This document shows positions 1 to 64,000 of a DNA stretch of 64,000 nucleotides, piece by piece. Under the pieces are notes generated by a model, which saw only the letters and a list, made by a program, of their open reading frames with translations, made no database searches and was not told where the DNA came from. Made by a program: the position numbers and the translations under genes. This DNA comes from Verrucomicrobiota bacterium (lineage in GTDB: Bacteria; Verrucomicrobiota; Verrucomicrobiia; Limisphaerales; JACQFS01), in contig JACQFS010000134.1 in the NCBI GenBank assembly GCA_016199935.1, positions 28,519 through 92,518 on the forward strand, written 5' to 3'. How positions within the stretch are numbered: the stretch's first letter is position 1; each line of letters begins with the position of its first letter.

Positions 1-109
1 ACTTCAGCGGCGACCCGGCGAGGAATTGACGGCGGGGTGGGCGCATCAGGCCGAACTCTCCGGTAACGCCCCCGCGTCCCTCGCGTCATACGGATTGACC
101 ACACCTCAA

Positions 110-1432
110 ATGAAACCAACTCTCGCGGACCTGACCTGCGTTTCAATCGCCCTGATGGCCAGCGTGCATCTTGCCCGCGCCGCGTCGCCGTTGGAAACGC
201 CCACGCACCGGGAGATCGCGCCCATCAAGTTTCCCATCGGCGACGAGGGGACGCTCAAGACCATCGCGATGGACAGCCGGGGCAACCTGCTCGTCGGCGT
301 TTCGTGGAAGGCGGGGGCGGCAAACAATCCGCCGAACGCCCCGCGCCCCGCAGTTTCGCCCGCGCCCGCGAGCGCGCCGCCCAAGAATCCCCAGCAGACG
401 CTCGCCCGGCTCCGCGAGGCCGTGCAGAAGGATTCGCGCCCGGGCTGGGACCAGTTGCTCAAGGAGGTGACGCCCGGGGATTTCCGCGCCGTGATGATGA
501 ATGCCAGCCCCGAGACGCGCCGTGAGATCATGCCGCATCTGCCGGAAGGCGTCCGCACCACGTTGATGCAGGAGATGGGACGGCCCGCCGGTGCGGGCGC
601 GCCGCGCGGATCACGCGATTCGTCCGCCGAGAACCGCGGCGGCATCATGCCGCAACTCTCCACGGATCACGAGGGGCACGCCTACGCACTCAAGGTCGTC
701 AGCCCCGAGGGCAAGGTGCTCGCCACGTGGCCGATGACCGACGGCCTCGCGCCCAAGATGATTTTCGGCTGTGACGACGGCACGGTGTATGTGGCGGGCG
801 GCGGGCGGCTGGCGCAGTTTACCGCCGAGGGAAAACTGGTGAAGATGGTGGACACCGACAAGATTTACGGACAGAAGGCCGCGGCGAGCGGGCTGTGCGG
901 GGACAAGGACCACGTCTTCATCGCGTTCGGCATGGGCAACAGCATGCGCGCGACGGAGGATTTTTACCGGTTCAAGCGCGACCTCACCGAGCCGAAGTTG
1001 ATCGTCGAGCGGCAATATGGTTGTTGCAGCCACATCGACCTGCGCGTCGTCGGCAGCGAACTGCTCATCGCCGAGAACTCGCGCCATCGCGTGAACCGCT
1101 TCGACCTCGACGGCAAGCCGCTCGGCACGTGGGGCCGGCGCGATCGCGAGAGCCTCGCGGGGTTCACCGCGTGCTGCAACCCGTGCAACTTCGATCTCGG
1201 CAAGGACGGCGTGCTTTACACCGCCGAGTCCGGCGTGGGGCGCGTGAAAAAATATTCGCCCGACGGAAAATTCCTCGGCCTGGTCGGCTACGTGGACACG
1301 ACGAAGTTCGACAACGGCAGCCAGCTCGCCGCGCAGTCGTGCTACATCCCCATCGAGGTGAACCAGGACGCGAGCCGCATCTACGTGATGGACGTGCGCG
1401 CCGCCGTCATCCGCGTGCTCGCAAAAAACTGA
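110..1432 (+). CDS. Secreted NHL-like beta-propeller protein with a Pro/Ala-rich insert; function unknown
   Basis: ORF 26..1432. ATG at 110 is followed by a signal-like segment (MKPTLADLTCVSIALMASVHLARA). The C-terminal half has blade-like repeats (RFDLDGKPLG, FDLGKDGVLY, KYSPDGKFLG, RIYVMD). Confidence 0.6.
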   Translation: MKPTLADLTCVSIALMASVHLARAASPLETPTHREIAPIKFPIGDEGTLKTIAMDSRGNLLVGVSWKAGAANNPPNAPRPAVSPAPASAPPKNPQQTLARLREAVQKDSRPGWDQLLKEVTPGDFRAVMMNASPETRREIMPHLPEGVRTTLMQEMGRPAGAGAPRGSRDSSAENRGGIMPQLSTDHEGHAYALKVVSPEGKVLATWPMTDGLAPKMIFGCDDGTVYVAGGGRLAQFTAEGKLVKMVDTDKIYGQKAAASGLCGDKDHVFIAFGMGNSMRATEDFYRFKRDLTEPKLIVERQYGCCSHIDLRVVGSELLIAENSRHRVNRFDLDGKPLGTWGRRDRESLAGFTACCNPCNFDLGKDGVLYTAESGVGRVKKYSPDGKFLGLVGYVDTTKFDNGSQLAAQSCYIPIEVNQDASRIYVMDVRAAVIRVLAKN

Positions 1433-1490
1433 TCCGATGCGACCGCGCTGCGACGAAAAAGGGGACGTAGGCGAAAAATTTGGGCGAAAA

Positions 1491-3464
1491 ATGTTTCTCA
1501 AATTTTTCGCCCCGATTTTTTGCCTCCTCTTCTGCCCGTCCCTGTTCGCGGCTCCGGCGCCGCTGCAACTCATCGTGATGGACCCGCTGGCGTTGCAGCT
1601 TTCCTGCGCGTGCGTGAAGGGAACGGGCCAGCGGCGCTACAACGATCTCGCGGCGCATCTGGAAAAATCCCTCGGCCGCCCCGTCAAGGTCACCTACGAC
1701 GAAAGCCTCGAACTCGCCCGCCAGCAGACGCGCGGCGTCGCGGACCTCATCATCGGCCAGGACTCGGTCGTGCGCGGTGACGCGGCGAAGCTGAAGCTCG
1801 CGGTGCGTCCGCTCGCGGCGCTCACCAACCAGCGCGGCGACACGACGCTCAAAGGCGTGTTCCTCGTGCGGAAAAACTTTCCCGCCCGTTCGCTCGCGCA
1901 CCTCGCGGGCAAGCGCGTCAGCCTCGGGCCGGTCGAGGACGAGGAGACGCACGCCGCCGCGCAGCGCGCGCTCGCGGCGGCGAACATCCACGCGAACTTC
2001 AGGACCGCCGCGAGCATTGACGCCGCTGCGCTCGCGATGAACGACGGCGAGACCGACGCCGCGGTGGTTTCCGATTTTCTCCCGCCGTTGCTCGAAGGCT
2101 GCGGCAAGCTCGACCGGGGTTCGTTTCAAATCATCGGCGAGACGGAGTCGGTGCCGTTCATCCGCGTCTTCGCCAGTGACGCGGTGGACGCGGCGCTGGA
2201 GGCGAAAATCACCCGTGCGCTGTTCGACGTCGCGAAGGACGCGAAGCTGCTCGCCGCGCTCGAAAGCAAGTCGGGCTTTGTCCCATTGCGCGAGGAGGCG
2301 GTCACGGCGTGGACCGACTGGCGCGGGCCGGGGCGCGCGGGCTTCGTGCCGCAACTGCCGCGCGCGCTGCCGGACCAACTCTCGCCGCTGTGGGCGACGA
2401 TGCTCACCGGGCCCGCGATGGCGGGCGTGGCGGCGACGGAGCAGTTCGTCGTCGTGCCGGACAAGTCAGCGGATTTTCAAAAAGACGTGTTCAGTTGCCT
2501 CGACGCCAAAACCGGCGGCGTGAGGTGGCAGCTTGCTTACGCCGCCCCGGAGGAGGTGGATTACTCGAACGCCCCGCGCGCGACGCCGGTGATCCACGAC
2601 GGCCTCGTGTATTTGCAAGGCGCGCTCGGGCATTTGCACTGCGTCGAGTTGGCGACGGGCAAAGTGATTTGGAAAGCGAACGTCTTCGCCGACTTCGGCG
2701 CGCAACGCATCACGTGGGGATGCTCCATCGCGCCGCTCGTCGTGGACGACAAGCTCATCATCGCCCCCGGCGCGAAGGACGCCGCCGTGGTCGCGCTCGA
2801 TCGCAAGACGGGCAAGGTGATCTGGAAAACGCCGGGCCACGCGGCGGCGTATTCGGCATTCATCTCCGGCACGTTCGACGGCGTGCGGCAGATCATCGGC
2901 TTCGATGTCGCGGGCATCGGTGGCTGGGATCCGGCGACGGGCAAACGTTTGTGGGAAGTCGTGCCGACGGACGGCGCGGATTTCAACGTCATCACGCCCG
3001 TCGTGCTGGGCGACCAGTTGCTCCTCGCCGGCGAGAACAACGCGACGCGGCTGCACAAGTTCGACGGCCACGGCAAACTCGTCGCCGCGCCGGTGTTGAA
3101 GAACAAGGACCTGGCGCCCGACACCTGCACGCCCGTCGTCGTGAACGGAAAAATTTTCGGCACGGCCTATGGTGACTTGTTCTGCGTGGACGCGACGACG
3201 TTGAAGACGCTCTGGCGGCAGACCGACGAGATGTTTCACGACCACGTCACGCTCGTCGCCGGCAAGGATCGCGTGCTGGTGTGGACGATGTCGGGCGACC
3301 TCCTGCTCCTGGACGCGACCGCGGCGGAATACAAAGTGATCTCGAAGCTGCGCCCGTTCACGGACAAGCATCCCGACTCGATGGCGCACCCGGCGTTCGT
3401 CGGCGACCGGATGTATCTGCGCTCGAAGACGCAACTGATCTGCGTGCGGTTGCCATCTCCGTAA
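1491..3464 (+). CDS. Fusion of a PhnD-like periplasmic binding domain with a PQQ/BamB-like beta-propeller
   Basis: ATG 1491 starts a signal peptide (MFLKFFAPIFCLLFCPSLFAAP). N-terminal ~280 aa look like a PhnD-type binding protein (LQLIVMDPLA, KGVFLVRKNFPARSLAHLAGKRVSLG). The C-terminal part carries repeated G.V.W blade motifs (GGVRWQL, GKVIWKA, GKVIWKT, GKRLWEV, LKTLWRQ). Confidence 0.65.
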   Translation: MFLKFFAPIFCLLFCPSLFAAPAPLQLIVMDPLALQLSCACVKGTGQRRYNDLAAHLEKSLGRPVKVTYDESLELARQQTRGVADLIIGQDSVVRGDAAKLKLAVRPLAALTNQRGDTTLKGVFLVRKNFPARSLAHLAGKRVSLGPVEDEETHAAAQRALAAANIHANFRTAASIDAAALAMNDGETDAAVVSDFLPPLLEGCGKLDRGSFQIIGETESVPFIRVFASDAVDAALEAKITRALFDVAKDAKLLAALESKSGFVPLREEAVTAWTDWRGPGRAGFVPQLPRALPDQLSPLWATMLTGPAMAGVAATEQFVVVPDKSADFQKDVFSCLDAKTGGVRWQLAYAAPEEVDYSNAPRATPVIHDGLVYLQGALGHLHCVELATGKVIWKANVFADFGAQRITWGCSIAPLVVDDKLIIAPGAKDAAVVALDRKTGKVIWKTPGHAAAYSAFISGTFDGVRQIIGFDVAGIGGWDPATGKRLWEVVPTDGADFNVITPVVLGDQLLLAGENNATRLHKFDGHGKLVAAPVLKNKDLAPDTCTPVVVNGKIFGTAYGDLFCVDATTLKTLWRQTDEMFHDHVTLVAGKDRVLVWTMSGDLLLLDATAAEYKVISKLRPFTDKHPDSMAHPAFVGDRMYLRSKTQLICVRLPSP

Positions 3465-3536
3465 CGCGCTCTTGGCAGCCGGCGGGAGATTGGTTAACAG
3501 TTTTCCAGACTCGCGCCGTCCAACTCCGCGCCACCT

Positions 3537-5069
3537 ATGCTAAAAAAAATCCGCCCCGCCGCTCCGCTTCGATCCTTGCTGCTCATCACGCTCACGTGCC
3601 TGCTCGCGTTGACGGCGACTGAAGCCGGCGCCGCGCGCAAGCCCAACATCATTTTCATCCTCGCGGACGACCTCGGCTACGGCGACGTGGGCGCGTTCGG
3701 GCAAAAACTGATCCGCACGCCGAACCTCGACCGCATGGCGGCGGAGGGGATGAAGCTCACGCAGCATTATGCCGGCAACGCCGTGTGCGCGCCGTCGCGG
3801 TGCGTGCTGATGACGGGCAAACATCCCGGGCACGCGTTCATCCGCAACAATCGCGAGATGAAACCGGAGGGGCAGTTCCCGATTCCGGCCGACACGGTGA
3901 CGCTGCCGAAGCTGCTCAAGGCGCAGGGCTACGTGACCGGCGGCTTCGGCAAGTGGGGCCTCGGCGGACCGGAGTCGTCGGGCGAGCAGACCAAACAGGG
4001 TTTCGATCGTTGGTTCGGTTACAACTGTCAGGGCGTCGCTCACAATTATTATCCGACCTCGCTGTGGAGTGATGTCACACGCTACCCGTTGAAAAACACC
4101 GCATTCTCGGCGCACCAAAAGCTTCCCGATGGTGCTGATCCGAAGAACGAGGAGAGCTACGCGCCCTACGTGGGGAAGGAGTATTCGGCGGACCTCATCG
4201 CCGAGCAGGCGCGGGAGTTCGTGCGCGCGAACAAGGGCAAAACTTTTTTCCTCTACTGGCCCACGACGGTGCCGCACCTCGCGTTGCAGGTGCCGGAGGA
4301 TTCGCTCGCGGAGTATAAGGACAAGTTCAACGACCAGCCTTACGACGGCACGCGCGGCTACCTGCCGCACCGCTATCCGAAGGCGGCCTACGCGGCGATG
4401 GTTACGCGCTTTGACCGCGAGGTCGGGCGCATGATGGCGCTGGTGAAGGAGCTCGGCCTCGACGAAAACACGCTCTTCGTTTTCTCCAGCGACAACGGCC
4501 CGCTGCACGGCACGCACGAGGGACTCGCCGGGACCGACAGCATTTTCTTCAACTCCGCCGGTGGCCTGCGCGACGGCAAGGGCTCGCTTTACGAAGGCGG
4601 ATTCCGCGAGCCGACGATCGCGCGCTGGACCGGCCGGATCAAAGCGGGCACGACGAGCGAGCGCGTGAGCGGCTTCGAGGACTGGGTGCCGACGCTGCTC
4701 GAAGTCGCCGGCGCGAAGGCCGCGACGCCGAAGGACGCGGACGGCATCAGCCTGTTGCCGACCCTGCTCGGCCAGCAGCAGCCGGAGCGGCCGTTTCTTT
4801 ACCGCGAGTTTCCCGCTTATGTCGGCTATCAAGTCGTGCGCATCGGCGATTGGAAAGGCCTTCGCAAAAACCTGCTTACGAAAGGCGCGAAGGCCAAAGC
4901 CGCGCAGCCCGATTACCACATCGAGCTCTACAACCTCCGCGACGACGTGGCGGAGACGACCGATCTCTCGGCCAAGCACCCCGAACTCGTCGCGAAGATC
5001 GAGGCGATCATGCGCGAGCAGCACACGCCCTCGGCGGAGTTTCCGTTTCCCGCGCTGGACAAGCGGTAG
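3537..5069 (+). CDS. Formylglycine-dependent arylsulfatase (sulfatase family)
   Basis: Signal peptide, then PNIIFILADDLGYGDVG and the C-x-P-x-R motif (CAPSRCVLMTGKHPGH). C-terminal sulfatase hallmarks (FSSDNGP, GKGSLYEGGFREP). Confidence 0.9.
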   Translation: MLKKIRPAAPLRSLLLITLTCLLALTATEAGAARKPNIIFILADDLGYGDVGAFGQKLIRTPNLDRMAAEGMKLTQHYAGNAVCAPSRCVLMTGKHPGHAFIRNNREMKPEGQFPIPADTVTLPKLLKAQGYVTGGFGKWGLGGPESSGEQTKQGFDRWFGYNCQGVAHNYYPTSLWSDVTRYPLKNTAFSAHQKLPDGADPKNEESYAPYVGKEYSADLIAEQAREFVRANKGKTFFLYWPTTVPHLALQVPEDSLAEYKDKFNDQPYDGTRGYLPHRYPKAAYAAMVTRFDREVGRMMALVKELGLDENTLFVFSSDNGPLHGTHEGLAGTDSIFFNSAGGLRDGKGSLYEGGFREPTIARWTGRIKAGTTSERVSGFEDWVPTLLEVAGAKAATPKDADGISLLPTLLGQQQPERPFLYREFPAYVGYQVVRIGDWKGLRKNLLTKGAKAKAAQPDYHIELYNLRDDVAETTDLSAKHPELVAKIEAIMREQHTPSAEFPFPALDKR

Positions 5070-5177
5070 GAGGGTGGACACCAAGCGCGCCGGATTTGCG
5101 GCTTGAATGTGGCGGGCGTTTCGTCACTTTATGCGCGTCACAGTCCGATTTCAAAAAACATCAGCCCGACCAAGCCT

Positions 5178-6614
5178 ATGATCCATCCCACGTGCCAGGA
5201 CCTTCAGATGCGGCCCGAAGATTTGTTCCTTAATCGCCGCCAGTTCCTCAACCGCGCGGGCATGGGCTTCGGCGCGTTCAGTCTCACCGCCCTCGTCGCG
5301 GCCGGGTTGCTCGATCCGGCCGCCGCGTTTGGCGCCGCGCCGGGCGCGAGCCACACGCCGCTCACGCCGAAGCAGCCGCACTTCACGCCCAAGGCCAAAC
5401 GCATTTTGCACATCTTCGCGTCGGGCGCGCCGTCGCAGATTGACACGTGGGATCCGAAGCCGGCGTTGAAGAAATACAACGACGCGCCGATGCCGGACGA
5501 CAAGAACGCCACCGGCTTCGCGTCGCCGTTCGAGTTCAAGAAGAGCGGCCGGAGCGGTGTCGAGACGAGCGAGGTTTTTCCTTAACTCGCCAAGCACATT
5601 GACGAGATGGCCGTCATCCGCTCGATGTATACCGACATGCCGGACCACGCCGCCGCGACGGTGATGATGAACACCGGCTCGACGCGGCTCGTGAAGCCGA
5701 GCGTCGGCTCGTGGATCACCTACGGCCTCGGCAGCGAGAACCAGAACCTGCCCGGCTTCATCTCGCTCTCGCCCGGCGGCATCGCGCCGGAAAATCTGCG
5801 CTCCGCCTTTCTCCCCGGCGCGTATCAGGGCACGCCGATCAACACCTCGGCCACTTCGATCGAGAAGATGATCGAGAACATCAAGAGCCGTTACACCTCG
5901 TTGCCCGAGCAGCGCCGCCAACTCGATCTGCTCAACAAGTTGAACGAGGTCCACGCGCAGAGCCAGCGCAAGGACGACAAGCTCGAGGCGCGTCTCCAGG
6001 CTTACGAGCTCGCGTATCAGATGCAGCTCGAAGCCACCGACGCGTTTGACATCAACAAGGAGCCGCAGGCCATGCGCGACCTCTACGGCGCGAACACGGC
6101 GCAGGGCAAGCAGATGCTCATCGCGCGCCGGCTTTTGGAAAAGGGCGTCCGCTTCGTGCAGGTCTGGCACGGCGGCTGGGATCATCACAACAATCTCGAG
6201 ACCGCCATGCGCCAGCGCGCGGGGGAAATTGACAAGCCCGCCGGCGCGCTCCTCACCGACCTCGCGCAGCGCGGGATGCTCAAGGACACGCTCGTCATCT
6301 GGTCCGGCGAATTCGGCCGCTCGGCCGCGGCGGACGGCGGCGTGCGCGGTGGTCAGTCGCCCGGCCGCACGCACAACGGCCGTGCCTTCTCGATGTGGCT
6401 CGCCGGCGGCGGCATAAAGGGCGGCACCGTCTATGGCCAGACCGACGACTTCGGTGACCGCGCGGTGGTGGACAAGGTTCACATCCACGACCTCCACGCG
6501 ACGATGCTCCAGCTCTTCGGCTTCGATCACACAAAGCTGACCTATCGCTACAACGGCCGCGACTTCCGCCTCACGGATGTTTACGGCAACGTCATCCAAA
6601 AAGTCATCGCCTGA
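5178..6614 (+). pseudogene. DUF1501-family (sulfatase-fold) protein interrupted by one in-frame TAA at 5583-5585
   Basis: ORFs 5103..5585 and 5607..6614 share a frame. Read-through gives SEVFP*LAKHIDEMAVIRSM, collinear with the intact paralog at 17262..18749 (SDFLPRTAAIADDLCFIKSM). Tat motif RRQFLNRAGMGFGAF; WHGGWDHHNN motif downstream of the stop. Confidence 0.6.
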
Positions 6615-6639
6615 GCCAGTGGTCCGGCCTTTTCCGCCT

Positions 6640-9600
6640 ATGAAAAACGGCTCGTTCGTTTCCCTGAAACTGGCCGCGGCCGGAATTTTTTCCGTCACCG
6701 CGCTCATCTCCGCCTCCGCCGCGGACGCGAAGCTCACGCCGCAGGAGCTGCAATTTTTCGAGTCGAAGATCCGGCCGATCTTCGCCGACTACTGCTACAA
6801 GTGCCACAGCCCCGGCGGAGAAAAAATCAAGGGCGGCCTCTCGCTCGACACGCGCGAGGGTTTGCTCAAGGGCGGCGACACCGGCCCCGCGCTCGTCGCC
6901 GGCAATCCCGACAAGTCGCTCCTCATCCGCGCCGTCCGCTACAAGGAGCAGGATCTGCAGATGCCGCCGAGCGACAAGAAGCTCCCGGCCAACCTCATCG
7001 CCGATCTCGAAGCGTGGGTGAAAATGGGCGCGCCCGATCCGCGTTCCGGCGCCGCGGCGAAGGTGGAATACAAAGTGGACTTCGCAAAGGCGCGTCAGCA
7101 TTGGGCCTTCAAGGCCGTCGTGAAGCCCGCCGTGCCCGCGCCCGCCGACGCGAGCGGCTGGGTGAAGACACCGATTGACGCGTTCGCGCTCGCGAAGATG
7201 ACGGAGAAGGGACTCACGCCCTCGCCGCAGGCGGACAAGACGACGTTGATGCGCCGCGCGACGTTCGACCTCACCGGCCTGCCGCCGTCTTCGAAAGAGC
7301 TGGATGAATTTCTCGCGGACAATTCGGCGAACGCTTTTGAGAAAGTCGTGGACCGTCTCTTGAGCTCGCCGCATTACGGCGAGCGCTGGGGCCGCCACTG
7401 GCTCGACCTTTCCAAATACGGCGAGACCAAGGGCGCGACCGCGCAGCGCGACAACCGCTACGTTTACGCCTACAGCTATCGCGACTGGGTCATCAAGGCG
7501 TTCAACGACGACCTGCCCTACGACCGTTTCCTCACGCTCCAGATCGCCGGCGACAAGCTCGCGCTGCCCGAGAACGAACAGCCGCACCTCGCGGCGATGG
7601 GTTTCCTCACGCTCGGCAACCGCTTCAACGGCTCGGTCAACGACATCATTGACGACCGCATCGATCTCCTCGGCAAGACGACGATGGGGCTGACGCTCGC
7701 CTGCACGCGCTGCCACGATCACAAGTTCGACCCGCTCCAGCAGAAGGATTATTACGCGCTCCACGGCATCTTCAACAGCAGCGCCGAGCCGGCCGAAGGG
7801 CCGATGGTCGAGAAGCCGAAGAGCGAGGCGCTCTACAAGCAGTTCCTCGGCGAACTCGAACGCACGAAGGAGGAGGAGCGCAAATGGTTCGCCGACTACG
7901 GCGCGCAGCAGTCCGTCGCGCTCCAGCAGAAGGCGGCCGATTACTGGCTCGCGCTCTACGACCTCAAGCACTCCGGCAGCAACACGACCGTGGGCGTTTA
8001 TTTTCAGCGGCGCGACATGAACCAGGGCATCGGCCGCGGATGGGAAGGCGTGCTGAAGAGTTACGAAAACAAATTCCATCCCGTGCTCACGCCGTGGATC
8101 GAGTTTTCCAAAATTCCACCGCGCGAATTCGCCGCCAAGGCGCGCGCGCTGTCGTTGAAGTTCGCCGCCAACGCGGACCCGGCGAAGAAGCTCAACCCCG
8201 TGGTCGCCCGCATGTTCAGCATCGCGCCGACCGCGATGTCGCAGGTCGCCGCGCGCTACAATTCGCTATTTTCCGACACGAGCCGCAGGTGGAACGCGAT
8301 TTACGAGCCGTGGAAGGAGGCCAGGCGTCGCGCCGCGCCCGACGCCAAGCTTGCGCCGGAGCCGACAAAGCTCGCCGACGCCAGCTACGAGGAAATCCGC
8401 CAGGTCACGCACGGCCGCGGCTCGCCGACGTTCATGGATGATAATCGCGTGCGCAGCCTCGCGGGCGGCGACAACCGCCTGACCGGTAAGATCGCGGGCT
8501 TCGAGCGCAGCCTCAACGACGTGAAGGCGAAGCACCCCGGCTCGCCCGCGCGCGCCAACGTGTTCGAAGACAAGCAGCGCGCCGAGAATTCCGCCATCAT
8601 GCTCCGTGGCAACGCCGCCACACGCGGGCCGGTGGTGCCGCGGCAGTTCCTCCAGATTCTTTCGGCGGGTGATCCCGTGCCGTTCAAGGAAGGCAGCGGC
8701 CGGCTCGAACTCGCGAAGGCCATCGCCACGAAGGACAACCCGCTCACGCCGCGCGTGATCGTCAACCGCGTCTGGCTCCACCATTTCGGCGAGGCCATCG
8801 TCCGCACGCCGGATGATTTCGGCACGCGCTCCGAGCCACCGACGCATCCCGAGTTGCTCGACTGGATGGCCGCCACGTTCATGGAGCAGGGCTGGTCCAT
8901 CAAGAAGCTGCACCGGCTCATCATGCTCTCGTCCGTGTATCAGCAGAGCAGCGATGACGACGCGCGCAAGGTGCAGCTCGATCCCGACAACAAATTCCTC
9001 TGGCAGATGAACCGCCGCCGGCTCGACTTCGAGGCGCTGCGCGACACCATTCTCGCCATCGGCGGCCGGCTCGACCTCACGATGGGCGGGCCCTCCGTGC
9101 GCCTGAACTCCGAGCCCTTCTCCACGCGCCGCTCCGTGTATGGCTACGTGGACCGCGCAAACCTCCCCTCGATGTTCACGTCGTTCGACTTCGCCAGCCC
9201 CGACCTCGTGACGGGCAAACGCGCCGACACCGTGGTGCCGCAGCAGGCGCTCTTCATGATGAACAGCTCGCTTGTCGTCGAGCAGGCGCGCAACCTTTCG
9301 CAGCGTGCGGATTTTCAGGCCGAGCCGACCCTCGAGAAACGCGTCGAGATGCTCTACCGGCTGATCTACCAGCGCGCGCCGCGTCCGGTGGAAAAACAGA
9401 TTGCGCTCGACTACATCCGGGGCGAACTCGGCGCTGCGGTGATCGCGCCCGCCGAGGGCGAACCCGCGTGGCTCTACGGCTACGGCGACATTGATCCCGC
9501 GCGCCGCACGCTCCGGCACTTCATCTCCATGACCACGTTCAACGGCTCGTGGACCGCGCCGACCGTGGCCGGCGACATGCGCGCGCCCAGCGTCAGCCTC

Positions 9601-10044
9601 AACGGCGGCGGCGGTTCGGCGACCGGCTACTTTGCCGTCGTGCGCCGCTGGGTCGCGCCGCGCGACCTGGTCGTCTCCATCGAGGGCACGCTCGGCCACG
9701 GCAACAAGGACAAGTCCGCCGTCGGCGTCACCGCGCGCATCGTCCACAGCCGCACCGGCCAGGCCGGCTCCACCTACACCGCGTTCCGCAACTCCGTAGT
9801 GACGAAGATTCCGGCGCTGACCGTGCGCGCCGGCGACACGATTGACTTCATCGTGGACGTGCGCGGCAATCCGCGGGGCGACTCGTTCAGTTGGGCGCCG
9901 GTGATCAAGACCGCCGGCGCGAAGCCGCAGGAATGGAGCGCGTCGAAGGACTTCGGCGGCGCCGTGGCCCCCGACCGGCTGAACGCGTGGGAAAAGTTCG
10001 CGCAGATCCTTTTGCAGACGAACGAACTCACGTTCATCAACTGA
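6640..10044 (+). CDS. PSCyt1 / DUF1549 (PSCyt2) / DUF1553 (PSD1) multi-domain protein (copy A)
   Basis: ATG 6640 with signal peptide. CxxCH module CYKCHSPGGEKIKGGLSLD...LQMPP; DUF1549-type WVKTPIDAFALAKM; DUF1553-type [11 protein letters not shown]; family-typical C-terminus NELTFIN. Confidence 0.9.
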   Translation: MKNGSFVSLKLAAAGIFSVTALISASAADAKLTPQELQFFESKIRPIFADYCYKCHSPGGEKIKGGLSLDTREGLLKGGDTGPALVAGNPDKSLLIRAVRYKEQDLQMPPSDKKLPANLIADLEAWVKMGAPDPRSGAAAKVEYKVDFAKARQHWAFKAVVKPAVPAPADASGWVKTPIDAFALAKMTEKGLTPSPQADKTTLMRRATFDLTGLPPSSKELDEFLADNSANAFEKVVDRLLSSPHYGERWGRHWLDLSKYGETKGATAQRDNRYVYAYSYRDWVIKAFNDDLPYDRFLTLQIAGDKLALPENEQPHLAAMGFLTLGNRFNGSVNDIIDDRIDLLGKTTMGLTLACTRCHDHKFDPLQQKDYYALHGIFNSSAEPAEGPMVEKPKSEALYKQFLGELERTKEEERKWFADYGAQQSVALQQKAADYWLALYDLKHSGSNTTVGVYFQRRDMNQGIGRGWEGVLKSYENKFHPVLTPWIEFSKIPPREFAAKARALSLKFAANADPAKKLNPVVARMFSIAPTAMSQVAARYNSLFSDTSRRWNAIYEPWKEARRRAAPDAKLAPEPTKLADASYEEIRQVTHGRGSPTFMDDNRVRSLAGGDNRLTGKIAGFERSLNDVKAKHPGSPARANVFEDKQRAENSAIMLRGNAATRGPVVPRQFLQILSAGDPVPFKEGSGRLELAKAIATKDNPLTPRVIVNRVWLHHFGEAIVRTPDDFGTRSEPPTHPELLDWMAATFMEQGWSIKKLHRLIMLSSVYQQSSDDDARKVQLDPDNKFLWQMNRRRLDFEALRDTILAIGGRLDLTMGGPSVRLNSEPFSTRRSVYGYVDRANLPSMFTSFDFASPDLVTGKRADTVVPQQALFMMNSSLVVEQARNLSQRADFQAEPTLEKRVEMLYRLIYQRAPRPVEKQIALDYIRGELGAAVIAPAEGEPAWLYGYGDIDPARRTLRHFISMTTFNGSWTAPTVAGDMRAPSVSLNGGGGSATGYFAVVRRWVAPRDLVVSIEGTLGHGNKDKSAVGVTARIVHSRTGQAGSTYTAFRNSVVTKIPALTVRAGDTIDFIVDVRGNPRGDSFSWAPVIKTAGAKPQEWSASKDFGGAVAPDRLNAWEKFAQILLQTNELTFIN

Positions 10045-10067
10045 GCGGCCCGAAAAATCTCTCGCAA

Positions 10068-10107
10068 ACTCCGCCGTGGCCCGCGCTCCGGTGGAGTTTT
10101 TCTTTTT
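10068..10107 (+). terminator. Probable intrinsic terminator after PSD1 copy A
   Basis: 12-bp stem (10068-10079 pairs with 10086-10097; 1 mismatch, 2 G-U) with a 6-nt loop, followed by TTTTCTTTTT. It lies 24 nt after the stop codon. Confidence 0.6.
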
Positions 10108-10147
10108 GACGCGGGCGGGGCGTGGGATTCAACTCTCCGCACCACCT

Positions 10148-10738
10148 ATGAAAACCACCTCGCTCGCACCCCTGTTGTTCGCACTGCCTCTGGCGCTCCT
10201 CACTCCCGGCTGTTCCACTGAAGGGGAACACCACCACGACCACGGCGCGGCCGCGCACGAATCCTCGTGGGCTTCCGTCAAGCAGCTCGCCGCCGTCATC
10301 AAGCCGACCGCGGGGAACCAGTGCTCCGGCGTCGTGCGCTTTACCGAGGTTGGCGACAAGGTTTACGTGTTCGCCGAACTCGAAGGACTCACGCCCAACG
10401 CGAAACACGCGATGCACATCCACGAGTTCGGCGACGCCACCGGCACCGACGGCATGAAGGCCGGCGGCCACTACAATCCCGAGGGCCACGCGCACGGCCT
10501 GCCCGAAACCGCCGCGCGCCACGCCGGCGACCTCGGCAACGTGCAGGCCGACGCCAACGGCAAGGCCACCTACCGGCTGACCGTGGAAAACGTCACGATG
10601 GTTGGATTGAAGAATCCCATCATCGGCCGCGGTGTGATCGTCCATGCGAAGACGGATGATGGCGGGCAGCCGACCGGGAACGCGGGCGCGCGCATCGGCG
10701 TCGGCGTCATCGGCATTGCCAATCCGCCGACGCAGTAA
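10148..10738 (+). CDS. sodC: Cu/Zn superoxide dismutase, lipoprotein form with a His-rich N-terminal stretch
   Basis: Lipobox LLTPGC. SodC metal-ligand blocks HAMHIHEFGD, GGHYNPEGHAHG, RHAGDLGN, IVHAKTDD. His-rich EGEHHHDHGAAAHE follows the lipobox. Confidence 0.9.
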   Translation: MKTTSLAPLLFALPLALLTPGCSTEGEHHHDHGAAAHESSWASVKQLAAVIKPTAGNQCSGVVRFTEVGDKVYVFAELEGLTPNAKHAMHIHEFGDATGTDGMKAGGHYNPEGHAHGLPETAARHAGDLGNVQADANGKATYRLTVENVTMVGLKNPIIGRGVIVHAKTDDGGQPTGNAGARIGVGVIGIANPPTQ

Positions 10739-10760
10739 CGTCTCCGGCCGGCGCTTCGCC

Positions 10761-11786
10761 ATGAAAACCGCACTCGCCGTTTCGCTCGCCGGCCTTTGCG
10801 TTCTCTCCCTCGCGCTGCCCGCGCCCGCCGCGCCGGCGAACGGTTTCACTGTCACCGAGGACGCCGACCAGATCGGCGTCACAGGCTCGTCGCTGGATTT
10901 CGCCATTCGCAAGAAGGGCTACGTCAGCGGCGTCACGCGCGGAAGTTTCCTCGACAAGCGGACCGGCTTCCGCGATCCGGGCTTCGGCCTCGACATCGCG
11001 GACTTCATCATGGAACCCGGCAACGACGAGGCGTATCGCGACCAGTTGCCACCCGGTCTCCCGTATCGGTTCAACACGCCCGATCACGGCAAGCGGCCGA
11101 AGCGCCTGATCGAAGGCCCGCAGATTTGCACGCAGGCCAGGGAACTCGCGCCGCGCGTCATCCAGGGCCGCGACTTCGTGGCCGTGACGATGAACTGGAA
11201 GTATCACCTCGCCGCGCCGGGCAAGCAGACCGGCTCGGAGTGGAGCCAGACGCTCGTGTTCCCCGCCGGCAAACGCTGGTTCATCTCCAGCGACAAGATC
11301 ACCAGCCGCAACGACAGCCCCGAACTCTTCCTGCGCATTGACATGCCCGGCCACCTCAAGCACACGAACGGAAACACGTTCAGCGAAATTTACCTGAGCT
11401 ACGTCGGGAAAATTTCACCGGCGGAATTCACCAACAACTTCGCGCCCGACGAAAAGTTCAACTACCGCCGCGACACGAACAAGGCGCCGAAGCGTTTCAT
11501 CCGCGCCTATCACCTGCGCGATCCGAAGACCGGCGCGGACGGTCCGTGGCTCGCGGGCATGACGCTCAAGCCCGCGGATGTTTACGAGGGCTGGTGCCAC
11601 CAGCGCGGCTACGTGTGCTTCATCGAGGAGATCGGTGGGCGGCCCATCAAGGCGGGCGGTTCCTTCAGCGCGGCGTTCATCGTCGGCTACTTCGATTCCA
11701 TCGGGGAAATGGAGCGCGTCTATGACCAATACGCCGGCCACAGCGAACTGGAGGCCGGCGAGCGCGGGTGGAAGCTGGTGAAGTGA
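10761..11786 (+). CDS. Secreted hypothetical protein
   Basis: ATG 10761 with signal peptide MKTALAVSLAGLCVLSLALPAPAAP. Long ORF with high G/C at third codon positions. No motif I recognise. Confidence 0.6.
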   Translation: MKTALAVSLAGLCVLSLALPAPAAPANGFTVTEDADQIGVTGSSLDFAIRKKGYVSGVTRGSFLDKRTGFRDPGFGLDIADFIMEPGNDEAYRDQLPPGLPYRFNTPDHGKRPKRLIEGPQICTQARELAPRVIQGRDFVAVTMNWKYHLAAPGKQTGSEWSQTLVFPAGKRWFISSDKITSRNDSPELFLRIDMPGHLKHTNGNTFSEIYLSYVGKISPAEFTNNFAPDEKFNYRRDTNKAPKRFIRAYHLRDPKTGADGPWLAGMTLKPADVYEGWCHQRGYVCFIEEIGGRPIKAGGSFSAAFIVGYFDSIGEMERVYDQYAGHSELEAGERGWKLVK

Positions 11787-11927
11787 ACCGTCATGCGGAA
11801 AATTTTTTACCGCTGACCCGTCCTCCGTAGCACCACTGCGGAGCGTGGATGAACGCGGATTTTCGCTGATGCCGGAGCGCCGGTTTCCGACCCGGCGAAT
11901 CCCCCCTTGCCGTGGCCGGATTCGTCT

Positions 11928-14816
11928 TCAAGGCGCGCCGGCGCGCCCGCTCATTCGCTTGAGGAATTCCTGCCAGCCGACCGGGTCAATGAAGGGATTC
12001 GGTTGTGCCCGCTCGCGGAGGAGCCGTTGCTTGTCGAACGTCTTGTTCTGGTTTGGGTGCGCGCCGAGCCAGAGCTGCACGTCAACGGCGCGGAGTCTGG
12101 CTGCGGTCGGCGCGAAGGCTGCGCCGGCACGGACACCGCCAAGCATCCCGGCGATGGTTATCTTGCCCGAAGATTTGTCCCGCAACGGAAACTCGATGAA
12201 CAGCGTGCCGGGCGTGTGACCCGCCGCAAGGTGAAAGGTGAACTTGCGCCCGCCCCATTCGACCGTCTCGCCGTCGCGCAGCCGGCGGTCGGTCTTGAAC
12301 GGCGGGAACGCGACGCTGATGGTCGCCAACGTGCCGTCGAGCGCGACGGGTTTGCCGGGTTGCCACGCGCCAGACTCGGTGGCCGCAGCGTCGGCCTCGT
12401 GCAGCCACGTCTGCGCGCCATGGTGCTGCTGGAAATACCAGTGACCGCCGATGTGGTCGAGGTGGGCGTGTCCGCCGATGACGACCTTCACATCGCGCGG
12501 GTCAAAGCCGAGCTTGCGGATGCTGTCGAGCAGCCACGGCACCTGATGCGGCATCGTCGAGTCCATGAGCACGAGGCCGTTGGTCGTCGTGAGCAGGTGC
12601 GCGCTGACCTGCGAATTGCCGACGTAGTAAAGGCCGTCCATGATTTCAAACGGCTCGACGGGCCGCGACGTGCGCGAGACGCGATACTGTCCGATTTCGC
12701 CGGGGAACGATTTGGAAATGTCGTAGCACACCGGCGGCGCGGGGTCGGTGGCGGCGGATTTCTTCGGCGGCGCGGGTTGACCGAAAGCCTTCGCATAAAA
12801 CTTCGGCGCGTCGGGCATCGCCTCGTAATACTTCACGTAGTTGTGACCCGTTTCGCCGGGGCGGATGAACTCGTGCTCAATGCCGAGCGACTTGAGCTTC
12901 GCCGAAAGCTCCACCGTGCGGCGGTGCGTGAAGTTTCCCTCCACTTCTCCCGTGATGAGGCGGATGAACATTTTTCCTTTCAGCGCCACCGGATTCTTCT
13001 CCGCGAGCGTGAGCGGGTCGTGCGCGCGCCAGTAGGCCTCGTCGCCCTTGTAGGCGCCGTTCTGGTAAACCTCCTGCACACGGTTGCCACCGTCGCCGGG
13101 CATGATGAGCGCGGGGCCGAGCGCGGTGACGGCACCGAACAAATCGGGATGGCGAAACGCGAGATGCAACGCGCCGTGCCCGCCCATCGAGAAGCCTTCC
13201 AGCGAGCGGCCTTCGCGCGTGCCGAGCGTGCGGCAGGTCTGGTCAATGTGCGGCAGGAGTTCCTTGATGATGACCGTCTCCATCGGGAGCGAGCCGTCCT
13301 TCCAATCGCTGTATTGGCTCCCCGTGCGCGCGCCGCCCCGGCTGCGGCCGTCCACGCCGACGATGAGCATCTCCGGACAATGGCCCACCTTGATGGCGGC
13401 ATCAGTCACCTCGACAAACTTCCAGCAGTCGCGCGGGGTGCCGCCGCCGCCGTGCAGCCAGAACACCACGGGAAAGCGCCGCTGCTTGTCGTTCTCGTAG
13501 CCCGGCGGCAGGTAAAGGGTGTAGCTCACCTCGCCCTTGAGCGCCGCGCTTTGGAACGACTTCGATTGCAGGAGCGCGCTGTCGCCGCGCTGGCTTTCCG
13601 CGCGAGGGGCGGCGGATTTGGCCTTGCCCGCGTCGGATTGCGGTGAGGGTGAAGCCGGGCTGCCCCCGCCGATTTCCGCGAGCGTCACGATGCCGTCGCC
13701 GTTCTTGTCGAACATCCGCACGAATTTCTTCCCCGGTTCGCTGGCCGCTTCGTCGCCAGCGATTTTGCCATCGTTGTTCTTGTCGAGCCGGCGGAAAAGC
13801 TGTTCGGCCTTGCCCGCGTCGTTTGCGGATTCGCGCTTCGTAGCCGCGGGAGTGATGGCCGCAGTCTTGCCCGGAGTGGTGGCGACGTTCGAGGACTTCA
13901 GCGGCAGGGCAAAATGTTTCGCGATGAACTCCACCGCGCGGCGCGCAGCCTCGTCCGTTTCAGCAATGCGCGGGTTGCCGAAGTAGAAGCCGTGCGGGCC
14001 GTTGTCGGGCAGGTAGAGCTCGACCTGCTTGCCGGCGGCGCGAAGCTTCTGTGCGTAAGTCTCCATCACCGACGGCGGCGAACTTGAATCGTTGCGCCCG
14101 CTGATGAGCAGCAGCGGACAGCGCACGTTCGCGACCTCGGTCAGCGGCGTATTGTAGTTCGCCGGAAGTTTGGTGGTGAGTTCCTCCAGCATCAGGCCGT
14201 AGCCCGCGGCCTGTTTGCGGATGGCGTCCATCGCGCGCTGGTTCACGGCCTCGCCTGCCTGCTGCGCCTTGGCGACTTCAACCGGGTCAATCGCCGCCGC
14301 CGCGCATGGAATCGCACAGCTCAAGTCGCAGCGCGACGCGACGCGCGCCGTGTTGTAACCGCCGTGGCTGCCGCCCATCAGCGCGATGCGCTTCGCGTCA
14401 ACGAACGGCATCGCGCGCAGCGTCGCTATCGCACGGCACGCGTCGTCCCATTCGATGGGCAGGAATGGCGACTGTGGCCGGAAATCAATCGAGTAAACCG
14501 CCCAGCCCCGGGCGATGAAGTTCTCCGTGGGCGCCGTGGTCATGCGGCCGAGCGCGTGCGTTCCCGTCGCGGATTCGCCGCCGCCGTGAATCAACACCAC
14601 GGCGGGGAACGGCCCGTCGCCCTTGGGCTTCCGAACGTAGGCGGTGATGGGCGTTTCGTTGACGCCGCGATACTCCTCGACGCGCCCCTGCGAACCGTCC
14701 GAAAACTTTTCCCAAGCGACTGGCGCCACGTCCACCGAAAGGACGAGCGCGCAGGAAAACGGAATCGCGAGAGAAACCAGCGCGAAGGAACGTAGAAAGG
14801 GGTTCAGCGAAAGCAT
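11928..14816 (-). CDS. Four-module secreted hydrolase: S9/DLH-like alpha/beta hydrolase + EF-hand pair + esterase-D-like alpha/beta hydrolase + metallo-beta-lactamase fold
   Basis: VVLIHGGGES...GGSHGG (nucleophile elbow). DKNNDGKIAGDE and DKNGDGIVTLAE (EF-hand loops). VVFWLHGGGG...GFSMGGHG (second elbow). GGHAHLDHIGGH (HxHxDH). The ORF track starts at GTG 14819; ATG at 14816 is more likely. Confidence 0.8.
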   Translation of the reverse strand: MLSLNPFLRSFALVSLAIPFSCALVLSVDVAPVAWEKFSDGSQGRVEEYRGVNETPITAYVRKPKGDGPFPAVVLIHGGGESATGTHALGRMTTAPTENFIARGWAVYSIDFRPQSPFLPIEWDDACRAIATLRAMPFVDAKRIALMGGSHGGYNTARVASRCDLSCAIPCAAAAIDPVEVAKAQQAGEAVNQRAMDAIRKQAAGYGLMLEELTTKLPANYNTPLTEVANVRCPLLLISGRNDSSSPPSVMETYAQKLRAAGKQVELYLPDNGPHGFYFGNPRIAETDEAARRAVEFIAKHFALPLKSSNVATTPGKTAAITPAATKRESANDAGKAEQLFRRLDKNNDGKIAGDEAASEPGKKFVRMFDKNGDGIVTLAEIGGGSPASPSPQSDAGKAKSAAPRAESQRGDSALLQSKSFQSAALKGEVSYTLYLPPGYENDKQRRFPVVFWLHGGGGTPRDCWKFVEVTDAAIKVGHCPEMLIVGVDGRSRGGARTGSQYSDWKDGSLPMETVIIKELLPHIDQTCRTLGTREGRSLEGFSMGGHGALHLAFRHPDLFGAVTALGPALIMPGDGGNRVQEVYQNGAYKGDEAYWRAHDPLTLAEKNPVALKGKMFIRLITGEVEGNFTHRRTVELSAKLKSLGIEHEFIRPGETGHNYVKYYEAMPDAPKFYAKAFGQPAPPKKSAATDPAPPVCYDISKSFPGEIGQYRVSRTSRPVEPFEIMDGLYYVGNSQVSAHLLTTTNGLVLMDSTMPHQVPWLLDSIRKLGFDPRDVKVVIGGHAHLDHIGGHWYFQQHHGAQTWLHEADAAATESGAWQPGKPVALDGTLATISVAFPPFKTDRRLRDGETVEWGGRKFTFHLAAGHTPGTLFIEFPLRDKSSGKITIAGMLGGVRAGAAFAPTAARLRAVDVQLWLGAHPNQNKTFDKQRLLRERAQPNPFIDPVGWQEFLKRMSGRAGAP

Positions 14817-15031
14817 CACAAGCTACCTGTGAGACGCCGCGAGTGCCGTCCCGGCTACGCCAAAACATCCTTCACTATATTTCCATGCACGTCGGTCAGC
14901 CGGCAGTGGCGGCCCTGGAATTTGTAGGTAAGCCGTTCGTGGTCAATGCCGAGGAGGTGGAGCACCGTGGCCTGAAAATCGTGGACGTGGACTTTGTTCT
15001 CGATGGCGTTGAAACCGAAGTCGCCGCTCGC
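14742..15031. repeat. Direct repeat copy A (~290 bp), duplicating the junction between the DUF1501 3' end and the hydrolase 5' end
   Basis: Aligns base for base with 17143-17438, roughly nine positions in ten by eye, with one small indel near 17221-17232. Confidence 0.85.
14855..15031 (-). pseudogene. C-terminal fragment of a DUF1501 gene
   Basis: Encodes ...[54 protein letters not shown], nearly identical to the last ~58 aa of the intact DUF1501 at 17262..18749. The upstream ~440 codons are absent. Confidence 0.8.
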
Positions 15032-15130
15032 CCAGCAGGGGCGGCTCGGCTTCATCTGACGTCCGGCTGGCGGGGACTCGTTTGTTGTTCACGCAAGCCC
15101 TGAACAGTAGCGAACCCACATGGCGTGCGA

Positions 15131-17092
15131 TCACGGTGCCGCTACCCGATAGAAGCGCCATTGCAGGTTCGAGATATCGCCGTCGAGAAACAGGAAAACA
15201 CCATTCGTCAGCACGTTCGTGAGCACGGTCGTCCAGCCCACGAGATTGGTGGATGCGAGCAGATAGTTCGTCTGCCCGATCGCGCCGGTGATTTGAAGCT
15301 GGAAAATTCCGTCGGGCAGAATTGCAACCGGATTCAGCGACGGCACTGACATCGTGGTCACGGCAACGGGCGCTGCCCAAGCGGAGTTGGTCAACGTATT
15401 GAGAGCGCGCACGCGATAGGTGTAGAGTGTCGCGGCGGTGAGCGCGGTATCGGTGAAGTTGGTGACGCCCGCGGCGAGAATATTCGTCGCGCCGAAGGTC
15501 ACGCCGTTGCTGGAACGTTGGAGTTCAAAGCCCGTCTCGTCGTCCGACGCGTCCTGCCACGTGAGCCCGATCTGGCTCGTGGAGATCGCGGCGGCGGTCA
15601 AGTTGGTGGGTGGGGTGATCGGCGCCAATCCCGAACCCGTGAGCAGAATCGCCAGCACATTGTCGTTGACGCCCGTGAACGTCGCCGCCGGGAACGTGAG
15701 CGTGTAACTCGCGCCGTTGCTCGCCCGCGCGACGCTCACGGTGTTTGTCGCGGGCGCGTTCGTTCCCCACAGCCGCGCGACGCCGGTGACGTTCGTCCAG
15801 ATCCAGCCGCCCGCGAGCATCGTGAGGTTGGTGAACGTATTGGTCGTGTTCAACGCGGGCAGCACGAGCAGCACCCGCCGCGTCTGGTCCGCAGATTCGA
15901 GCGTGTAACTTTCCAGCGCGAGCGCGGCGTTGGTCAGCAGCCCCGGCTGGCGCGAGAGCGTGGTCGTGTCCGAGGGGACAAAACCGTGCAGCCATTGCAA
16001 AGCGTCGGTCCCCCGCGTGCCGGACGGGCCGGAACTGGGCGCGTAGAGGCACGCGCGCCCGCCGGCCGGCGTGAGGCCGCGACTGAACCACACGTCCGTC
16101 GCGCGAGAGAGCAGCGAGAGCGCCGCCGTGCCGCCGCGCCCGTCGGTGGCGGCCTTGATGCCGCCCTCCTCGGTGTGCCACACGCCCTGGATGTGCGAGC
16201 CGGGCGTCACCCACTTGTCCACCGCCGTGGCGATGGTCGTGCCGTAAGGCCCGGCGATGTAATGCACGTTCACAATGTCCACGAGGTTGCTCATCACCTG
16301 GCCCGCGAGGCTCGACGCGAGCGGCCTGGCGAAATTGGTGAACACACCTCCGGCATTGGTCTCGATTTCGTAACCGACGATGCGGTAGCTCAACAACGCA
16401 TCGAGCCAGCCGCCGTTGACGCTGCTCACCGTTGCGGCGGGCGCGAGGATTTTGATTTTGTAGGGCGCGGCGCTGGTGGCGTTAACGCCGTTCAACGCTT
16501 CGAGCGCGAGCGCCATCTGATATTCAATCTGGTAGCCGAGGATGCCCCGGTCGTTGAACTTGCCGAGGTGCGTCGGGTTGTCATTGTAGGGCGACGCTGG
16601 ATGCGGATAAGGCAGGCCGCCCGCCGCGACCCACGCGCCAATCGTGCCGGCGGCGTTGGTGGAATAAATCTCGTTGCCCAGTTCCCAATGCGCCGTGTGG
16701 CCGGAGGCGGTGTTGCGGAGGTGGCCCGCGACCATGGCCTGTGCGAGCTGCGTGACGTTGCTGCGCCAGAGCGCGCCGTGGTCGGCGCGGATGGCGTCAA
16801 AGAAATAATTCACGTCCGCCTGCGACCGGTAGTTGTAGCCGTCCTGCACGCAAATCCAGTCGTTGCTGGCGAGCATCGCGTCGAGGTCGGCCGGCACGAT
16901 GGTGTTCCAGTTCGTCGCGTTGCCCGTCACCATCGGGAACAGGCCACGGCTCGTCTCGCGCCACACGTCCACGGCATTGCCGTTACCGACATCCGCGCCG
17001 AGAAATTTTTTCCATGGCTCGGCGCACGCCGAAAAGGGCAGGGCAATGACGAGCACCGCAATTCCGAGCGCCGCGCAAAGTATCCTTTTCAT
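15131..17092 (-). CDS. Secreted clan-GH-A-like glycoside hydrolase candidate + FN3 domain + C-terminal beta-sandwich ending FYRV
   Basis: Signal peptide MKRILCAALGIAVLVIALPFSACA. HWELGNEIY (NE acid/base-type motif of TIM-barrel glycosidases). FN3-like PPTNLTAAAISTSQIGLTWQD...YTYRVRALN. Confidence 0.65.
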   Translation of the reverse strand: MKRILCAALGIAVLVIALPFSACAEPWKKFLGADVGNGNAVDVWRETSRGLFPMVTGNATNWNTIVPADLDAMLASNDWICVQDGYNYRSQADVNYFFDAIRADHGALWRSNVTQLAQAMVAGHLRNTASGHTAHWELGNEIYSTNAAGTIGAWVAAGGLPYPHPASPYNDNPTHLGKFNDRGILGYQIEYQMALALEALNGVNATSAAPYKIKILAPAATVSSVNGGWLDALLSYRIVGYEIETNAGGVFTNFARPLASSLAGQVMSNLVDIVNVHYIAGPYGTTIATAVDKWVTPGSHIQGVWHTEEGGIKAATDGRGGTAALSLLSRATDVWFSRGLTPAGGRACLYAPSSGPSGTRGTDALQWLHGFVPSDTTTLSRQPGLLTNAALALESYTLESADQTRRVLLVLPALNTTNTFTNLTMLAGGWIWTNVTGVARLWGTNAPATNTVSVARASNGASYTLTFPAATFTGVNDNVLAILLTGSGLAPITPPTNLTAAAISTSQIGLTWQDASDDETGFELQRSSNGVTFGATNILAAGVTNFTDTALTAATLYTYRVRALNTLTNSAWAAPVAVTTMSVPSLNPVAILPDGIFQLQITGAIGQTNYLLASTNLVGWTTVLTNVLTNGVFLFLDGDISNLQWRFYRVAAP

Positions 17093-17142
17093 GCAAAACT
17101 ATTACTGCGACGGGCTGCGCACGGTGCGGCATCCCCCGAATG

Positions 17143-17438
17143 GGCGAGCGCGCAGGAAAACGGAATCGCGTGAGAGACCAGCGTGAAGGAACGGAGAAAG
17201 GGTTTCAGCGAGAGTATCACAATCACAATATGCTTGTGAGACGCTGCGAGTGCGGCCCCGGCTACGCCAGAAGCGGCTTCACCACATTTCCATGCACGTC
17301 GGTCAGCCGGTAGTGGCGGCCCTGGAATTTGTAGGTGAGGCGTTCGTGGTCAATGCCGAGGAGGTGCAGCACCGTGGCCTGGAAATCGTGGACGTGGACT
17401 TTGTTCTCGATGGCGTTGAAGCCGAATTCGTCGCTCGC
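17143..17438. repeat. Direct repeat copy B (~296 bp)
   Basis: Partner of 14742-15031. It contains the intact DUF1501 3' end plus a degraded copy of the hydrolase gene start. Confidence 0.85.
17146..17220 (-). pseudogene. 5' relic of the 963-aa hydrolase gene
   Basis: Reverse strand reads GTG ATA CTC TCG CTG AAA CCC TTT..., versus GTG ATG CTT TCG CTG AAC CCC TTT at 14819. The ATG has become ATA and only ~25 codons are retained. Confidence 0.7.
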
Positions 17439-18749
17439 GCCGTAGCTCAAACCGGGCTTCACGCCGCCGCCCGCCATCCAGAGCGTGAACGCGTAGGGAT
17501 GATGGTCGCGGCCCCATTGCTTGGTCTCCTCGATCTTGCCCTGCAGAAACGGCGTGCGCCCAAACTCGCCACCCCAGATGACGAGCGTGTCGTCGAGCAG
17601 GCCGCGTTGCTTGAGGTCCTGCACCAGCGCGGCGCTCGGGGCGTCCACGTCGGTGCACTGGATTTTGAGCTGGGTGTTGAGGTTGCGATGCTGGTCCCAG
17701 CCGGCGTGCATGAGCTGGATGAACTTCACGCCGCGCTCGGCGAGCCGGCGGGCCATGAGGCAGTTGTAGGCGTAGCTGCCCTGCCGCCGCACGTCGGGGC
17801 CGTAGGCGTCGAGGGTGGACTGCGGTTCCTTCGAGAGGTCGGTGAGTTCGGGCACGCTGGCCTGCATCTTGTAGGCCATCTCGTATTGCGCGATGCGCGT
17901 GGCGATTTCCGGGTCGCCGAATTCGCGCAGCTTCAGCTCGTTCAACCGCGCGAGGTCGTCGAGGATGCCCCGGCGCACTTCGCGGCTCATGCCGTCGGGG
18001 TTCGAGAGGTAAAGCACCGGGTCGCCGCTGCCGCGGAATTTCACGCCCTGAAATTTCGACGGCAGAAATCCGCTGCCCCAGTAGAAGTCGTAGAAAATCT
18101 GGCCGCAGCTCGCCTCCTTGTCGCGCGAGGTCATCACGACGAACGACGGCAGCTCCTGCGTGTCAGTGCCAAGGCCGTAGGTGAGCCACGCGCCCATGCT
18201 CGGGCGGCCGGCCATCTCGGAGCCGGTGAGGAAAAACGTGATGCCGGGCGCGTGGTTCACGGCCTCGGTGTGCATGGACTTGATGAAGCACAGGTCGTCG
18301 GCGATGGCCGCGGTGCGCGGGAGGAAATCGCTCACCCACGCGCCGCTCCGGCCGTGCTGCTTGAAGTTCGTGATCTCGCCGAGCACCGGGCGCGCGGTCT
18401 GGCTGCCGGTCATCGTGCTGAAGCGCCGTCCGCCCACGACCTCGTCGGGAATCTGTTTGCCGTGCCACTCCTTGAGCTTGGGCTTGTAGTCGAACAAGTC
18501 CACGTGCGACGGCGCGCCGTTTTGGAAGAGGTAGATGACGCGCTTGGCCTTCGGGGCGAAGTGCGGGAGGTCGGGCAAGCCGCTGGAGAAGTTTTGAGTT
18601 TTGAGTTTTGAGTTTTGAGTTGGGGCGGCTGCGCCGAACGCCTCGCGATTCAGCAACGAGGCCAGCGCCGCGGTGCCGAGGCCCATGGCGCTGCGGCCGA
18701 AGAATTGCCGGCGCGTGAGGAAGGCCTGGTGATCGAACAGCGGGTTCAT
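17262..18749 (-). CDS. DUF1501-family (sulfatase-fold) protein, Tat-secreted
   Basis: Tat motif TRRQFFGRSAMGLGTAAL. PHFAPKAKRVIYLFQNGAPSHVDLFDYKP; MHAGWDQHRN; C-terminal [20 protein letters not shown]. Confidence 0.9.
   Translation of the reverse strand: MNPLFDHQAFLTRRQFFGRSAMGLGTAALASLLNREAFGAAAPTQNSKLKTQNFSSGLPDLPHFAPKAKRVIYLFQNGAPSHVDLFDYKPKLKEWHGKQIPDEVVGGRRFSTMTGSQTARPVLGEITNFKQHGRSGAWVSDFLPRTAAIADDLCFIKSMHTEAVNHAPGITFFLTGSEMAGRPSMGAWLTYGLGTDTQELPSFVVMTSRDKEASCGQIFYDFYWGSGFLPSKFQGVKFRGSGDPVLYLSNPDGMSREVRRGILDDLARLNELKLREFGDPEIATRIAQYEMAYKMQASVPELTDLSKEPQSTLDAYGPDVRRQGSYAYNCLMARRLAERGVKFIQLMHAGWDQHRNLNTQLKIQCTDVDAPSAALVQDLKQRGLLDDTLVIWGGEFGRTPFLQGKIEETKQWGRDHHPYAFTLWMAGGGVKPGLSYGASDEFGFNAIENKVHVHDFQATVLHLLGIDHERLTYKFQGRHYRLTDVHGNVVKPLLA
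18591..18625. repeat. Heptamer tract (GTTTTGA)x4 plus a degenerate fifth unit, inside the DUF1501 CDS
   Basis: Four perfect 7-bp units at 18591-18618, then GTTGGGG. On the coding strand it reads (TCAAAAC)n and encodes QNSKLKTQN. Confidence 0.9.
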
Positions 18750-18774
18750 GGTCTGGCTAAACGCGAATTATTTT

Positions 18775-19788
18775 CTACTGCGTTTTCTTTTTCGTCGAGA
18801 TTTGGACGGCGTCGGCGCCATAGGCTTTCACGTCCTCCTTCGTCAGCGTGGGCGCACCGCTGAGCCAGCCGAGCGAGCCGAGGAATTTGTCCATCTCAAT
18901 GGTCGTGTCGTAAAAGCGGTCGAACGAGCGGCGCAGTCCGAAGAAACTGTGGCCTTCGCCCGGATAGATGACCGAGTCCATCCGCGTGCCGGCGGCGCGG
19001 CATTTCTCCTGAAACTTCTTCACCACGGGCACCGGCAGGATCGCGTCCTGATCGCCCACGAGAATGATTCCAGGCGGATCACCGGCGCTCACGCTGATGA
19101 AAGGAGAGATCTTCGAGTAAGCCGCCACGAGCTCGGCTGAGGCCTTCGGCTTCTTCGCGCCGGAACCTTCGTCGGATGCCTGTGCCTCGTGAAGCAACGC
19201 GGGGTTGTAGAGAACCATTGCATTCGGGCGGCAGGAAATTTTCAGGTCGTCCTGCGGATCGTCGGTGCCCTCGACCATGCCGACGAATGCCGCGAGATGT
19301 CCGCCGGCTGAACCACCGCCCGCGGCGATTCGCTCCGGGGCAATGCCCAACTCACCGGCGTGACTGCGCACCCAGCGCATCGCGGACTTCGCGTCGCGGC
19401 ACGCATCGAGCGGCGCCTCCTTGCGATTGTCGGCGATCAGCCGGTATTCGACCTGGATGCTCACCATGCCGCGCGCCGCAAGATACTTGCCCTGATAATT
19501 GAACTGCGTTGGCGCGCCCTTGCCGATCATCCAGCCGCCGCCGTGGTAGAAGACGATGGCGGGACGCTTGTCGTCGGCTTTCCAGCCCTCGGGCTTGATG
19601 ACGTAGAGATGCAGATTTCGCTCACCAACTCTTTTGTAAACGTGCGCCTCGCCCAGCGGCTTCAGCCCGGCGATCTCCGCCGCTGCTTCCTGTTCCGCAG
19701 CGGATTTGCGATTGGGCTTCTTCGACTGCGCAAGCGCTGGCGCAAGGAACGTGAGACTGAGGGCAAGGGCGAGCGCGGTGGTTTTCAT
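18775..19788 (-). CDS. Alpha/beta-hydrolase esterase/lipase (HGGG / GxSxG type)
   Basis: Signal peptide. AIVFYHGGGWMIG oxyanion motif and GGGSAGGHLA nucleophile elbow. Confidence 0.85.
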   Translation of the reverse strand: MKTTALALALSLTFLAPALAQSKKPNRKSAAEQEAAAEIAGLKPLGEAHVYKRVGERNLHLYVIKPEGWKADDKRPAIVFYHGGGWMIGKGAPTQFNYQGKYLAARGMVSIQVEYRLIADNRKEAPLDACRDAKSAMRWVRSHAGELGIAPERIAAGGGSAGGHLAAFVGMVEGTDDPQDDLKISCRPNAMVLYNPALLHEAQASDEGSGAKKPKASAELVAAYSKISPFISVSAGDPPGIILVGDQDAILPVPVVKKFQEKCRAAGTRMDSVIYPGEGHSFFGLRRSFDRFYDTTIEMDKFLGSLGWLSGAPTLTKEDVKAYGADAVQISTKKKTQ

Positions 19789-19829
19789 TGAGAAAAGGCA
19801 GGGCTATCGACGGACGGATGACGCGCCCT

Positions 19830-20471
19830 TCACACCGTCGGCGTGAAGCCCATCACGAGATCAAACTTCGCCGCGAGTTCGCCCGCCTTCGCTCCGGCGA
19901 TTGGCTTGAACTCAACTTCGAGCGCCTGCGCATTTTTCACGCCGCGCGTCACGTTGTCGTTGGCGTTGAGCGGGTGGTCCTTGAGGTGCAGTTCGGTGGT
20001 CCACTTGTCGTGACCTTTGACCTTCACGGCGTAGTGAATGTGCGGGCAGCGGCCGGTGTAGGCCACGGGCTTGATGGTGCGGAAAAGATATTCGCCCGAC
20101 TCGCCGGTGAGGAAGCGGCCGTAGCCCTGGAAATTTTTGTCCGCCTTCGATTTGTCGCCGCCGCTCCGGCTGTGGATGTAGATGCCGTTGTGGTCCGCCT
20201 CCCAGATTTCCACGATCGCGTTGCGAAGCGGCCCGCCGTCCGGCCCGAGCACGCGGCCGCTGACGTAGCTGATCTCGCCGACGGCGGGCGTGAGCGCGTC
20301 GTTGATGGTGATGAGATCATTGTCCGTATCGAGCGGCAGATGATCGGGGTAGAACGGCCCGAAGCCGACCTTCGGCGTTGGCGTGAGCGCGGCAGCAAAG
20401 GCTCCCGGCGCAGTGAAAAAGGCGGCGCTGAGTCCGAGCGTGTGGAGGAACTGACGGCGATTGGTGTTCAT
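19830..20471 (-). CDS. Intradiol ring-cleavage dioxygenase-like protein (protocatechuate dioxygenase fold), Tat-secreted
   Basis: Tat motif NRRQFLHTLGLSAAFF. VSGRVLGPDGGPLRNAIVEIWEADHNGIY, GRFLTGESGEYLFRTIKP and RCPHIHY match the intradiol dioxygenase core pattern. Confidence 0.8.
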   Translation of the reverse strand: MNTNRRQFLHTLGLSAAFFTAPGAFAAALTPTPKVGFGPFYPDHLPLDTDNDLITINDALTPAVGEISYVSGRVLGPDGGPLRNAIVEIWEADHNGIYIHSRSGGDKSKADKNFQGYGRFLTGESGEYLFRTIKPVAYTGRCPHIHYAVKVKGHDKWTTELHLKDHPLNANDNVTRGVKNAQALEVEFKPIAGAKAGELAAKFDLVMGFTPTV

Positions 20472-20565
20472 GGCGGTGATGCGGTGGTTGAGGTGATGGC
20501 TGGGCGAAACATAGTCGTCGTCGCGTTGATTGGCGATTTCAAATTGATGCCGCTTCGACGCGCGG

Positions 20566-23025
20566 TCACTTCTTCGCCGCCTGCGCGGTCTTCTCCGTCA
20601 GCAGGTAAGTCATCAGGTCGCGCAGCTCCGCCGGCGTGAGCGCCTTGTCAATTCCCTCGGGCATGAGCGAGAGCGTCATCGGCTCGACCTTCACGATGTC
20701 CGTTTTCTTGAGCCTGGCGGTTTTGCCGCCGGCCTGCGCGATGCTCAGGGTGTCCTCGTTCTCGCCCACGCGCGTGCCGGTGACCGGCTCGCCTTGCTTG
20801 AGCGTGACCGTGTAGCCGACGGCGTCGGGATTGATCGCGGCGCTTGGCTCGACAATGTCGCGCAGCACGCTCGCGTAGTCGCGATGGACGAGATTGTTCA
20901 AATCAGGTCCGACGACGAAGCCTTCGCCGCGCAACGTGTGGCAAGTGATGCAGGCCGCCTTGCCCCGAAAAATTTCATGCCCGCGCTCCCAATCGCCGCC
21001 GGTGATCTCGGGAATCTTCCGCTCCAGATTGTCCTGCGTGCCCGGCTTGGCAAACGGCAGGAGAAAACGCCGCGTGCCCGGCGCGCGCGGGCGCGCATCG
21101 CGGTCGGTGAAATAGGAAACTTCGAGCGATCGGGCGGGCGTGGTGAGCGCCAGCGTGAAGGCGGGCCACTCGTTTTCTTTCACGTCGGCTACGGTGAGAC
21201 GCGACTCGCGCTCGCTCACGCGCTCGACCTTTGCGCCCGACGCCGTGAGCTTGAGCGCTGCGTCGCATTTGAAGACGAGCGTCACCGTTTCGGACTTGGG
21301 AACGTAATCGAGCTGCGAGCCGGGTTGCGTCGCGGGCTGGAGCATGTTGAAGAGGTCCAACTGCCCGCGCAGCATCAGCGTGCCGTCGTCGCGAAGATTT
21401 TTCCAAAGCTCGTCATGTGCCCCGCTCGTGCGGGTGAATTGCTTCGCCGCCGCGAAGTCCGGGTGTGGCAGCCAGCCGTTCCACTTCGCACCCGACTTGC
21501 CGCGCCACTCGGTGACGAGGCCGCTTAGATCGTGCGCGAGGTCCAGCGCGGGCTGTTTCGCGTTCGGCTCAGCGACGATGGCGATGGCGTAGCTATAAGT
21601 CTGGGAGCGTGGCGCAGTTTCAAGCACGAGGCTGCGGCCATCGCTGCCGACGCGGGCTGACTTCACCGCCAACGCGTGACGCGGCTGGCGTTGCTGCATC
21701 TGAACGACGGCGTAGCCGGGGCGCATTTTTTCCAACTGATCCGCCGCCGAGACGTAGCGACCGAACTCAATCTTCGTGCGCGCCACAAGATTCTTCGCCG
21801 CGTTTGCGTCCAGCTTGCGGTCAAAGGCGATGACCGTCTCGGTCGGACTGGCAGGCCACGTGAGCACGGGCTGGGGCGCGGCGGAATCGCGATAGCTGAT
21901 TTTGAAAATGCGGCCCGCGCCATTCGGGCCGTTGCCCCAATCCGGCCGGCCGCTGTGGCAGCAGATCACCAGATCACCTTGCGGAGAAATCGCGCAGTCC
22001 ACGGCGAGCATCCCGATGTCCGCGATGAGTTGGTTCTGCGCGACGTAGCCGGCGGCGGTTTTCGCCAGTGTCGTGCGCCAAAGCTTGCCGCGCGATTCGC
22101 CCGTGACGAGCGCGTCATCCTCCCAGAATGCCGGGCCGAACCGTCCGCGTCCGGACGCCGGAGTGTTGAAGCGGAAGCCGCACGTGCTCTGATGTTGCGG
22201 CGCGTAATCCCACACGCTCGGTTCATCCACCACGTCCGGCAGCCACTTGGGATGACGCGGCGGGAAGCCGTAGTGGCGGCCCGACTGGAGGTGCAACAAC
22301 TCATCGAATGGATTGCCATTGGGTGACCACGTTGCTCCCTCTTGATCGGTTCCGAACAGGTCGCCGTTGCGGTTCCATTGCAGCGACATGATGTAGCGCA
22401 GGCCGGAGGCAACTTGCCCGACCTTGCCATCGGGCGTGAGCCGCAGCAGGCAGCCGTGCCGGCGTGCGGTCGTGTAGTGCGCGACGCCCTGCTTGTCATG
22501 GACGTAGGCATTGTCGTGGGCGGCGTTGCCCATCGTCACATACCACGCGCCGTCCGGGCCAACGGCGAGCGCGAGCGACGTGTCCACGCGGCGATGATGG
22601 AGCAGCGGATCGGCCTCGATGGCCGGATCAACGAAACCCTTCACCACCGTCTCGCGTTTGTCGGGCACGCCATCGCCGTCGGTGTCGCGGAAGCGCACGA
22701 TCTCGCCGCCGAGCAGCGCGTGCGGGTCGCCGTCCTTCACGACCATGCCGAGCGAGTAGTTCGCACTCGTCTCCGACCAGAACGTGTCCACCTTGTCCTC
22801 CAACCCATCGCCGTCGGTGTCGCGCAGCAGGTGGAAGCACCCATCGTAGCCGCCAGCAAAGAGCCGCCCATCCGGCGCATACTCGACGTTGTTGATGCTC
22901 GTGAGTTTCACCGGCAGCTCGCGCACGATGAAGCCGGGCATGAGCATTTGCGGCAGCGGCTCGTCCGCGCGCACGGCCGCAGCGAGCGCGAGCAGCAGGG
23001 GCAAAGCGACGGCGGTGGTCTTCAT
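20566..23025 (-). CDS. Dehydrogenase-type beta-propeller fused to a C-terminal c-type cytochrome (PVC-type heme-binding protein)
   Basis: Signal peptide MKTTAVALPLLLALAAAVRA. DTDGDG loops (LRDTDGDGLEDK, FRDTDGDGVPDK). C-terminal CITCHTLRGEG heme-binding motif with LSLMPEG. Confidence 0.8.
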   Translation of the reverse strand: MKTTAVALPLLLALAAAVRADEPLPQMLMPGFIVRELPVKLTSINNVEYAPDGRLFAGGYDGCFHLLRDTDGDGLEDKVDTFWSETSANYSLGMVVKDGDPHALLGGEIVRFRDTDGDGVPDKRETVVKGFVDPAIEADPLLHHRRVDTSLALAVGPDGAWYVTMGNAAHDNAYVHDKQGVAHYTTARRHGCLLRLTPDGKVGQVASGLRYIMSLQWNRNGDLFGTDQEGATWSPNGNPFDELLHLQSGRHYGFPPRHPKWLPDVVDEPSVWDYAPQHQSTCGFRFNTPASGRGRFGPAFWEDDALVTGESRGKLWRTTLAKTAAGYVAQNQLIADIGMLAVDCAISPQGDLVICCHSGRPDWGNGPNGAGRIFKISYRDSAAPQPVLTWPASPTETVIAFDRKLDANAAKNLVARTKIEFGRYVSAADQLEKMRPGYAVVQMQQRQPRHALAVKSARVGSDGRSLVLETAPRSQTYSYAIAIVAEPNAKQPALDLAHDLSGLVTEWRGKSGAKWNGWLPHPDFAAAKQFTRTSGAHDELWKNLRDDGTLMLRGQLDLFNMLQPATQPGSQLDYVPKSETVTLVFKCDAALKLTASGAKVERVSERESRLTVADVKENEWPAFTLALTTPARSLEVSYFTDRDARPRAPGTRRFLLPFAKPGTQDNLERKIPEITGGDWERGHEIFRGKAACITCHTLRGEGFVVGPDLNNLVHRDYASVLRDIVEPSAAINPDAVGYTVTLKQGEPVTGTRVGENEDTLSIAQAGGKTARLKKTDIVKVEPMTLSLMPEGIDKALTPAELRDLMTYLLTEKTAQAAKK

Positions 23026-23052
23026 GCGGAGAGTTCGCGCGCGTGACCCAGT

Positions 23053-24477
23053 TCAGACGCGTTGCCCGAGCTTTTTCAGCACCGCCATTCCTTCGCTCCA
23101 CTCAACTTCGTGCGGCAGGCGGCGGCTCTTCGCGGCGAGCGCGGAGACGACTCCCGCGGCTTCGCCCATCGCGGTGGCGTTGCCGGTGACGCGATAGCTG
23201 GAGTGCGCGATGAAATCGCCGCTGATGCAACGGCCCGCCATCATCAGGCCGTCCACATCCTTCGCGATGAGCGCGCGCAACGGAATGTCGTAGGGCTTCA
23301 CCTTCAGGCCGTGCTTCTCGATGGCCGTGGTCTGGTTGTGCTCCGCGCTCGTGGCGTGGACATCAATCGAGAACGTCGGCCGCACCACTGCGTCCGCGTG
23401 CCGCGCGCCGGTGGTCGCGTCCTCCTTGCTCACCGTGTAGCGGCCCGCGATGCGGCGGCCGTCGCGGACGCCGATTTGCTCGGCGGTCGCGGCGATTTGC
23501 ACGCCGTCCCACGGGCCGCCGAGTTTGCGCAGGCTGTTGGTGATGCGGTTCATCTCGGCGCGCGCGCGCACCGTGGCCTCGGTGACTTGCGCGGCGTCGT
23601 AGGGCTTGATGCCGAACTCGTGGTTCATCATCACGAGCATCAAATTGTCGCGCACCTGCCAGAGCGTGGGCTTGCTGTAGGATGGAAAATGTCCCGCGCG
23701 CCTGATCTCGCCGAGGAAGGCGTCCTTCGCGATGTTGTCCGCCGCGCTCGGGTCGGATTTGTGGATGAAGGCCGCCAACGCCGCGGCGTCCTTCACCACA
23801 AGCAGTGCGTTGAGCGACATGGGCTGGCACGGGCAATCCTTCGCCTCGCCGATTTCCCACGCGCAGCCCGCGAGCGCGCCGAGGTCGCCGTCGCCGGTCG
23901 TGTCCACGAACACCGGCGCGCGCCACGCCTGCCGGCCGGACTTGGACTCGGTGACGATGGTGGAAAGCCGGCGGCCATCGCGATACGCGGCGGCGACGCG
24001 CGTGTGAAACTGAAACTTCACGCCGGCCTCGACGCATAATTCCTCCAGCAACAGCTTCATGCCCTCCGGCTCATAGCAAACGCTCTTCTTGCTCGTGCCG
24101 CGCCGCACGCCGCGCTCGTCGAGCTTGAGCAGGAGTTCGCGCGCGAAGCCGGGCTTGTCGAAATCGAGCAGGTAGCCGAGCAGGCCCGCCGTCCACACGC
24201 CGCCGAGGCAGCCGCGCCATTCAAAGAGCCGCACCTTCGCGCCCGCGCGCGCCGCCGTGATGGCCGCGGAAACTCCCGCCGGTCCCGCCCCGCACACGAT
24301 GACATCGGCATCGCTCACGAGCGGCAACGTCATCGCCGGCTCGTGGAAATTTTTCCCGTCGGATGAGATGGTCGCCTGCTTGTCCGCGCCGGAGGCGAGT
24401 CGCGGCGCAGCAACGGCCCCGAGCGCGGCGGCGCTGAGAAAGTTGCGACGGGTGAAGGATGGTTTCGGAGCGTTCAT
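23053..24477 (-). CDS. FAD-dependent oxidoreductase, Tat-secreted
   Basis: ATG at 24477 gives MNAPKPSFTRRNFLSAAALG (Tat). Dinucleotide fold DVIVCGAGPAGVSAAITAARAGAKVRLFE. The start overlaps the upstream stop as ATGA (24474-24477). Confidence 0.85.
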   Translation of the reverse strand: MNAPKPSFTRRNFLSAAALGAVAAPRLASGADKQATISSDGKNFHEPAMTLPLVSDADVIVCGAGPAGVSAAITAARAGAKVRLFEWRGCLGGVWTAGLLGYLLDFDKPGFARELLLKLDERGVRRGTSKKSVCYEPEGMKLLLEELCVEAGVKFQFHTRVAAAYRDGRRLSTIVTESKSGRQAWRAPVFVDTTGDGDLGALAGCAWEIGEAKDCPCQPMSLNALLVVKDAAALAAFIHKSDPSAADNIAKDAFLGEIRRAGHFPSYSKPTLWQVRDNLMLVMMNHEFGIKPYDAAQVTEATVRARAEMNRITNSLRKLGGPWDGVQIAATAEQIGVRDGRRIAGRYTVSKEDATTGARHADAVVRPTFSIDVHATSAEHNQTTAIEKHGLKVKPYDIPLRALIAKDVDGLMMAGRCISGDFIAHSSYRVTGNATAMGEAAGVVSALAAKSRRLPHEVEWSEGMAVLKKLGQRV

Positions 24478-25748
24478 GGTTTTTCGGATTTCGCGGCGCC
24501 AGCTTTGGATGCGGTTGGCTGCGTGGCAATGCGGAAAAAATAGACGCGGCCTTCCGGGGCGTTGGTGCTCTTCGTGTCCGTCTTTTCGGTGAAGGAGCCG
24601 ATGATCCAACCATCGGGTGTGACCTCGCGGCAGCCGCCGATGGCGTAGGGCCGCGTGAACGTCTCGCTCACGGCGTGGTCGCGCCACGTTGCGCCGTTGT
24701 CATCGCTGGCAAGGCAGACCAGGCGTGGCTTTCCCGCGTCCTGGCCGATGCAGTAGAGCGTGGACTTCGGATCGCCTGCGCGTGAAGCGAAGAAGCCATC
24801 CAGACCGCGCATCGAAAGTGTCCGACCTTTGAACTCCGGCTGGATGTCGAGCTCGCGCCGCGCGGTCCTGAGATCGTAGCGGACGTAATGCTGTTTCTGC
24901 GGAGTGCTCTGCGCGAGGTAAAGAAAATGCGCCTTGCCGTCCTTGATGAAGAAGCTCGACAGCCAGGTGTGCACTTCGAACTCATCATCGAGCGTGATGC
25001 GATCCGTCGGGCCGCCGTCGTCGGCGACGACGGGCGCGGTGATCGGCGCGCCGCCCATCGTGCGCCATGCCCCGCCGCCGTCGGGCGACTGCATGTAGTG
25101 AATGTCCCAGTAGAGGTAAGCGCCGATCTTCTCCGTCGTCCACGCGGCGTGCAGCGTGCCATCGGGCGCGAATTGAAGCTGCGGGTATTGCTGCACCGCG
25201 TTGAGTCCGCGCTTCAGCAGCGTCACCGATGATCGCTCCGCGCCGTCGAAGCCCACGCGATGGAAAGTGCCGCTGTGCGAGAAATAGCAGACCTCCTTGC
25301 GCGCCTCATCGAGCGCCATCGAATACTTGCCGGCCGCGCCCTTCGCGATGCGCGTGATGTGCGGCTCGCGATAATCCTCCGCCGCGAGGAAGCGATAGAC
25401 GAGCACCTCGAGGCTCACAAAATCAGGCCGGCCGAGGTAGATGTTGTCCGCCGCATCGGTTTCGAGCACGGGTGGATTCGTCGCATCAGTCGCCTCGTAG
25501 ATCGTGCGGAAAGTCCGTCCGCCATCTTCGCTGCGCGACAGCCGCCATTGCTGCGCCGTGTATTTCTCGTTCCGCGAGCGGAGGTGCGTCATGAAAATGC
25601 CGCGCCGGTTCCGCACCACTTTTTGATTGTGGCTTTGGAAAGTGCCAAAGCCGATCACCTCGCCATCCACGAGCGTGGTCTCGATAAGGAGCGGTTCGGC
25701 GGCGTGCGCCGCGACTGCGAGCAAGAGGAGGATGAGTGCGAATTTCAT
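24474..25748 (-). CDS. Asp-box (BNR/sialidase-fold) beta-propeller protein of unknown function, full-length paralog
   Basis: ATG 25748 with signal peptide MKFALILLLLAVAAHA. Three Asp-boxes: SEDGGRTF, SPDGGGAW, SDDNGATW. Collinear with 34122..35492. Confidence 0.75.
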   Translation of the reverse strand: MKFALILLLLAVAAHAAEPLLIETTLVDGEVIGFGTFQSHNQKVVRNRRGIFMTHLRSRNEKYTAQQWRLSRSEDGGRTFRTIYEATDATNPPVLETDAADNIYLGRPDFVSLEVLVYRFLAAEDYREPHITRIAKGAAGKYSMALDEARKEVCYFSHSGTFHRVGFDGAERSSVTLLKRGLNAVQQYPQLQFAPDGTLHAAWTTEKIGAYLYWDIHYMQSPDGGGAWRTMGGAPITAPVVADDGGPTDRITLDDEFEVHTWLSSFFIKDGKAHFLYLAQSTPQKQHYVRYDLRTARRELDIQPEFKGRTLSMRGLDGFFASRAGDPKSTLYCIGQDAGKPRLVCLASDDNGATWRDHAVSETFTRPYAIGGCREVTPDGWIIGSFTEKTDTKSTNAPEGRVYFFRIATQPTASKAGAAKSEKP

Positions 25749-25756
25749 GGTGCGCG

Positions 25757-26419
25757 CTACTCCGCGTTGACCTTGAAGAACCAAACTTTCCCGCCGCGCA
25801 TCTTCTTGGTCTCGGTGCCTTCGAGTTCGGTGAAGGAGCCGATGACGAAGCCATCCGGTGTGATCTCGCGGCAGCCACCGATGGCGTAGGGTTGGTGGAA
25901 CTTGCTGCTCACCGCGTGGTCGTGCCACGTCGTGTCGTTGTCGCGGCTGATGAGGCACACGATGCGATCGCCGCGCACGTCGCGCGCGATGCAGTAGAGC
26001 GGGCTGCCGGGCTGGCTTGCCTTCGTCACGAAGAAGCCGTCGAGACCGGTCAGCGCGAGCGTCCCGCCTTTCAAACTGGTGTCACGGTGATCGCCCTCAC
26101 GTTTGCCCGTGGCGATGTCGTAGCGGACGTGATGCTGGCGCGGCGGTTTCGTGTGGGCGAAATAGAGGAAGTGCGCCTTGCCTTCCTTGATCAGCATCGA
26201 GGAGAGCCAGGTGGACGGCTCGAACTCATCATCGAGCGTGATGCGATCCGTCGGCCCGCTTTCGTCGGCGACGATGGCCTTGGCGAGATTGCCTGTCTCC
26301 TCGCGCTCGAAGGCGTCGTGGAAAATGAGCGTGCCTTTTTGTTGAAGCCACGCCGCGTCGTCGGCCCGCAGGGCGAAAGGCAGCGCGACGAAGAACAAGG
26401 CGAGAATGAATCGGAGCAT
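25757..26419 (-). CDS. Half-length paralog of the Asp-box propeller family (C-terminal half only, own signal peptide)
   Basis: MLRFILALFFVALPFALRA, then ...GPTDRITLDDEFEPSTWLSSMLIKEGKAHFLY...SRDNDTTWHDHAVS...PYAIGGCREITPDG, which aligns with the last ~180 aa of 24474..25748. Confidence 0.7.
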   Translation of the reverse strand: MLRFILALFFVALPFALRADDAAWLQQKGTLIFHDAFEREETGNLAKAIVADESGPTDRITLDDEFEPSTWLSSMLIKEGKAHFLYFAHTKPPRQHHVRYDIATGKREGDHRDTSLKGGTLALTGLDGFFVTKASQPGSPLYCIARDVRGDRIVCLISRDNDTTWHDHAVSSKFHQPYAIGGCREITPDGFVIGSFTELEGTETKKMRGGKVWFFKVNAE

Positions 26420-26438
26420 GGTGGTCTGCGGTTCGGCC

Positions 26439-29400
26439 TCAGTGCGCGTGCTTGAAGGCGGCGTGGTCGGCGCTGCCGCCGGCGAGCAGATATGCGAGGA
26501 GGTCGAGGATCTGCTCCTGGTCCAACGCGTTCATCAGGCCGGCCGGCATGACGGAGAGTGGCGACGGTCGGCGGGACTTGATCGCGCTCTTGGCGACCTT
26601 CTGAATCTGCGCCGGGGTCGGTCCGGTCTGAATCGTCACCGTTGACTGATCCTCCGCGAGGATGATGCCGGTGAGCGAGTTTTCGTCGCCGATCTCCAGC
26701 GTCACGTTGCGATATTTTTCCTCGATGCTCTTCGAGGGTTCGAGGATTTCCTGCAACACCGCCCCGGCGTCACCCTGATACTTCTTCACCACGTCGCCGA
26801 GGTTCGGGCCGAAGGCGGTTCCTTCCTTGCCCAACTGATGGCACTGGGCGCAGGCGAGCGAGGTGAAGAGTTGCTGGCCGCGCGCAAAACTCCGGTGCTG
26901 GCCCACGCGTTTCAAGTCGGCGGCGAGGTCGGTGATTTTCCATTCGGTGACCTTGGCCACCGGCTCGGGATTTTTGGCGAGGAACTCCTTGAGGTTGTCC
27001 GCGACGATCAGCACGCCGCGCATGATGAGGTGGTGGCCGGGAAAGGAGCAGAGATACGGATAGGCTCCCTCGGTCTGCGGCGCGGTGAACTCGATGACTT
27101 GCTCCTGGCCATGATCAATCAACTTGCTGGACCAGAGGATGTCGGGACTCTTGGGCACGAAGCCGACTTCGAAGCCCTGGGCGCCGAGCGCCATCGCCTG
27201 CAGGCCGATCTCGTCGGCTTTGCCGGGCTTCACCAGCAGGATGTTGTGCGGCATGAAATCCTGGTTGGCGAAGGTGAGCTTGACCTTTTTGCCTGGCTTC
27301 ACGGCGAGTTGCTTCACGTCATACATCATCCGCTCGGGCACGGTGGCGATGCGGATGGTGGTCAACTCGGGCGTGTCGGAAAGGATGCCGGATTTCTTCG
27401 CCGCAACATCCAGCGCCTCGGTGATGACGCCGCCGCGCTGGGACGCTTCCACGTTGAACCACAAATGCTCCACGGTCTTCGCGGCGATGCGCGCGTGCGG
27501 CTCGGGCGACTTCAGCAACTGGGCGAGCAACGCGGTGTTCCGCACGTTGTGCTGCTGGTGCAACCACAGCGCTTCGAGCAGGGGATGCGCGTCCTCTTTT
27601 TTGTTCGGATCAAACTGCTTCATCCACGTCTGCGTCGCCGCGATGACTTCCTTCGTTTCGCGTCCGCTGAGTTCGATGCGCGTGCGGTGCCGCACGCCGT
27701 CGGTCGGGTGCTTCAGGTTTTCGAGCAGCGCGGGAATGGGCTGGCCGGCAATGGCCACGGGCTTCTGCAACGGCCGGCCCTCGGCGGTCACGCGGTAGAT
27801 GCGGCCATGCTCGTGGTCGCGATTCGGATCGCGCACGTTGTGCTGCATGTGGCCGATGATGGCGTTGTGCCAGTCGGCGACGTAGAGCGCGCCGTCGGCT
27901 CCGAAGATCGCGTCGCTGGGGCGAAAGTTTTTGTCGCCGCTCATGAGCAGGCCGCGCGATTTGTCCGCGGTCTTGGTGCCGTCGGCGTTGATGACGGTGA
28001 CGGTGAGTTCGTCGCCTGCCGGCTCGCCCCAGACCGCGCCGGTCTCGGGGTTGCGCGCGAGGCGGTAGTGCTTGATGCCGAGAAAACCGATGACATTGCA
28101 GATCAGAAAATCTCCCTGCATCGCCTCGGGGAAGTGCTGGCTGGAGACGATTTCGCTCGCGGTCACGGGACGGACTTCCTTCTTCAACAGCTCCGTCATC
28201 TTGAACGCATTGCCGCTGGGCCGCACCTGATACGCCCGGCCGCCGGTGCCGTCCGTGGCGTAATGGTAGCCCCAATGGTCGAAGGAAATGCCGTGCGGGT
28301 TGGGCGAGTTGGGCGCGTGCATCGAGATGGTGAAACGCCGCGGGTCGAAGCGATACATCGCGCTCGCCGACGCCTGCAACGACGGGCCCCAAGGATGCTC
28401 GTGGTTATGCTGCATGAAGACGCCGCTCTGCCAGTAGATGCCGCCGTCGGGGCCGTAGATGAGGTTGTTCGCGCCGTGGTGCGTGTCGGAGGAATCGAGA
28501 CCTTGCAGCAGCACGATGCGCACATCGGCCACGCCGTCGCCCTTCGTGTCTTTCAGAAACAGCAGCTCCGACTGGCACGTGACGATCACGCCGCCATTCC
28601 AGAATTCAAAGCCGAGCGGGTTCTGCACCTTCGCAAATTCCGTGACGCGATCCGCGCGACCGTCGCCGTTGTCGTCGTGGAAGATCAACAGCGCGTCGTT
28701 CATTTTCTTGAGCGGCTCCCACTTCGGATACGTCGGCCACACCGCGGCCCACAGGCGGCCCTTCGCGTCCACCTGCAACTGCACGGGATTCACGAGCTGC
28801 GGGAAACGCTGCTCGTCGGCGAACAGGTTCACCTTGAATCCCTTCGCGACGCCCATGTGCTTGATGCCCTCCTCGCCGCTGATGTAATTGAGCCGGCCTT
28901 CCTTCATCGCGTTCGAGCTCTTGCTGCCGCCGCCGACATTTGAAATGACCGGCACGGGCTTCGGCACGTTGCGGTCGTCCACTTTCTTGTCCTTGCCGGC
29001 TGCGCGCGCCCACACGCGCTCGTCGCGGTTCGCGGTCATCACGTCGAGCATCACGAGCTCGTGCTGGAGCACCTCGGCGTTGCTCTGGTCGTTCACAAAT
29101 TTCAGCGTCGAGCGGCTGCCCCACACGTCGTTGCCGTCCGAGGCGTGGTAGCGGTTCCACCAGTGCAGATCCTTGTCCATCACCGCCTCGCGCAGCGGGT
29201 CCAACGAAGCCGAGGAGCTGACCGGCCGGCCCAGCAGCGCCTTCGCAATCACCTCGGCGAGCTGGCGGTTGCCGTCGTCGGAAAGATGCACGCCATTGAT
29301 CGTGAGCCGCGTCTTCGAGTTCTTGAACAGCTCCAGCGACGGATGAAACAGGTCCACGAACGCGACGCCCGCCTCCTTCGCCGCGGCCTCGGTGGCTTTC

Positions 29401-31571
29401 GTATAGGCTTCGAGCTGCACGTTGTGCGCCTTGCCGTCGGGCACGTTCGGGTTGCGCGTGTCCTCGTGCGCGATGGGGCTGAAGAGCACGATGCGCGGAA
29501 ACGTCTTGCCGTTCGCCTTCGTGCCGCGCGTCCGTTTCACAAAGTCGAGGAGCTGCTTCTTGTAGTCGTCGGGCTTGCCGTCGAACGACTCGTTGTAGCC
29601 GAAAAATCCGAACACGACGTCCGCCTTCACGTGCTGGAGATACGCGGTCATGGAAATCTGCCCGCCACTGCGCGGGTAACTGCCCGGCCGGTCGCCGCTC
29701 GTGCTCAGGTTGCGGAAGCGCACCTGCTGCTCGGGCAGCGCACTCTGGAGCAGCGTCTCCATCCAGCCGTCGTGCTGCATCCGGTCCGGCAGGCCGTTGC
29801 CGAGGATGGCGACGACGTCGCCTTTGCGAAATGCGAACGGCAGCGGGTCGCGATAGTCGGCGGGCACGGCGGCCAGCGCGGGCTCGTTCGCCGCCGGCGC
29901 CGCGGCCCTCTTGTTGTCCTTCTTTTTGCCGTCGGCCTTCGCCGTCCTCACGCCTTTCGCGGCAGGCTGGCCCGGCTTGCCGTCGTAGTTGAGATACGCG
30001 AGCGCGCCCTTGTTCTTCACCTCGATCTCGATCGCCAGCGGCGCGGCGACGCCCGCCGCGCGAAAAACCTCCCGGCGATCCGCATCGAGCAGCGTGAGCG
30101 TGAAACCATCGAGGCGGCTTTCAAATGCCTGGCGGTTCCAGATGCCGATCTTCTCGATGTCCACCGCGCGCCCGAGATCGAGCTCCCACCACGGATTCGT
30201 CGTGCCGGCATTCGACGTGTGCGTCTGCCCGTGTTTGCCCCAGTCGGGGCTCTTGTTGCCGTCAATCGCCTTCGCCGCGACGCCTTCGCCATTCGTGCTC
30301 GACTGCGTCGCCTTGCCGCCGGGCGCGATGTTTTTGCCGCCGCTGAACACTTCCACTTCCGCGAGCGTGAGGATGCGCTTGTCGCCCGGCAACTCGATGC
30401 GGACGAAGCGCGCCGGCTTGCCGCTGGCCAACGACGCTGCGGCTGCCGAGGCGACTGATGGCGCGATCGTCGGCTGCTTCTCTTCTTCCTTGGCGGCTCT
30501 GCCTTTCTTGTTCGTGTTCTTTTTTCCGTCCTTCTTTTCGGTCTTCGCGTCCGGCTTCTTCACGTCGTTGTTCGCGGGGATGGGACTCTCGAAGCCCGCA
30601 TACATTTCCGGCTTGATGCCGCGCGCGTAGCCGCCGCCGCCGAATGTGTTCGGCTTGAACGGGCCGACGAACGCGATGTTGAGGTCGGGCTTAATCGCGG
30701 CTTCGAGGCCGAGCGCCCAGAGGCAGCCGTTCACGACGAGCCGACGATAACCTTCGTTCGTGATGTCCTCGGGCGTGCCGTAGAGGCTGGTGAACACGCG
30801 ACCGGTTTTGCCCGAAGCAGACTTGTAAGTGCGCGTCCACTCGGAGGGCATCGGCGGCTTCGTGACGTCGGCGGGTGAATCGGGCGTCATGCCGTTGAGC
30901 GGCTGCGCCATCGTGAGGATTTCGCCATCCACCGGTTTGCCGACGTAGGCGCCCGCCTGCACCCAGATGTCTTTCACGCCGCGCAGAATCGGATTCGACT
31001 GCTTGCCCTCGATGATCGTGATGCGCGTGCTCTGCGAATGGTTCTTGCCGTAGTGACCCACCCACGTTTGCCCGAGCACCTGGTGGCCGAAGCCGAGTTC
31101 GTAGCCCGCGCCCTTGTGGTCGAAGGAGTATTTCGAAAACGGATCGCTCGCCTTTATCTTGAACGCGTGCGTCGCCGTGCGCAGGCCGACCACGGGGCCG
31201 CCGCGATTGAGGTAAGCGTCGAGATGCTCCATCTGCTCCTTGGGCAAACTCTGGAAGCGGAGGAACACGACCGCGAGATCGGCGCTGTCGAGCGCCTCCA
31301 TGCCCGGGATGTTCTGCGGCTCGCCCGCGGCGATGTTGCCATCCTTGTCGATGTCGAACAGCACGGTGCATTTGAAACCGTGATGCTTCGCGAGAATGCG
31401 CGCGAGCGCCGGCAAAGTTTCCTCCGAGCGATACTCGTGATCGCCCGCGAGAAAGACGATGTGTTTGCCCGCGCCCGGGCCTTGGGTGCCTTCAAAGACC
31501 AGCGGCGCGGCTTGGGCGAGGGTCGTCGCCAGCGAAGCGAGGGCGAGGAGGGCGGGGACGTTGTATTTCAT
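26439..31571 (-). CDS. 1710-aa secreted multi-domain protein: ThuA-like + F5/8-type-C (discoidin) + SGNH-like + dehydrogenase beta-propeller + HEAT-like + cupredoxin + cytochrome c
   Basis: [18 protein letters not shown] (ThuA-like). [19 protein letters not shown]...NPWWELDLG (discoidin). Propeller block [25 protein letters not shown]. Type-1 Cu ligand pattern MPHN...[25 protein letters not shown] heme motif. ATG 31571 ([15 protein letters not shown]) overlaps the upstream stop as ATGA. Confidence 0.85.
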   Translation of the reverse strand: [1710 protein letters not shown]

Positions 31572-32869
31572 GGCGTATTCTTCCGATTGGTTTTCCAAGA
31601 TTCAAGTGGCGCGGGCGGCTCTTTCGCCCGGTCACTCAGATGATTCCGATTGTTCTTCTGCACCACGTTCACCGGCGGCTTCCAGCCGCCCGGCGCGTTG
31701 GCCACCACCACGGGCAGCCCGGTGTTGTCGTGAATGCGGAGATTGTCGGCGACCAGTCCGTTGGCCGACATCCGCCAGCAGTGAATCGCCTGGCCGCCGC
31801 TCTTGATGACGTTGCCGATGACTTCGTAACCGTCGAGCTGGAAATTCGGCTCGATGGCGGTCGTCGCCGTTTCCATGTAGTTGTAGTTGCAGCGGACGTG
31901 GCGCAAGTGGCCGCGATGCGACGGATGGCCGAGCAGATAACCGCTGCCGTTGGGATTGAGGGTCCGCGTTCGGAAGATGTCGATGTGCTCCGCGTCGAAC
32001 GACTCGCCGGGCGTAACGCCGCCGCCCGCGAGGAATTTCCCGGTGTGCTCGCCGTAGAGCATCACGGAGCGCATGGTGTCGGTCAGGGTGATGTCCTCGA
32101 TGGTGACGTGGCGCACGCGGCCGTGCACCAGGATGCAGGCGCTGATGTCCTTCACGAGGCCGCTGGGCTGGACGTTGTGCGTGGCGTTGAGGTCGATGGT
32201 GCCCTTGCCGAAGATGCGGACGTTCTCGATGTAACCGGGCTGCAATCCGTGCCCGATGCGGATGCCGTAGGATTCGCGGCCGTCGTAGGAGATGAACCAA
32301 AGGCTGCCCTTGTTGTGACCGGAGCGATTTTCAAAACGAATCTTCACGCCGGCGATCAACTCCTGCCAGTCGCCGGTGATCGGGACGCCCTGCACGCGCT
32401 TGTTGAAAATTTTCCCCACGCCCCACGCGAAGGTGTCCGGCGCGCCGCCCTTGCCCTCGACGTCGATGACGATGGTGTAGATGGTGATGCCGGGAGAAAC
32501 TTCGTTGGAATGGGTTTTGTCCGCGAGGGAGAGATCGTAGTCGCCGCCCACGCTGAGGTCGTCGAGCTTCTTCGGCGCCCCGTGGTCGGTGGTGATCTCG
32601 GGAGTTTTTTCCGAGGTGGTCTCCCCATCGGCGAGCTTCAAAGTGGCACCCGCGCGCAGTTCGATCTCCACCGATTTATCGACATACAGCAGCGACTGAT
32701 GCTTGCCGAGCCGGTGCTGATGAAGACCGGGCAGGAAGACCAACCGATCTCCCGGCGCGGCCTGGTCGAGCACCGCCTGCGGCGAATCACCGGGCTTGAG
32801 CTGATGTTCCGCAGCGTGGGCTGACACCTGCGCGAGCAGGCCGATGAGGAGAATGACGAGCGGCTTCAC
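31568..32869 (-). CDS. Secreted right-handed parallel beta-helix protein (pectate-lyase-fold; candidate glycan lyase/hydrolase)
   Basis: GTG 32869 gives VKPLVILLIGLLAQVSAHA (signal). Beta-helix-like coils: NVRIFGKGTIDLNATHN, VTIEDITLTD, VIGNVIKSGG, LVADNLRIHDN. GTGA overlap with the upstream stop. Confidence 0.6.
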   Translation of the reverse strand: MKPLVILLIGLLAQVSAHAAEHQLKPGDSPQAVLDQAAPGDRLVFLPGLHQHRLGKHQSLLYVDKSVEIELRAGATLKLADGETTSEKTPEITTDHGAPKKLDDLSVGGDYDLSLADKTHSNEVSPGITIYTIVIDVEGKGGAPDTFAWGVGKIFNKRVQGVPITGDWQELIAGVKIRFENRSGHNKGSLWFISYDGRESYGIRIGHGLQPGYIENVRIFGKGTIDLNATHNVQPSGLVKDISACILVHGRVRHVTIEDITLTDTMRSVMLYGEHTGKFLAGGGVTPGESFDAEHIDIFRTRTLNPNGSGYLLGHPSHRGHLRHVRCNYNYMETATTAIEPNFQLDGYEVIGNVIKSGGQAIHCWRMSANGLVADNLRIHDNTGLPVVVANAPGGWKPPVNVVQKNNRNHLSDRAKEPPAPLESWKTNRKNTP

Positions 32870-34125
32870 GGCTGAAATTGCACGGTGCTCGTGACCATCG
32901 CACCACGCTCGTCGGTCAACGCGATGAACCACGTGTTCGCGTCGGCGGATGGTTTCGGTGCGGTGACGACGCCCTTGCCGATTTGCGCGGGAAAGTTCTT
33001 CCACTCGCGCTTGGAGCGAAGCCCCGTGTCGGTGGTGTAATGCAGCGTGGCGGATTTCACGGGCACGCCGCTCTTGAACGCGAGCCGGACTTCGTCGCCC
33101 TTGGTCGTGATCTTGCCCGGCACCGGCAGCGGCTTGCCGTCGCGACAGAAGGAATCGATGAACAGCCCGATCTCCGGCGGCGCCCACCCGGGCGGATGAC
33201 CGTGGCGCATTTCCACCTCGATGCGCATCTGCTTCTTGCCGGGCACGGCGTCGAAGCTTTTCTGATAGCTGTCGAGCGGGTAGTGGACGTCGCTCGTGCC
33301 GTTCACCCAAAGAATCGGCACGCGACAGCGCGACAGCAGGCTCGACGGATCGTAAGCCTTCACCCACGCGGCGCGACGGTCGCCGAGCTTGTCGATGGAC
33401 GGCTTCTGCACCGACTCGCCCTCGTGGAGAAAGCCGCAGCCATACACGGGCACCGCCGCCTTGAAGCGATCATCGAGCGACGCCACAAGGCACGTCGTGT
33501 AGCCGCCCCAACTGATCCCCGTCACCGCCGTTCGATTCGCGATCACCTCGGGAAACGAGCGCAACAGCGAGTGCGCGCGGATGACGCTCGCCGCCGCGTG
33601 ATACGGCCAGTCATCCGAGACGTCGCCGCCGATGCTGTCAAATTTTTCGGCCCCGCCCTGATTCGGCCCGCCGTTCGGCAGGCGCGTGCGCGTCTCCGGC
33701 TTGTTGGCCTGGCCCAACACCGGCACGCCGTTGGAGCCATAGATCGGATCGATCGGCTGGCTGCCGGACAAATCCATCGCGATGGCCGCGTAACCGCGCT
33801 TCGCCCAAATCCAAGCCCACTCGGCGAACGCCGTCCCGCCGCCGCCGTGAATCAACACCACGCCGGGAAACTTCGTGCCCGGCTTCGCTTTGCCGAGAGT
33901 CACGGGCGACGCGTAGAACGCGAACACCTCCGTGTTGGTGCCCATGAATTTTTCGCCCGTGTAGAGGAGCGAATGCACCGCGCCCGTCCGCGCGAGCCAG
34001 TGCATCGCGGGCGCGCGCTTCAACTCGGTGAGATTCCACGACCCGACGATCTCGGCGGCGAATGCAGGCGCGGCGAGCGACGCCAACACCGTGGACAGCA
34101 GAACGGCAAAACGGAGTTTCATCAT
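32866..34125 (-). CDS. Secreted alpha/beta hydrolase (acetyl-esterase / dienelactone-hydrolase-like)
   Basis: MMKLRFAVLLSTVLASLAAPAFA signal. FPGVVLIHGGGGTAFAEW and GISWGGYTT nucleophile elbow. ATGA overlap at 34122-34125. Confidence 0.8.
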   Translation of the reverse strand: MMKLRFAVLLSTVLASLAAPAFAAEIVGSWNLTELKRAPAMHWLARTGAVHSLLYTGEKFMGTNTEVFAFYASPVTLGKAKPGTKFPGVVLIHGGGGTAFAEWAWIWAKRGYAAIAMDLSGSQPIDPIYGSNGVPVLGQANKPETRTRLPNGGPNQGGAEKFDSIGGDVSDDWPYHAAASVIRAHSLLRSFPEVIANRTAVTGISWGGYTTCLVASLDDRFKAAVPVYGCGFLHEGESVQKPSIDKLGDRRAAWVKAYDPSSLLSRCRVPILWVNGTSDVHYPLDSYQKSFDAVPGKKQMRIEVEMRHGHPPGWAPPEIGLFIDSFCRDGKPLPVPGKITTKGDEVRLAFKSGVPVKSATLHYTTDTGLRSKREWKNFPAQIGKGVVTAPKPSADANTWFIALTDERGAMVTSTVQFQP

Positions 34126-35492
34126 TTGGGAATCTTGGGCGCATCCGGCAACACGGCGATGCGGAAGAAATGCACGCGGCCCCTGGATTCCGCGCCGGGG
34201 ACGGCGTTCACGACCTCGGTGAAGGAGCCGATGATCAAACCTTCGGGGGTGATCTCGCGGCAGCCGCCGACGGCGTAGGGCTGGAGAAAAGTTTCGCTCA
34301 CCGCGTGGTCGTGCCACGTCGCGCCGTTGTCGTCGCTGCGGAGGCAGCCGAGGCGCAAGGGTGCCTTAGCCGTGTGGCCGATGACGAAGAGCGGGCCGCC
34401 GTTGGTGCGCGTGGACGAAGCGAGGAAGCCGTCGCCCACGTTCAGTGAAATCGTTTCGCCCCGCAATTCGGGCGCGTGGTCCAGCTCGCGTTTGCCCGTG
34501 GCCACGTCGAAGCGGACGTGGTGCTGGCGCACCGGCTCGGTCCGGGCCGCGTAAATGAAGTGCGCCTTGCCGTCCTTGGTGAGCGCGTTGGCGAGCCACG
34601 TCGAGGGCGTGAATTCGTCGTCGAGCGTGATGCGGTCGCTCGGGCCGGTTTCATCGGCGGCGATGGGCGGCGTGAGTTTTCTTCCGGCGAACGTTTGCCA
34701 CGTCGCGCCGCCGTCGGGTGATTGCAAATGATGGATGCCCCAGTAGGTCCAGTGGCCCTGCGGCGGGACGAACAGCGAAGTCCACGCGGCGTGCAGCGTG
34801 CCGTCGGGCGTGAGGTTCAGGTGCGTGTATTCCTGCACGGCGGTGCCGCCCTTTTTCAGCAGCAGCGTGGAGGATTTCACCGCGCCGTCGAGGCCGAAGC
34901 GGATGAACCAGCCGCTGTGCGAGAAATAGCAGACCTGGCCGCGCGGCTCGTCGAGCGCCATGGAGTATTTGCCGGCGGCCGTCTTCGGCACGCGCGTGAG
35001 GTGCGGCGTCCGGTAATCCTCCGCCGCGAGGAAGCGGTGGAGCAGCACGTCGAGATTCACGAAGTCGGGCCGGCCGAGGTAGACGTTGTCCTGCGAATCC
35101 GTTTCGAGCACGGGCGGGTTCGTGGCGTCCGTGGCCTCGAAGAGCGTCTGAAAAGTTTTCCCGCCATCCTTGCTCCACGAGAGCCGCCACTGTTGCGCGG
35201 TCATCTTTTCGTTCCGTGTGCGCACGTGCGTCAGGAAGATGCCGCGCCGGTTGCGGACGACCTTCTGGTTGTTGCTTTGAAACGTGGCGCTGTGGATCGC
35301 GTTGGAATCCACGAGCGTGGTCTCGATGCTGGTGGGCGCGGCGGCGGCGAAGGTCAAAGGACAAAACTCAAAGTTCAAGGGAAAGCCCAAGAGCCAACAG
35401 CCCAATGCCAGCCAGGTGTGCGCGCGGCGGAGCGTTGAGATTTGAACGTTGGAACTTCCCTTGAGCTTTAGTCCTTGAGCTTGGTGCTTCAT
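34122..35492 (-). CDS. Asp-box (BNR/sialidase-fold) beta-propeller protein, full-length paralog
   Basis: Asp-boxes SKDGGKTF, SPDGGATW, SDDNGATW; collinear with 24474..25748. ATG 35492 preferred over the TTG at 35513. The N-terminal ~55 codons lie in a 7-bp-periodic, lower-GC tract. Confidence 0.75.
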   Translation of the reverse strand: MKHQAQGLKLKGSSNVQISTLRRAHTWLALGCWLLGFPLNFEFCPLTFAAAAPTSIETTLVDSNAIHSATFQSNNQKVVRNRRGIFLTHVRTRNEKMTAQQWRLSWSKDGGKTFQTLFEATDATNPPVLETDSQDNVYLGRPDFVNLDVLLHRFLAAEDYRTPHLTRVPKTAAGKYSMALDEPRGQVCYFSHSGWFIRFGLDGAVKSSTLLLKKGGTAVQEYTHLNLTPDGTLHAAWTSLFVPPQGHWTYWGIHHLQSPDGGATWQTFAGRKLTPPIAADETGPSDRITLDDEFTPSTWLANALTKDGKAHFIYAARTEPVRQHHVRFDVATGKRELDHAPELRGETISLNVGDGFLASSTRTNGGPLFVIGHTAKAPLRLGCLRSDDNGATWHDHAVSETFLQPYAVGGCREITPEGLIIGSFTEVVNAVPGAESRGRVHFFRIAVLPDAPKIPK

Positions 35493-35524
35493 TTGCGTTT
35501 CTCCAGCTCGCAAACGGAAAGCGC

Positions 35525-37009
35525 CTACTCGCCTTCAATCCGGTAAAGGTGACGCCGGGTCCTGACGATCAGCGCTTTCCCAGCCACGGCGGGCGAGCCC
35601 ATGAACCCGGGGCCGCGCCGGGAATCGTCGTTCGGTGCGTTGTCCGCCAGTGTGTTCGTGGCCAGGACTTCGAACGTGCGACCAGGCCGGATCACCGTTG
35701 TTACGCCTTCGATGCTGAAGAAATACAGCCGCCCATCCGCATAAATCGGACACGCGCGAAATCTTCCGCCGACCCGCTCCTTCCAGACCGTCTTGCCCGT
35801 GTCCGCCTCGACGCAGGCGAGGAACGCGTCGTCCATGGCCAGGTAAAGGAGGTCGTTTACAACGATTGGAGAGGAATACTTGGGAATCGGAGTTTCGATT
35901 TTCCAGTCCGCGTGGGTGTCGGTCACCACGCCTTTGCCACCGGCTTTCACCGACCACATCTGCGCGCCGGCGCTGAAACCGGTGACGAAGAAGAAATGCC
36001 CGTCGCGAAACACCGGCCGGGGAGCGGCGGAATATGACGCGTGCTCCACCCGCCAAAGCTCCGCGCCCGTCCGGGGATCGTAACCGTAGGCGGCTTTGGC
36101 TCCGGCGCTGAACATGAGGGGCTGCCCCTTCCAGTCCACGATCAACGGCGTGCTGTGCGCTTTGCGCCAGTCGCCGTCCTTGGCCAGTTTGTTGTTGGTG
36201 TTCTCGTCGTTCCACGCGACCGAGCGGTTCGTGAGCCAGACTGTCTTGCCGGTGCGCTTGTCCAGCGCCACGTGATATTGCAGGTCCGCGCCATCGAACG
36301 TCAGGATCAGCAGGTCGCCAAAAAGAACCGGCGAGGACGACGCGCCCCGGTAATGCCGGCACTTCAGATCATCGCGCTTCCAAATCACCTTTTTCGTGGC
36401 GATGTCGAGGCAGGCCGTGCCCGGACTGCCAAAGTGAACATAGACACGTCCCGGCTCGGCGACGGCGGAGGGTGTCGCGTAGCTGTTGTCCTTCGAACCG
36501 TTGCCGAGCGGCTCGGGGACGTCTCGATGAAACACCTTCTCGTTGACCAGCACCTTGCCGGTTGCCGCGTCCACCGAGAGAACGAAGTAGTCGGCCCCAT
36601 CTTCAGTGGCGGTCGTCAGCCACACCTGGCCATCCATCACGATGGGTGAGGACAATCCGAGCAAGGGGATTTCCGTTTTCCACTTGATGTTCTTGGACTC
36701 GCTCCAGTTCAGCGGAATCCCGAGGGTCTTGCCGTCGCCAGAAGTCAGATGACCATCTCCGCGAGGTCCGCGAAAGTCGGGCCAGCTTTCAGCGCCGGAC
36801 ACGAATCCGGCGGCGGCCAGCAGCGCAAACGCCGCGGTGGCATGAAGCGCCCGGCGGGTGACGGTCAGTATGTGATTCGACGTGGAGATGGGGGATCGTT
36901 CGGGTTGCACGCGGCAAAACTGTCGTGACAGGCGGGGACTGTCAACGCAGGCGGCAATGACGGCACCAAATGCCTCGCGGCTGCTTGCACGCGAGGTCGC
37001 CCAAACCAA
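35525..37009 (-). CDS. PQQ/BamB-like beta-propeller protein (secreted)
   Basis: ESWPDFRGPRGDG, then repeated propeller blades (GQVWLTT, GKVLVNE, KKVIWKR, GKTVWLT, GAELWRV, GKTVWKE). The start is uncertain: the track start is a TTG at 37009, and the Tat/Sec-like segment TRRALHATAAFALLAAAG begins near 36870 with no nearby ATG. Confidence 0.7.
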   Translation of the reverse strand: MVWATSRASSREAFGAVIAACVDSPRLSRQFCRVQPERSPISTSNHILTVTRRALHATAAFALLAAAGFVSGAESWPDFRGPRGDGHLTSGDGKTLGIPLNWSESKNIKWKTEIPLLGLSSPIVMDGQVWLTTATEDGADYFVLSVDAATGKVLVNEKVFHRDVPEPLGNGSKDNSYATPSAVAEPGRVYVHFGSPGTACLDIATKKVIWKRDDLKCRHYRGASSSPVLFGDLLILTFDGADLQYHVALDKRTGKTVWLTNRSVAWNDENTNNKLAKDGDWRKAHSTPLIVDWKGQPLMFSAGAKAAYGYDPRTGAELWRVEHASYSAAPRPVFRDGHFFFVTGFSAGAQMWSVKAGGKGVVTDTHADWKIETPIPKYSSPIVVNDLLYLAMDDAFLACVEADTGKTVWKERVGGRFRACPIYADGRLYFFSIEGVTTVIRPGRTFEVLATNTLADNAPNDDSRRGPGFMGSPAVAGKALIVRTRRHLYRIEGE

Positions 37010-37024
37010 TGAGGCGGACGAGAT

Positions 37025-38878
37025 TCATTGCCGGATGGGTTTCAGTTTCAAGCAAACGGCGCCACCAGGCGGCGCGGTGACAGCCATCTTGCGCGCGGCA
37101 TCCAGTTGGCCCCGGGATTTTGGCGCGAGGACGTCGTTGACATCGAAAGTTTTTCCACCGGCCACCGTCAGCCGCGCGCTGGCCGACTTGGCGAGGTCTT
37201 CGTTGATGAGCAGCGCGAAGACGGTGCCGTCAGGCTTCGTGCGCAGGCGCAAGTGGAGGCGCTTGTTTTCGCCGGTGAAACGGATGCCCGTGGCCGCGGC
37301 TTCATTGGCCGTGAGGATTTTTGCTTCAGTGATGAACTCCGCCATGCGTTGGGAGTCGGCGGCGATTTCCTTCACCGCGTCGAAGCGGTCATCGGGCAGC
37401 GGCTTGAAATCCCACGAGAGCAGGCCGCGCATCGAGAAGTGCGTGTGCAGATAGCCGACCTCGACGAAGAACCCATGGACGCCGCCGGCGAGCGCCCACC
37501 AGAATTGATTCCGCACCTGCGCCGCGCTCGGCACGGTCGCGCCGAGGAAGGGCGAGTGCGCCTGCAACAGCACCTCGGTCTTTTCCTCGAACGGACGCAA
37601 CTCCAAAATCTTTTGCTCCCAGCGCGGCAGGTAAGGCTTCTCGCTCCAGCCGCCGATGGGCGCGTAGTCGGTGCTGATGATGTCGAGGCCCCAAGATTTC
37701 AAATCGCGCATGAGCTTCTGCTTGTCGGCTGGAATGGCGACGCTGTTGTGGCCCCACACGACCTCGATGCTCGTGGGCTTGTCGGTGAGCGAGTTGATCC
37801 AGCGCACCTGCGATTCGAGGTCGCGGTATTGCTCCGGCGAATCCTTCGTGCCGAGCTGATTGTAGAGATGGAATGCGAGCAGACCGGGATGATCCTTCGT
37901 CGCGAGGATCAAGGCCTTGTGATTCGCCGTGAGCGGCGCGGATTGGTGCGCGGCCTCCTCGTTGCCGACGTAGAGGCACGTGTAAATGCCCTCCTGCCAC
38001 GCAATGTCGAGCGCCTTGCGGAAAACCTCGGGCGCGTCCGGCAAATCCACCCAGCCGCCGCTCTGCACGACAATGCAATTCATCCCCGTCGCCGCGAGCG
38101 CGCGCACGAGCCGCTGATACGAAGCGAGCGTCGGCATCGGCGAACCCCACACGCGCACGCCGAACGGCACGAGCGGACGCGGCGGCGGCGGATTCGGAAA
38201 CGCGGTGCGCTCGAATTCCTGCTCCGGCGGCGACGCTTTCGCCTCGAACGGCAGCCAAAAACAGCCGCCTGGAATTTTCGCGGGCCAGTTCGCGAGCGTG
38301 TTCACACCGTCCTTGTTCGGATGAATCGCGTGGCACAACACCGCGCCCGCCGAATACGCGCCCTTCATGTCCGCACCGAGCGCGAGGATCACGCGCCTGT
38401 CCTTTCGCACCGGATGCGCCGCCGCCGCGATACGATAGCCGCTGGGCCGGATGCCATTGAGAAACGTGGCCGCGCCGTCGCCGAGCACGCGCTGCGCGAA
38501 GGCGTTGTTCTTCACCGTGCCGAGCACCAGCAGGTGATGCCGCAAATCCTCTTCGCCCACTTTCGCCGCCATCGTCACGCGCGCCTTCTTCACCTTGTCC
38601 ACGATGAAGCGCTTCGCCCAATCGAGCGCCTTCGCATCGTAATCGTCGCCAAGCCCATCCGGCATGATGATCGTCAGGTCCGAGCCGTCCTTATGAAAAT
38701 CAATCGCCGCCTCACCCTGCATCAACTCCGGCACCTGCGGCGTGATCGAGTCGGGAAACGCAATCGGCGCCGCGCGCCACAAAATCCAATCCGCGGGATC
38801 GGCTTTGCTGCCGCCGGAAGATTGGCCGCAAGAGAACGCAAGGATCGCAAAGAGGATGAAGAGGCGGACGCGGTTCAT
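37025..38878 (-). CDS. Secreted hypothetical protein, possible TIM-barrel glycosidase with a GH20b/GH67N-like N-domain (weak)
   Basis: ATG 38878 gives MNRVRLFILFAILAFSCG (lipobox-like). SGYRIAAAAHPVRKDRRVILALGADMKGAYSAGAVL resembles N-domains of some glycosidases. The functional call is tentative. Confidence 0.5.
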   Translation of the reverse strand: MNRVRLFILFAILAFSCGQSSGGSKADPADWILWRAAPIAFPDSITPQVPELMQGEAAIDFHKDGSDLTIIMPDGLGDDYDAKALDWAKRFIVDKVKKARVTMAAKVGEEDLRHHLLVLGTVKNNAFAQRVLGDGAATFLNGIRPSGYRIAAAAHPVRKDRRVILALGADMKGAYSAGAVLCHAIHPNKDGVNTLANWPAKIPGGCFWLPFEAKASPPEQEFERTAFPNPPPPRPLVPFGVRVWGSPMPTLASYQRLVRALAATGMNCIVVQSGGWVDLPDAPEVFRKALDIAWQEGIYTCLYVGNEEAAHQSAPLTANHKALILATKDHPGLLAFHLYNQLGTKDSPEQYRDLESQVRWINSLTDKPTSIEVVWGHNSVAIPADKQKLMRDLKSWGLDIISTDYAPIGGWSEKPYLPRWEQKILELRPFEEKTEVLLQAHSPFLGATVPSAAQVRNQFWWALAGGVHGFFVEVGYLHTHFSMRGLLSWDFKPLPDDRFDAVKEIAADSQRMAEFITEAKILTANEAAATGIRFTGENKRLHLRLRTKPDGTVFALLINEDLAKSASARLTVAGGKTFDVNDVLAPKSRGQLDAARKMAVTAPPGGAVCLKLKPIRQ

Positions 38879-38898
38879 GTGGTGCAGTCGGGCCGCGA

Positions 38899-39933
38899 TC
38901 ACGGTTGCTTCTTCGGCAGAGCTTCAGCCAGGGCCGTGGTCGCCCAACTGGCGGCGGTGATGGAGATGAACTGGTCCTCGGCGTGCGGGTAGCCGGACTC
39001 GTAGTAAGTCTGAATCGGCGTGCTGCGCGTCTCGACGTGCCAGGAGCCGTCGGGGAGTTGGGCCTTAAGCAACCAATTCAGTCCGCGTTGGTATGCTGTG
39101 TCGGTCGTGGCGATTCCGCCAGCCTGATGCAACGCGGTGAGCGCGGTGCCGGTGGCGTAGGCATCGCTTTCCATGTTGTCGAGTTGCGCCCACCCGCCGT
39201 CGCTGCGCTGCGTTTTCAACAAGTCCTGCGAAGCGCCGCGAATATCGGCATCCGCAGCGGCCGCCACTCGCAGCAGCCGCAGACGGAACACGCGGTCTTC
39301 GGTGGACTTCACCCGCGCTTTGAGCGCCCAATCGCGAACCTGCGCGAACCGCCGGTCCATGCGCCCGCGCTGCTCCGGCGTGCTGAAAGTTTTCAGCCCG
39401 CGCAACGCCACGTAGCTGACCGTGAACAAACTCTCCTCGCTCGGCGGACGGACGGACTGCGGCTTCCAGTGATCGAGGTCCTTCTGATTCAGGAGGAGGA
39501 ATTCCGCCACAGCCGCGGTCGTCGTGTCAGATTTCCAGCCGCCGCTCTCCAATGTCCACAGCGCGTAACCGGCGGTGAGCGCCTTGCCGCCCTGGCCATT
39601 GCCCGCGAGATAATTCGTCCGGTTCTTCGCGAGGAAGTCGGCGGTGAACTTCACCTGCTGCCGCAGATTCTCCTCATCAATCGCGAACCCGCGCCCGCGC
39701 GCCGCAGTCAGGGCCATGACGGGCAGCGCTTGATTGTGGCAGGTGAAGCACTGCTTGCGCTTCTCCATCGAACCCTTCGCCGCAATTTCCAAAAGCGGCA
39801 GCGACTTCGCCACGGCGGCGCGGATGGTCTCGGCGCTCGGCGCGCTGCTTTCCGCGCCGAATGCGAATGGTGCGAACGCAGAGACCAGGAGGCTGACGGA
39901 ACAAACGACGATGAGTTGGTGGTTACTTTGCAT
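38899..39933 (-). CDS. Prenyltransferase / squalene-cyclase-repeat (alpha-alpha toroid) protein with an N-terminal CxxCH motif
   Basis: Signal peptide. CFTCHNQ. QW-like repeats TQRSDGGWAQL and AQLPDGSWHV. Confidence 0.7.
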   Translation of the reverse strand: MQSNHQLIVVCSVSLLVSAFAPFAFGAESSAPSAETIRAAVAKSLPLLEIAAKGSMEKRKQCFTCHNQALPVMALTAARGRGFAIDEENLRQQVKFTADFLAKNRTNYLAGNGQGGKALTAGYALWTLESGGWKSDTTTAAVAEFLLLNQKDLDHWKPQSVRPPSEESLFTVSYVALRGLKTFSTPEQRGRMDRRFAQVRDWALKARVKSTEDRVFRLRLLRVAAAADADIRGASQDLLKTQRSDGGWAQLDNMESDAYATGTALTALHQAGGIATTDTAYQRGLNWLLKAQLPDGSWHVETRSTPIQTYYESGYPHAEDQFISITAASWATTALAEALPKKQP

Positions 39934-41233
39934 GACTGTCCTTCTCCGCCAGCGAGGCGCAGATCAATTCTTCCCCGTTTCGCGCGAAGACATGCTGATT
40001 GGCAAAGGCGGGAAGGGGCCAGACAAGATTGCGCCCCGCGAAAGGAGAGGTGGGCTCGATGAGACGGACGCGGCTGATCTCTTTGTATCCGTCCGCGTTC
40101 AGCCGGGCGCGAATCAAATTTCCCTCGTTGGTGAAGATGAGGACGGAATCTCCGTTGGGGAAAAGCTGCTGCGTCGCGCCGTTCTTCTTGTCGGTTACTT
40201 CCTCATTCTGCCAGACAAGTTTTCCGGTCCGCGCATCGAGACAGACGAGGTGGCCGTAAGATTTGTCGGAGAAGACGCGGCCGTCGCGGATGAGCGGGAT
40301 GGAAGTCTGGCTCAGGATTCTGCGCGTGAAGCTCGTGTTGGCCTCCGGCCAGAGCACGGTGGCGTCGGGCTTGTCCGCGCCGAGGCGGAACATGACAAAG
40401 CCGGCGAGCAGGAGGCCATCGTGAAAGACGGGGCTGGCCGCGGTGTAATCGCCCTGCGAATCGCGCTTCTCGCGCCACCAAATCTTTCCCGTGGCAGGGT
40501 CGAGCGAGGTGATCGCCGCGGGTGTCCACACGATGAGCTGCCTTTTCCCGCCGGCACTGATGACGATGGGCGAGCTGTAAGTCCACTTGTCGCCGAGCGC
40601 GCGCCAAACTTCCTTTCCGGAGTCCTTGTCGAGGGCGATCACGCAGGCGTCCGGCTTTCCACCGCCGACGAGAATCAGCAGGCGGTCTTCGATCAATGGC
40701 GAAGGCGTGCTGCCGGAGAACTCCGCCAGCCCGTAGTCCTTCATCAAATCTCTTTCCCAGAGCACCGCGCCATCACGAACGTCGAGACACACGAGGTGCG
40801 CATTCTTTCCAAGGGCAAAGACTTTGCCGCCAGCGACAATGGGAGTGGCATCCGGGCCCGCCGGATTCTTGGGATCAAAGGCCCAGTCCGGGTAATCCAC
40901 TTCGTCTGAATGACTCCACAGCGTCTTGCCTGATTTCTCGTCGAAGCAATGCACGCGCTCCCTGGCTTTCGGCTTCTTGATCTCGGAGTCGCAAAGAAAG
41001 ACGCGGCCACCGCTCACGATCGGAGAGGACAAGCCGGCACCGACGGGAACGCGCCAGCGAATCTTCAAGCCACCGGCTGGGAAAGTTTTCAGCAGGCCGG
41101 TTTCGTTCCAGACCCCGTCGCGGTTCGGCCCGCGGAACTGCGGCCAATCCTCCGCCTGCGCTGCACACGCCGCGAGCAGCGGCACAACTTGAGCGGCGCG
41201 AAGGAACGCCAGCGGCACAAAGGTGAATTTCAT
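39923..41233 (-). CDS. PQQ/BamB-like beta-propeller protein (secreted)
   Basis: Signal peptide, then EDWPQFRGPNRDGVW and repeated blades (GRVFLCD, GKTLWSH, GAVLWER, GKEVWRA, GKIWWRE, GKLVWQN). Paralog of 35525..37009. Confidence 0.8.
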   Translation of the reverse strand: MKFTFVPLAFLRAAQVVPLLAACAAQAEDWPQFRGPNRDGVWNETGLLKTFPAGGLKIRWRVPVGAGLSSPIVSGGRVFLCDSEIKKPKARERVHCFDEKSGKTLWSHSDEVDYPDWAFDPKNPAGPDATPIVAGGKVFALGKNAHLVCLDVRDGAVLWERDLMKDYGLAEFSGSTPSPLIEDRLLILVGGGKPDACVIALDKDSGKEVWRALGDKWTYSSPIVISAGGKRQLIVWTPAAITSLDPATGKIWWREKRDSQGDYTAASPVFHDGLLLAGFVMFRLGADKPDATVLWPEANTSFTRRILSQTSIPLIRDGRVFSDKSYGHLVCLDARTGKLVWQNEEVTDKKNGATQQLFPNGDSVLIFTNEGNLIRARLNADGYKEISRVRLIEPTSPFAGRNLVWPLPAFANQHVFARNGEELICASLAEKDSHAK

Positions 41234-42345
41234 CGCAGCCTTTTTCGCTTGGTCACGGGACTGCGCGTCTCCTCTTTCGCCAGCCGCGCCCGCGCGAGAC
41301 GGACGGCCTCATGCAGCTTGCGCTCCAGCACCCGCTTCGGCAGCACCTTCGTCCAGAACGTGGCGACGTGGATGCCGCTCCGTTCCAGTTCCAGCAACTC
41401 GACGTGCTCCTCGTTCCGGCCCGCGCACAGGATCATGCCCAGCGGCTCGTCTTCACCCGGCTCGCACGCATGACGCTTGAGCCAGTTCAGGTAAAGTTCC
41501 ATCTGTCCTTTGTCCGCCGCCTCGAACTCGCCGAGCTTCAAATCAATCGCCACCAGCCGCCGCAGCTTGCGATGGTAGAACAACAAATCGAGGTGGTAAT
41601 CCTTCGTGCCGATTTGCATCCGCTTCTGCCGCGCCACGAAACAAAAGCCCGCGCCCAACTCCAGGATGAACGCCTCGATCTCGCGCAGAATCGCCGCCTC
41701 CACGTCCTTCTCCGCGTAGATGTCCTTGAGACCGAGAAAATCCAGCACGTAAGGGTCGCGGAACACGAGGTCGGGCGTGAGCTTGTCCTCGTCGCGAAGT
41801 TGCCTCAACTCTATCGCCGCGAGCTTGGCCGGCTTGCGCGACAGCGCCGTGCGCTCGAACAGCATCGAGCCGACTTTCTTCTGCAACGTGCGCGTGTTCC
41901 ATCTCTCGATGCGGCACATCTCGGCGTAGAAGTCGCGCTGGAGCGGGTCGTCGAGGTAGATGATCTGGCGAAAGTGCGTCCACCCCAATTGTGCACTCAG
42001 TGCGTGCACAATCTTCCGGTCGGAAAACACCTCGGCAAAGCGGAGCATGTTGAACAGGTTTCGCGTGGTGAACCCCGGTCCGAATTCCTCCGCCAATTGT
42101 GCACTCAATGCGGACACAATCTGCTCCCCATACTCCGCGCGCTTCTCCTTGAGGATGTCCCGACGGATGCGATGACCGATTTCCCAATAGAGCAGGGTCA
42201 GCCCGACGTTGACGGTGCGCGCCACACCCTCGCGCGTGGCGAGGATGAGCGCACGCACGTCCGCCAGCAGCGGCGCGACGCGGGGCGTGGGTTTCGCGGG
42301 AGCTTTGGTGAGCGCGAGTTTTTTCGCCTTCATTCTGCGTCGCAT
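41230..42345 (-). CDS. yhcG: YhcG-family (DUF1016) PDDEXK nuclease-domain protein
   Basis: Duplicated N-terminal helices (IVSALSAQLAEEFG / IVHALSAQLGWTHF). C-terminal PDDEXK-type core RDPYVLDFLGL...GAGFCFVARQKRMQIG...YHLDLLFYHRKLRRLVAIDLKLGEF. The stop overlaps the next start as ATGA. Confidence 0.85.
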   Translation of the reverse strand: MRRRMKAKKLALTKAPAKPTPRVAPLLADVRALILATREGVARTVNVGLTLLYWEIGHRIRRDILKEKRAEYGEQIVSALSAQLAEEFGPGFTTRNLFNMLRFAEVFSDRKIVHALSAQLGWTHFRQIIYLDDPLQRDFYAEMCRIERWNTRTLQKKVGSMLFERTALSRKPAKLAAIELRQLRDEDKLTPDLVFRDPYVLDFLGLKDIYAEKDVEAAILREIEAFILELGAGFCFVARQKRMQIGTKDYHLDLLFYHRKLRRLVAIDLKLGEFEAADKGQMELYLNWLKRHACEPGEDEPLGMILCAGRNEEHVELLELERSGIHVATFWTKVLPKRVLERKLHEAVRLARARLAKEETRSPVTKRKRLR

Positions 42346-42354
42346 CGGTAAAGC

Positions 42355-43650
42355 CTACGCAGCTTGTGCCGCTTCGGTTCTCACCAATCGTTCGTGCCAA
42401 GTAATGTAGTCTGTATCAAATGCCAACTGGGCTGCCTTTTCCGCCAGTTGCTTCGCTTCCGCAAACTCCTCAGGTTTGTTCTCCAACCTCCACAGGTGCC
42501 AAACCGCCTTTGAAGCCTCATAGCACGCGCGGGCGGAGTAAACAGGATCACGATGCGCCATTGCTTGTTTTAGCAATTGAATCGCTTCACGAATGCGGCA
42601 AGCCCTTTCGTCCAAATTGCTCTCATGCTCTGCAGCACGCCATAGAGCCGCACCGTGCTTCGATCTTGCGACATCGTTGTAGAATCGGATGTCCTTTGAA
42701 GACGCAAGCTCTCCGAATAGGCGAGCAGATTCCGTGTAATCGCGACCGCGAAAAGCATCCTCGGCCTTTGTGCGGAGCGCTTCCGGCTTGAGTTTTTCTG
42801 GTTCTGACTGCTCTTCTGGCTGCGCCAGCGTAACTGGAGGGGATGCGGCCGGCTTCTCGGGCGCAGCAACCTCTGCTTGTTCCTTCTTTGGAATCCACGG
42901 CGTAAGTGTTCCGGCAGGCACGGAAAGCTCAACGACCGGTTCGACCTCCGCCGCAAAACGGTGAAACTCGCCAATTAGTTCAGCTTCGGGATCGCTACGA
43001 AGTTCTGGCACACGAAATAGCAAGGCGACCTTGAGTTCACCATCTAGCCGAACGAACGGGTTTGCAGACCACTTGAGTTCTGAAGCTGAATCACTGACTG
43101 GGTCCACCCACACAAATCTTGTGTCACGGTTGGAACTGTCTTGCGATGGCCCGAACTCGCAGGCACCTGTAACCCAGTAGCGGCCAGCTTCTAGTTTTCC
43201 CTTTAATGGCGAATGCCACTCCGTGGCTCGCACATCTTCGCGAGGGTTCTTTTTGAAGCTCTCTGCGTGTGGCGTAAGCAAATCCAAAAGTTCCGCACGC
43301 AAACCGGTGTGCAGATCTTCGATCACCTTCTCCGGCAGCGGAACGTGAGCAATTTTATTCCGCAGGGCGTTAATGGCATTGAACCGTTGGACTCGCGTCA
43401 ATTTCTGACCGTATGCCGACGGGACATTTCCGATTCGCTGCCAAGCCTGGAGAAAGGCCACTGGTTCAGAACTCTGGAATGTCAGGAAATCCTTGAGCGC
43501 TTTGCAAAAGGCGCAGTTCTCCGGAGCTTCGGTTGTTCCAAAGCGGTTCAAGAGGTCAATCCAAGCGCCAATGCTACCACCCATGCATCCGGAGCCAATC
43601 GAGTCGCCTGATTCGGCCTCATCGAGGACACCTTCACGCAAGCCCGTCAC
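42355..43650 (-). CDS. Hypothetical three-part protein: N-terminal HEPN-like helical domain (Rx4H), central beta-rich domain, Pro/Glu linker, C-terminal TPR-like helical repeats
   Basis: RFNAINALRNKIAHVPLP contains the R-N-x-x-x-H (Rx4-6H) signature at the expected position of a ~140-aa helical domain. Visibly lower GC than its neighbours (28/60 and 33/60 in lines 42361 and 42421). GTG 43650 has GAGG 4 nt upstream; alternative ATG at 43584. Confidence 0.5.
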   Translation of the reverse strand: MTGLREGVLDEAESGDSIGSGCMGGSIGAWIDLLNRFGTTEAPENCAFCKALKDFLTFQSSEPVAFLQAWQRIGNVPSAYGQKLTRVQRFNAINALRNKIAHVPLPEKVIEDLHTGLRAELLDLLTPHAESFKKNPREDVRATEWHSPLKGKLEAGRYWVTGACEFGPSQDSSNRDTRFVWVDPVSDSASELKWSANPFVRLDGELKVALLFRVPELRSDPEAELIGEFHRFAAEVEPVVELSVPAGTLTPWIPKKEQAEVAAPEKPAASPPVTLAQPEEQSEPEKLKPEALRTKAEDAFRGRDYTESARLFGELASSKDIRFYNDVARSKHGAALWRAAEHESNLDERACRIREAIQLLKQAMAHRDPVYSARACYEASKAVWHLWRLENKPEEFAEAKQLAEKAAQLAFDTDYITWHERLVRTEAAQAA

Positions 43651-46345
43651 AAGACCTCGCAAGTCGTTGAGTCGGGGTGTGCAGCTTGAATCTTTTTCCC
43701 AAAGCTGCAATAGCCGACACGCCAAGGCAGAACCGGGCGAGTTTCTCGTTGCGCTTGGATTCGCCGACGGTGAGGAGTTTCTGCGCGGCGTCCGCGTCGG
43801 CGGTGAATTGCTGCTGCAAGGCGTCGAGGCGGGCGAGGAGGATTTTCTTTTCGGCGGCGGTCGGCTTGCGCGCGAGGACGAGGCGGAAGGCTTGTTCGAG
43901 GCGCGCGTCGGCCTTGGGCGCGGCAAGCATCACGCGCTCGGCCAGGGCGCGGGCGGCTTCGACGTAGGTGATGTCGTTGAGCGTGGAGAGCGCGTGGAGC
44001 GGGGTGTTGGTGCGCTTCTGTTTCACCTCGCAGACCTGCCGCGCGGCGCTGTCGAAGAACATCGTGGGGCCGACGATGCGCCGCCAGAAGACGTAGAGGC
44101 TGCGGCGGTAGAGCGCGTCGCCGTGATCCTGCTTGTAGGTCTTCTTGCCAAAGGTCGCCTCCTCCCAGATGCCCTCGGGTTGATACGGCTTCACGGACGG
44201 GCCGCCGCGCTGGTCCACGAGCAGGCCGCTGGCGGCGAGCGCGACGTCGCGGAGCATCCACGAGGGCATCCGGTAACGTGGGCCGCGCGCGATCAGGCGG
44301 TTCTCCGGGTCGCGCTCGACGAGCGCGGGCGTCACGCGCGAGGACTGGCGGTAGGTCGCGCTCATCACGATGAGTTTCACCAACGCCTTTACGTTCCAGC
44401 CTTGGCCGGATTCGGATTGAACAGGAGCAAACGGAGGCAACGGAGAATTTTCTCTGTTCGCTCCGTTTCCTCCTGTGGATTTTTCCGGCGTCATGAACTC
44501 GACCGCCAGCCAGTCGAGCAGCTCAGGATGCGAGGGCTTCTCGCCCTGCACGCCGAAGTCCTCGGCGGTCTTCACGAGGCCGGTGCCGAAGAACATCTGC
44601 CAGTAACGGTTCACGGTGACGCGGGCGGTGAGCGGATTCTCCGGCGAGACGAGCCAGCGGGCGAGGTCGAGGCGGTTCGCTCGTTCGCCGGTAGCAGCCG
44701 AGGTGACGAGGCTCTGACTTTTTTTCTCCGCGTTCCGCGTTCCGCGTTCCGAGTTTGAAGAGAGCCTCCTTACGTTGGCTGCTACCAGGGAGGCGGGCAT
44801 CGCGGCCACGACTTTGTTCGTCGTCGCTTTGTCGTAGGCGCCTTTGACGAGGATGAAGGTGTCGCGCGGTTTTTCCAACTGATCCATGATCATCACCTTG
44901 GTGATGTTGTTCTGCGCAGCGTCGCGCGCGCGGACGGCGGCGAGAAGTTTCTTCAACACTTTCACGTAGTCGGCGTCCTTGCCGTCGGTTTCGAAGTAGC
45001 CGATGGCTTCGAGGATGGCGTCCACGCCGCGTTTGGCGGGCTCGGCCTTGGCGAGCGTGGCGGGGAGGTTGCCGGGAAGCTTGGCCGCGTCGGACTCGGT
45101 GAGCGGCCTGCCCTCGGGGCGGGGAAATTTCTTCAACTCGAACGCCTCCACCTCGGTCACCACCTTCGCGAGTTGTTGGCGCGCCACTTTCACCTTGTCC
45201 TCCTCGGCGGGCGTGGAGAAATCAAGGATCGGCGGAGCCTGGCCGCCGCGGCCCTGGCCGGTCTCGGACATCTGGTTGAAGATGTCGTAGAGGCCGAAGT
45301 AGTCGCGCTGGGTGAACGGGTCGAACTTGTGATCGTGGCAACGCGAGCAGGTGAACGTGACGCCCAGCCAAATGGTCGCGGTGGTCTCGACGCGGTCAAA
45401 GACGTTCTCGACGCGCGTCTCCTCGGGGATGCGGCCGCCCTCGCCGTTGTGCATATTGTTCCGATTGAAACCAGACGCGAGCTTCTGCTCGCGCGTGGCG
45501 TTGGGCAGGAGGTCGGCAGCGAGTTGCTCGATGGTGAACTGGTCGTAGGGCTGGTTCACGTTGAACGCGTTCACGACCCAGTCGCGCCACGGCCACATCG
45601 TGCGCTCGGGATCGCCTTGGAAGCCGTTTGAGTCGGCGTAGCGCGCCGCGTCGAGCCAGTCCCAGGCCATGCGCTCGCCGTAGCGCGGCGACTTGAGCAG
45701 GCGGTCCACGATCCTCTCGTAGGCGTCCGGCGATTTGTCCGCGAGGAAGGCGTCCACTTCCTCCGGCGTCGGCGGCAGGCCGGTGAGGTCGAGCGTGATG
45801 CGGCGAATCAAAGTTTCCTTCGGCGCTTCGGGTGAGGGTTTCAGACCTTCGCGCTCCAAACGGGCAAAGATGAAGTTGTCGATGGGATTGCGAATGACGA
45901 ATGACGAATGACGAATGGGCGGAACCGCGGGTCGTTGTGGAACTTCGTAGGCCCAGTGCTTTCCCCACTTCGCTCCTTCCTCGACCCAGCGCTTGAGCAA
46001 CTCGATCTGCGCGGGTGTGAGTTTGCGATTCGATTTGGGCGGAGGCATCACGTCGTCCGCGTCCTTCGTCGTGATGCGGCGGACCAGTTCGCTCTTCGCG
46101 CTTTTGCCCGGAATGATGATGGGATCCTTCGTCCGCAGCGCGTCCTCCTGCTTGTCGAGGCGCAGCTTGGCCTCGCGCGCCTTTTCGTCGGGGCCGTGGC
46201 AGTGGAAGCAGTTGTCCGAAAGAACCGGGAGGATGTCGCGGGAGAAATTGATCTCCGGCTTGGGTGCGGCGGCGCGCGTGTGAAACGCGAACAGCAACGT
46301 CAAGGCGGCGAACGCAACGGCGAGTTGGCGAAAGGCGGTGCTCAT
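43634..46345 (-). CDS. PSCyt1 / DUF1549 / DUF1553 (PSD1) protein (copy B) with an atypical C-terminus and three embedded micro-repeats
   Basis: [19 protein letters not shown]; [14 protein letters not shown]; [11 protein letters not shown]. The C-terminus ...[35 protein letters not shown] departs from the family ending seen in copies A and C. Confidence 0.85.
44405..44489. repeat. 85-bp imperfect palindrome embedded in-frame in PSD1 copy B
   Basis: Arms 44405-44447 and 44450-44489, centred on GAGAA-TT-TTCTC. The inner 26 bp pair at 22 positions and the outer GCCGGA/TCCGGC ends pair. It encodes [26 protein letters not shown]. Confidence 0.8.
44727..44754. repeat. Heptamer tract (TCCGCGT)x3 + TCCGAGT inside PSD1 copy B
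   Basis: The coding strand reads AACTCGG AACGCGG AACGCGG AACGCGG and encodes SERGTRNAE. Confidence 0.9.
45891..45918. repeat. Heptamer tract (CGAATGA)x3 + CGAATGG inside PSD1 copy B
   Basis: The coding strand (TCATTCG)n encodes [13 protein letters not shown], an apparent 7-aa duplication-like insert just before the conserved RNPID motif. Confidence 0.9.
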
Positions 46346-46425
46346 GGAACGGCGACAGTCTAGCACACGGGTCCGCCGCCGAAATAGCTAAAGCTGCCGC
46401 GGGCGATGCAGAATCCTGCGGTGGC

Positions 46426-47385
46426 TCAACGCCGGGACTTGGCCGCGCGCCGCAACACGCGCAGGGCTTCCTCAAAATCTTTCGGCACCGGCGCCTCGAA
46501 GGTCATCTCCTCCGCACGGCCCGGGTGCCGGAAGGTGAGCCGGTGCGCGTGGAGCAACTGCCGCGGCGGCGTGTAGCCGGTGAGCTCGGTGAGCTTCGCC
46601 GTGGACTTCGCCCCATAGGCCGCGTCGCCAAAGACCGGATAGCCGATGTGCTGGAAGTGGACGCGAATCTGGTGCGTGCGGCCGGTGTGGATCCGCACCT
46701 CCATGAGCGTGGCGAGGCCGAGCCGTTCGGCGACGCGGAAGGTGGTGAGCGAGTCGCGGCCCTCGTCGCGGACGGCCATTTTTTTCCGCTGGGTCTGATG
46801 ACGCGCGATCGGCGCGCGGATGGTGCCGGTGTCGTTCACGGAATTGCCGCAGACGAGCGCGAGGTAAATCTTGTCGAGGCTGCGCGCCGCGAATTGTTTC
46901 TGCAACGCGAGGTGCGCGATGTCGTCCTTGGCGACGACGAGCACGCCGCTGGTGTCGAGGTCGAGCCGGTGGACGATGCCGGGGCGCGCCACGCCGCCGA
47001 TGCCGCTGAGCCGCCCGGCGCAATGGTGGAGCAACGCGTTGACGAGCGTGTGGTCCTCGTGGCCCGCGCCCGGATGCGTGGCCATGCCGGCCGGCTTGTT
47101 CACCACGAGCAACGCGTCGTCCTCGTAGAGCACGTCGAGCGCGATAGCCTGCGGTTGCGCGATGGCCGGCTTCGGCTCGGGGAAATGCACGGTGACGACT
47201 TCGCCCGCGCGCGGCGAGTGGGTGGGCTTGACCGGCGCGCCGTTGACGCGGATGTGCCCCTCGTCGATGAGGCGTTGCACCGCGCCGCGCGAGACGGCCG
47301 GGTAGCGCGTGACGAGAAATTTGTCGAGCCGCTCGCCGGGCAGCGACTGCTCGATGGTGAAAGTTTCGGTGCGCGCGGGGTTCAT
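46426..47385 (-). CDS. rluD: 23S rRNA pseudouridine synthase, RluA/RluD family
   Basis: ATG 47385. S4-like N-terminus (ERLDKFLVTRYPAVSRGAVQRLIDEGHIRVNG). Catalytic HRLDLDTSGVLVVAK; GRTHQIRVHF. ATGA overlap with lgt. Confidence 0.9.
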   Translation of the reverse strand: MNPARTETFTIEQSLPGERLDKFLVTRYPAVSRGAVQRLIDEGHIRVNGAPVKPTHSPRAGEVVTVHFPEPKPAIAQPQAIALDVLYEDDALLVVNKPAGMATHPGAGHEDHTLVNALLHHCAGRLSGIGGVARPGIVHRLDLDTSGVLVVAKDDIAHLALQKQFAARSLDKIYLALVCGNSVNDTGTIRAPIARHQTQRKKMAVRDEGRDSLTTFRVAERLGLATLMEVRIHTGRTHQIRVHFQHIGYPVFGDAAYGAKSTAKLTELTGYTPPRQLLHAHRLTFRHPGRAEEMTFEAPVPKDFEEALRVLRRAAKSRR

Positions 47386-48170
47386 TTCGTTCGCACGCCC
47401 CCGTCGCCGGCCCACGGTTTCGTGCGCGGCAGTTTCACGAACAACGCGATGCCCGCCGCGAGCAGGCCCGCGCTGACCCAATGCGCCGGCGTGATAAAGC
47501 CGAGCGTGTAGCTCGCGTAGTCGCCCCGGAACATTTCCACGAAGCTGCGGACGAACGCGTAGGCGATGAGGTAGGTCGCGAAGATTTGGCCGTCGAACTT
47601 GCGCCGGCGGAACAGCCATGCGAGCGCGGCGTAGAGCGCGAGGTTCAGCGCGGCCTCGTAGATTTGCGTCGGATGCACGCCGGTGCCGTGCGTCTCGTGC
47701 TCGCCGGGATAATGCAGCGCCCACGGCAGGTTGCACGCGCGGCCGAAGCAGCAGCCGTTCATCAGGCAGCCGAGGCGCCCGAGGGCGTGGCCCAGCGCCA
47801 GGCTCGGGGCGAACACATCGACGAACGGCCAGAATGGGATTTTTTTCCGTCGCGTGTAAAAGATCGCCGCGAGCATCGCGCCGATGAAGCCGCCGTAAAA
47901 CACCAGCCCGCCGTGTTGCACCATGAAGATTTCCCACCACGGTTCCGACGCGAAGCTGCGTTCCCAATACGACACCACATAGAGCACCCGCCCGCCAACG
48001 ATGCCCCCGATGATGAGCCACGGCCCGGCGTCCACGATTTTTTCCGCGTGGATGCCCGCGCGCGGCGCACGGCGGCTGGCGGTCCAGATGCCGGCGAGAA
48101 AACCGGCGGCCACAAGCACGCCATACCAATGGAGCGTGAAGCCGCCGAGTTGAAGCGCGATTTTATGCAC
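47382..48170 (-). CDS. lgt: Prolipoprotein diacylglyceryl transferase
   Basis: HWYGVLVAAGFLAG, GGRVLYV, GGLVFYGGFIG, GRLGCLMNGCCFG and HPTQIYEA are Lgt signature blocks. GTG 48170 is chosen as the start because the family N-terminus begins just before LQLGGFTLHWYG. Confidence 0.85.
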   Translation of the reverse strand: MHKIALQLGGFTLHWYGVLVAAGFLAGIWTASRRAPRAGIHAEKIVDAGPWLIIGGIVGGRVLYVVSYWERSFASEPWWEIFMVQHGGLVFYGGFIGAMLAAIFYTRRKKIPFWPFVDVFAPSLALGHALGRLGCLMNGCCFGRACNLPWALHYPGEHETHGTGVHPTQIYEAALNLALYAALAWLFRRRKFDGQIFATYLIAYAFVRSFVEMFRGDYASYTLGFITPAHWVSAGLLAAGIALFVKLPRTKPWAGDGGVRTK

Positions 48171-48310
48171 GGGCCGAGAAGGTAGCGCAAAGCCGCGCCC
48201 CAACGCAAAGACGCAAAGCGGACACGCGGTGGCGCCGAGAATCGTCCATGTCGGGGGCGAACTTTTTCCATTCTCCCGTGCCGCCGTCCGCACTACTGTT
48301 CGCGGACCCA

Positions 48311-50350
48311 ATGAAACGACTTTGCACCCGAGTTTGGCTGGCGGCGTTTGGCGCAAGCGCGCTGACCGGCGCGGCTTCCGCGGCGAACGCCCCCAAGACG
48401 CCGGTGGATTTTTCGCACCAGATCGTGCCGATCCTCCGCGAGCATTGCGGCGAGTGCCACACGGGCGACAAGAAAAAAGGCAGCCTCTCGATGAACACGC
48501 GCGCCGACCTGCTCAAGGGCGGCGAGAGCGGCGCGGTGCTCGAGCCGGGCAAAAGCGCGAAGAGCAAATTCATCGAAGTGCTCATCACGAAGGACGACGA
48601 CGCGAAGATGCCGCCGAAGGGGCCGCGACTTTCGCGCGAGAAGGTGGAGCTGCTGCGCGCGTGGATTGATGGCGGCGCGCAATGGGACGACGGCTTCGCG
48701 TTCAAGAAGCCCGCGTATGAGCCGCCGCTCAAGCCGCGCCGGCCCGAGCTGCCCCGCGTGGTGCGCGGCCGCACAAACGCGGTGGACCGCATCCTCGACG
48801 CGCATCTCGCCCGGACAAAGGTGAAGACGCCCGTGGCGATCGGCGACGGCGAGTTTGCGCGGCGCGTGCATCTCGACATCATCGGGCTGCTGCCGGAGCC
48901 GGCGGCGCTGGAGAAATTTCTCACGGACAAGTCGAAGGACAAGCGCGCGACGCTCGTGCGCGAGTTGCTCGATCGCAACGTGGATTACGCCGAGCACTGG
49001 CTTTCATTTTGGAACGACCTCTTGCGAAACGATTACGCGGGCACCGGCTACGTGGACGGCGGGCGCAAGCAGATCACCAAGTGGCTCTACGCGTCGCTCG
49101 TGGCGAACGAACCGTTCGACCGGTTCGTGCGCGACCTCATCGCGCCGAATGCGGACAGCGAAGGTTTCAGCCGCGGCATCAAATGGCGCGGCAGCGCGAG
49201 CGCGGGGCAGGCGGTCGAGGTGCAGTTCGCGCAGGCGGTCGGCCAGACGTTTCTCGGCATCAACCTCAAGTGCGCGTCGTGCCACGACAGTTTCATTGAC
49301 CGCTGGAAACTCGACGAGGCCTACCGCCTGGCCGCGATCATTTCCGAAGCGCCGCTCGAAGTGCATCGCTGCGACAAGCCGAGCGGGCGCATCGCGAAAC
49401 CCGGCTGGCTCTTTCCCGAACTCGGCGACGTGGACGCCGCGCAGCCGCCCGCCGAGCGGCTCAAGCAGCTCGCCGCGTTGATGACGCATCCCGACAACGG
49501 CCGCGTCCCGCGCACCATCGTCAACCGCCTGTGGCACCGCCTCATGGGCCGCGGCATCGTGCATCCGGTGGACGCGATGCAGACCGAGCCGTGGAGCGTG
49601 GACCTGCTCGACTTTCTCGCCGTGCAGCTCGCGGATCAAAAATTTGATCTCAAGAAAATCATCGAGCTGATCTGCACGTCGCAGGCGTATCAGTCGCGCG
49701 CGCAAGTCGTGGCGAAGGACACGGACGACCACGGCTACAAGTATGCCGGCCCGCGCGCGAAGCGGATGACGGCGGAGCAATTTCTCGACGCCGTGTGGCA
49801 AATCACCGGCACGGCGCCGGCCAAGCCCGAGGCGCCCAGCGTCCGCGGCCAACCCGATCCCGCCCCGAAAGCCGCCGCGGCGAAGAAGGCGGACGTCGCG
49901 AAGAAAACCGCTGACGCAAAAAAGGCGGAGCCCGCGAAGAAGGCGGAAGTCGTGAAGAAGGTGCCGCCCGTCAAGCCCGTGCCGCAGCCGATGGTGCGCG
50001 CGTCGCTGATGAAGGCGGACCTGCTCCAGCGCACGCTCGGTCGGCCGAACCGCGAGCAGATCGTGACGTCGCGCCCGACGGACCTGAGCACGCTCACCGC
50101 GCTGGATCTCAACAACGGCCAGTTGCTCGCCGACCTGCTCGCGCGCGGCGCGGCGAAGATCACCAAAGAGCGCGGCGACTCGTCGGACGCGCTGGTGAAG
50201 TGGCTTTATCTTCAGGCCTTCGCGCGCGCGCCGTCGAAGAACGAGCTGGCCGTCGCGACCGAGGCGCTCGGGTCGAAGCCGACGGAGCAAGGCGTTCAGG
50301 ATTTATTGTGGGCCGTGGTGATGACGCCGGAGTTTCAGATCGTCCGATGA
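48311..50350 (+). CDS. PSCyt1 / DUF1549 / DUF1553-type protein (copy C, shorter variant)
   Basis: ATG 48311 with signal peptide. CGECHTGDKKKGSLSMN...KMPP; VDRILDAHL; CASCHDSFIDRWKLDEAY. Lys/Ala-rich linker (AKKADVAKKTADAKKAEPAKKAEVVKK). Family-typical end TPEFQIVR. Confidence 0.85.
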   Translation: MKRLCTRVWLAAFGASALTGAASAANAPKTPVDFSHQIVPILREHCGECHTGDKKKGSLSMNTRADLLKGGESGAVLEPGKSAKSKFIEVLITKDDDAKMPPKGPRLSREKVELLRAWIDGGAQWDDGFAFKKPAYEPPLKPRRPELPRVVRGRTNAVDRILDAHLARTKVKTPVAIGDGEFARRVHLDIIGLLPEPAALEKFLTDKSKDKRATLVRELLDRNVDYAEHWLSFWNDLLRNDYAGTGYVDGGRKQITKWLYASLVANEPFDRFVRDLIAPNADSEGFSRGIKWRGSASAGQAVEVQFAQAVGQTFLGINLKCASCHDSFIDRWKLDEAYRLAAIISEAPLEVHRCDKPSGRIAKPGWLFPELGDVDAAQPPAERLKQLAALMTHPDNGRVPRTIVNRLWHRLMGRGIVHPVDAMQTEPWSVDLLDFLAVQLADQKFDLKKIIELICTSQAYQSRAQVVAKDTDDHGYKYAGPRAKRMTAEQFLDAVWQITGTAPAKPEAPSVRGQPDPAPKAAAAKKADVAKKTADAKKAEPAKKAEVVKKVPPVKPVPQPMVRASLMKADLLQRTLGRPNREQIVTSRPTDLSTLTALDLNNGQLLADLLARGAAKITKERGDSSDALVKWLYLQAFARAPSKNELAVATEALGSKPTEQGVQDLLWAVVMTPEFQIVR

Positions 50351-50353
50351 TGT

Positions 50354-51916
50354 GTGATGGTTGAGCTGGAATCCAAAGCCATGAAGCCGATTGAAATTGA
50401 TCCGACCGCGCCCGACTCGGTCGTGCGCCGCGATTTTCTGAAGCAGCTCTCCGCCGCCGCCACGGCCGCGATGATGAGCGGCACACCGCAATTCGTCCGC
50501 GCCGAGTCGGGCGGCAAACAGCCCAAGGCGACCGCCGACACGTGCATCCTGCTCTGGATGGGCGGCGGCATGGCCGCGCCCGACACCTGGGATCCGAAAC
50601 GCTACGTGCCCTTCGCGAGCGGCATTCCCGTGGCGAAAGTGGAGAGCACTTTTCCGGCGATCAACACGGCGGTGGACAACCTCAAGATCACCGCTGGTTT
50701 GGAAAACATCGCGAAGATTATGGATCGCGCGACACTCGTGCGTTCGCACATTCAGCCCGACCTCGGCAGCATTCTCCACTCGCGGCACCAGTATCACTGG
50801 CACACGGGTTATGTGCCGCCGCAGACCGTCGCGTGCCCGCACCTCGGCGCGTGGATGTCGCGCGTGCTCGGTCCGCGCAATCCGGTGATGCCCGCGTTCA
50901 TCAACATCGGCCAGCGGCTAGAGGGCGTGGGCGAGTCGGAGGAGTTGAAGGCGTTCACGACCGCCGGTTTTTTTGGCGGCGAATTCGGTCCGATGGTCAT
51001 CCCGTTTCCCGAAGACGGCGCGACCTCGGTGCGTCCGCCGAAGGGCATGGAGCCGGGTCGCTTCGACAACCGCTACGCGCTTTACCGGAAGCTGATTGAT
51101 AAAAATCCGCAGCGCGACGTGATGAGCGATTACCAGCAGGAGTCCATGCTGCGCTCGATGGACAACGCGCACCGGCTGCTCGGCTCGCCCGCGGCGAAGG
51201 CGTTCGACATCACGCTCGAGTCGCCCGAGAACATCCGGAAATATTATCCCGACTACCAACCGGGCGTGCGCTTCGAAGCCTCGCGTGATCGTTTCGCGGG
51301 AACCTACGAGGCGGGCACGGTGGGGCGCTTCGGGCTCGGCTGTTTGCTCGCACGGCGGCTTGTCGAGGCGGGCGCGCGCTTCATCGAGGTCTCGACCGAA
51401 TACATTCCGTTCTTCAACTGGGACACGCACGAGAACGGCCACACGCGCCTCGTGGCGATGAAGCAGTCCATTGACGCGCCCATCGCGCAGCTCGTGCGCG
51501 ACCTTGAGGAGCGCGGGTTGCTCGACCGCACGCTGATCATTGTGGCGAGCGAGTTCAGCCGCGACATGATCATGGAGGGCAAGCCCGGCTCGACCGCGAA
51601 GGACCAGGCGGGCTTCAAGGTGGACACGATCACCGAGATGAAACACTACGGTCAGCACCGGCACTTCACCGGCGGCGCATCGGTGCTGATGTTCGGCGGC
51701 GGATTGAAGAAGGGATTCGTGTATGGCGCGACCTCGCCGGAGCGGCCGTTCGTCGCGGTGGAAAATCCCGTGAGCGTCACGGACATCCACGCGACGATCT
51801 TCACCGCGATGGGCATCAGCCCGAAGACGACGTTCGAGATCGAGGGCCGTCCATTTTATCCGACGGAGGACGGGCTCGGGAAGCCGGTGAAGGAGCTGTT
51901 TTCGAAAACGGTCTGA
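50354..51916 (+). CDS. DUF1501-family (sulfatase-fold) protein, Tat-secreted, partner of PSD1 copy C
   Basis: Starts 4 nt after the PSD1 stop. Tat motif VRRDFLKQLSAAATAAMM. LLWMGGGMAAPDTWDPK; FNWDTHENGH; ASEFSRD. Confidence 0.85.
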   Translation: MMVELESKAMKPIEIDPTAPDSVVRRDFLKQLSAAATAAMMSGTPQFVRAESGGKQPKATADTCILLWMGGGMAAPDTWDPKRYVPFASGIPVAKVESTFPAINTAVDNLKITAGLENIAKIMDRATLVRSHIQPDLGSILHSRHQYHWHTGYVPPQTVACPHLGAWMSRVLGPRNPVMPAFINIGQRLEGVGESEELKAFTTAGFFGGEFGPMVIPFPEDGATSVRPPKGMEPGRFDNRYALYRKLIDKNPQRDVMSDYQQESMLRSMDNAHRLLGSPAAKAFDITLESPENIRKYYPDYQPGVRFEASRDRFAGTYEAGTVGRFGLGCLLARRLVEAGARFIEVSTEYIPFFNWDTHENGHTRLVAMKQSIDAPIAQLVRDLEERGLLDRTLIIVASEFSRDMIMEGKPGSTAKDQAGFKVDTITEMKHYGQHRHFTGGASVLMFGGGLKKGFVYGATSPERPFVAVENPVSVTDIHATIFTAMGISPKTTFEIEGRPFYPTEDGLGKPVKELFSKTV

Positions 51917-51925
51917 GGTTCCCGC

Positions 51926-52978
51926 CTACTTCATCAACTCGCGCTGCCAGTTCATCAGCTCGGCGGAATGCTTTTCCCAATCCTGCGCCAGTTCGAGCAG
52001 CGTGGCCTTGGGCGCGATGAGCGTGGCGTCAATGCCGAGCTCCTTCGCGCGGCGGTCACGGATGGCCTTGAGCTTGTCGCAGCGGCGCAGGTCGGCTTCG
52101 CTGGGGCGCTTGCCGGTGTGCTTCGCGCGCTCGGGCCATTCCTCGGCGGGCAACGCAAGGGCGCGGTGGATGATGTCCACGAGCCGGTCGCGGCGGCCGG
52201 GCCGGACGTGGTGCGGAATCGGCAGCTCGATCTCATCGTTGGCGGCGGCGATGGCGAGCTCGAGCAGCGCCTCGTGGCTGAGGACGAAGAACGGCGGGCG
52301 GTTCGCGGCGATGGCCTCCTGCTCGCGCCAGTGCCAGAGTTCGCGCAGCACGGCGAGCCCACGCGGGTCGAGCGGAAAGCAGCCCTTGATGCGCCAGACC
52401 TCGTCGGGATTTTCCTCGGATGCCACGGAGCAGTCGCGGATGAGCCGGGCGCAAATTTCGGCGTGCCACTCGAGCCGGCCCTTTTCCTTCAGCGCGGCGC
52501 GGAGTTTGCCGACGATCTCGTGGAGGTAATGAGTGTCGTGGCGGGCGTAGTTCGCCATCCGGTCGGTGAGCGGGCGGCGTGCCCAGTCGGCCTTCTGCGG
52601 GCCCTTGTCGAGCTTCACGCCGAGGAATTTCTCCGCGAGGTTCACGAGGCCGAACTGCGTTTCGCCGAGCAGTCGCGCGGCGGGCATGGTGTCGAAAATT
52701 TTTCCGGGGACGTAATTGTAGCCGCGCCGGAGCAGGCGGAGGTCGTAGTCGGCGCCGTGCATGAGCAGCTCGTGCTTGCTGAGGGCGGCGAGCAGCGGCG
52801 CGAGGTCGAGCCGCGCGAGCGGGTCAATCAGCACGTCGCGCCCCGGGATGCTGATCTGCATGAGGCAGATCTTCTCGGGGTAGGCGTGCAGGCTGTCGGC
52901 CTCGGTATCGAAGGCCAACCACGGGGCGGAGGAAAGCTGGGGCAGGAACTCTGCCAGCCGGGTGTCCGTATCAATCAC
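51926..52978 (-). CDS. rnd: Ribonuclease D (DEDD 3'-5' exonuclease + HRDC)
   Basis: AFDTEADSLHAY (ExoI), MHGADYDLRLL (ExoII), YARHDTHYL (ExoIII), then an HRDC-like tail. GTG start at 52978. Confidence 0.85.
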   Translation of the reverse strand: MIDTDTRLAEFLPQLSSAPWLAFDTEADSLHAYPEKICLMQISIPGRDVLIDPLARLDLAPLLAALSKHELLMHGADYDLRLLRRGYNYVPGKIFDTMPAARLLGETQFGLVNLAEKFLGVKLDKGPQKADWARRPLTDRMANYARHDTHYLHEIVGKLRAALKEKGRLEWHAEICARLIRDCSVASEENPDEVWRIKGCFPLDPRGLAVLRELWHWREQEAIAANRPPFFVLSHEALLELAIAAANDEIELPIPHHVRPGRRDRLVDIIHRALALPAEEWPERAKHTGKRPSEADLRRCDKLKAIRDRRAKELGIDATLIAPKATLLELAQDWEKHSAELMNWQRELMK

Positions 52979-53060
52979 AGCGGGCGTTCATGCCAGAAAC
53001 GGCGGGGGAGTTGAAGGAGAAAGAACGGCGGATGACCACTCCGCAGCGGGGCGTTTGAAT

Positions 53061-53145
53061 TCAACGCAAAGGCGCAAAGACGCGGGAAGAGCAAATGAAA
53101 CGAAGCCCAACTTCCTCCGCTTGCGCCTTTGCGTCTTTGTGTTGA
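53061..53145. repeat. Imperfect inverted repeat built from 8-bp-periodic CGCAAAGN words, in the rnd / acyl-CoA-ligase divergent spacer
   Basis: Left arm TCAACGCAAAGGCGCAAAGACGCGGGAAG (53061-53089). Reverse complement of the right arm (53111-53145) is TCAACACAAAGACGCAAAGGCGCAAGCGGAGGAAG. Related words recur at 48185-48218. Confidence 0.6.
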
Positions 53146-53158
53146 AAAATTCCTTCCG

Positions 53159-54715
53159 ATGGCGGGGGTTCCAGCTAAAGGGTGGACACCGAACGGCGTT
53201 GTCGTTTCAATCGCGCCCATCAAGACGCCCTACGAGCACGACAATCTGCACGCCGCCTTGGCCGCGACCGTCGCGCGCGCACCGGGGAAGGTGGCGGTGA
53301 CCTGGGGCGACGAGGCGTTCACCTACGCGCGGGTTGCGGCGCAGGCGCTCGCGCTCGCGGCGAAATTGCGCGCCGAGTTCGGCGTGCGCGCCGGCGACCG
53401 GGTCGCGGTGTGGGTGAAAAATTGCCCGCAGTTTCCGTCGGCCGTCTTCGGCGTGTGGCAGGCGGGCGGCGCGGTGGTGATGGTCAGCAATTTCCTCAAG
53501 CCCGACGAGGTGGCCTACATTCTCGGGGACTCCGGCGCGAACGTCGTGCTCTCCGACCACAGCCTCGCCGAGCCGCAGGCGAAGCTGCGCGCGCTGCGGC
53601 CGGAGCTGCGCTTCGCTTTCATCGAAGACTTTTCCGACGAGGCTCCCGCCGATTTCTCCCCGGCCACGCAGACGAAGGCCGACCTCGCCGCCTTGCTCTA
53701 CACCTCGGGCACCACGGGCCGGCCCAAGGGCGCGATGCTCACGCACGGAAATTTTCTGCACAACGTCACGAGCTGCCTCACCGCGCTCGATGTCCACGAG
53801 ACCGACCGCATCGTGGTGCTGCTGCCGCAGTTTCACAGCTTCATGTTCACCGTGGGCACGCTGCTGCCGCTACTGGCGGGCGCGGGCGTGCTGCTGCTCA
53901 AGACGCTCCATCCCTTCAAGCACGTGCTGGAGGAAATCGCGCGCCATGGCGGGACGCTGCTGCCGGCGGTGCCGTCGTTTTACCGGACGGTGTGCGCGGT
54001 GCCGGAGTTCGGGAAACTGCCGCTGCGCCTGTGCATCAGCGGCGGCGCGCCGTTGCCGCTGGAGGTGTTCAAGGAGTTCACGGCGAAATTTTCCTTCCGC
54101 CTCCGCGAAGGCTACGGGCCGACCGAGAGCAGCCCGGTCGCGACGGTCAATCCCATCTTCGGCGAGAACCGCCCCGGGTCGGTGGGCGTGGCGATTCCGA
54201 ATGTGGAGTTGAGCATCCGCGACGAGGCCGGCGGTGAGCTGCCCATCGGCGCGAAGGGGGAGCTTTGCATCCGCGGCGGCAACGTGATGCGCGGCTACTG
54301 GAACCAGCCGGAGGAAACGGCGAAGACCATCCGCGACGGCTGGCTCTACACCGGCGACGTGGGCCACCGCGACGCCGACGGCTATTTTTTCATCACCGAC
54401 CGCAAGAAGGATATGCTGCTGGTCAACGGCCTCAATGTTTATCCGCGCGAGGTCGAGGAGGTCATCCACCAGTTTCCCGGCATCAAGGAGGCGGCGGTGA
54501 TCGGCGTGCCGGACGCGCGGCGCGGCGAGGCGCCGGTGGCGTTCGTGGCGCTGACCGAGGGCGCGGCGCTGGCGGAAAAGGAGCTGCTCCACTTCCTACG
54601 CGAGCGGCTGGCGGACTACAAGGTGCCGCGGCAGGTGAACGTGCTGCCCGCGCTGCCGCGCAACGCGACGGGGAAAATCCTCAAGACCAGTCTGCGGGAG
54701 ATGGTGAAGGGCTGA
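53159..54715 (+). CDS. AMP-dependent acyl-CoA synthetase / long-chain fatty-acid-CoA ligase
   Basis: AMP-binding motif LLYTSGTTGRPKGAMLTHGN; GYGPTESSP; YTGDVGHRDADGYFFITDRKKDML; C-terminal PRNATGKILK. Confidence 0.9.
   Translation: MAGVPAKGWTPNGVVVSIAPIKTPYEHDNLHAALAATVARAPGKVAVTWGDEAFTYARVAAQALALAAKLRAEFGVRAGDRVAVWVKNCPQFPSAVFGVWQAGGAVVMVSNFLKPDEVAYILGDSGANVVLSDHSLAEPQAKLRALRPELRFAFIEDFSDEAPADFSPATQTKADLAALLYTSGTTGRPKGAMLTHGNFLHNVTSCLTALDVHETDRIVVLLPQFHSFMFTVGTLLPLLAGAGVLLLKTLHPFKHVLEEIARHGGTLLPAVPSFYRTVCAVPEFGKLPLRLCISGGAPLPLEVFKEFTAKFSFRLREGYGPTESSPVATVNPIFGENRPGSVGVAIPNVELSIRDEAGGELPIGAKGELCIRGGNVMRGYWNQPEETAKTIRDGWLYTGDVGHRDADGYFFITDRKKDMLLVNGLNVYPREVEEVIHQFPGIKEAAVIGVPDARRGEAPVAFVALTEGAALAEKELLHFLRERLADYKVPRQVNVLPALPRNATGKILKTSLREMVKG
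54647..54715. repeat. Direct repeat copy 1 (last 22 codons + stop of the acyl-CoA ligase gene)
   Basis: 64 of 69 positions are identical to 55380-55448 by hand alignment. Confidence 0.9.
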
Positions 54716-54721
54716 GAACCT

Positions 54722-55051
54722 CTAAAGTCCGCGCGTCGTCACGTCAGCGGCGGCATCGTTCGAAACCTTCTTTCCAACCAGTTGGCGTGACACAATCAGG
54801 GCGAATAGAAGCCCCAAAACAAAACCTCGGACCAATGACAAATAACCCCACAAATGCGTCGACGACACGGGTAGTGTGATCCCCAAGTCTGATGCGAAGC
54901 CGTAGAGGGCCAGAAGGAAGACCGACACAGCGACAGCGAAAAACAACCAACGCGCCCAGGATGAACGGCATCGTGAGCTAACAAATGGTCCCACGAAAAA
55001 AGTAATCGCAGCGATCAAGTAGAGCGTGTGAATGATTGGCTTCATATTCAT
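54722..55051 (-). CDS. Small hypothetical membrane protein (3-4 predicted TM helices), low GC
   Basis: ORF 54722..55090. Hydrophobic stretches IIHTLYLIAAITFFVGPFV, WLFFAVAVSVFLLALYGF, LWGYLSLVRGFVLGLLFALIV. GC about 50% (30/60 in line 54781). ATG at 55051 or 55045. Confidence 0.45.
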   Translation of the reverse strand: MNMKPIIHTLYLIAAITFFVGPFVSSRCRSSWARWLFFAVAVSVFLLALYGFASDLGITLPVSSTHLWGYLSLVRGFVLGLLFALIVSRQLVGKKVSNDAAADVTTRGL

Positions 55052-55105
55052 AGAGATCTTGCACAGCTCAACGGCTGAGAGCTGAGACACGCCGCGCGGG
55101 CCGCT

Positions 55106-55342
55106 TCAATTCCTCGCCGAGGACGACGAACGGCCGCGCGGGAGGAGTCGCAGTTTGCTGATCTGCTCCACGTCGAGGATGTGGAGATGGTCTTTCGGGT
55201 CCACCACGATGAGCGTGGTCCGGCCCTCGGCGAAAACCGCTTGCTCCGGGTGCCGCAGGACGATGACCTCGCCATCAATCCGCAACTCGAAGGCGCGGAA
55301 CGGGCGCTTGTTCAGCGCGGCTTCCAGATTGGTCAGCTTCAT
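55106..55342 (-). CDS. Small hypothetical protein (78 aa)
   Basis: ATG 55342 gives MKLTNLEAALNKRPFRAFELRIDGEVIVLRHPEQ..., with G/C-rich third positions. The same frame stays open upstream to ATG 55771 (221 aa), through the duplicated ligase tail and the 21-bp array, so a longer product cannot be excluded. Confidence 0.45.
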   Translation of the reverse strand: MKLTNLEAALNKRPFRAFELRIDGEVIVLRHPEQAVFAEGRTTLIVVDPKDHLHILDVEQISKLRLLPRGRSSSSARN

Positions 55343-55379
55343 GGCCGAGAAACTATCAGGCGGTCCGGAACACCGCAAC

Positions 55380-55448
55380 CCCGCGCTGCCGCGCAACGCG
55401 ACTGGGAAAATCCTCAAGACCAGTCTGCGGGAGATGGCGAAGGGGTAG
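55380..55448. repeat. Direct repeat copy 2 (orphan copy of the acyl-CoA ligase 3' end, ends in TAG)
   Basis: Would encode PALPRNATGKILKTSLREMAKG*, versus ...REMVKG* in the real gene. No upstream ligase sequence is attached. Confidence 0.9.
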
Positions 55449-55495
55449 CGGACGGCTGCCCAAGCGGAGGTGTGTTGCGAGCCGCCCATCCGGGC

Positions 55496-55747
55496 GAACG
55501 GGCGGGCCGGGCGCACGAACGGCTCGTCCGTTGGGACGAACGGATGGTCCGTTCGTGCCAACGGATCATCCGTCAGGACAAACGGGCCGTCCGTTCGTGC
55601 GAACGGCTCATCCGTCCGGACGAACGGACCGTCCGTTCGTGCCAACGGATCGTCCGTCCGGACGATCGGGCCGGCCGGGCGCACGAACGGCTCGTCCGTT
55701 GGGACGAACGGATGATCCGTCAGGGCCAACGGATCGCCCGTCAGGCC
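55496..55747. repeat. Tandem array of 12 x 21-bp dyad-symmetric units with a 168-bp higher-order repeat
   Basis: Units start at 55496, 55517, 55538 ... 55727 (exact 21-bp phasing). Cores are AACGG-N-CCGTT or ACGGA-N3-TCCGT. Unit 2 equals unit 10, and units 1-4 resemble units 9-12. No spacers. Confidence 0.95.
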
Positions 55748-56143
55748 CGCCCAACCCTCGAAAATGCCCATTTTCCGACATTTTGGACGGCCCGGCGCCG
55801 GGTCGTCCCCGGCCGCGTGCAGCGGCCGGAACGATAGCCAAGGGCCGACACCGGGACCGGGGATTCCGTCGCCTGACGCTGCGCTCGGCGACGGGGACCA
55901 GCCAGCGGCTGGTCCCTACCTGGCCACGCTGGCCGATCTGCTGACCGTGGCGAACAAGGTCAACGAGTTCATCCTCGCGGCGCGGCAGCAAAGGCCCGGT
56001 TTTTCACCCCAAATGGCCCGCAAAGAGGCGGTCGGGCGCGGCCTTTTCCTTCCCATGCCCTTTCCCGGTTGACTGCCGGGGGGCGGCCAGTAGGCTCTCA
56101 CGCACTTTGAGAGGGCGTTCGTGCGCTCTCCGGAAGGAAATTT

Positions 56144-56329
56144 ATGCCCGAAGCCTACTGTGTTAAATGCAAAGCCAAGCGGGAAATGACCGACGCGGCT
56201 GAGGAAACCATGAAGAACGGGCGCAAAGCCGTCAAAGGCAAGTGCCCGACGTGCGGCACCGTGATGTTCAAAATCCTCGGCGGCAAGGCCACGCCCCCGA
56301 CCACTCCGCCCGCCGCGCCCCAAGCCTGA
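56144..56329 (+). CDS. Small zinc-ribbon protein (DUF5679-like)
   Basis: GGAAGGA 7 nt upstream of the ATG. MPEAYCVKCKAKREM...MKNGRKAVKGKCPTCGTVMFKILG has paired CxxC motifs matching my recollection of the DUF5679 pattern. Pro/Thr/Ala tail. Confidence 0.7.
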   Translation: MPEAYCVKCKAKREMTDAAEETMKNGRKAVKGKCPTCGTVMFKILGGKATPPTTPPAAPQA

Positions 56330-56333
56330 TTTC

Positions 56334-57506
56334 ATGTCGCAACAACTTGCCTACGTCATCATCACCCCCTACACGCTGTCCAAGTCACGGACGGGAGGGG
56401 TCATCGCCCGGCTCATCACGCGCACCGGGCTGGACCTGTGCGGTGCGCGGATGTTCGCCCCGAGTGCCGAGCTGGTGAAGCAATACGCGGAGGCCACGGT
56501 CTCCGCCAACGATCCGCAGGACCGGAAAATTCAGGAGCAGATCCGGGATTACATCCTCCAAAACCTTTCGCCCGACCCGAAGACCGGCCGTCGCCGGCGC
56601 GTGATGATGCTGATCTTCCGCGGCGAGGATGCGGTGCGCAAAGTCCGCTCCGTGGTCGGCAACATCACCGGCAACCGCCGTGGCGGCGAAAGCATCCGCG
56701 ACACGTTCGGCGATTACGTGACGGATGAAAGCGGCAACGTGCGCTACTTCGAGCCCGCCGTGCTCGCCGCGCCGAACGCCGAGGAGTGTGAGGCGAAGCT
56801 CAAGCTCTGGACGCGTTACTCGGACACCGACGGCGGCACGATGGACAACACGCTCACCTACGCCACGGACGAGAAGCCGCAGCGCACGCTGGTGCTGATC
56901 AAGCCGGACAATTTCAAGTTCCCGACTGGCCGGCCCGGCAACGTGATTGATTTCTTCAGCCGCACCGGCCTCTACATCGTGGCGATCAAGGTCCACCGCA
57001 TGAGCACGGCGCAGGCGATGGAGTTCTACGGACCGGTGCGCGAAGTTCTGCGCACGAAGCTCAAGGACGTGGTCTCGGGCAAGGCGAAGGCCGCGGTCGA
57101 GAAGGAGCTGGGCTTCGCGATTCCGGCCGACGCGCAGAAGCAGCTCGGCGACGTGCTCGGGCCGCTGTTCGGCGACAACCAGTTCGACAACATCGTGCGC
57201 TTCATGTCGGGCCGCTCGGAGAAGGAATGCCCGCCCGCCGAGTTGAACCAGCCCGGCAGCGAGAAGTGCATCGCGCTCGTGTATGAAGGCGTGGACGCGG
57301 TGAACAAAATCCGCGACGTGCTCGGTCCGACGGACCCGTCGAAGGCGCCGCCCGGCTCGATCCGGCGCGAGTTCGGCTCGAACATCATGGTGAACGCCGC
57401 CCACGCGAGCGACGCGCCCGAAAACGCGCAGCGCGAGATGGGCATCGTGAAGGTGGAGGAGAACACCTTCCGCCGGGCGGTGGAGGAAGTTTACGGGAAG
57501 GTCTAG
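56334..57506 (+). CDS. Tandem nucleoside-diphosphate-kinase-like protein (degenerate N-domain + His-containing C-domain with a large insert)
   Basis: C-domain: TLVLIKPDNF, GPTDPSKAPPGSIRREFG, NAAHASDAPENAQREM (NDK active-site His context). The N-domain has the same fold pattern (LAYVIITPYT...SIRDTFG) but no His at the equivalent position. Confidence 0.75.
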   Translation: MSQQLAYVIITPYTLSKSRTGGVIARLITRTGLDLCGARMFAPSAELVKQYAEATVSANDPQDRKIQEQIRDYILQNLSPDPKTGRRRRVMMLIFRGEDAVRKVRSVVGNITGNRRGGESIRDTFGDYVTDESGNVRYFEPAVLAAPNAEECEAKLKLWTRYSDTDGGTMDNTLTYATDEKPQRTLVLIKPDNFKFPTGRPGNVIDFFSRTGLYIVAIKVHRMSTAQAMEFYGPVREVLRTKLKDVVSGKAKAAVEKELGFAIPADAQKQLGDVLGPLFGDNQFDNIVRFMSGRSEKECPPAELNQPGSEKCIALVYEGVDAVNKIRDVLGPTDPSKAPPGSIRREFGSNIMVNAAHASDAPENAQREMGIVKVEENTFRRAVEEVYGKV

Positions 57507-57527
57507 GCCGGCTTCCAGAATTTCGTG

Positions 57528-57560
57528 AGCGGCGGTCAGGTGACCGCCGCTTTTGCTTTG
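57528..57560 (+). terminator. Intrinsic terminator after the NDK-like gene
   Basis: Perfect 10-bp stem AGCGGCGGTC / GACCGCCGCT with loop AGGT, followed by TTTTGCTTTG. It lies 22 nt after the stop at 57506. Confidence 0.75.
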
Positions 57561-57962
57561 TCAGCCCCAGAGCGAGGTGTTGCTCCGCAGCTTCTCCAGC
57601 AGCCGCGCGTCCGCGGCAGGAAACTCGTAGTCGGCCAATTCCCCCGCCGTCACCCACGCGACCGCGTGGCAGCCGAGCGGCTGCGGCTCGCCGGATTCCA
57701 GCGCGCAGCGGAAAAATTCCAGATGCACCGACTTTTCCGGGTAATCGTGTGCGATGGATTCGATGACCTCGCCGACGCGCACCTCGATGCCGAGTTCCTC
57801 GCGCAGTTCGCGCCGCAGACATTCAGCGAAGCTCTCGCCCGCCTCGCGTTTGCCGCCGGGAAATTCCCACAGCCCGCCCAGATGCGCGCCGGGCTTGCGC
57901 TGGGTGATGAGGAGTTTGCCACTGCGAAAGACGAGGCCGGCGGCGACTTCGATGCGGGTCAT
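57561..57962 (-). CDS. mutT: Nudix hydrolase, MutT-like (8-oxo-dGTP diphosphatase type)
   Basis: ATG 57962. Nudix box GGKREAGESFAECLRRELREELGI. 133 aa. Confidence 0.8.
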   Translation of the reverse strand: MTRIEVAAGLVFRSGKLLITQRKPGAHLGGLWEFPGGKREAGESFAECLRRELREELGIEVRVGEVIESIAHDYPEKSVHLEFFRCALESGEPQPLGCHAVAWVTAGELADYEFPAADARLLEKLRSNTSLWG

Positions 57963-58035
57963 GCGTAATCCGTAATGAGCAATGCGCAAGCCGGCAAGCT
58001 CACTCGCGCATTACGGATTACTCCTTACTCCTTAC
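57963..58035. repeat. Palindromic element of the GTAAGGA/GTAATCC heptamer family (copy 1), between ugd and mutT
   Basis: Perfect 13-bp stem 57965-57977 (GTAATCCGTAATG) with 58009-58021 (CATTACGGATTAC). The right arm continues as TCCTTACTCCTTAC and overlaps the ugd stop codon. Confidence 0.8.
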
Positions 58036-59321
58036 CGTCCGACGCTCTTGTAAATCCACCCCATCGCCTCCATCTCGCGCGGATCGAACAGATTCCGGCC
58101 GTCGAACATGATCGGGTGCGTGAGCGCCTTGCGCGCGCGGTCGAGGTCGAGCTTCTTGAACTCCGGCCACTCGGTTGCGATCACCACGGCGTCGCAGCCG
58201 TCGGCGATGGCGTTCATGTCGTCCACGTAGGTGGCGTTCTTCAGGACTTCCTTCGCCTTCTCCATCGCCTTGGGATCATACACGCGCAGACTCGCGCCCT
58301 CCTTGATGAGCCGCTGGCAAAGCTCGATCGCGGGCGACATGCGCACGTCGTCGGTGTTCTGCTTGAACGCGAGGCCGAGCACGCCGATTTTCTTGTCCTT
58401 GAGCACCCAGAGCGTGTCGCGAATCTTGCCGAGGAAACGATCCATCTGGTCCGCGTTGATCTGCACGACCTCCTTCAGCAGCGCGAAGTCATAGCCGAGC
58501 GTCTCGGAAATTTTGATGAAGGCGCTGAGGTCCTTCGGGAAGCAGGAGGCGCCGAAGGCGAGGCCGGCATGGAGGAAACGGCGGCCGATGCGGATGTCCA
58601 TGCCCATGCCGGTGGCGACCTCCTCGACATTCGCGCCGGACGCCTCGCAGATGTTCGCCACGGCGTTGATGTAGGAAATCTTCAGCGCGAGGAAGGAATT
58701 GGCGGCGTGCTTGATGAGCTCGGCCGAGTTGATGTCGGTCACGATGATCGGCGCGTTGAACGGCGTGTAAACGTCTTTCATCGCCTGCACCGGCCGCTGC
58801 GAGCGCACGCCGATGACGACGCGGTCGGGCTTCATCAGGTCCTCGACGGCGAAGCCCTCGCGGAGGAACTCCGGGTTGCTGATCACGTCGAACTCCACCT
58901 TGGCCTTGCAGTAGCGTTTGATGGTCTCGGCCACCTTGTCGCCGGTCTTCACGGGCACGGTGGACTTGTCCACGATGATCTTGTAGCTCGTCATCGCGCT
59001 GGCGATGTCACGCGCGACCGTCTCGATGAAGCTCAGGTCCACCGAGCCGTCCGGCTGCGGCGGCGTGGGCACGGCGATGAAGATCACGTCCGACTTCTCG
59101 ACACCCTCCTTGGTGCTGCTGGTGAAACTGAGCCGGCCGGCGGCGACATTTTTCTTCACCATCTCCTCGAGACCCGGCTCGTAGATGGGGATGCCGCCCG
59201 CGCGGAGCATCTGGACTTTCTTCTCGTTGTTGTCCACGCAGACGACCTTGTGGCCGACCTCCGCGAAGCAGGTGCCCGTGACGAGGCCGACGTAGCCGGT
59301 GCCGATGATGGTAAGTTTCAT
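58032..59321 (-). CDS. ugd: UDP-glucose 6-dehydrogenase
   Basis: ATG 59321 gives MKLTIIGTGYVGLVTGTCFAEVGHKVVCVD (Rossmann). FIAVPTPP; GASCFPKDL (catalytic Cys); GLAFKQNTDDVR. Confidence 0.9.
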   Translation of the reverse strand: MKLTIIGTGYVGLVTGTCFAEVGHKVVCVDNNEKKVQMLRAGGIPIYEPGLEEMVKKNVAAGRLSFTSSTKEGVEKSDVIFIAVPTPPQPDGSVDLSFIETVARDIASAMTSYKIIVDKSTVPVKTGDKVAETIKRYCKAKVEFDVISNPEFLREGFAVEDLMKPDRVVIGVRSQRPVQAMKDVYTPFNAPIIVTDINSAELIKHAANSFLALKISYINAVANICEASGANVEEVATGMGMDIRIGRRFLHAGLAFGASCFPKDLSAFIKISETLGYDFALLKEVVQINADQMDRFLGKIRDTLWVLKDKKIGVLGLAFKQNTDDVRMSPAIELCQRLIKEGASLRVYDPKAMEKAKEVLKNATYVDDMNAIADGCDAVVIATEWPEFKKLDLDRARKALTHPIMFDGRNLFDPREMEAMGWIYKSVGR

Positions 59322-59435
59322 TCTTGTTCGTGATTGCGATGCGTTAAACGTTCCGTTCCAAACGTTGCGAATTGCGAAACCAGCTAGTCCCGTGCCGAAA
59401 AACCACGCGCCCGGCATTTGGGCCGGCGACCGCGC

Positions 59436-60155
59436 TCACTTTTTGGCGGCGGGCGGCGGCGTCAGCATCGGAACGGAACTGCTCGGGGCCGGCGCGTTCG
59501 TCGGCGTGAGTTCCGGGTGCTGGCGCAGCAACGCCTCGCGGCGGCGCATCGCCTCTTGGCCCCAGGACGTCGGATTGCCGCCCCGCTCGAATTCGCGATA
59601 GAGCTTCATCGCCTCGGCGGGCTGGCCTTTGGCGTCGAGCAGACGCGCGGCGGCGAGTTTCGCCTGCGAGGCCACGGCGTCATTCGGAAAGCGGGTGAAA
59701 ACATTTTGATACGCCGCGAGCGCCTCGTCGCGCTTGCCGGTCGCCTCGAGCGAGGCGGCGATGCCGAGCTGGGCCGCGGGGACGAACGGACCGTCGGCGT
59801 ATTTCTTGAGGTATTGGTCGAACTGCCCGCGCGCGCGGTCGTATTCGTTCGCGTCGAAGTAAGCGCTGGCGGCCAGGAACATCGCCTGCTGGGCGGCCGG
59901 CGTGCCGGCAAATTTCTCGGCGACCTTCAGGTAGTCGGACGCGGACGGCCCGGTGACGCGGTTGGCGGAAGTGTTGAGCGCGGTGAGGGCGCGGCCGGCT
60001 TCGCGTTCCTTTTTTTCCAACTGGTCCTGATAGAGATACCACCCGCCCACGGCGGCGAGCGCGGCCACGACGCCGATGATCAGCCGCTGCTTGTTGGTTT
60101 CAAACCACGCGAGCAGCTCGAGCGACTTGGTGGATTCCACCGCTTCGGAACTCAT
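59436..60155 (-). CDS. Membrane-anchored TPR-like protein (YfgM-like architecture)
   Basis: ATG 60155. Single [20 protein letters not shown], then helical repeats ([30 protein letters not shown]..., [16 protein letters not shown]...). Pro-rich tail. Confidence 0.7.
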
Positions 60156-60281
60156 AAAATAGGCGCGCATCATCAGGGCGGAGCGCGAAAAGGCAAGGGG
60201 GAAATCCGGCCCGCCGGGGAACGATTCCGAGCTTGCGCGCGGCAGGGCCGTTTGGCATTTTTCGGGCAACCCGTTTTCACC

Positions 60282-60947
60282 ATGAAGCCGACCCATCAGG
60301 TTCGTTTGGCCTTCACACTCATCGAGCTCCTCGTTGTCATCGCCATCATCGCCATTCTCGCGAGCCTGCTGCTCCCCGCCTTGTCCAAGGCCAAGGAGCG
60401 GGCCAAGAGCATCAAGTGCGTGAGCAACCTCCGCCAGATCACGCTCGCGACGCGCCAGAATGCGGTGGACAACGACAACAAGTTCCCCGGCGAACGCAAC
60501 GCGAACAACTTCCGCACCGCCGGCTCGCCGCCCGGCATCTCCACCTACCTCTTCTTCATTTCCATCCAGAACGAGATCGTGACTCCGCAGACGCTCGTCT
60601 GTCCGTCGAGTCCGCAGACGATCAAAGGCTCATTCACCGGCTTCACCGGCGGCGCCAACCTCTCCTATTACGCGAGCTTGAGCGCGGTGGAAGCGAATCC
60701 GATGGAGTTGCTGGTCGGCGATCGGAACATCGGCCCTGCGACGGTGACCCCGCTGGTGGAATATGCCGGCAACGTCACGCCGACCATCGGCACGAATTTT
60801 TTCCAGGTGGCCTTCACGACCAACTACCACGTCGGCCGGGGAAATTTCTCGCTCACCGACGGCAGCGCGCACCAGATGGATTCCACCAATTTCGCGACCT
60901 TCCTCAAGATCAGCGGCGTCAGCAACAAGCTCTCCATGCCGCAGTAG
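60282..60947 (+). CDS. Prepilin-type N-terminal cleavage/methylation protein with an H-X9-DG motif
   Basis: [25 protein letters not shown] (class III signal). [12 protein letters not shown] matches H-X9-DG exactly. Confidence 0.85.
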
Positions 60948-61026
60948 CGCAGTGGCCCGGCGTTTCCCGCCGGAGCCGTCTTTGCCCTTGCCAAGCGCGC
61001 GGCCGCTCCATTTACTTTGCGCGCTT

Positions 61027-61422
61027 ATGTTCGCTGAGGTCCCGACCCAACTGAAACAATACCTCCCCGTGCTCCTCCTGCTCGGGGTGGCGCTGGCGTT
61101 CGCCTTCGGCACGCTTACCGCTTCCGTGCTCTTCGGCCAGCGCGGCCGCCGCACCGCGACCAAGGACATCCCCTACGAATGCGGCATGTTGCCCGAAGGC
61201 CCCGGCAGCGCGCGGCTCTCGGTGAAATTTTATCTCGTCGCGATGCTCTTCATCCTCTTCGACATCGAAGTCGTCTTCATGTATCCGTGGGCGGTCATCT
61301 ACAAGCAGATGCTCGCGGAAAACGCGGCGCTCATCTTCGGCGCGATGCTTTCGTTCCTCGGCATCCTGTTCGTCGGCTACCTCTACGCGCTCAAGAAGCG
61401 GGCGTTCGATTGGAAAAGCTAG
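61027..61422 (+). CDS. nuoA: NADH-quinone oxidoreductase subunit A
   Basis: IPYECGMLPEG...SVKFYLVAMLFILFDIEVVFMYPW are NuoA/ND3 signature blocks. 131 aa with 3 TM helices. Confidence 0.85.
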   Translation: MFAEVPTQLKQYLPVLLLLGVALAFAFGTLTASVLFGQRGRRTATKDIPYECGMLPEGPGSARLSVKFYLVAMLFILFDIEVVFMYPWAVIYKQMLAENAALIFGAMLSFLGILFVGYLYALKKRAFDWKS

Positions 61423-61429
61423 ACGTGAC

Positions 61430-61502
61430 GAGTAAGGAGTAATCCGTAAGAAAAGAGCCGCCCTCCCCTTCCCCATTACGGATCACTCCTTACGCCTTAC
61501 TC
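61430..61502. repeat. Palindromic element of the GTAAGGA/GTAATCC heptamer family (copy 2), between nuoA and the PGM/PMM gene
   Basis: 18-bp stem 61432-61449 (GTAAGGAGTAATCCGTAA) with 61476-61493 (TTACGGATCACTCCTTAC), 1 mismatch, 26-nt loop. The right arm matches copy 1 at 25 of 27 positions. Confidence 0.85.
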
Positions 61503-61511
61503 TCCACCCCC

Positions 61512-62942
61512 ATGACCATCAAATTCGGCACCTCCGGCTGGCGCGGCCTCATCGCCCGCGACTTCACTTTTGAAAATGTCCGCGTCGCCGCGCAGGGCAT
61601 CGCGGACTACCTGAACGCGGAACGCGGAACTCGGAACTCAAAACTGCACGGCCGCAAACCCGTCGTCATCCTCGGCCACGACACCCGCTTCCTCGGTCGC
61701 GAGTTCTCGCTCGCCGCCGCCGAGGTGCTCACGGCCAGCGGCCTCCAATGTCTCCTCTGCCAGCGCGACGCGCCGACGCCCGTCATCAGCCACACCATCC
61801 GCGACCGGCAGGCCATCGGCGGCATCAACATGACCGCCAGCCATAATCCCGCCGAGTGGCAGGGCCTGAAATTTTCCACCTACAACGGCGCGCCCGCCAC
61901 GCCCGAGGTCACGCAGCAGATCGAAGCCGCCATCGCGAAACGTCAGGCCGAAGGCTGGAGCTTCAAGTCCGCCGTCGTCGGCACCTTCTCCTGCCCGACC
62001 ATTGATCCGCAGCCGAGCTACTTCAAACAGCTCCGCTCCCTCATTGATTTCAAGACCATCAAAAAGGCGAAGCTCAAGATCGCCGTCGAGCTGATGTATG
62101 GCACCGGCCGCGGCTACCTCGACACGCTGCTCGCCGGCGCGGGCGCCAAGATCACCGTCTTCCACGGCGCGCCCGACCCGCTCTTCGGCGGCCATCATCC
62201 CGAGCCGAACGCCGAGGGCATGACCGAGGTCAGCAAATTCGTCCGCCGCGGCCAGGCGCAGTTCGGCCTCGGCCTCGACGGCGACGCGGACCGTTTCGGC
62301 ATCGTGGACAAGGACGGCACGTGGCTCACGCCCAACCAGATTCTCGCGCTCGCCCTTTATCATCTGAAGAAAAACCGCGGCTGGACCGGCGCCGCCGTGC
62401 GCACCGTGCCGACAAGCCATCAAGTGGACGCCGTTGCGGAAATGCTCGGCGTGAAACTCCACGAGACGCCCGTCGGTTTCAAATATATCGGCGCGCTCAT
62501 GGAGTCCGAGCCGATCATCGTCGGCGGCGAGGAGAGCGGCGGCCTGAGCGTGAAGGGCCACGTGCCCGAGAAGGACGGCGTGCTCGCCTGCCTGCTCATG
62601 GCCGAACTCGTCGCGACCGAGAAGAAATCCCTCGGCCAGATTCTCAAGCAGCTCGAAAAGCAGACCGGCGAATTCCACAGCGACCGCATCAACGTGAAGA
62701 TTGCCCCCGAGAAAAAGGACGCGCTGCTCAAGAAACTCTCCGCCGGCCTCGACAACGTGGGCGGCCTCAAGGTGGAGAAGTTCATCACCACCGACGGCTA
62801 CAAGTTTCTCCTGCCGAACCGCGAGTGGGTCGCGTTCCGCGCCAGCGGCACCGAGCCGCTCATCCGCTGCTACATCGAGGCGAAGTCCGTGAAGCAGATG
62901 AAGAAGCTCCAGGACGCCTGCAAAAAAATCCTGCTCGGCTGA
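61512..62942 (+). CDS. Phosphoglucomutase / phosphomannomutase family protein
   Basis: TASHNPAEWQGLKF (phosphoserine loop). GLDGDADRFGIVD (Mg site). GGEESGG (sugar loop). RASGTEPLIRCY (phosphate loop). Confidence 0.9.
   Translation: MTIKFGTSGWRGLIARDFTFENVRVAAQGIADYLNAERGTRNSKLHGRKPVVILGHDTRFLGREFSLAAAEVLTASGLQCLLCQRDAPTPVISHTIRDRQAIGGINMTASHNPAEWQGLKFSTYNGAPATPEVTQQIEAAIAKRQAEGWSFKSAVVGTFSCPTIDPQPSYFKQLRSLIDFKTIKKAKLKIAVELMYGTGRGYLDTLLAGAGAKITVFHGAPDPLFGGHHPEPNAEGMTEVSKFVRRGQAQFGLGLDGDADRFGIVDKDGTWLTPNQILALALYHLKKNRGWTGAAVRTVPTSHQVDAVAEMLGVKLHETPVGFKYIGALMESEPIIVGGEESGGLSVKGHVPEKDGVLACLLMAELVATEKKSLGQILKQLEKQTGEFHSDRINVKIAPEKKDALLKKLSAGLDNVGGLKVEKFITTDGYKFLLPNREWVAFRASGTEPLIRCYIEAKSVKQMKKLQDACKKILLG
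61613..61647. repeat. Heptamer tract GAACGCG GAACGCG GAACTCG GAACTCA AAACTGC inside the PGM/PMM CDS
   Basis: Exact 7-bp phasing. It encodes ERGTRNSKLH, inserted in the N-terminal loop ADYLNA-[..]-GRKPVVILGHDTR. Confidence 0.9.
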
Positions 62943-63128
62943 AACGCGCTCCGCGCGGTGGCCGCCGGCTTTAGCCGGCGTCGGCGTGCCGAGGGGCGGC
63001 GAGGCGGGGCCGCCACCGGCGGCGTGCAGGGACGCCAGCGATCATCGGGGACGCAAGCTGAAGCTTGCGGCTACGGGCTGGCCGCTCGCGGTTCACCGCC
63101 GCCCGTTGAGGATCAGCTCGTTCAACTT

Positions 63129-63446
63129 CTACCGCAGCGTCTCCGGGTCCGGGTCGGCCATCGGTGTGTCGGGCGTGCCCACGCCGTTCGTGTTGTTGCT
63201 CGTGCCGCTGATGGCGTTGTTGAGATCGCTATTGGAGACTTCACCGGGATTGCCCTGATCGCCTTTGTCTCCCTTGTCACCGGGCAGACCGGGCGCGCCG
63301 TCGTTGCCGGGAGCCCATAATGCGTCATGGGCACCGCCGCCTGCGAAGCACGCGGCAACCGCGCGCGGAGGCGCTCGGCGTATTCGTGCGCTTGCTTGGC
63401 GGAAGGCGTGGGCACGGCGCATTACGGAGGCGGGCATCTGAAACAC
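63129..63446 (-). CDS. Short collagen-like (Gly-X-Y) ORF, possibly a fragment
   Basis: GNDGAPGLPGDKGDKGDQGNPGE is eight uninterrupted G-X-Y triplets, followed by VSNSDLNNAISGTSNNTNGVGT. The N-terminus lacks a convincing start or signal. A TAG is followed in-frame by KLNELILNGRR*. Confidence 0.3.
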   Translation of the reverse strand: MFQMPASVMRRAHAFRQASARIRRAPPRAVAACFAGGGAHDALWAPGNDGAPGLPGDKGDKGDQGNPGEVSNSDLNNAISGTSNNTNGVGTPDTPMADPDPETLR

Positions 63447-63464
63447 GCCGCGCGCGGAACACGG

Positions 63465-63761
63465 TCACTTTTTTTCAGCCGGTGGCGCGGCGGCGATCTT
63501 CTTGAGGTATTTGGCGGGGTCGGCCTTGAACTCCTTCAGGCAGGACGGGCAGCACATTTTGATCTCCTGCCCCTCGTGGACGAACACGTAGGGCTTGCCC
63601 ATGCTGCCGAGCTTCTCGCCGGAGACGACGCAGGCCGTCAGGGTGGCGGGCCAGGGTTTGGGTTTGTCCGCCTTCGTCGCGTCAGCCGAGAAGGCGGCGA
63701 GGGGCGCGGCGAGGAGGGCGGCGGCGAGGAACCAACGGGCGGCGGGCTTGAACAGTTTCAT
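63465..63761 (-). CDS. Small secreted YHS/TRASH-like Cys-motif protein
   Basis: ATG 63761 gives MKLFKPAARWFLAAALLAAPLAAFSA (signal). C-terminal YVFVHEGQEIKMCCPSCLKEFKADPAKYL resembles the YHS-domain pattern (Y.F C..C...F...P..Y). Confidence 0.55.
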   Translation of the reverse strand: MKLFKPAARWFLAAALLAAPLAAFSADATKADKPKPWPATLTACVVSGEKLGSMGKPYVFVHEGQEIKMCCPSCLKEFKADPAKYLKKIAAAPPAEKK

Positions 63762-64000
63762 GGTGTTTGGGACGGCGGATGGAGTTTTTGTTTGACCAAC
63801 TGTTCTTGCTACGCCGCGCCGCGGGAAATCCCTCGGAGTTTTTTGGAAAAGTTGAAACGTGCCGCGGCGCAGTGCGCGTCGCGCGCGGGTGATTGGAGCG
63901 ATTTGGCTGGGCTGGACAGAACGCGCCAGCGGATGAAGCGGGGATTCAGAAACCAATCCGCCCAAGCCCCGCAATCCGGGCCGGCGGCTCAACCGGGGTG

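Follow-up and report, generated by a model that had tools for sequence, protein, structure and literature searches.

The array of twelve 21-bp units at positions 55496-55747 of the window (the whole 64-kb stretch of DNA that was analysed) is probably a lineage-specific, non-coding and hairpin-prone palindromic minisatellite located between the 3' end of an acyl-CoA ligase gene and a DUF5679-nucleoside-diphosphate kinase (NDK) gene pair, and it is most likely fast-evolving. This reading is based on the anatomy of the array, its absence from the same locus in relatives, the missing covariation among its units and an open reading frame that is inconsistent between related arrays. A neutral minisatellite, which an earlier sequence-only reading of this DNA had set against its own proposals of function, is the outcome that fits best.

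The array consists of 12 units of exactly 21 bp each, which abut head to tail (Table 1). All twelve 21-mers listed in the sequence-only reading are identical to this stretch, letter for letter, and the perfect palindrome on unit 7 and the identity of units 2 and 10 that it described are both present. Its 168-bp super-repeat is real, with copies that are 89% identical rather than exact. Tandem Repeats Finder returned periods of 21, 42 and 84 bp (scores 188, 240 and 358), and the self-identity of the array climbs with the shift, from 0.68 at 21 bp to 0.75 at 42 bp, 0.80 at 84 bp and 0.89 at 168 bp, which indicates that the array grew as two-, four- and eight-unit blocks were duplicated. Minisatellite or variable-number tandem repeat (VNTR) loci are characterized by units of 10-100 bp in head-to-tail order and by such higher-order duplication. 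The exact copy number is uncertain because the contig was assembled from a metagenome, where repeats may have collapsed. Since the units abut with zero spacers, and CRISPR arrays have unique ones, the array is not a CRISPR, as had been stated before.

Nine of the 21 unit columns are invariant (A2, C4, G5, G6, C12, C13, G14, G18 and C21), and they cluster in the two arms of the unit. The dyad core ACGG-N5-CCGT is present in 10 of the 12 units, while ACGGA occurs in six units on the plus strand and in nine on the minus strand. Some cores are exact reverse complements of each other within the array (unit 4, ACGGATCATCCGT, and unit 11, ACGGATGATCCGT). Allowing at most one mismatch, the core AACGGN4TCCGT has 29 matches in the 64-kb window, 19 of them within the array, compared to 5.7 +/- 2.7 per shuffled window (0 of 100 shuffles reached 29). 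The 10 matches outside the array, all with one mismatch, are not beyond chance when compared to this whole-window expectation, and a second copy of the array was not found in the window.

Table 1. Features of the array and its surroundings in the 64-kb window
Feature	Position	Strand	Remarks
AMP-binding (acyl-CoA ligase type) gene	53129..54715	+	Upstream of the array
Low-GC insert	54716..55379	-	With one 65-nt duplication copy forms a 733-bp cassette; adjoins the array, not part of it
Cassette ORF, 122 aa	54722-55090	-	Membrane-like; no family match
Cassette ORF, 78 aa	55106-55342	-	Native codon usage; no family match
221-aa ORF	55106..55771	-	Eight codons, array (TDxPFxR reading), antisense orphan ligase tail, 78-aa ORF
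Orphan ligase tail	55380..55448	+	Last 65 nt of the gene and stop codon (TAG 55446-55448)
Spacer, 47 nt	55449..55495	.	From orphan ligase stop to unit 1
21-bp array, 12 head-to-tail units	55496..55747	.	Plus-strand consensus GAACGGATCGTCCGTnCGGAC; higher-order periods 42, 84, 168 bp
Perfect 10+1+10 palindrome	55620..55640	.	Centred on unit 7; ACGAACGGAC-C-GTCCGTTCGT
Right flank	55748..56060	.	No coding signal (codon score about -0.1)
DUF5679 zinc-ribbon gene	56144-56329	+	3' of the array
Double-domain NDK gene	56334-57506	+	Directly after the DUF5679 gene

To the left of the array, the end of the ligase gene is present as two direct copies (54647-54711 and 55380-55444, 97% identical over 65 nt) that bracket the low-GC insert. 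The inserted cassette and the orphan ligase tail beside the array, both recognized in the sequence-only reading, are thereby confirmed. We infer that the ligase gene originally ended with what is now the orphan tail. On the right side, about 400 nt that lack a coding signal separate the array from the DUF5679 gene, and a NUDIX gene follows the DUF5679-NDK pair. The window derives from a metagenome-assembled genome (MAG) of Verrucomicrobia; its NDK is 100% identical to an NCBI protein that carries this label. The other genes within about 10 kb encode PSCyt/PSD1, DUF1501, RNase D-like, UDP-glucose dehydrogenase, TPR and phosphoglucomutase proteins. Neither rep/par nor obvious DNA-binding genes are among the confidently called genes between 39.9 and 62.9 kb (about 10 kb on either side), and no transposase or RAYT (REP-associated tyrosine transposase) gene is located near the array. 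Positions 54716-56143 have no similarity to plasmid or phage records, and the array region did not match any Pfam, NCBIfam or Rfam family.

The comparison of orthologous loci, proposed as a check in the sequence-only reading, did not return the array in any relative. The locus has a syntenic counterpart on a 1.96-Mb contig of a relative, and the DUF5679-NDK pair is kept at all five related loci (NDK 78-82% identical), yet not one phased core pair was detected in 8-13 kb at any of them. Presence in one genome and absence from related ones is a further property of minisatellite or VNTR loci. The sole relative of the five that keeps the ligase (L102, kinase 82% identical) has the gene order RNase D-like, ligase, DUF5679, kinase, NUDIX, UDP-glucose dehydrogenase and TPR, and its ligase-DUF5679 spacer comprises 226 nt without a 21-bp repeat, compared to 695 nt between the orphan ligase stop and DUF5679 in the window. 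L102 also carries a 42-bp minisatellite, which has no visible relation to the window array. At the four other loci (kinase 78-79% identical), a different gene lies upstream of the DUF5679-kinase pair, with spacers of 133-200 nt. The window and all five related loci have a TTGAC motif, possibly a -35 box, about 80-95 nt ahead of the DUF5679 start; as it is common to all of them, the array sits upstream of this motif, in DNA that is missing from the relatives. The nucleotide alignment of the window spacer with that of L102 gave no significant match beyond the DUF5679 start, and the borders of the insertion cannot be drawn because the spacers are too diverged at this level.

Both strands of the array, folded as suggested in the sequence-only reading, are far more stable than shuffled sequences (z = -8.3 and -7.5). 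The whole array folds with -180 kcal/mol, and hairpins of single units range from -4 to -12.5 kcal/mol, with units 3 and 7 being the strongest (about -12.5 kcal/mol). Selection on the pairing could not be detected: 75.3% of cells pair among the twelve units versus 74.2% in shuffles, with 195 of 500 shuffles reaching the observed value, and thus no compensatory changes preserve the hairpin beyond the shuffle expectation. The outer pairs 1-17 and 2-16 are kept in only 5 and 4 of the 11 distinct units, respectively, and double changes in paired positions were found for one pair only. Pairs that are always held are uninformative about selection because their columns are invariant. An Rfam search of the array had its best match at 36.9 bits (threshold 83), to microRNA hairpin models, and no family reached its threshold. 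A U-tract 3' of the array is absent and no terminator was called there, nor were a promoter or terminator called that would bracket the array. Of the string of 12 short hairpins proposed earlier, the folding is therefore physically plausible, while it is accompanied by no covariation and the dyad is lost in the closest related array (L126, see below).

The 221-aa ORF starts with an ATG eight codons ahead of the array on the minus strand and is a chimera that is not credible as a single gene. It crosses antisense ligase-tail sequence and enters a separate cassette gene, and a proper ORF is not retained in related arrays; the proposal that the array encodes its heptapeptide-repeat N-terminus is rejected in this form. 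When the cassette was deleted in silico, the ORF over the array comprised 140 aa, with its end in antisense ligase sequence. Across the array, three frames are free of stops, fewer than the four or more claimed before; the fourth is broken by one stop (55713) and the remaining two have 2 and 3 stops. These open frames result from a unit that is stop-free, G+C-rich and divisible by three in length. GC at the three codon positions of the minus TDxPFxR frame is 0.74/0.54/0.79, and its third-position value is indeed similar to those of two plus frames (0.78 and 0.74), so the sequence-only reading was right that the letters alone do not decide whether the array is coding. The codon-usage score of the minus TDxPFxR frame over the array (0.25) is the best of the six frames. 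Among off-frame windows it ranks at about the 99th percentile, but among real in-frame windows at only about the 6th; a seven-codon unit repeated twelve times holds very little independent codon information. Scores for slightly larger stretches were 0.13 (55448-55771, table of eleven confident genes) and 0.20 (55449-55771, first table). Variability at the three codon positions of this frame is 0.27/0.62/0.91 in the window array and 0.58/0.92/1.03 in a related array (L038), and it is flat in two others (L109 and L069). Second positions are thus as variable as first positions or more so in all four arrays, which does not appear to be the pattern of purifying selection. A promoter-like site upstream of the array on the minus strand was not found.

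Related arrays were searched for in several collections. Scanning a genome collection for three phased ACGG-N5-CCGT cores yielded 101 loci in many phyla, mostly minisatellites of other kinds or coding heptad repeats without relation to the array. Additional dyad pairs are mildly enriched at these loci (mean about 2 versus 1.5 expected), and the core they have in common is largely imposed because the search pattern itself demands it. In a subset of them, one frame reads T-[DE]-x-P-[FLWY], with matches to the window peptide at 1e-12 to 1e-23. Scanning metagenomes for two CCGTTCG-type units yielded 21 loci, of which most are two-unit matches by chance and a few are other short tandem arrays, with L109 as the only close relative, and a viral scan for relatives of the array returned zero loci. 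A word-indexed search with the TDxPFxR peptide matched nothing, which is a false negative, given that the exhaustive HMMER search with the window peptide returned 338 matches. These form a heterogeneous low-complexity set (P0121 at 4e-32), in which the close matches are short ORFs; their tails are unrelated, and no Pfam match is on record for them. Similar 21-bp repeats also occur in frame within an RnfB-like protein (P0132), where they encode 16 RIDDPLA heptads.

A near-identical unit, ACSGAYGRNCCGTTCGT, was found at unrelated intergenic loci in other contigs of the PVC (Planctomycetes-Verrucomicrobia-Chlamydiae) type. L038, from a Verrucomicrobiia MAG, has 14 units, the first of them 62 nt past the stop codon of a gene, and its ORF starts with a TTG at the array edge. 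L109, from a metagenome, has about 25 units located 3' of a strong terminator hairpin; its TDxPFxR frame contains an in-frame TAG, and the right arm of its units decays freely. The intergenic L126 was reached independently by the exhaustive protein search (P0121, 69% identical), and its unit, CGTACCGACGATCCGTTCGTG, is the closest relative of the window unit (18 of 21 bases in common). An ACG-to-ACC change breaks the dyad in every L126 unit, and the array folds no better than shuffles (z = -1.5). The 263-aa gene call over L126 can start only at a GTG within the repeat, and its tail lies antisense to a genuine XRE-type helix-turn-helix (HTH) regulator gene. All three differences between the consensus units of L126 and the window fall on third codon positions (roughly 1 in 27 by chance); the layout of hairpin loop and linker accounts for the variable positions among the arrays at least as well as coding does. 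Four further arrays found through proteins (L127-L130) are short, and none is embedded in another called gene; their ORFs have no Pfam match on record. L127 and L128 are close to neighbouring genes, one of which is overlapped by the L128 ORF, and the L128 and L129 ORFs have only in-repeat GTG starts. Taken over the related arrays, no intact ORF with a start and end of its own is kept, and the homologues have no non-repeat domain in common.

Arrays begin 50-100 nt past a stop codon at L038, L109, L126, L128 and L130. No common flanks were found among the window, L038, L109, L126 and L069 arrays. A GAAAAT...ATTTTC hairpin adjoins the array in both the window and L126, two cases that are too few to judge. 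Several genomes contain two or three such arrays. In Tannerella MAGs, arrays at different loci have a common first unit, GAATGATCnCnnCATTCGTG, and a common last unit, ACGGATTTAACATTYAC, with internal units that differ, and two of the loci also have a 40-nt tail in common. Neither the window array nor its PVC relatives could be shown to have conserved end modules. Within single Filimonas arrays, the loop is found in both orientations, GGGTTT and AAACCC.

The recurrence of a near-identical unit at non-homologous loci is not sufficiently explained by local slippage alone, and the main rival to the minisatellite reading builds on it. The array could be one copy of a modular multi-copy element, with tandem internal units between defined ends, that spreads or is regenerated at intergenic sites. 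Besides the units at non-homologous loci across PVC contigs, this is suggested by the genomes holding more than one array and by the Tannerella arrays with their common end units and tail. Within the window, however, there is no second copy and no excess of dispersed units, and conserved flanks as well as a nearby transposase or RAYT gene are lacking; true relatives were few in the metagenome scan and none in the viral scan, and the conserved core of the genome-scan set is largely a product of the search pattern. We regard a modular element of this kind as unlikely. Somewhat more room, though still that of a doubtful minority view, is left for the array being a member of an undescribed PVC family of tandem 21-bp hairpin arrays (core about ACSGAYGRNCCGTTCGT) that is actively generated or mobilized to unrelated intergenic sites. 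Such a family may be the tandem counterpart of REP and BOX elements, with a putative mobilizing or binding protein, and may include Bacteroidota relatives whose end units are defined.

Translation of the array on the minus strand into a small disordered heptapeptide-repeat protein (TDxPFxR) would agree with the leading codon score and GC profile of this frame, the ATG ahead of the array, the equal reading in L038, L109 and L126 with consensus differences mostly at third positions, and the in-frame use of similar repeats inside real proteins such as P0132. It is nevertheless improbable, as the ORF is chimeric and would have ended in ligase antisense before the insertion, the related frames are interrupted (L109) or start only within or at the edge of the repeat (L126, L128, L129 and L038), the tails after the repeats are unrelated to each other or antisense to a real gene (L126), second codon positions vary at least like first ones, and the minus strand has no upstream promoter-like site. 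For a set of phased sites, one per two helical turns, that are bound by a dimeric protein in an iteron-like, centromere-like or nucleoid-organizing manner, the exact phasing, the core in 10 of 12 units and the gathering of invariant positions in both arms can be cited. The context is unsupportive of this first proposal of the sequence-only reading, being chromosomal and of housekeeping character, with synteny to a relative; Rep, Par and obvious DNA-binding genes are missing within about 10 kb, neither plasmids nor phages show similarity, and relatives have no array at the same locus. Together with the dyad-breaking change fixed in every L126 unit and the freely decaying right arm in L109, this makes a binding array very unlikely. 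The known regulator site that was compared is the LexA box of Verrucomicrobia (TGTTC-N4-GAACA), where none of the arm bases is dispensable (PMC4951493); the array contains a single match to it, with two mismatches at outer essential bases. A functional structured RNA, for example a transcribed hairpin string that acts as an ANGGA-like protein sponge or as the 5' leader of the minus-strand cassette genes, was the least probable of the readings considered and appears very improbable indeed. It would be consistent with the strong folding of both strands, the ACGGA motifs and the placement of the array, which on the minus strand precedes the cassette ORFs, but the Rfam matches are all sub-threshold and weak microRNA-hairpin look-alikes, covariation is absent, the array is not kept in relatives, L126 has no dyad and nothing resembling a promoter or terminator brackets the array. 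The GGA motifs would sit inside the stems here, unlike in known Csr/Rsm sponges, which disfavours a Csr/Rsm-type sponge.

We also compared the array to known repeat systems. Bacterial minisatellite or VNTR loci, of which the mycobacterial MIRU-type intergenic repeats are an example, resemble it in their intergenic head-to-tail units of tens of bp, nested periods, presence in one lineage and lack of detectable constraint. It differs from them in that the unit is a near-perfect palindrome and recurs in near-identical form at unrelated PVC-type loci. The BOX elements of Streptococcus pneumoniae are intergenic and follow the order boxA-(boxB)n-boxC, with tandem internal stem-loop modules that vary in number. 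Such modules in intergenic DNA are a common trait, and the conserved first and last units of the Tannerella arrays fit this plan, whereas the window array and its PVC relatives are without demonstrable conserved end modules. Plasmid iterons and parC/parS-type centromeres are built from helically phased direct repeats of about 20 bp. The window unit falls within the range of about 17-22 bp of iteron repeats, but its locus is chromosomal, with no rep/par gene and no conservation of the array. Neither an adjacent rep gene in a plasmid or phage replicon, as expected of an iteron, nor the linked ParA/ParM and ParB/ParR operon of a centromere was found, the latter between 39.9 and 62.9 kb. The R''/R' consensus is absent as well, and an integron attC-like site was rejected.

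Repetitive extragenic palindromes (REP/BIME) of the GTAG- or CGTC-tagged kind are short G+C-rich extragenic stem-loops that often lie just 3' of genes and occur in Verrucomicrobia, sometimes in clusters (PMC3733652). They have an unpaired tag and tens to thousands of dispersed copies, which mostly form head-to-head or tail-to-tail dimers and only rarely head-to-tail ones (PMC3733652). The window array has in common with them the short G+C-rich extragenic palindromes and the occurrence in Verrucomicrobia; in contrast, it is untagged, strictly head-to-tail and without dispersed copies in 64 kb. It contains no GTAG, and CGTC is found only in the paired or loop part of the unit, which speaks against membership in the tagged families; dispersed inverted dimers are likewise rejected, given the head-to-tail order and the chance-level number of matches outside the array in the 64-kb window. 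Clusters of hairpins within 80 nt of stop codons are reported to serve as termination units, usually with two hairpins, larger clusters becoming rapidly rarer (PMC8355165). The stable hairpins of the window array fall within this distance of the original ligase stop, with the first unit at 47 nt, but twelve units are extreme compared to the usual two, and the window array has no U-tract.

Under the minisatellite reading, the array would have started from a quasi-palindromic seed of about 21 bp, amplified through replication slippage and unequal exchange. The 42/84/168-bp hierarchy would then have arisen by duplication of 2-, 4- and 8-unit blocks. The dyad may simply have been inherited from the seed and be maintained by homogenization and hairpin template-switching rather than by selection for pairing or for a dimeric binder. 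Flipping of hairpins by template switching is a known route by which quasi-palindromes are maintained without selection, and the core flips between unit 4 and unit 11 point to it; such flips are a plausible reason for the persistence of the dyad. If the array has any effect, it would most likely be a passive one, with read-through RNA from the ligase side folding into a dense hairpin cluster shortly past the original stop. Such a cluster could impede 3' exonucleases or RNA polymerase and thereby insulate the ligase gene from the downstream operon.

The value of the array is mostly cautionary. A stop-free palindromic minisatellite can mimic a gene, with three open frames and borderline codon usage, and most likely this array mimics both a gene and a binding array. 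Gene callers annotate such arrays as proteins in public data, and such a call concealed a real regulator gene on the opposite strand at L126. The unexplained recurrence of the unit leaves a modest chance of something more interesting: if it reflects mobility or a dedicated binding protein, the arrays would represent a new class of repeat element from a little-studied bacterial superphylum.

The Tannerella MAGs from termite gut (loci L043, L048, L084, L090 and L094) each carry several 21-bp arrays. The arrays of L048 and L084, which belong to one genome, have the first unit GAATGATCnCnnCATTCGTG in common. The last unit, ACGGATTTAACATTYAC, is common to L043, L048, L084 and L090 and absent from L094; internal units differ. 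In L043 and L090 the common sequence extends a further 40 nt past the array end. Judged by these shared ends, the Tannerella arrays look like a modular, multi-copy intergenic element. In the Filimonas zeae arrays L019 and L039, arms and linkers are identical between units, but the central loop is reverse-complemented (TTTT versus AAAA, GGGTTT versus AAACCC). Such flips occur even inside one array, and their pattern suggests hairpin inversion through template switching.

Intergenic minisatellites seem to be particular to each genome. L102, the closest syntenic relative, has a 42-bp minisatellite of its own (about nine copies) 3' of the TPR_21 gene, where a 213-aa gene was called over it; the window lacks a comparably sized tandem repeat between its TPR gene and the next gene. 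The window also holds an 18-bp tandem repeat within a coding region (see table).

At L126, the locus with the closest 21-bp unit, the 263-aa gene call P0121 in public data consists of the 21-bp array and the antisense of a real XRE-type HTH gene; its neighbours are SIR2 and type I restriction-modification genes. This wrong-strand call appears to be caused by the minisatellite. The DUF5679 gene of L102 was called as 149 aa, compared to 61-65 aa for its counterparts in the window and in the remaining relatives, and its called start overlaps the ligase gene; it is probably a miscalled start.

Coordinates of the features described in this section
Feature	Locus	Position	Strand	Remarks
Region of the 733-bp low-GC cassette	window	54647-55448		at ligase gene 3' end; edges are a direct duplication of the ligase tail
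Element 5' of DUF5679-NDK	window	~56060-56143
18-bp tandem repeat, GCGAAGAAGGCGGAAGTC	window	49880-49961		4.6 copies; inside PSCyt/PSD1 gene 48248-50350
DUF5679 gene, as called	L102	5544-5993
42-bp minisatellite	L102	10286-10652
P0121, public gene call	L126	4986-5792
XRE-type HTH gene	L126	5445-5762	minus	105 aa; real gene antisense to P0121
Filimonas zeae array	L039	2887-3167

An element 5' of DUF5679-NDK is conserved in the window and in the corresponding spacers of all relatives (L102, L103, L131 and L132). A TTGAC motif comes first, and after it lies a short G+C-rich inverted repeat, which reads GGGCGCATGGTGCGTC in the relatives and GAGAGGGCGTTCGTGCGCTCTC in the window. The TTGAC motif is possibly a -35 box, and the whole element may represent a promoter with a 5'-leader hairpin.

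The ligase-tail copies that bound the cassette (65 nt, 97% identical) resemble the duplicated att sites of integrative elements, but an integrase is absent. The cassette's 122-aa ORF is membrane-like with atypical codon usage, its 78-aa ORF has native codon usage, and neither had a match in Pfam or NCBIfam.

For queries made of low-complexity repeats, the word-indexed protein search cannot be relied on. With the repeat peptide it returned 0 matches, and an exhaustive HMMER search against cluster representatives returned 338 (best 4e-32). P0132, a protein from the repeat-peptide searches, is an RnfB-like ferredoxin in which 16 RIDDPLA heptads stand in frame between the N-terminal and 4Fe-4S domains. 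Under the assumption of the expected G+C-rich codons, its repeat unit, guessed from the protein, would be near-palindromic as well (approximately CGGATCGACGATCCG). Repeats of a similar kind may thus also reside inside real proteins.

Follow-up and report, generated by a model that had tools for sequence, protein, structure and literature searches.

A heptanucleotide tract in the PGM/PMM gene

Why should the gene for a core enzyme carry an in-frame run of tandem heptanucleotides, and is this run a copy of an element dispersed over the genome? The question arises from an earlier note on the 64,000-nucleotide stretch of DNA analysed here (referred to as the window), which regarded the run as an insertion and as the anchor of a repeat family. 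The host gene belongs to the PGM/PMM (phosphoglucomutase/phosphomannomutase) family and is located on the plus strand at 61512-62942. Its product is a 100% match to a Verrucomicrobia MAG protein in NCBI, and all four Pfam domains, PGM_PMM_I to PGM_PMM_IV, are present in the 476-aa tract-bearing protein. The tract occupies positions 61613-61647 of the plus strand and consists of two perfect units (GAACGCG) followed by three variant units (GAACTCG, GAACTCA and AAACTGC). TRF reported a repeat at 61613-61637 with a period of 7, 3.6 copies and 94% matches, and the period-7 autocorrelation of the tract was 0.82, which was equalled by none of 2,000 shuffles; sequence, TRF and autocorrelation therefore agree with the note that a heptamer run lies in frame in this gene.

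The tract encodes amino acids 34-46 of the protein, NAERGTRNSKLH, a segment in which helix 1 ends and gives way to a loop. In the AlphaFold model, residues 20-39 form a helix, 40-50 a coil and 51-56 a strand. Compared with Thermus 1tuo, there are about 9 extra residues here. The predicted fold of the tract itself is unstructured (z = +1.4). With just two perfect units and three variant ones, the tract in the window is a partly decayed and probably less mutable member of the repeat class described below.

Other coding tracts in the window

Three further tracts were located within coding sequences, all on the minus strand. The tract in the gene of a DUF1501 protein, (AACTCAA)4.7, lies at 18590-18625 (TRF 18590-18621) and encodes aa 42-54 after the twin-arginine signal, including the peptide TQNSKLKTQN; the AAACTCA-type tract reported earlier at this place was confirmed by sequence and TRF. 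In relatives that are 94% and 90% identical in DNA, the same site holds about 1.7 units. The window sequence CCCC(AACTCAA)4 and those of the relatives, ATCTCAAATCTC and AACTCGAAACTC, are exactly 21 nt apart, so that the window has gained 21 nt, namely three units or 7 aa. The earlier note had suggested that orthologs lacking the tracts would define insertion boundaries and any target duplication; the 'empty sites' in the DUF1501 relatives instead showed a 1.7-unit proto-repeat and no target duplication. As judged from this alignment, the DUF1501 tract is a local expansion of the proto-repeat by three units.

The other two tracts are found in one gene, which encodes a PSCyt1/PSCyt2/PSD1 protein. 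A (GAACGCG)3-type tract at 44727-44755 (aa 538-547; TRF period 7) encodes SERGTRNAE in frame, just as had been described. It lies within an insertion of 21 aa (63 nt) that is confined to the three closest homologs, and it is surrounded by an inverted repeat at 44685-44791 (minus strand) with 31-nt arms that are 81% complementary (fold z = -4.2), all of it read in frame as part of the gene. Another palindromic insertion that preserves the frame was observed in the same gene at 44421-44476, a site at which other PSD1 orthologs carry unrelated insertions. The remaining tract, (CATTCGT)3.9 at 45891-45917 (TRF period 7), had been listed in the note as a (TCATTCG)n repeat; it is also coding, which had passed unremarked, and corresponds to aa 150-159 in the linker between the PSCyt1 and PSCyt2 domains. 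Orthologs with 84-87% DNA identity have a linker of equal length with different units: ATTCGTC in the window, GTCACTC in locus L081 and ACTCAAA in locus L082.

The note had also considered it meaningful that the PGM and PSD1 heptamers are in the same codon phase. As 7 and 3 have no common factor, a thrice-repeated heptamer encodes one and the same cyclic heptapeptide in whichever frame it is read; the shared phase is automatic and uninformative, and we rejected it as evidence for a common origin. In addition, a TGA is present on the antisense strand of AAACTCA, CATTCGT and GAACTCA (TGAGTTC), by which the coding orientation of these units is forced. That three heptamers equal seven codons and keep the frame was well taken, as is seen from the 21-nt gain in DUF1501, the 63-nt insertion in PSD1 and a 21-nt loss in PGM (see below).

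Intergenic hairpins

The spacer between nuoA and pgm contains a hairpin at 61425-61500 (plus strand; fold z = -6.2) with heptamer-periodic arms (GTAAGGA GTAATCC GTAA...), with purines prevailing in the 5' arm and pyrimidines in the 3' arm. A second hairpin, at 57958-58035 on the minus strand (fold z = -2.7), begins at the stop codon of ugd and includes tandem TTACTCC at 58018-58035 (TRF period 7). Both correspond to the hairpins with 7-bp-periodic arms noted before at about 57963-58035 and 61430-61502. The two hairpins have an identical 18-mer, GTAAGGAGTAATCCGTAA, in common, which is unexplained by purely local slippage. We rejected the possibility that they are intrinsic terminators (a GC-rich stem plus a T-run), as neither was called by terminator prediction and no T-run is present in the sequence; an Rfam search of the window gave no match. 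In relatives, a hairpin with z of -3 or lower was found at the same position in 31 of 57 nuoA-pgm spacers, the period-7 score exceeded that of every coding control in 27 of the 57, and the 5' half was the purine-richer one at 50 of these loci.

Between two minus-strand genes, upstream of the Asp-box gene, a heptamer-periodic arm without assigned strand (35350-35405; AAGGTCA AAGGACA AAACTCA AAGTTCA) gave a period-7 signal of 0.59, reached by 0 of 2,000 shuffles. The opposing arm at 35440-35492, likewise without assigned strand, is partly complementary and weakly period 7 (0.43, P = 0.006). The 7-bp periodicity that had been seen at 35350-35492 is hence significant in both arms, and the two together fold weakly (z = -1.4). 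Two other regions proposed as heptameric were rejected as members of the class on the basis of their period-7 autocorrelation: the signal of the ugd leader (59329-59382) was 0.28 (P = 0.31), and the array at 55496-55747, arguably heptameric in the note's words, has a period of 21, palindromic units and a period-7 signal below random.

Period-7 excess and unit vocabulary

The period-7 scan against shuffled sequence that the earlier note had proposed revealed an excess both in the window and in related loci. Six runs of 10 or more bases with an exact self-match at period 7 were found in the window, compared with 0.19 expected from 100 dinucleotide shuffles, and no excess was seen at any other period from 4 to 13, that at period 14 being a harmonic. 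In 80 related loci, drawn from as many Limisphaerales/Pedosphaera genomes and comprising 1.25 Mb, there were 58 exact period-7 runs, and 4-8 runs at each of the periods 5, 8, 10, 11 and 13. Of the six runs in the window, the GC-rich one at 793-809 (GGCGGGC) may reflect base composition.

The units do not follow a consensus. GAA/TTC occurs in 49% of them and in 26% of background heptamers, TCA/TGA in 51% and 20%, respectively; a strict unit motif with a GAA core was rejected in view of this moderate enrichment. The units are also AT-richer than the genome (51% versus 41% AT). Within a genome, the same unit was shared between loci 2 times against 0.62 expected for exact matches, and 2 times against 2.18 when one mismatch was allowed. 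Unit sharing within genomes was not significantly different from that between genomes, and a genome-specific family of units was rejected.

The PGM loop in related species

The comparison of PGM orthologs from Limisphaerales/Pedosphaera argued against the claim that the tract was inserted in this particular genome. The segment from the Y-L motif to GHDTRF is 20 aa long in 67 of 79 orthologs, which indicates that the extra residues of the loop are old. Near-perfect heptamer tracts, with a period-7 score of at least 18 out of 21, were present in this loop in 23 of the 79 species, and the maximum score among 1,579 control segments of PGM genes was 12; in 41 of the 79 species the loop itself scored 12 or less. 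By these scores the PGM loop is a hot spot for heptamer tracts, and throughout an entire order of free-living Verrucomicrobia it is the site of a hypermutable microsatellite.

The 23 near-perfect tracts comprise 12 different units, and the unit differs in 5 of 6 species pairs with an identity of 0.75-0.9 at 4-fold sites; as far as these alignments indicate, unit identity has no phylogenetic pattern. The residues of the loop co-vary in blocks, N-S-E-L, K-S-E-I or N-A-E-R, for which we regard DNA-level homogenisation of heptamers as the sole explanation. As the length of the loop is nearly constant and its units turn over, homogenisation without length change would be needed, for example by transient misalignment or conversion.

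Some diverged species do have identical tracts. L010 and L024 are only 57% identical at 4-fold sites, yet share 33 identical bases of a perfect tract. After removal of ascertainment bias, a common unit was found in 6-9% of diverged pairs, and close pairs mostly differ, for which reason identical units in diverged species were rejected as a signal of selection. We attribute them to a small vocabulary of units seeded by the flanks, with selection or recombination as the alternatives. Since units differ across the loci of the window and across orthologous sites, the PGM tract does not anchor a repeat family as had been claimed, and on these comparisons it appears to be neither a recent insertion nor a copy of a dispersed element.

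Natural length alleles of the PGM tract

Whether tract length varies among strains, a check suggested in the earlier note, could be answered in a related Pedosphaera species, which is not that of the window. In one population of this species, assemblies that are 99.9% identical over 7.2 kb hold 5, 4, 3 or 2 units in the PGM tract. Five of them differ by 2-5 SNPs over the 7.2 kb, and the sole internal indel is the PGM tract, with alleles that are shorter than the reference L026 by 7 nt (three assemblies), 14 nt and 21 nt. The -7 allele is frameshifted and stops at aa 106, and the -14 allele at aa 53; the -21 allele, which has 2 units, is in frame. Among about 30 assemblies of this population, the consensus allele was frameshifted in 4 and was the in-frame -21 allele in 1. 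In this wild population, changes in unit number thus put PGM in and out of frame. The length of the tract is incongruent with the SNP background, which suggests that the changes are recurrent.

A metagenome scan with the PGM flanks of the window gave no matches, and the cluster of the window protein has one member. The corresponding scan for the species with (GAACTCC)n yielded a single contig with the reference length. A 405-aa protein call, P0447, from the lineage with (GAACGCG)3 was considered as a second frameshift by unit change and was rejected, as it results from a 43-nt deletion adjoining the tract.

Origin of the tracts

In the light of the period-7 excess, the conserved sites with different units, the gain of three units in DUF1501 and the alleles of 5 to 2 units in the related species, we consider it likely that the PGM tract is a slipped-strand heptanucleotide microsatellite, one of a lineage-wide period-7 class in Limisphaerales/Pedosphaera (Verrucomicrobia subdivision 3). 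The anatomy of the tracts suggests that a tract would be born from a local 7-nt proto-repeat; the PGM codons AAC-TCC-GAA-CTC (N-S-E-L), for instance, read as AACTCCG AACTC. Slipped-strand mispairing would then let the tract grow and shrink, and homogenisation of neighbouring units would cause the unit sequence to drift blockwise; we infer both processes. Coding tracts would persist only in permissive loops and linkers and only on the strand free of stop codons. The frame is kept solely by net gains or losses of three units, equal to 21 nt or 7 codons, and steps of one or two units create frameshifted null alleles. In intergenic regions the heptamer repeats are found as inverted pairs, giving hairpins with heptamer-periodic arms.

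Might the variation itself be what is selected? The 5' tract of pgm could be a contingency locus, kept for reversible ON/OFF phase variation of phosphoglucomutase, by which the supply of glucose-1-phosphate and UDP-glucose for surface glycans would be switched, for example as bet-hedging against phages. The frameshifted -7 and -14 consensus alleles in 4 of about 30 Pedosphaera assemblies (with the in-frame -21 in 1) are what one expects of a phase-variable locus, namely a 5' coding repeat with frame-altering unit changes; codons 34-46 are 5'-proximal as is typical of phase-variable genes, and 23 of the 79 species have a near-perfect tract in this position despite the turnover of units. It also fits that loss of pgm or galU leads to phage resistance in several bacteria. 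However, the tract has decayed in most species (a score of 12 or less in 41 of 79) and is imperfect in the window, and the same class of repeat occurs in hairpins between genes and, far from the 5' end, in the PSD1 linkers at aa 150 and at aa 538; a switch function is therefore unnecessary to explain its presence. Moreover, the 43-nt non-repeat deletion which breaks pgm in another lineage implies that loss of pgm may simply be tolerated. We judge the contingency explanation to be unlikely, and we would say the same of its wider form, in which pgm, and perhaps other genes too, would be an order-wide contingency locus, repeatedly regenerated in free-living Limisphaerales, with a lineage-specific property of replication or repair that favours 7-nt slippage and builds the heptamer-armed hairpins. 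Selection at the RNA level, on binding arrays of the cold-shock type (one domain per about 7 nt) or on structured regulatory or terminator RNAs, seems quite improbable for the tracts. The nuoA-pgm spacer hairpin is stable in most relatives in spite of sequence turnover, its purine asymmetry is widespread, and binding of this kind has been proposed for TAACTGA repeats (PMC4679880). On the other hand, the tracts in coding sequence show neither structure nor conservation of their units, T-runs and terminator calls are missing from the hairpins, Rfam has no match in the window, and frameshifting length variants are unexpected in a conserved binding array; the RNA-level reading may be limited to the intergenic hairpins.

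That a small dispersed or mobile element (STRR-, REPIN- or MITE-like) was inserted into genes and spacers, the PGM tract being one such insertion, is in our opinion highly improbable. It would account for the identical 18-mer arm of the two hairpins, for the occurrence of GAACGCG in both PGM and PSD1, for the position of the PSD1 tract in a lineage-specific 63-nt insertion with a flanking 31-nt inverted repeat, and for the second palindromic insertion at 44421-44476 with unrelated insertions there in other orthologs. Against it, units differ among the loci of one genome, with sharing close to expectation when one mismatch is allowed; orthologous sites of close relatives hold different units; the DUF1501 'empty site' is a 1.7-unit repeat that gained exactly three units; and 67 of the 79 species share one length of the PGM loop. 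In the annotated part of the window none of the tracts was associated with a transposase, and the shared 18-mer was the only near-identical dispersed copy in the 64 kb of genome covered. It might finally be asked whether the repeats come from chance, composition or faulty assembly, considering that the data are all metagenome assemblies and that the run at 793-809 may be compositional. The excess of 6 runs over 0.19, confined to period 7, the recurrence of tracts at the same sites in dozens of independent assemblies and the PGM-loop scores effectively refute this explanation. The tracts, at most 35 nt long, are far below the k of 141 to which the contig names (k141_) point, and typical read lengths far exceed 35 nt, which makes assembly collapse implausible.

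Relation to known repeats and implications

According to passages of two papers that cite Mrazek 2007 (PMC4679880, PMC4692102), heptameric SSRs are over-represented in many bacteria and polymerase slippage has been proposed as their origin; in 2015 Rehm et al. stated that heptameric repeats lacked a detailed dedicated literature (PMC4692102). The tracts described here resemble the cyanobacterial STRR and the long-SSR class of Mrazek 2007, so far as these are presented there, in having 7-nt units in tandem, from a few to several per tract, different units at many dispersed loci, an over-representation of period 7 and a proposed origin by slippage (PMC4679880, PMC4692102). Direct 7-nt repeats, period-7 over-representation and copy-number variation between close strains were all found in our material, which agrees with the note's assignment of the tracts to an STRR-like class. 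They differ from STRR in that the host belongs to the Verrucomicrobia (order Limisphaerales), many tracts are read in frame within conserved genes, at positions retained throughout an order, and unit sequences are replaced without a change in length. Strictly defined STRR (Mazel 1990) have the consensus CCCCAGT, TTGGTCA or CAACAGT and occur in heterocystous cyanobacteria only. Among 84 tracts, CCCCAGT and CAACAGT were absent and TTGGTCA was found once; with two of the three units absent and a Verrucomicrobia MAG as host, we rejected the tracts as strict STRR.

The heptamers GGGAATC and GGGGA(T/C)T of Xanthomonas and Nostoc can form stem-loops as inverted pairs and preferentially adjoin start or stop codons (Rehm et al. 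2015, PMC4692102), whereas our units exceed the genome in AT content, are not G4-prone and are frequent in coding loops. TAACTGA repeats in marine Beggiatoaceae, some cyanobacteria and Bacteroidetes have 2-6 copies, often just 5' of start codons (PMC4679880, MacGregor 2015), and occasionally lie inside ORFs, whose products then contain a heptapeptide repeat (PMC4679880). In that system a single unit, TAACTGA, is predominant and tandem copies of related heptamers are rare; our tracts comprise dozens of units, none of them TAACTGA. The note had known of no description for PVC bacteria, and our literature search found no description of such heptanucleotide repeats in Verrucomicrobia. Such repeats are known from cyanobacteria, Xanthomonas and Beggiatoaceae, and the heptamer microsatellite class in Verrucomicrobia is what is new here.

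The Pedosphaera alleles are similar to phase-variable loci of the host-adapted pathogens Haemophilus, Neisseria and Campylobacter in the 5' coding SSR, in the frame-shifting unit number and in that near-identical strains diverge at the tract alone. They are unlike these in that the hosts live free in the environment, a unit has 7 nt and not 1-5, the tracts have 2-5 units and the gene is one of central metabolism, the comparison here being one of sequence alleles. The PSD1 insertions at 44421-44476 and 44685-44791 may be compared with the Rickettsia palindromic elements, which Ogata and colleagues reportedly described in 2000 as in-frame insertions in protein genes, of high copy number, about 100-150 bp long and conserved in sequence. 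Common to both are small palindromes tolerated in frame and surface-exposed; the PSD1 insertions differ in being unrelated between orthologs, and no family of them was found.

The same loops and the same spacer hold period-7 tracts with different units in dozens of species, an unusually clean natural experiment that shows a coding microsatellite undergoing concerted evolution, with the reading frame leaving only three-unit steps viable. In the wild Pedosphaera population the PGM tract is the dominant source of indels and yields null alleles of a core enzyme. If the contingency explanation were true, the switching of sugar-nucleotide supply would be heritable and reversible, and could for example change surface glycans under phage pressure. 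The correlated changes N-S-E-L, K-S-E-I and N-A-E-R, being a DNA-level effect, call for caution when selection or co-evolution is deduced from loops of this kind. Likewise, N-terminally truncated pgm calls in these MAGs can be frameshifts in the tract and not true starts.

The heptamer tract and the PGM loop

The heptamer tract that the earlier note had read in a PGM/PMM gene is present at 61613-61647 on the plus strand, as GAACGCG GAACGCG GAACTCG GAACTCA AAACTGC. Tandem Repeats Finder (TRF) detected a period of 7 at 61613-61637 (3.6 copies, 94% matches), and over all 35 nt of the tract the autocorrelation at period 7 was 0.82, a value equalled by 0 of 2000 shuffles. The host ORF (61512..62942, plus strand) encodes 476 aa with all four PGM_PMM Pfam domains; its product has a 100% match in NCBI, a protein on a 93-kb Verrucomicrobia MAG contig. 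The tract encodes residues 34-46, which an AlphaFold model (mean pLDDT 80, pTM 0.83) places at the end of helix 20-39 and in coil 40-50, ahead of strand 51-56. As RNA, the tract showed no structure (fold-stability score z = +1.4).

The loop that holds the tract, between Y-L and GHDTRF, is 20 aa long in 67 of 79 orthologs; in 11 others it has 12-15 aa, and a single one has 24. The tract is not a recent insertion. The long form has about 9 residues more than the closest solved structure, Thermus 1tuo; the extension is real but old. The loop is built from different units in different relatives: (GAACTCC)4 (loci L020, L023, L030), (GAAATCG)4-5 (L010, L024, L026), (GAAATCC)3-5 (L062, L069, L070), (GAACGCG)3 (L037), (GTCACTC)n (L056, L066, L073), (CAAAGTC)4 (L042), (CAAAACT)n (L043, L048) and (CTCAACY)n (L058, L068). 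The period-7 score was at least 18/21 in 23 of the 79 species, against a maximum of 12 (mean 7.3) in 1579 control segments from these genes; even "decayed" loops averaged 9.6. No other period behaved comparably at the loop in the 79 species. The loop is an order-wide hot spot for period-7 tracts.

Unit identity was not congruent with phylogeny: a unit was held in common by one of 6 pairs with a 4-fold-site identity of 0.75-0.9, by 5 of 57 at 0.65-0.75 and by 11 of 189 below 0.65. Inside 90%-identity PGM clusters the loop can be swapped wholesale with a 7-aa length change (NSELRTPNSELHGRKPV versus FKVQSPKSKV or TSSPATRHSSLV). The residue combinations found in the loop, N-S-E-L, K-S-E-I and N-A-E-R, are exactly those giving a 7-nt proto-repeat, formed by codons 1-2 and 3-4 (AAN1 N2CN GAA N1N2C). 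Such a correlation is predicted by homogenisation at the DNA level, not by selection on the protein. The units would be seeded by flanking codons, which would account for their limited vocabulary.

Excess of period-7 repeats in the window and its relatives

In the window (64 kb, 64% G+C) and in 100 dinucleotide-preserving shuffles, we counted runs in which 10 or more consecutive bases match exactly at a given period. Six period-7 runs were observed against 0.19 expected, one of which (793-809, GGCGGGC) may be compositional; by the same test none of the other periods from 4 to 13 was in excess, and period 14 was a harmonic. The closest PGM homologs belong to Verrucomicrobia, Pedosphaera and Limisphaerales MAGs. 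In 80 loci encoding PGM with 76-86% identity, obtained by scanning species-representative genomes (1.25 Mb in total), 58 exact runs reaching the same 10-base threshold had period 7, compared with 4-8 at each of the periods 5, 8, 10, 11 and 13 and 14-25 at the coding periods 3, 6, 9 and 12. The excess over shuffled sequence therefore stands, and since the related loci share it, the bias is a property of the lineage and not of the window alone. Limisphaerales-type PGM sequences (79-86% identity) also occur on contigs titled "uncultured Klebsiella sp.", "Akkermansia muciniphila", "Bifidobacterium sp." and "Chitinophaga pinensis" (L001, L005, L006, L007, L013, L014, L031, L054, L057 and L061 among them); these organism labels are evidently wrong.

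Length alleles of pgm in a Pedosphaera population

In the 90%-identity cluster of the Pedosphaera PGM with (GAAATCG)n, we aligned the DNA of 408-aa and 471-aa members lying on long contigs. Five independent assemblies were 2-5 SNPs apart over 7.2 kb and 9-11 SNPs from the species representative L026, and the sole internal indel among the six was the PGM tract. The reference allele (L026) has 5 units and is in frame (478 aa). Loss of 7 nt (L086, L087, L090; 4 units) shifts the frame, with a stop at aa 106, and so does loss of 14 nt (L088; 3 units), with a stop at aa 53, while loss of 21 nt (L089; 2 units) leaves 471 aa in frame. About 25 contigs carried the full-length form, 4 a frameshifted one and 1 the -21 allele. 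Alleles of different length were as close as 2 SNPs and those of the same length up to 5 SNPs apart, an incongruence suggesting that length changes recur in the population. Typical sequencing reads are far longer than 35 nt. Because the tracts (at most 35 nt) are far below both read length and the value of k (141) to which the k141_ names of the contigs point, collapse during assembly is implausible.

Tract length, whose variation among strains the earlier note had proposed to check, therefore varies in 7-nt steps and yields pgm null alleles in a related species; a metagenome scan with the window's flanks found no further sequences of the window's own species. In the lineage with the window's unit, (GAACGCG)3, the sole truncated pgm call was not a unit change: a 43-nt deletion (L092, about 2930-3010; ENA sample ERZ28573621) directly follows the tract, with CCCGG/CCTGG microhomology, so that null alleles also arise in a second way that does not involve repeats. 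That pgm is an evolved phase-variable gene, as its frameshifted alleles could be taken to mean, seems to us unlikely; the cells may simply tolerate losing pgm. We consider it probable that the PGM tract is a heptanucleotide microsatellite driven by slippage and filtered by selection, the window's copy being partly decayed.

Heptanucleotide repeats are the most abundant class of long SSRs in many bacterial genomes according to Mrazek et al. 2007, who proposed that 7 nt matches the stretch of DNA that the polymerase holds, so that slippage would be favoured (as reported in PMC4679880 and PMC4692102). The cases described in detail, cyanobacterial STRR, the G-rich GGGAATC and GGGGAYT of Xanthomonas and Nostoc, and TAACTGA of Beggiatoaceae, are mostly intergenic, sometimes inverted, and vary among close relatives (PMC4679880, PMC4692102). 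A repeat class of the STRR kind in the window is supported; the units found here differ from all of these. The mechanism is one already known. What is new is the taxon, as no account of heptamer repeats for Verrucomicrobia was found in the literature searched, together with the many coding tracts lying in frame at conserved sites, the turnover of units at constant length, and direct evidence that a free-living bacterium carries frameshifting alleles of a core enzyme.

Coding tracts in the PSD1 and DUF1501 genes

Three further tracts listed in the earlier note are real, and all are coding, on the minus strand, two in one PSD1 protein and one in a DUF1501 protein. Tracts A (44727-44755) and B (45891-45917) encode linkers, aa 538-547 and 150-159, of the PSCyt1/PSCyt2/PSD1 protein (43634..46366); the DUF1501 tract (18590-18625) encodes aa 42-54, after the twin-arginine signal (gene 17262..18749). 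The earlier note had stressed that the heptamers of the PGM tract and of tract A share a codon phase. As 7 has no common factor with 3, three units run through all three reading phases, and every frame of (GAACGCG)n yields one cyclic peptide, ERGTRNA, other units behaving likewise; only the strand matters, and the shared phase says nothing about origin. The orientation of AAACTCA, CATTCGT and GAACTCA units is forced by selection, since the antisense strand of each contains TGA (TGAGTTC for GAACTCA, by direct reading).

Orthologs of tract B are equal in length and carry peptides of other heptamer types (IQNSKLKTQNS, ITRHSSLIKN, IRNPKSEIRN); in one register, genomes 84-87% identical have ATTCGTC (window), GTCACTC (L081) and ACTCAAA (L082). 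At DUF1501 the window reads CCCC (AACTCAA)4 AACT, exactly 21 nt or 7 aa longer than its two closest relatives, with 94.3% (CCCC ATCTCAA ATCTC) and 90.3% DNA identity (CTTC AACTCGA AACTC). Comparison with these two revealed no target duplication, and the tract is a local three-unit expansion of an earlier proto-repeat. Another member of the DUF1501 90% cluster, equal in length and seen as protein, has SPSPISDLRSPRPS, probably the peptide of a TCTCCGA-type heptamer repeat. The rule that three-unit steps (21 nt, 7 codons) keep the frame holds for this gain and for the 21-nt loss in pgm.

Tract A is part of a 21-residue (63-nt) addition confined to the three closest homologs and is the one true lineage-specific insertion among these cases; a 31-nt inverted repeat flanks it (z = -4.2). 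Nearby, a near-perfect palindrome at 44421-44476 (27-nt arms, z = -7.1) inserts 26 aa in frame and divides the PSD1 domain. At exactly this site, orthologs P0123, P0125 and P0129 have unrelated insertions, that of L081 also holding an inverted repeat, and the site seems to be a hot spot where hairpins insert in frame.

Intergenic hairpins and the relation between tracts

Both heptamer-armed hairpins of the earlier note are borne out, at 57958-58035 (z = -2.7) and, in the spacer between pgm and the upstream nuoA (PF00507), at 61425-61500 (z = -6.2). The two share an identical 18-mer, the sole sign of dispersal. Over 67 tract sites, within-genome pairs shared a unit exactly in 2 cases against 0.62 expected, and with one mismatch in 2 against 2.18, which goes against the idea that the PGM tract anchors a family of inserted copies. 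Units are richer in AT than the genome (51% versus 41%) and moderately enriched in GAA/TTC and TCA/TGA, with no consensus. As for other proposed members, both arms ahead of the Asp-box gene show period 7 yet form a weak hairpin, and the ugd leader gave no period-7 signal (P = 0.31).

The order nuoA, hairpin, pgm is kept in 57 of 73 loci (L001-L080, about 130 nt ahead of the PGM start). In the 57 loci with a delimited spacer (median 88 nt), z was -3 or lower in 31 and the period-7 score exceeded every coding control in 27. Heptamers in tandem make up the arms, with units that vary by lineage, GTAAGGA/GTAATCC in the window and GTGAAAC/GTTTCAC, CAGAATT/TTCTGAA, CGTTACA or CTAGAAG elsewhere. Slippage within arms, with quasi-palindrome correction between them, could keep both periodicity and complementarity. 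The 5' half is richer in purines than the 3' half in 50 of the 57 loci (57% versus 39%), a strand asymmetry that would not be expected of a purely DNA-level palindrome, and a role of the hairpin RNA in pgm processing, stability or translation is possible. The two hairpins of the window lack a T-run and neither was called as a terminator; no Rfam match was found in the window. At 61425-61500 the 5' arm contains AAGGAG and the 3' arm is GGATCACTCCTTA, which resembles the 16S rRNA 3' end, GGATCACCTCCTTA. A Shine-Dalgarno-like sequence is thus paired with an anti-Shine-Dalgarno-like one, perhaps by coincidence, because units differ in other lineages.

Other repeats in the window

The 21-bp array, thought arguably heptameric, lies outside the heptamer class: its period is 21, its units are palindromic, and its period-7 signal is lower than that of random sequence. 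It comprises about 12 tandem copies of ACGAACGG-N5-CCGTTCGT at 55486-55745 (TRF periods 21, 42 and 84), in a 1.6-kb stretch without Pfam-supported genes between those for an AMP-binding enzyme (53129..54715) and an NDK-domain protein (56334..57506). Its two-helical-turn spacing and dyad symmetry suggest putative sites for a dimeric DNA-binding protein. A short reading frame at 55380-55448, ending in LPRNATGKILKTSLREMAKG*, resembles the C-terminal tail of an AMP-binding enzyme; as the complete AMP-binding gene ends 730 nt upstream, the frame may be a gene remnant adjoining the array. Just within the start of ORF 1437..3464, an inverted repeat at 1469-1525 (AGGCGAAAAATTTGGGCGAAAAAT / ATTTTTCGCCCCGATTTTTTGCCT; 24-nt arms, 88% complementary) has an arm that is itself a direct repeat, GGCGAAAAAT twice. 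Tandem repeats at 49880-49961 (period 18, TRF score 73), 46287-46332 (period 20, score 57) and 63693-63730 (periods 12/15, scores 48-50) are presumably coding repeats.
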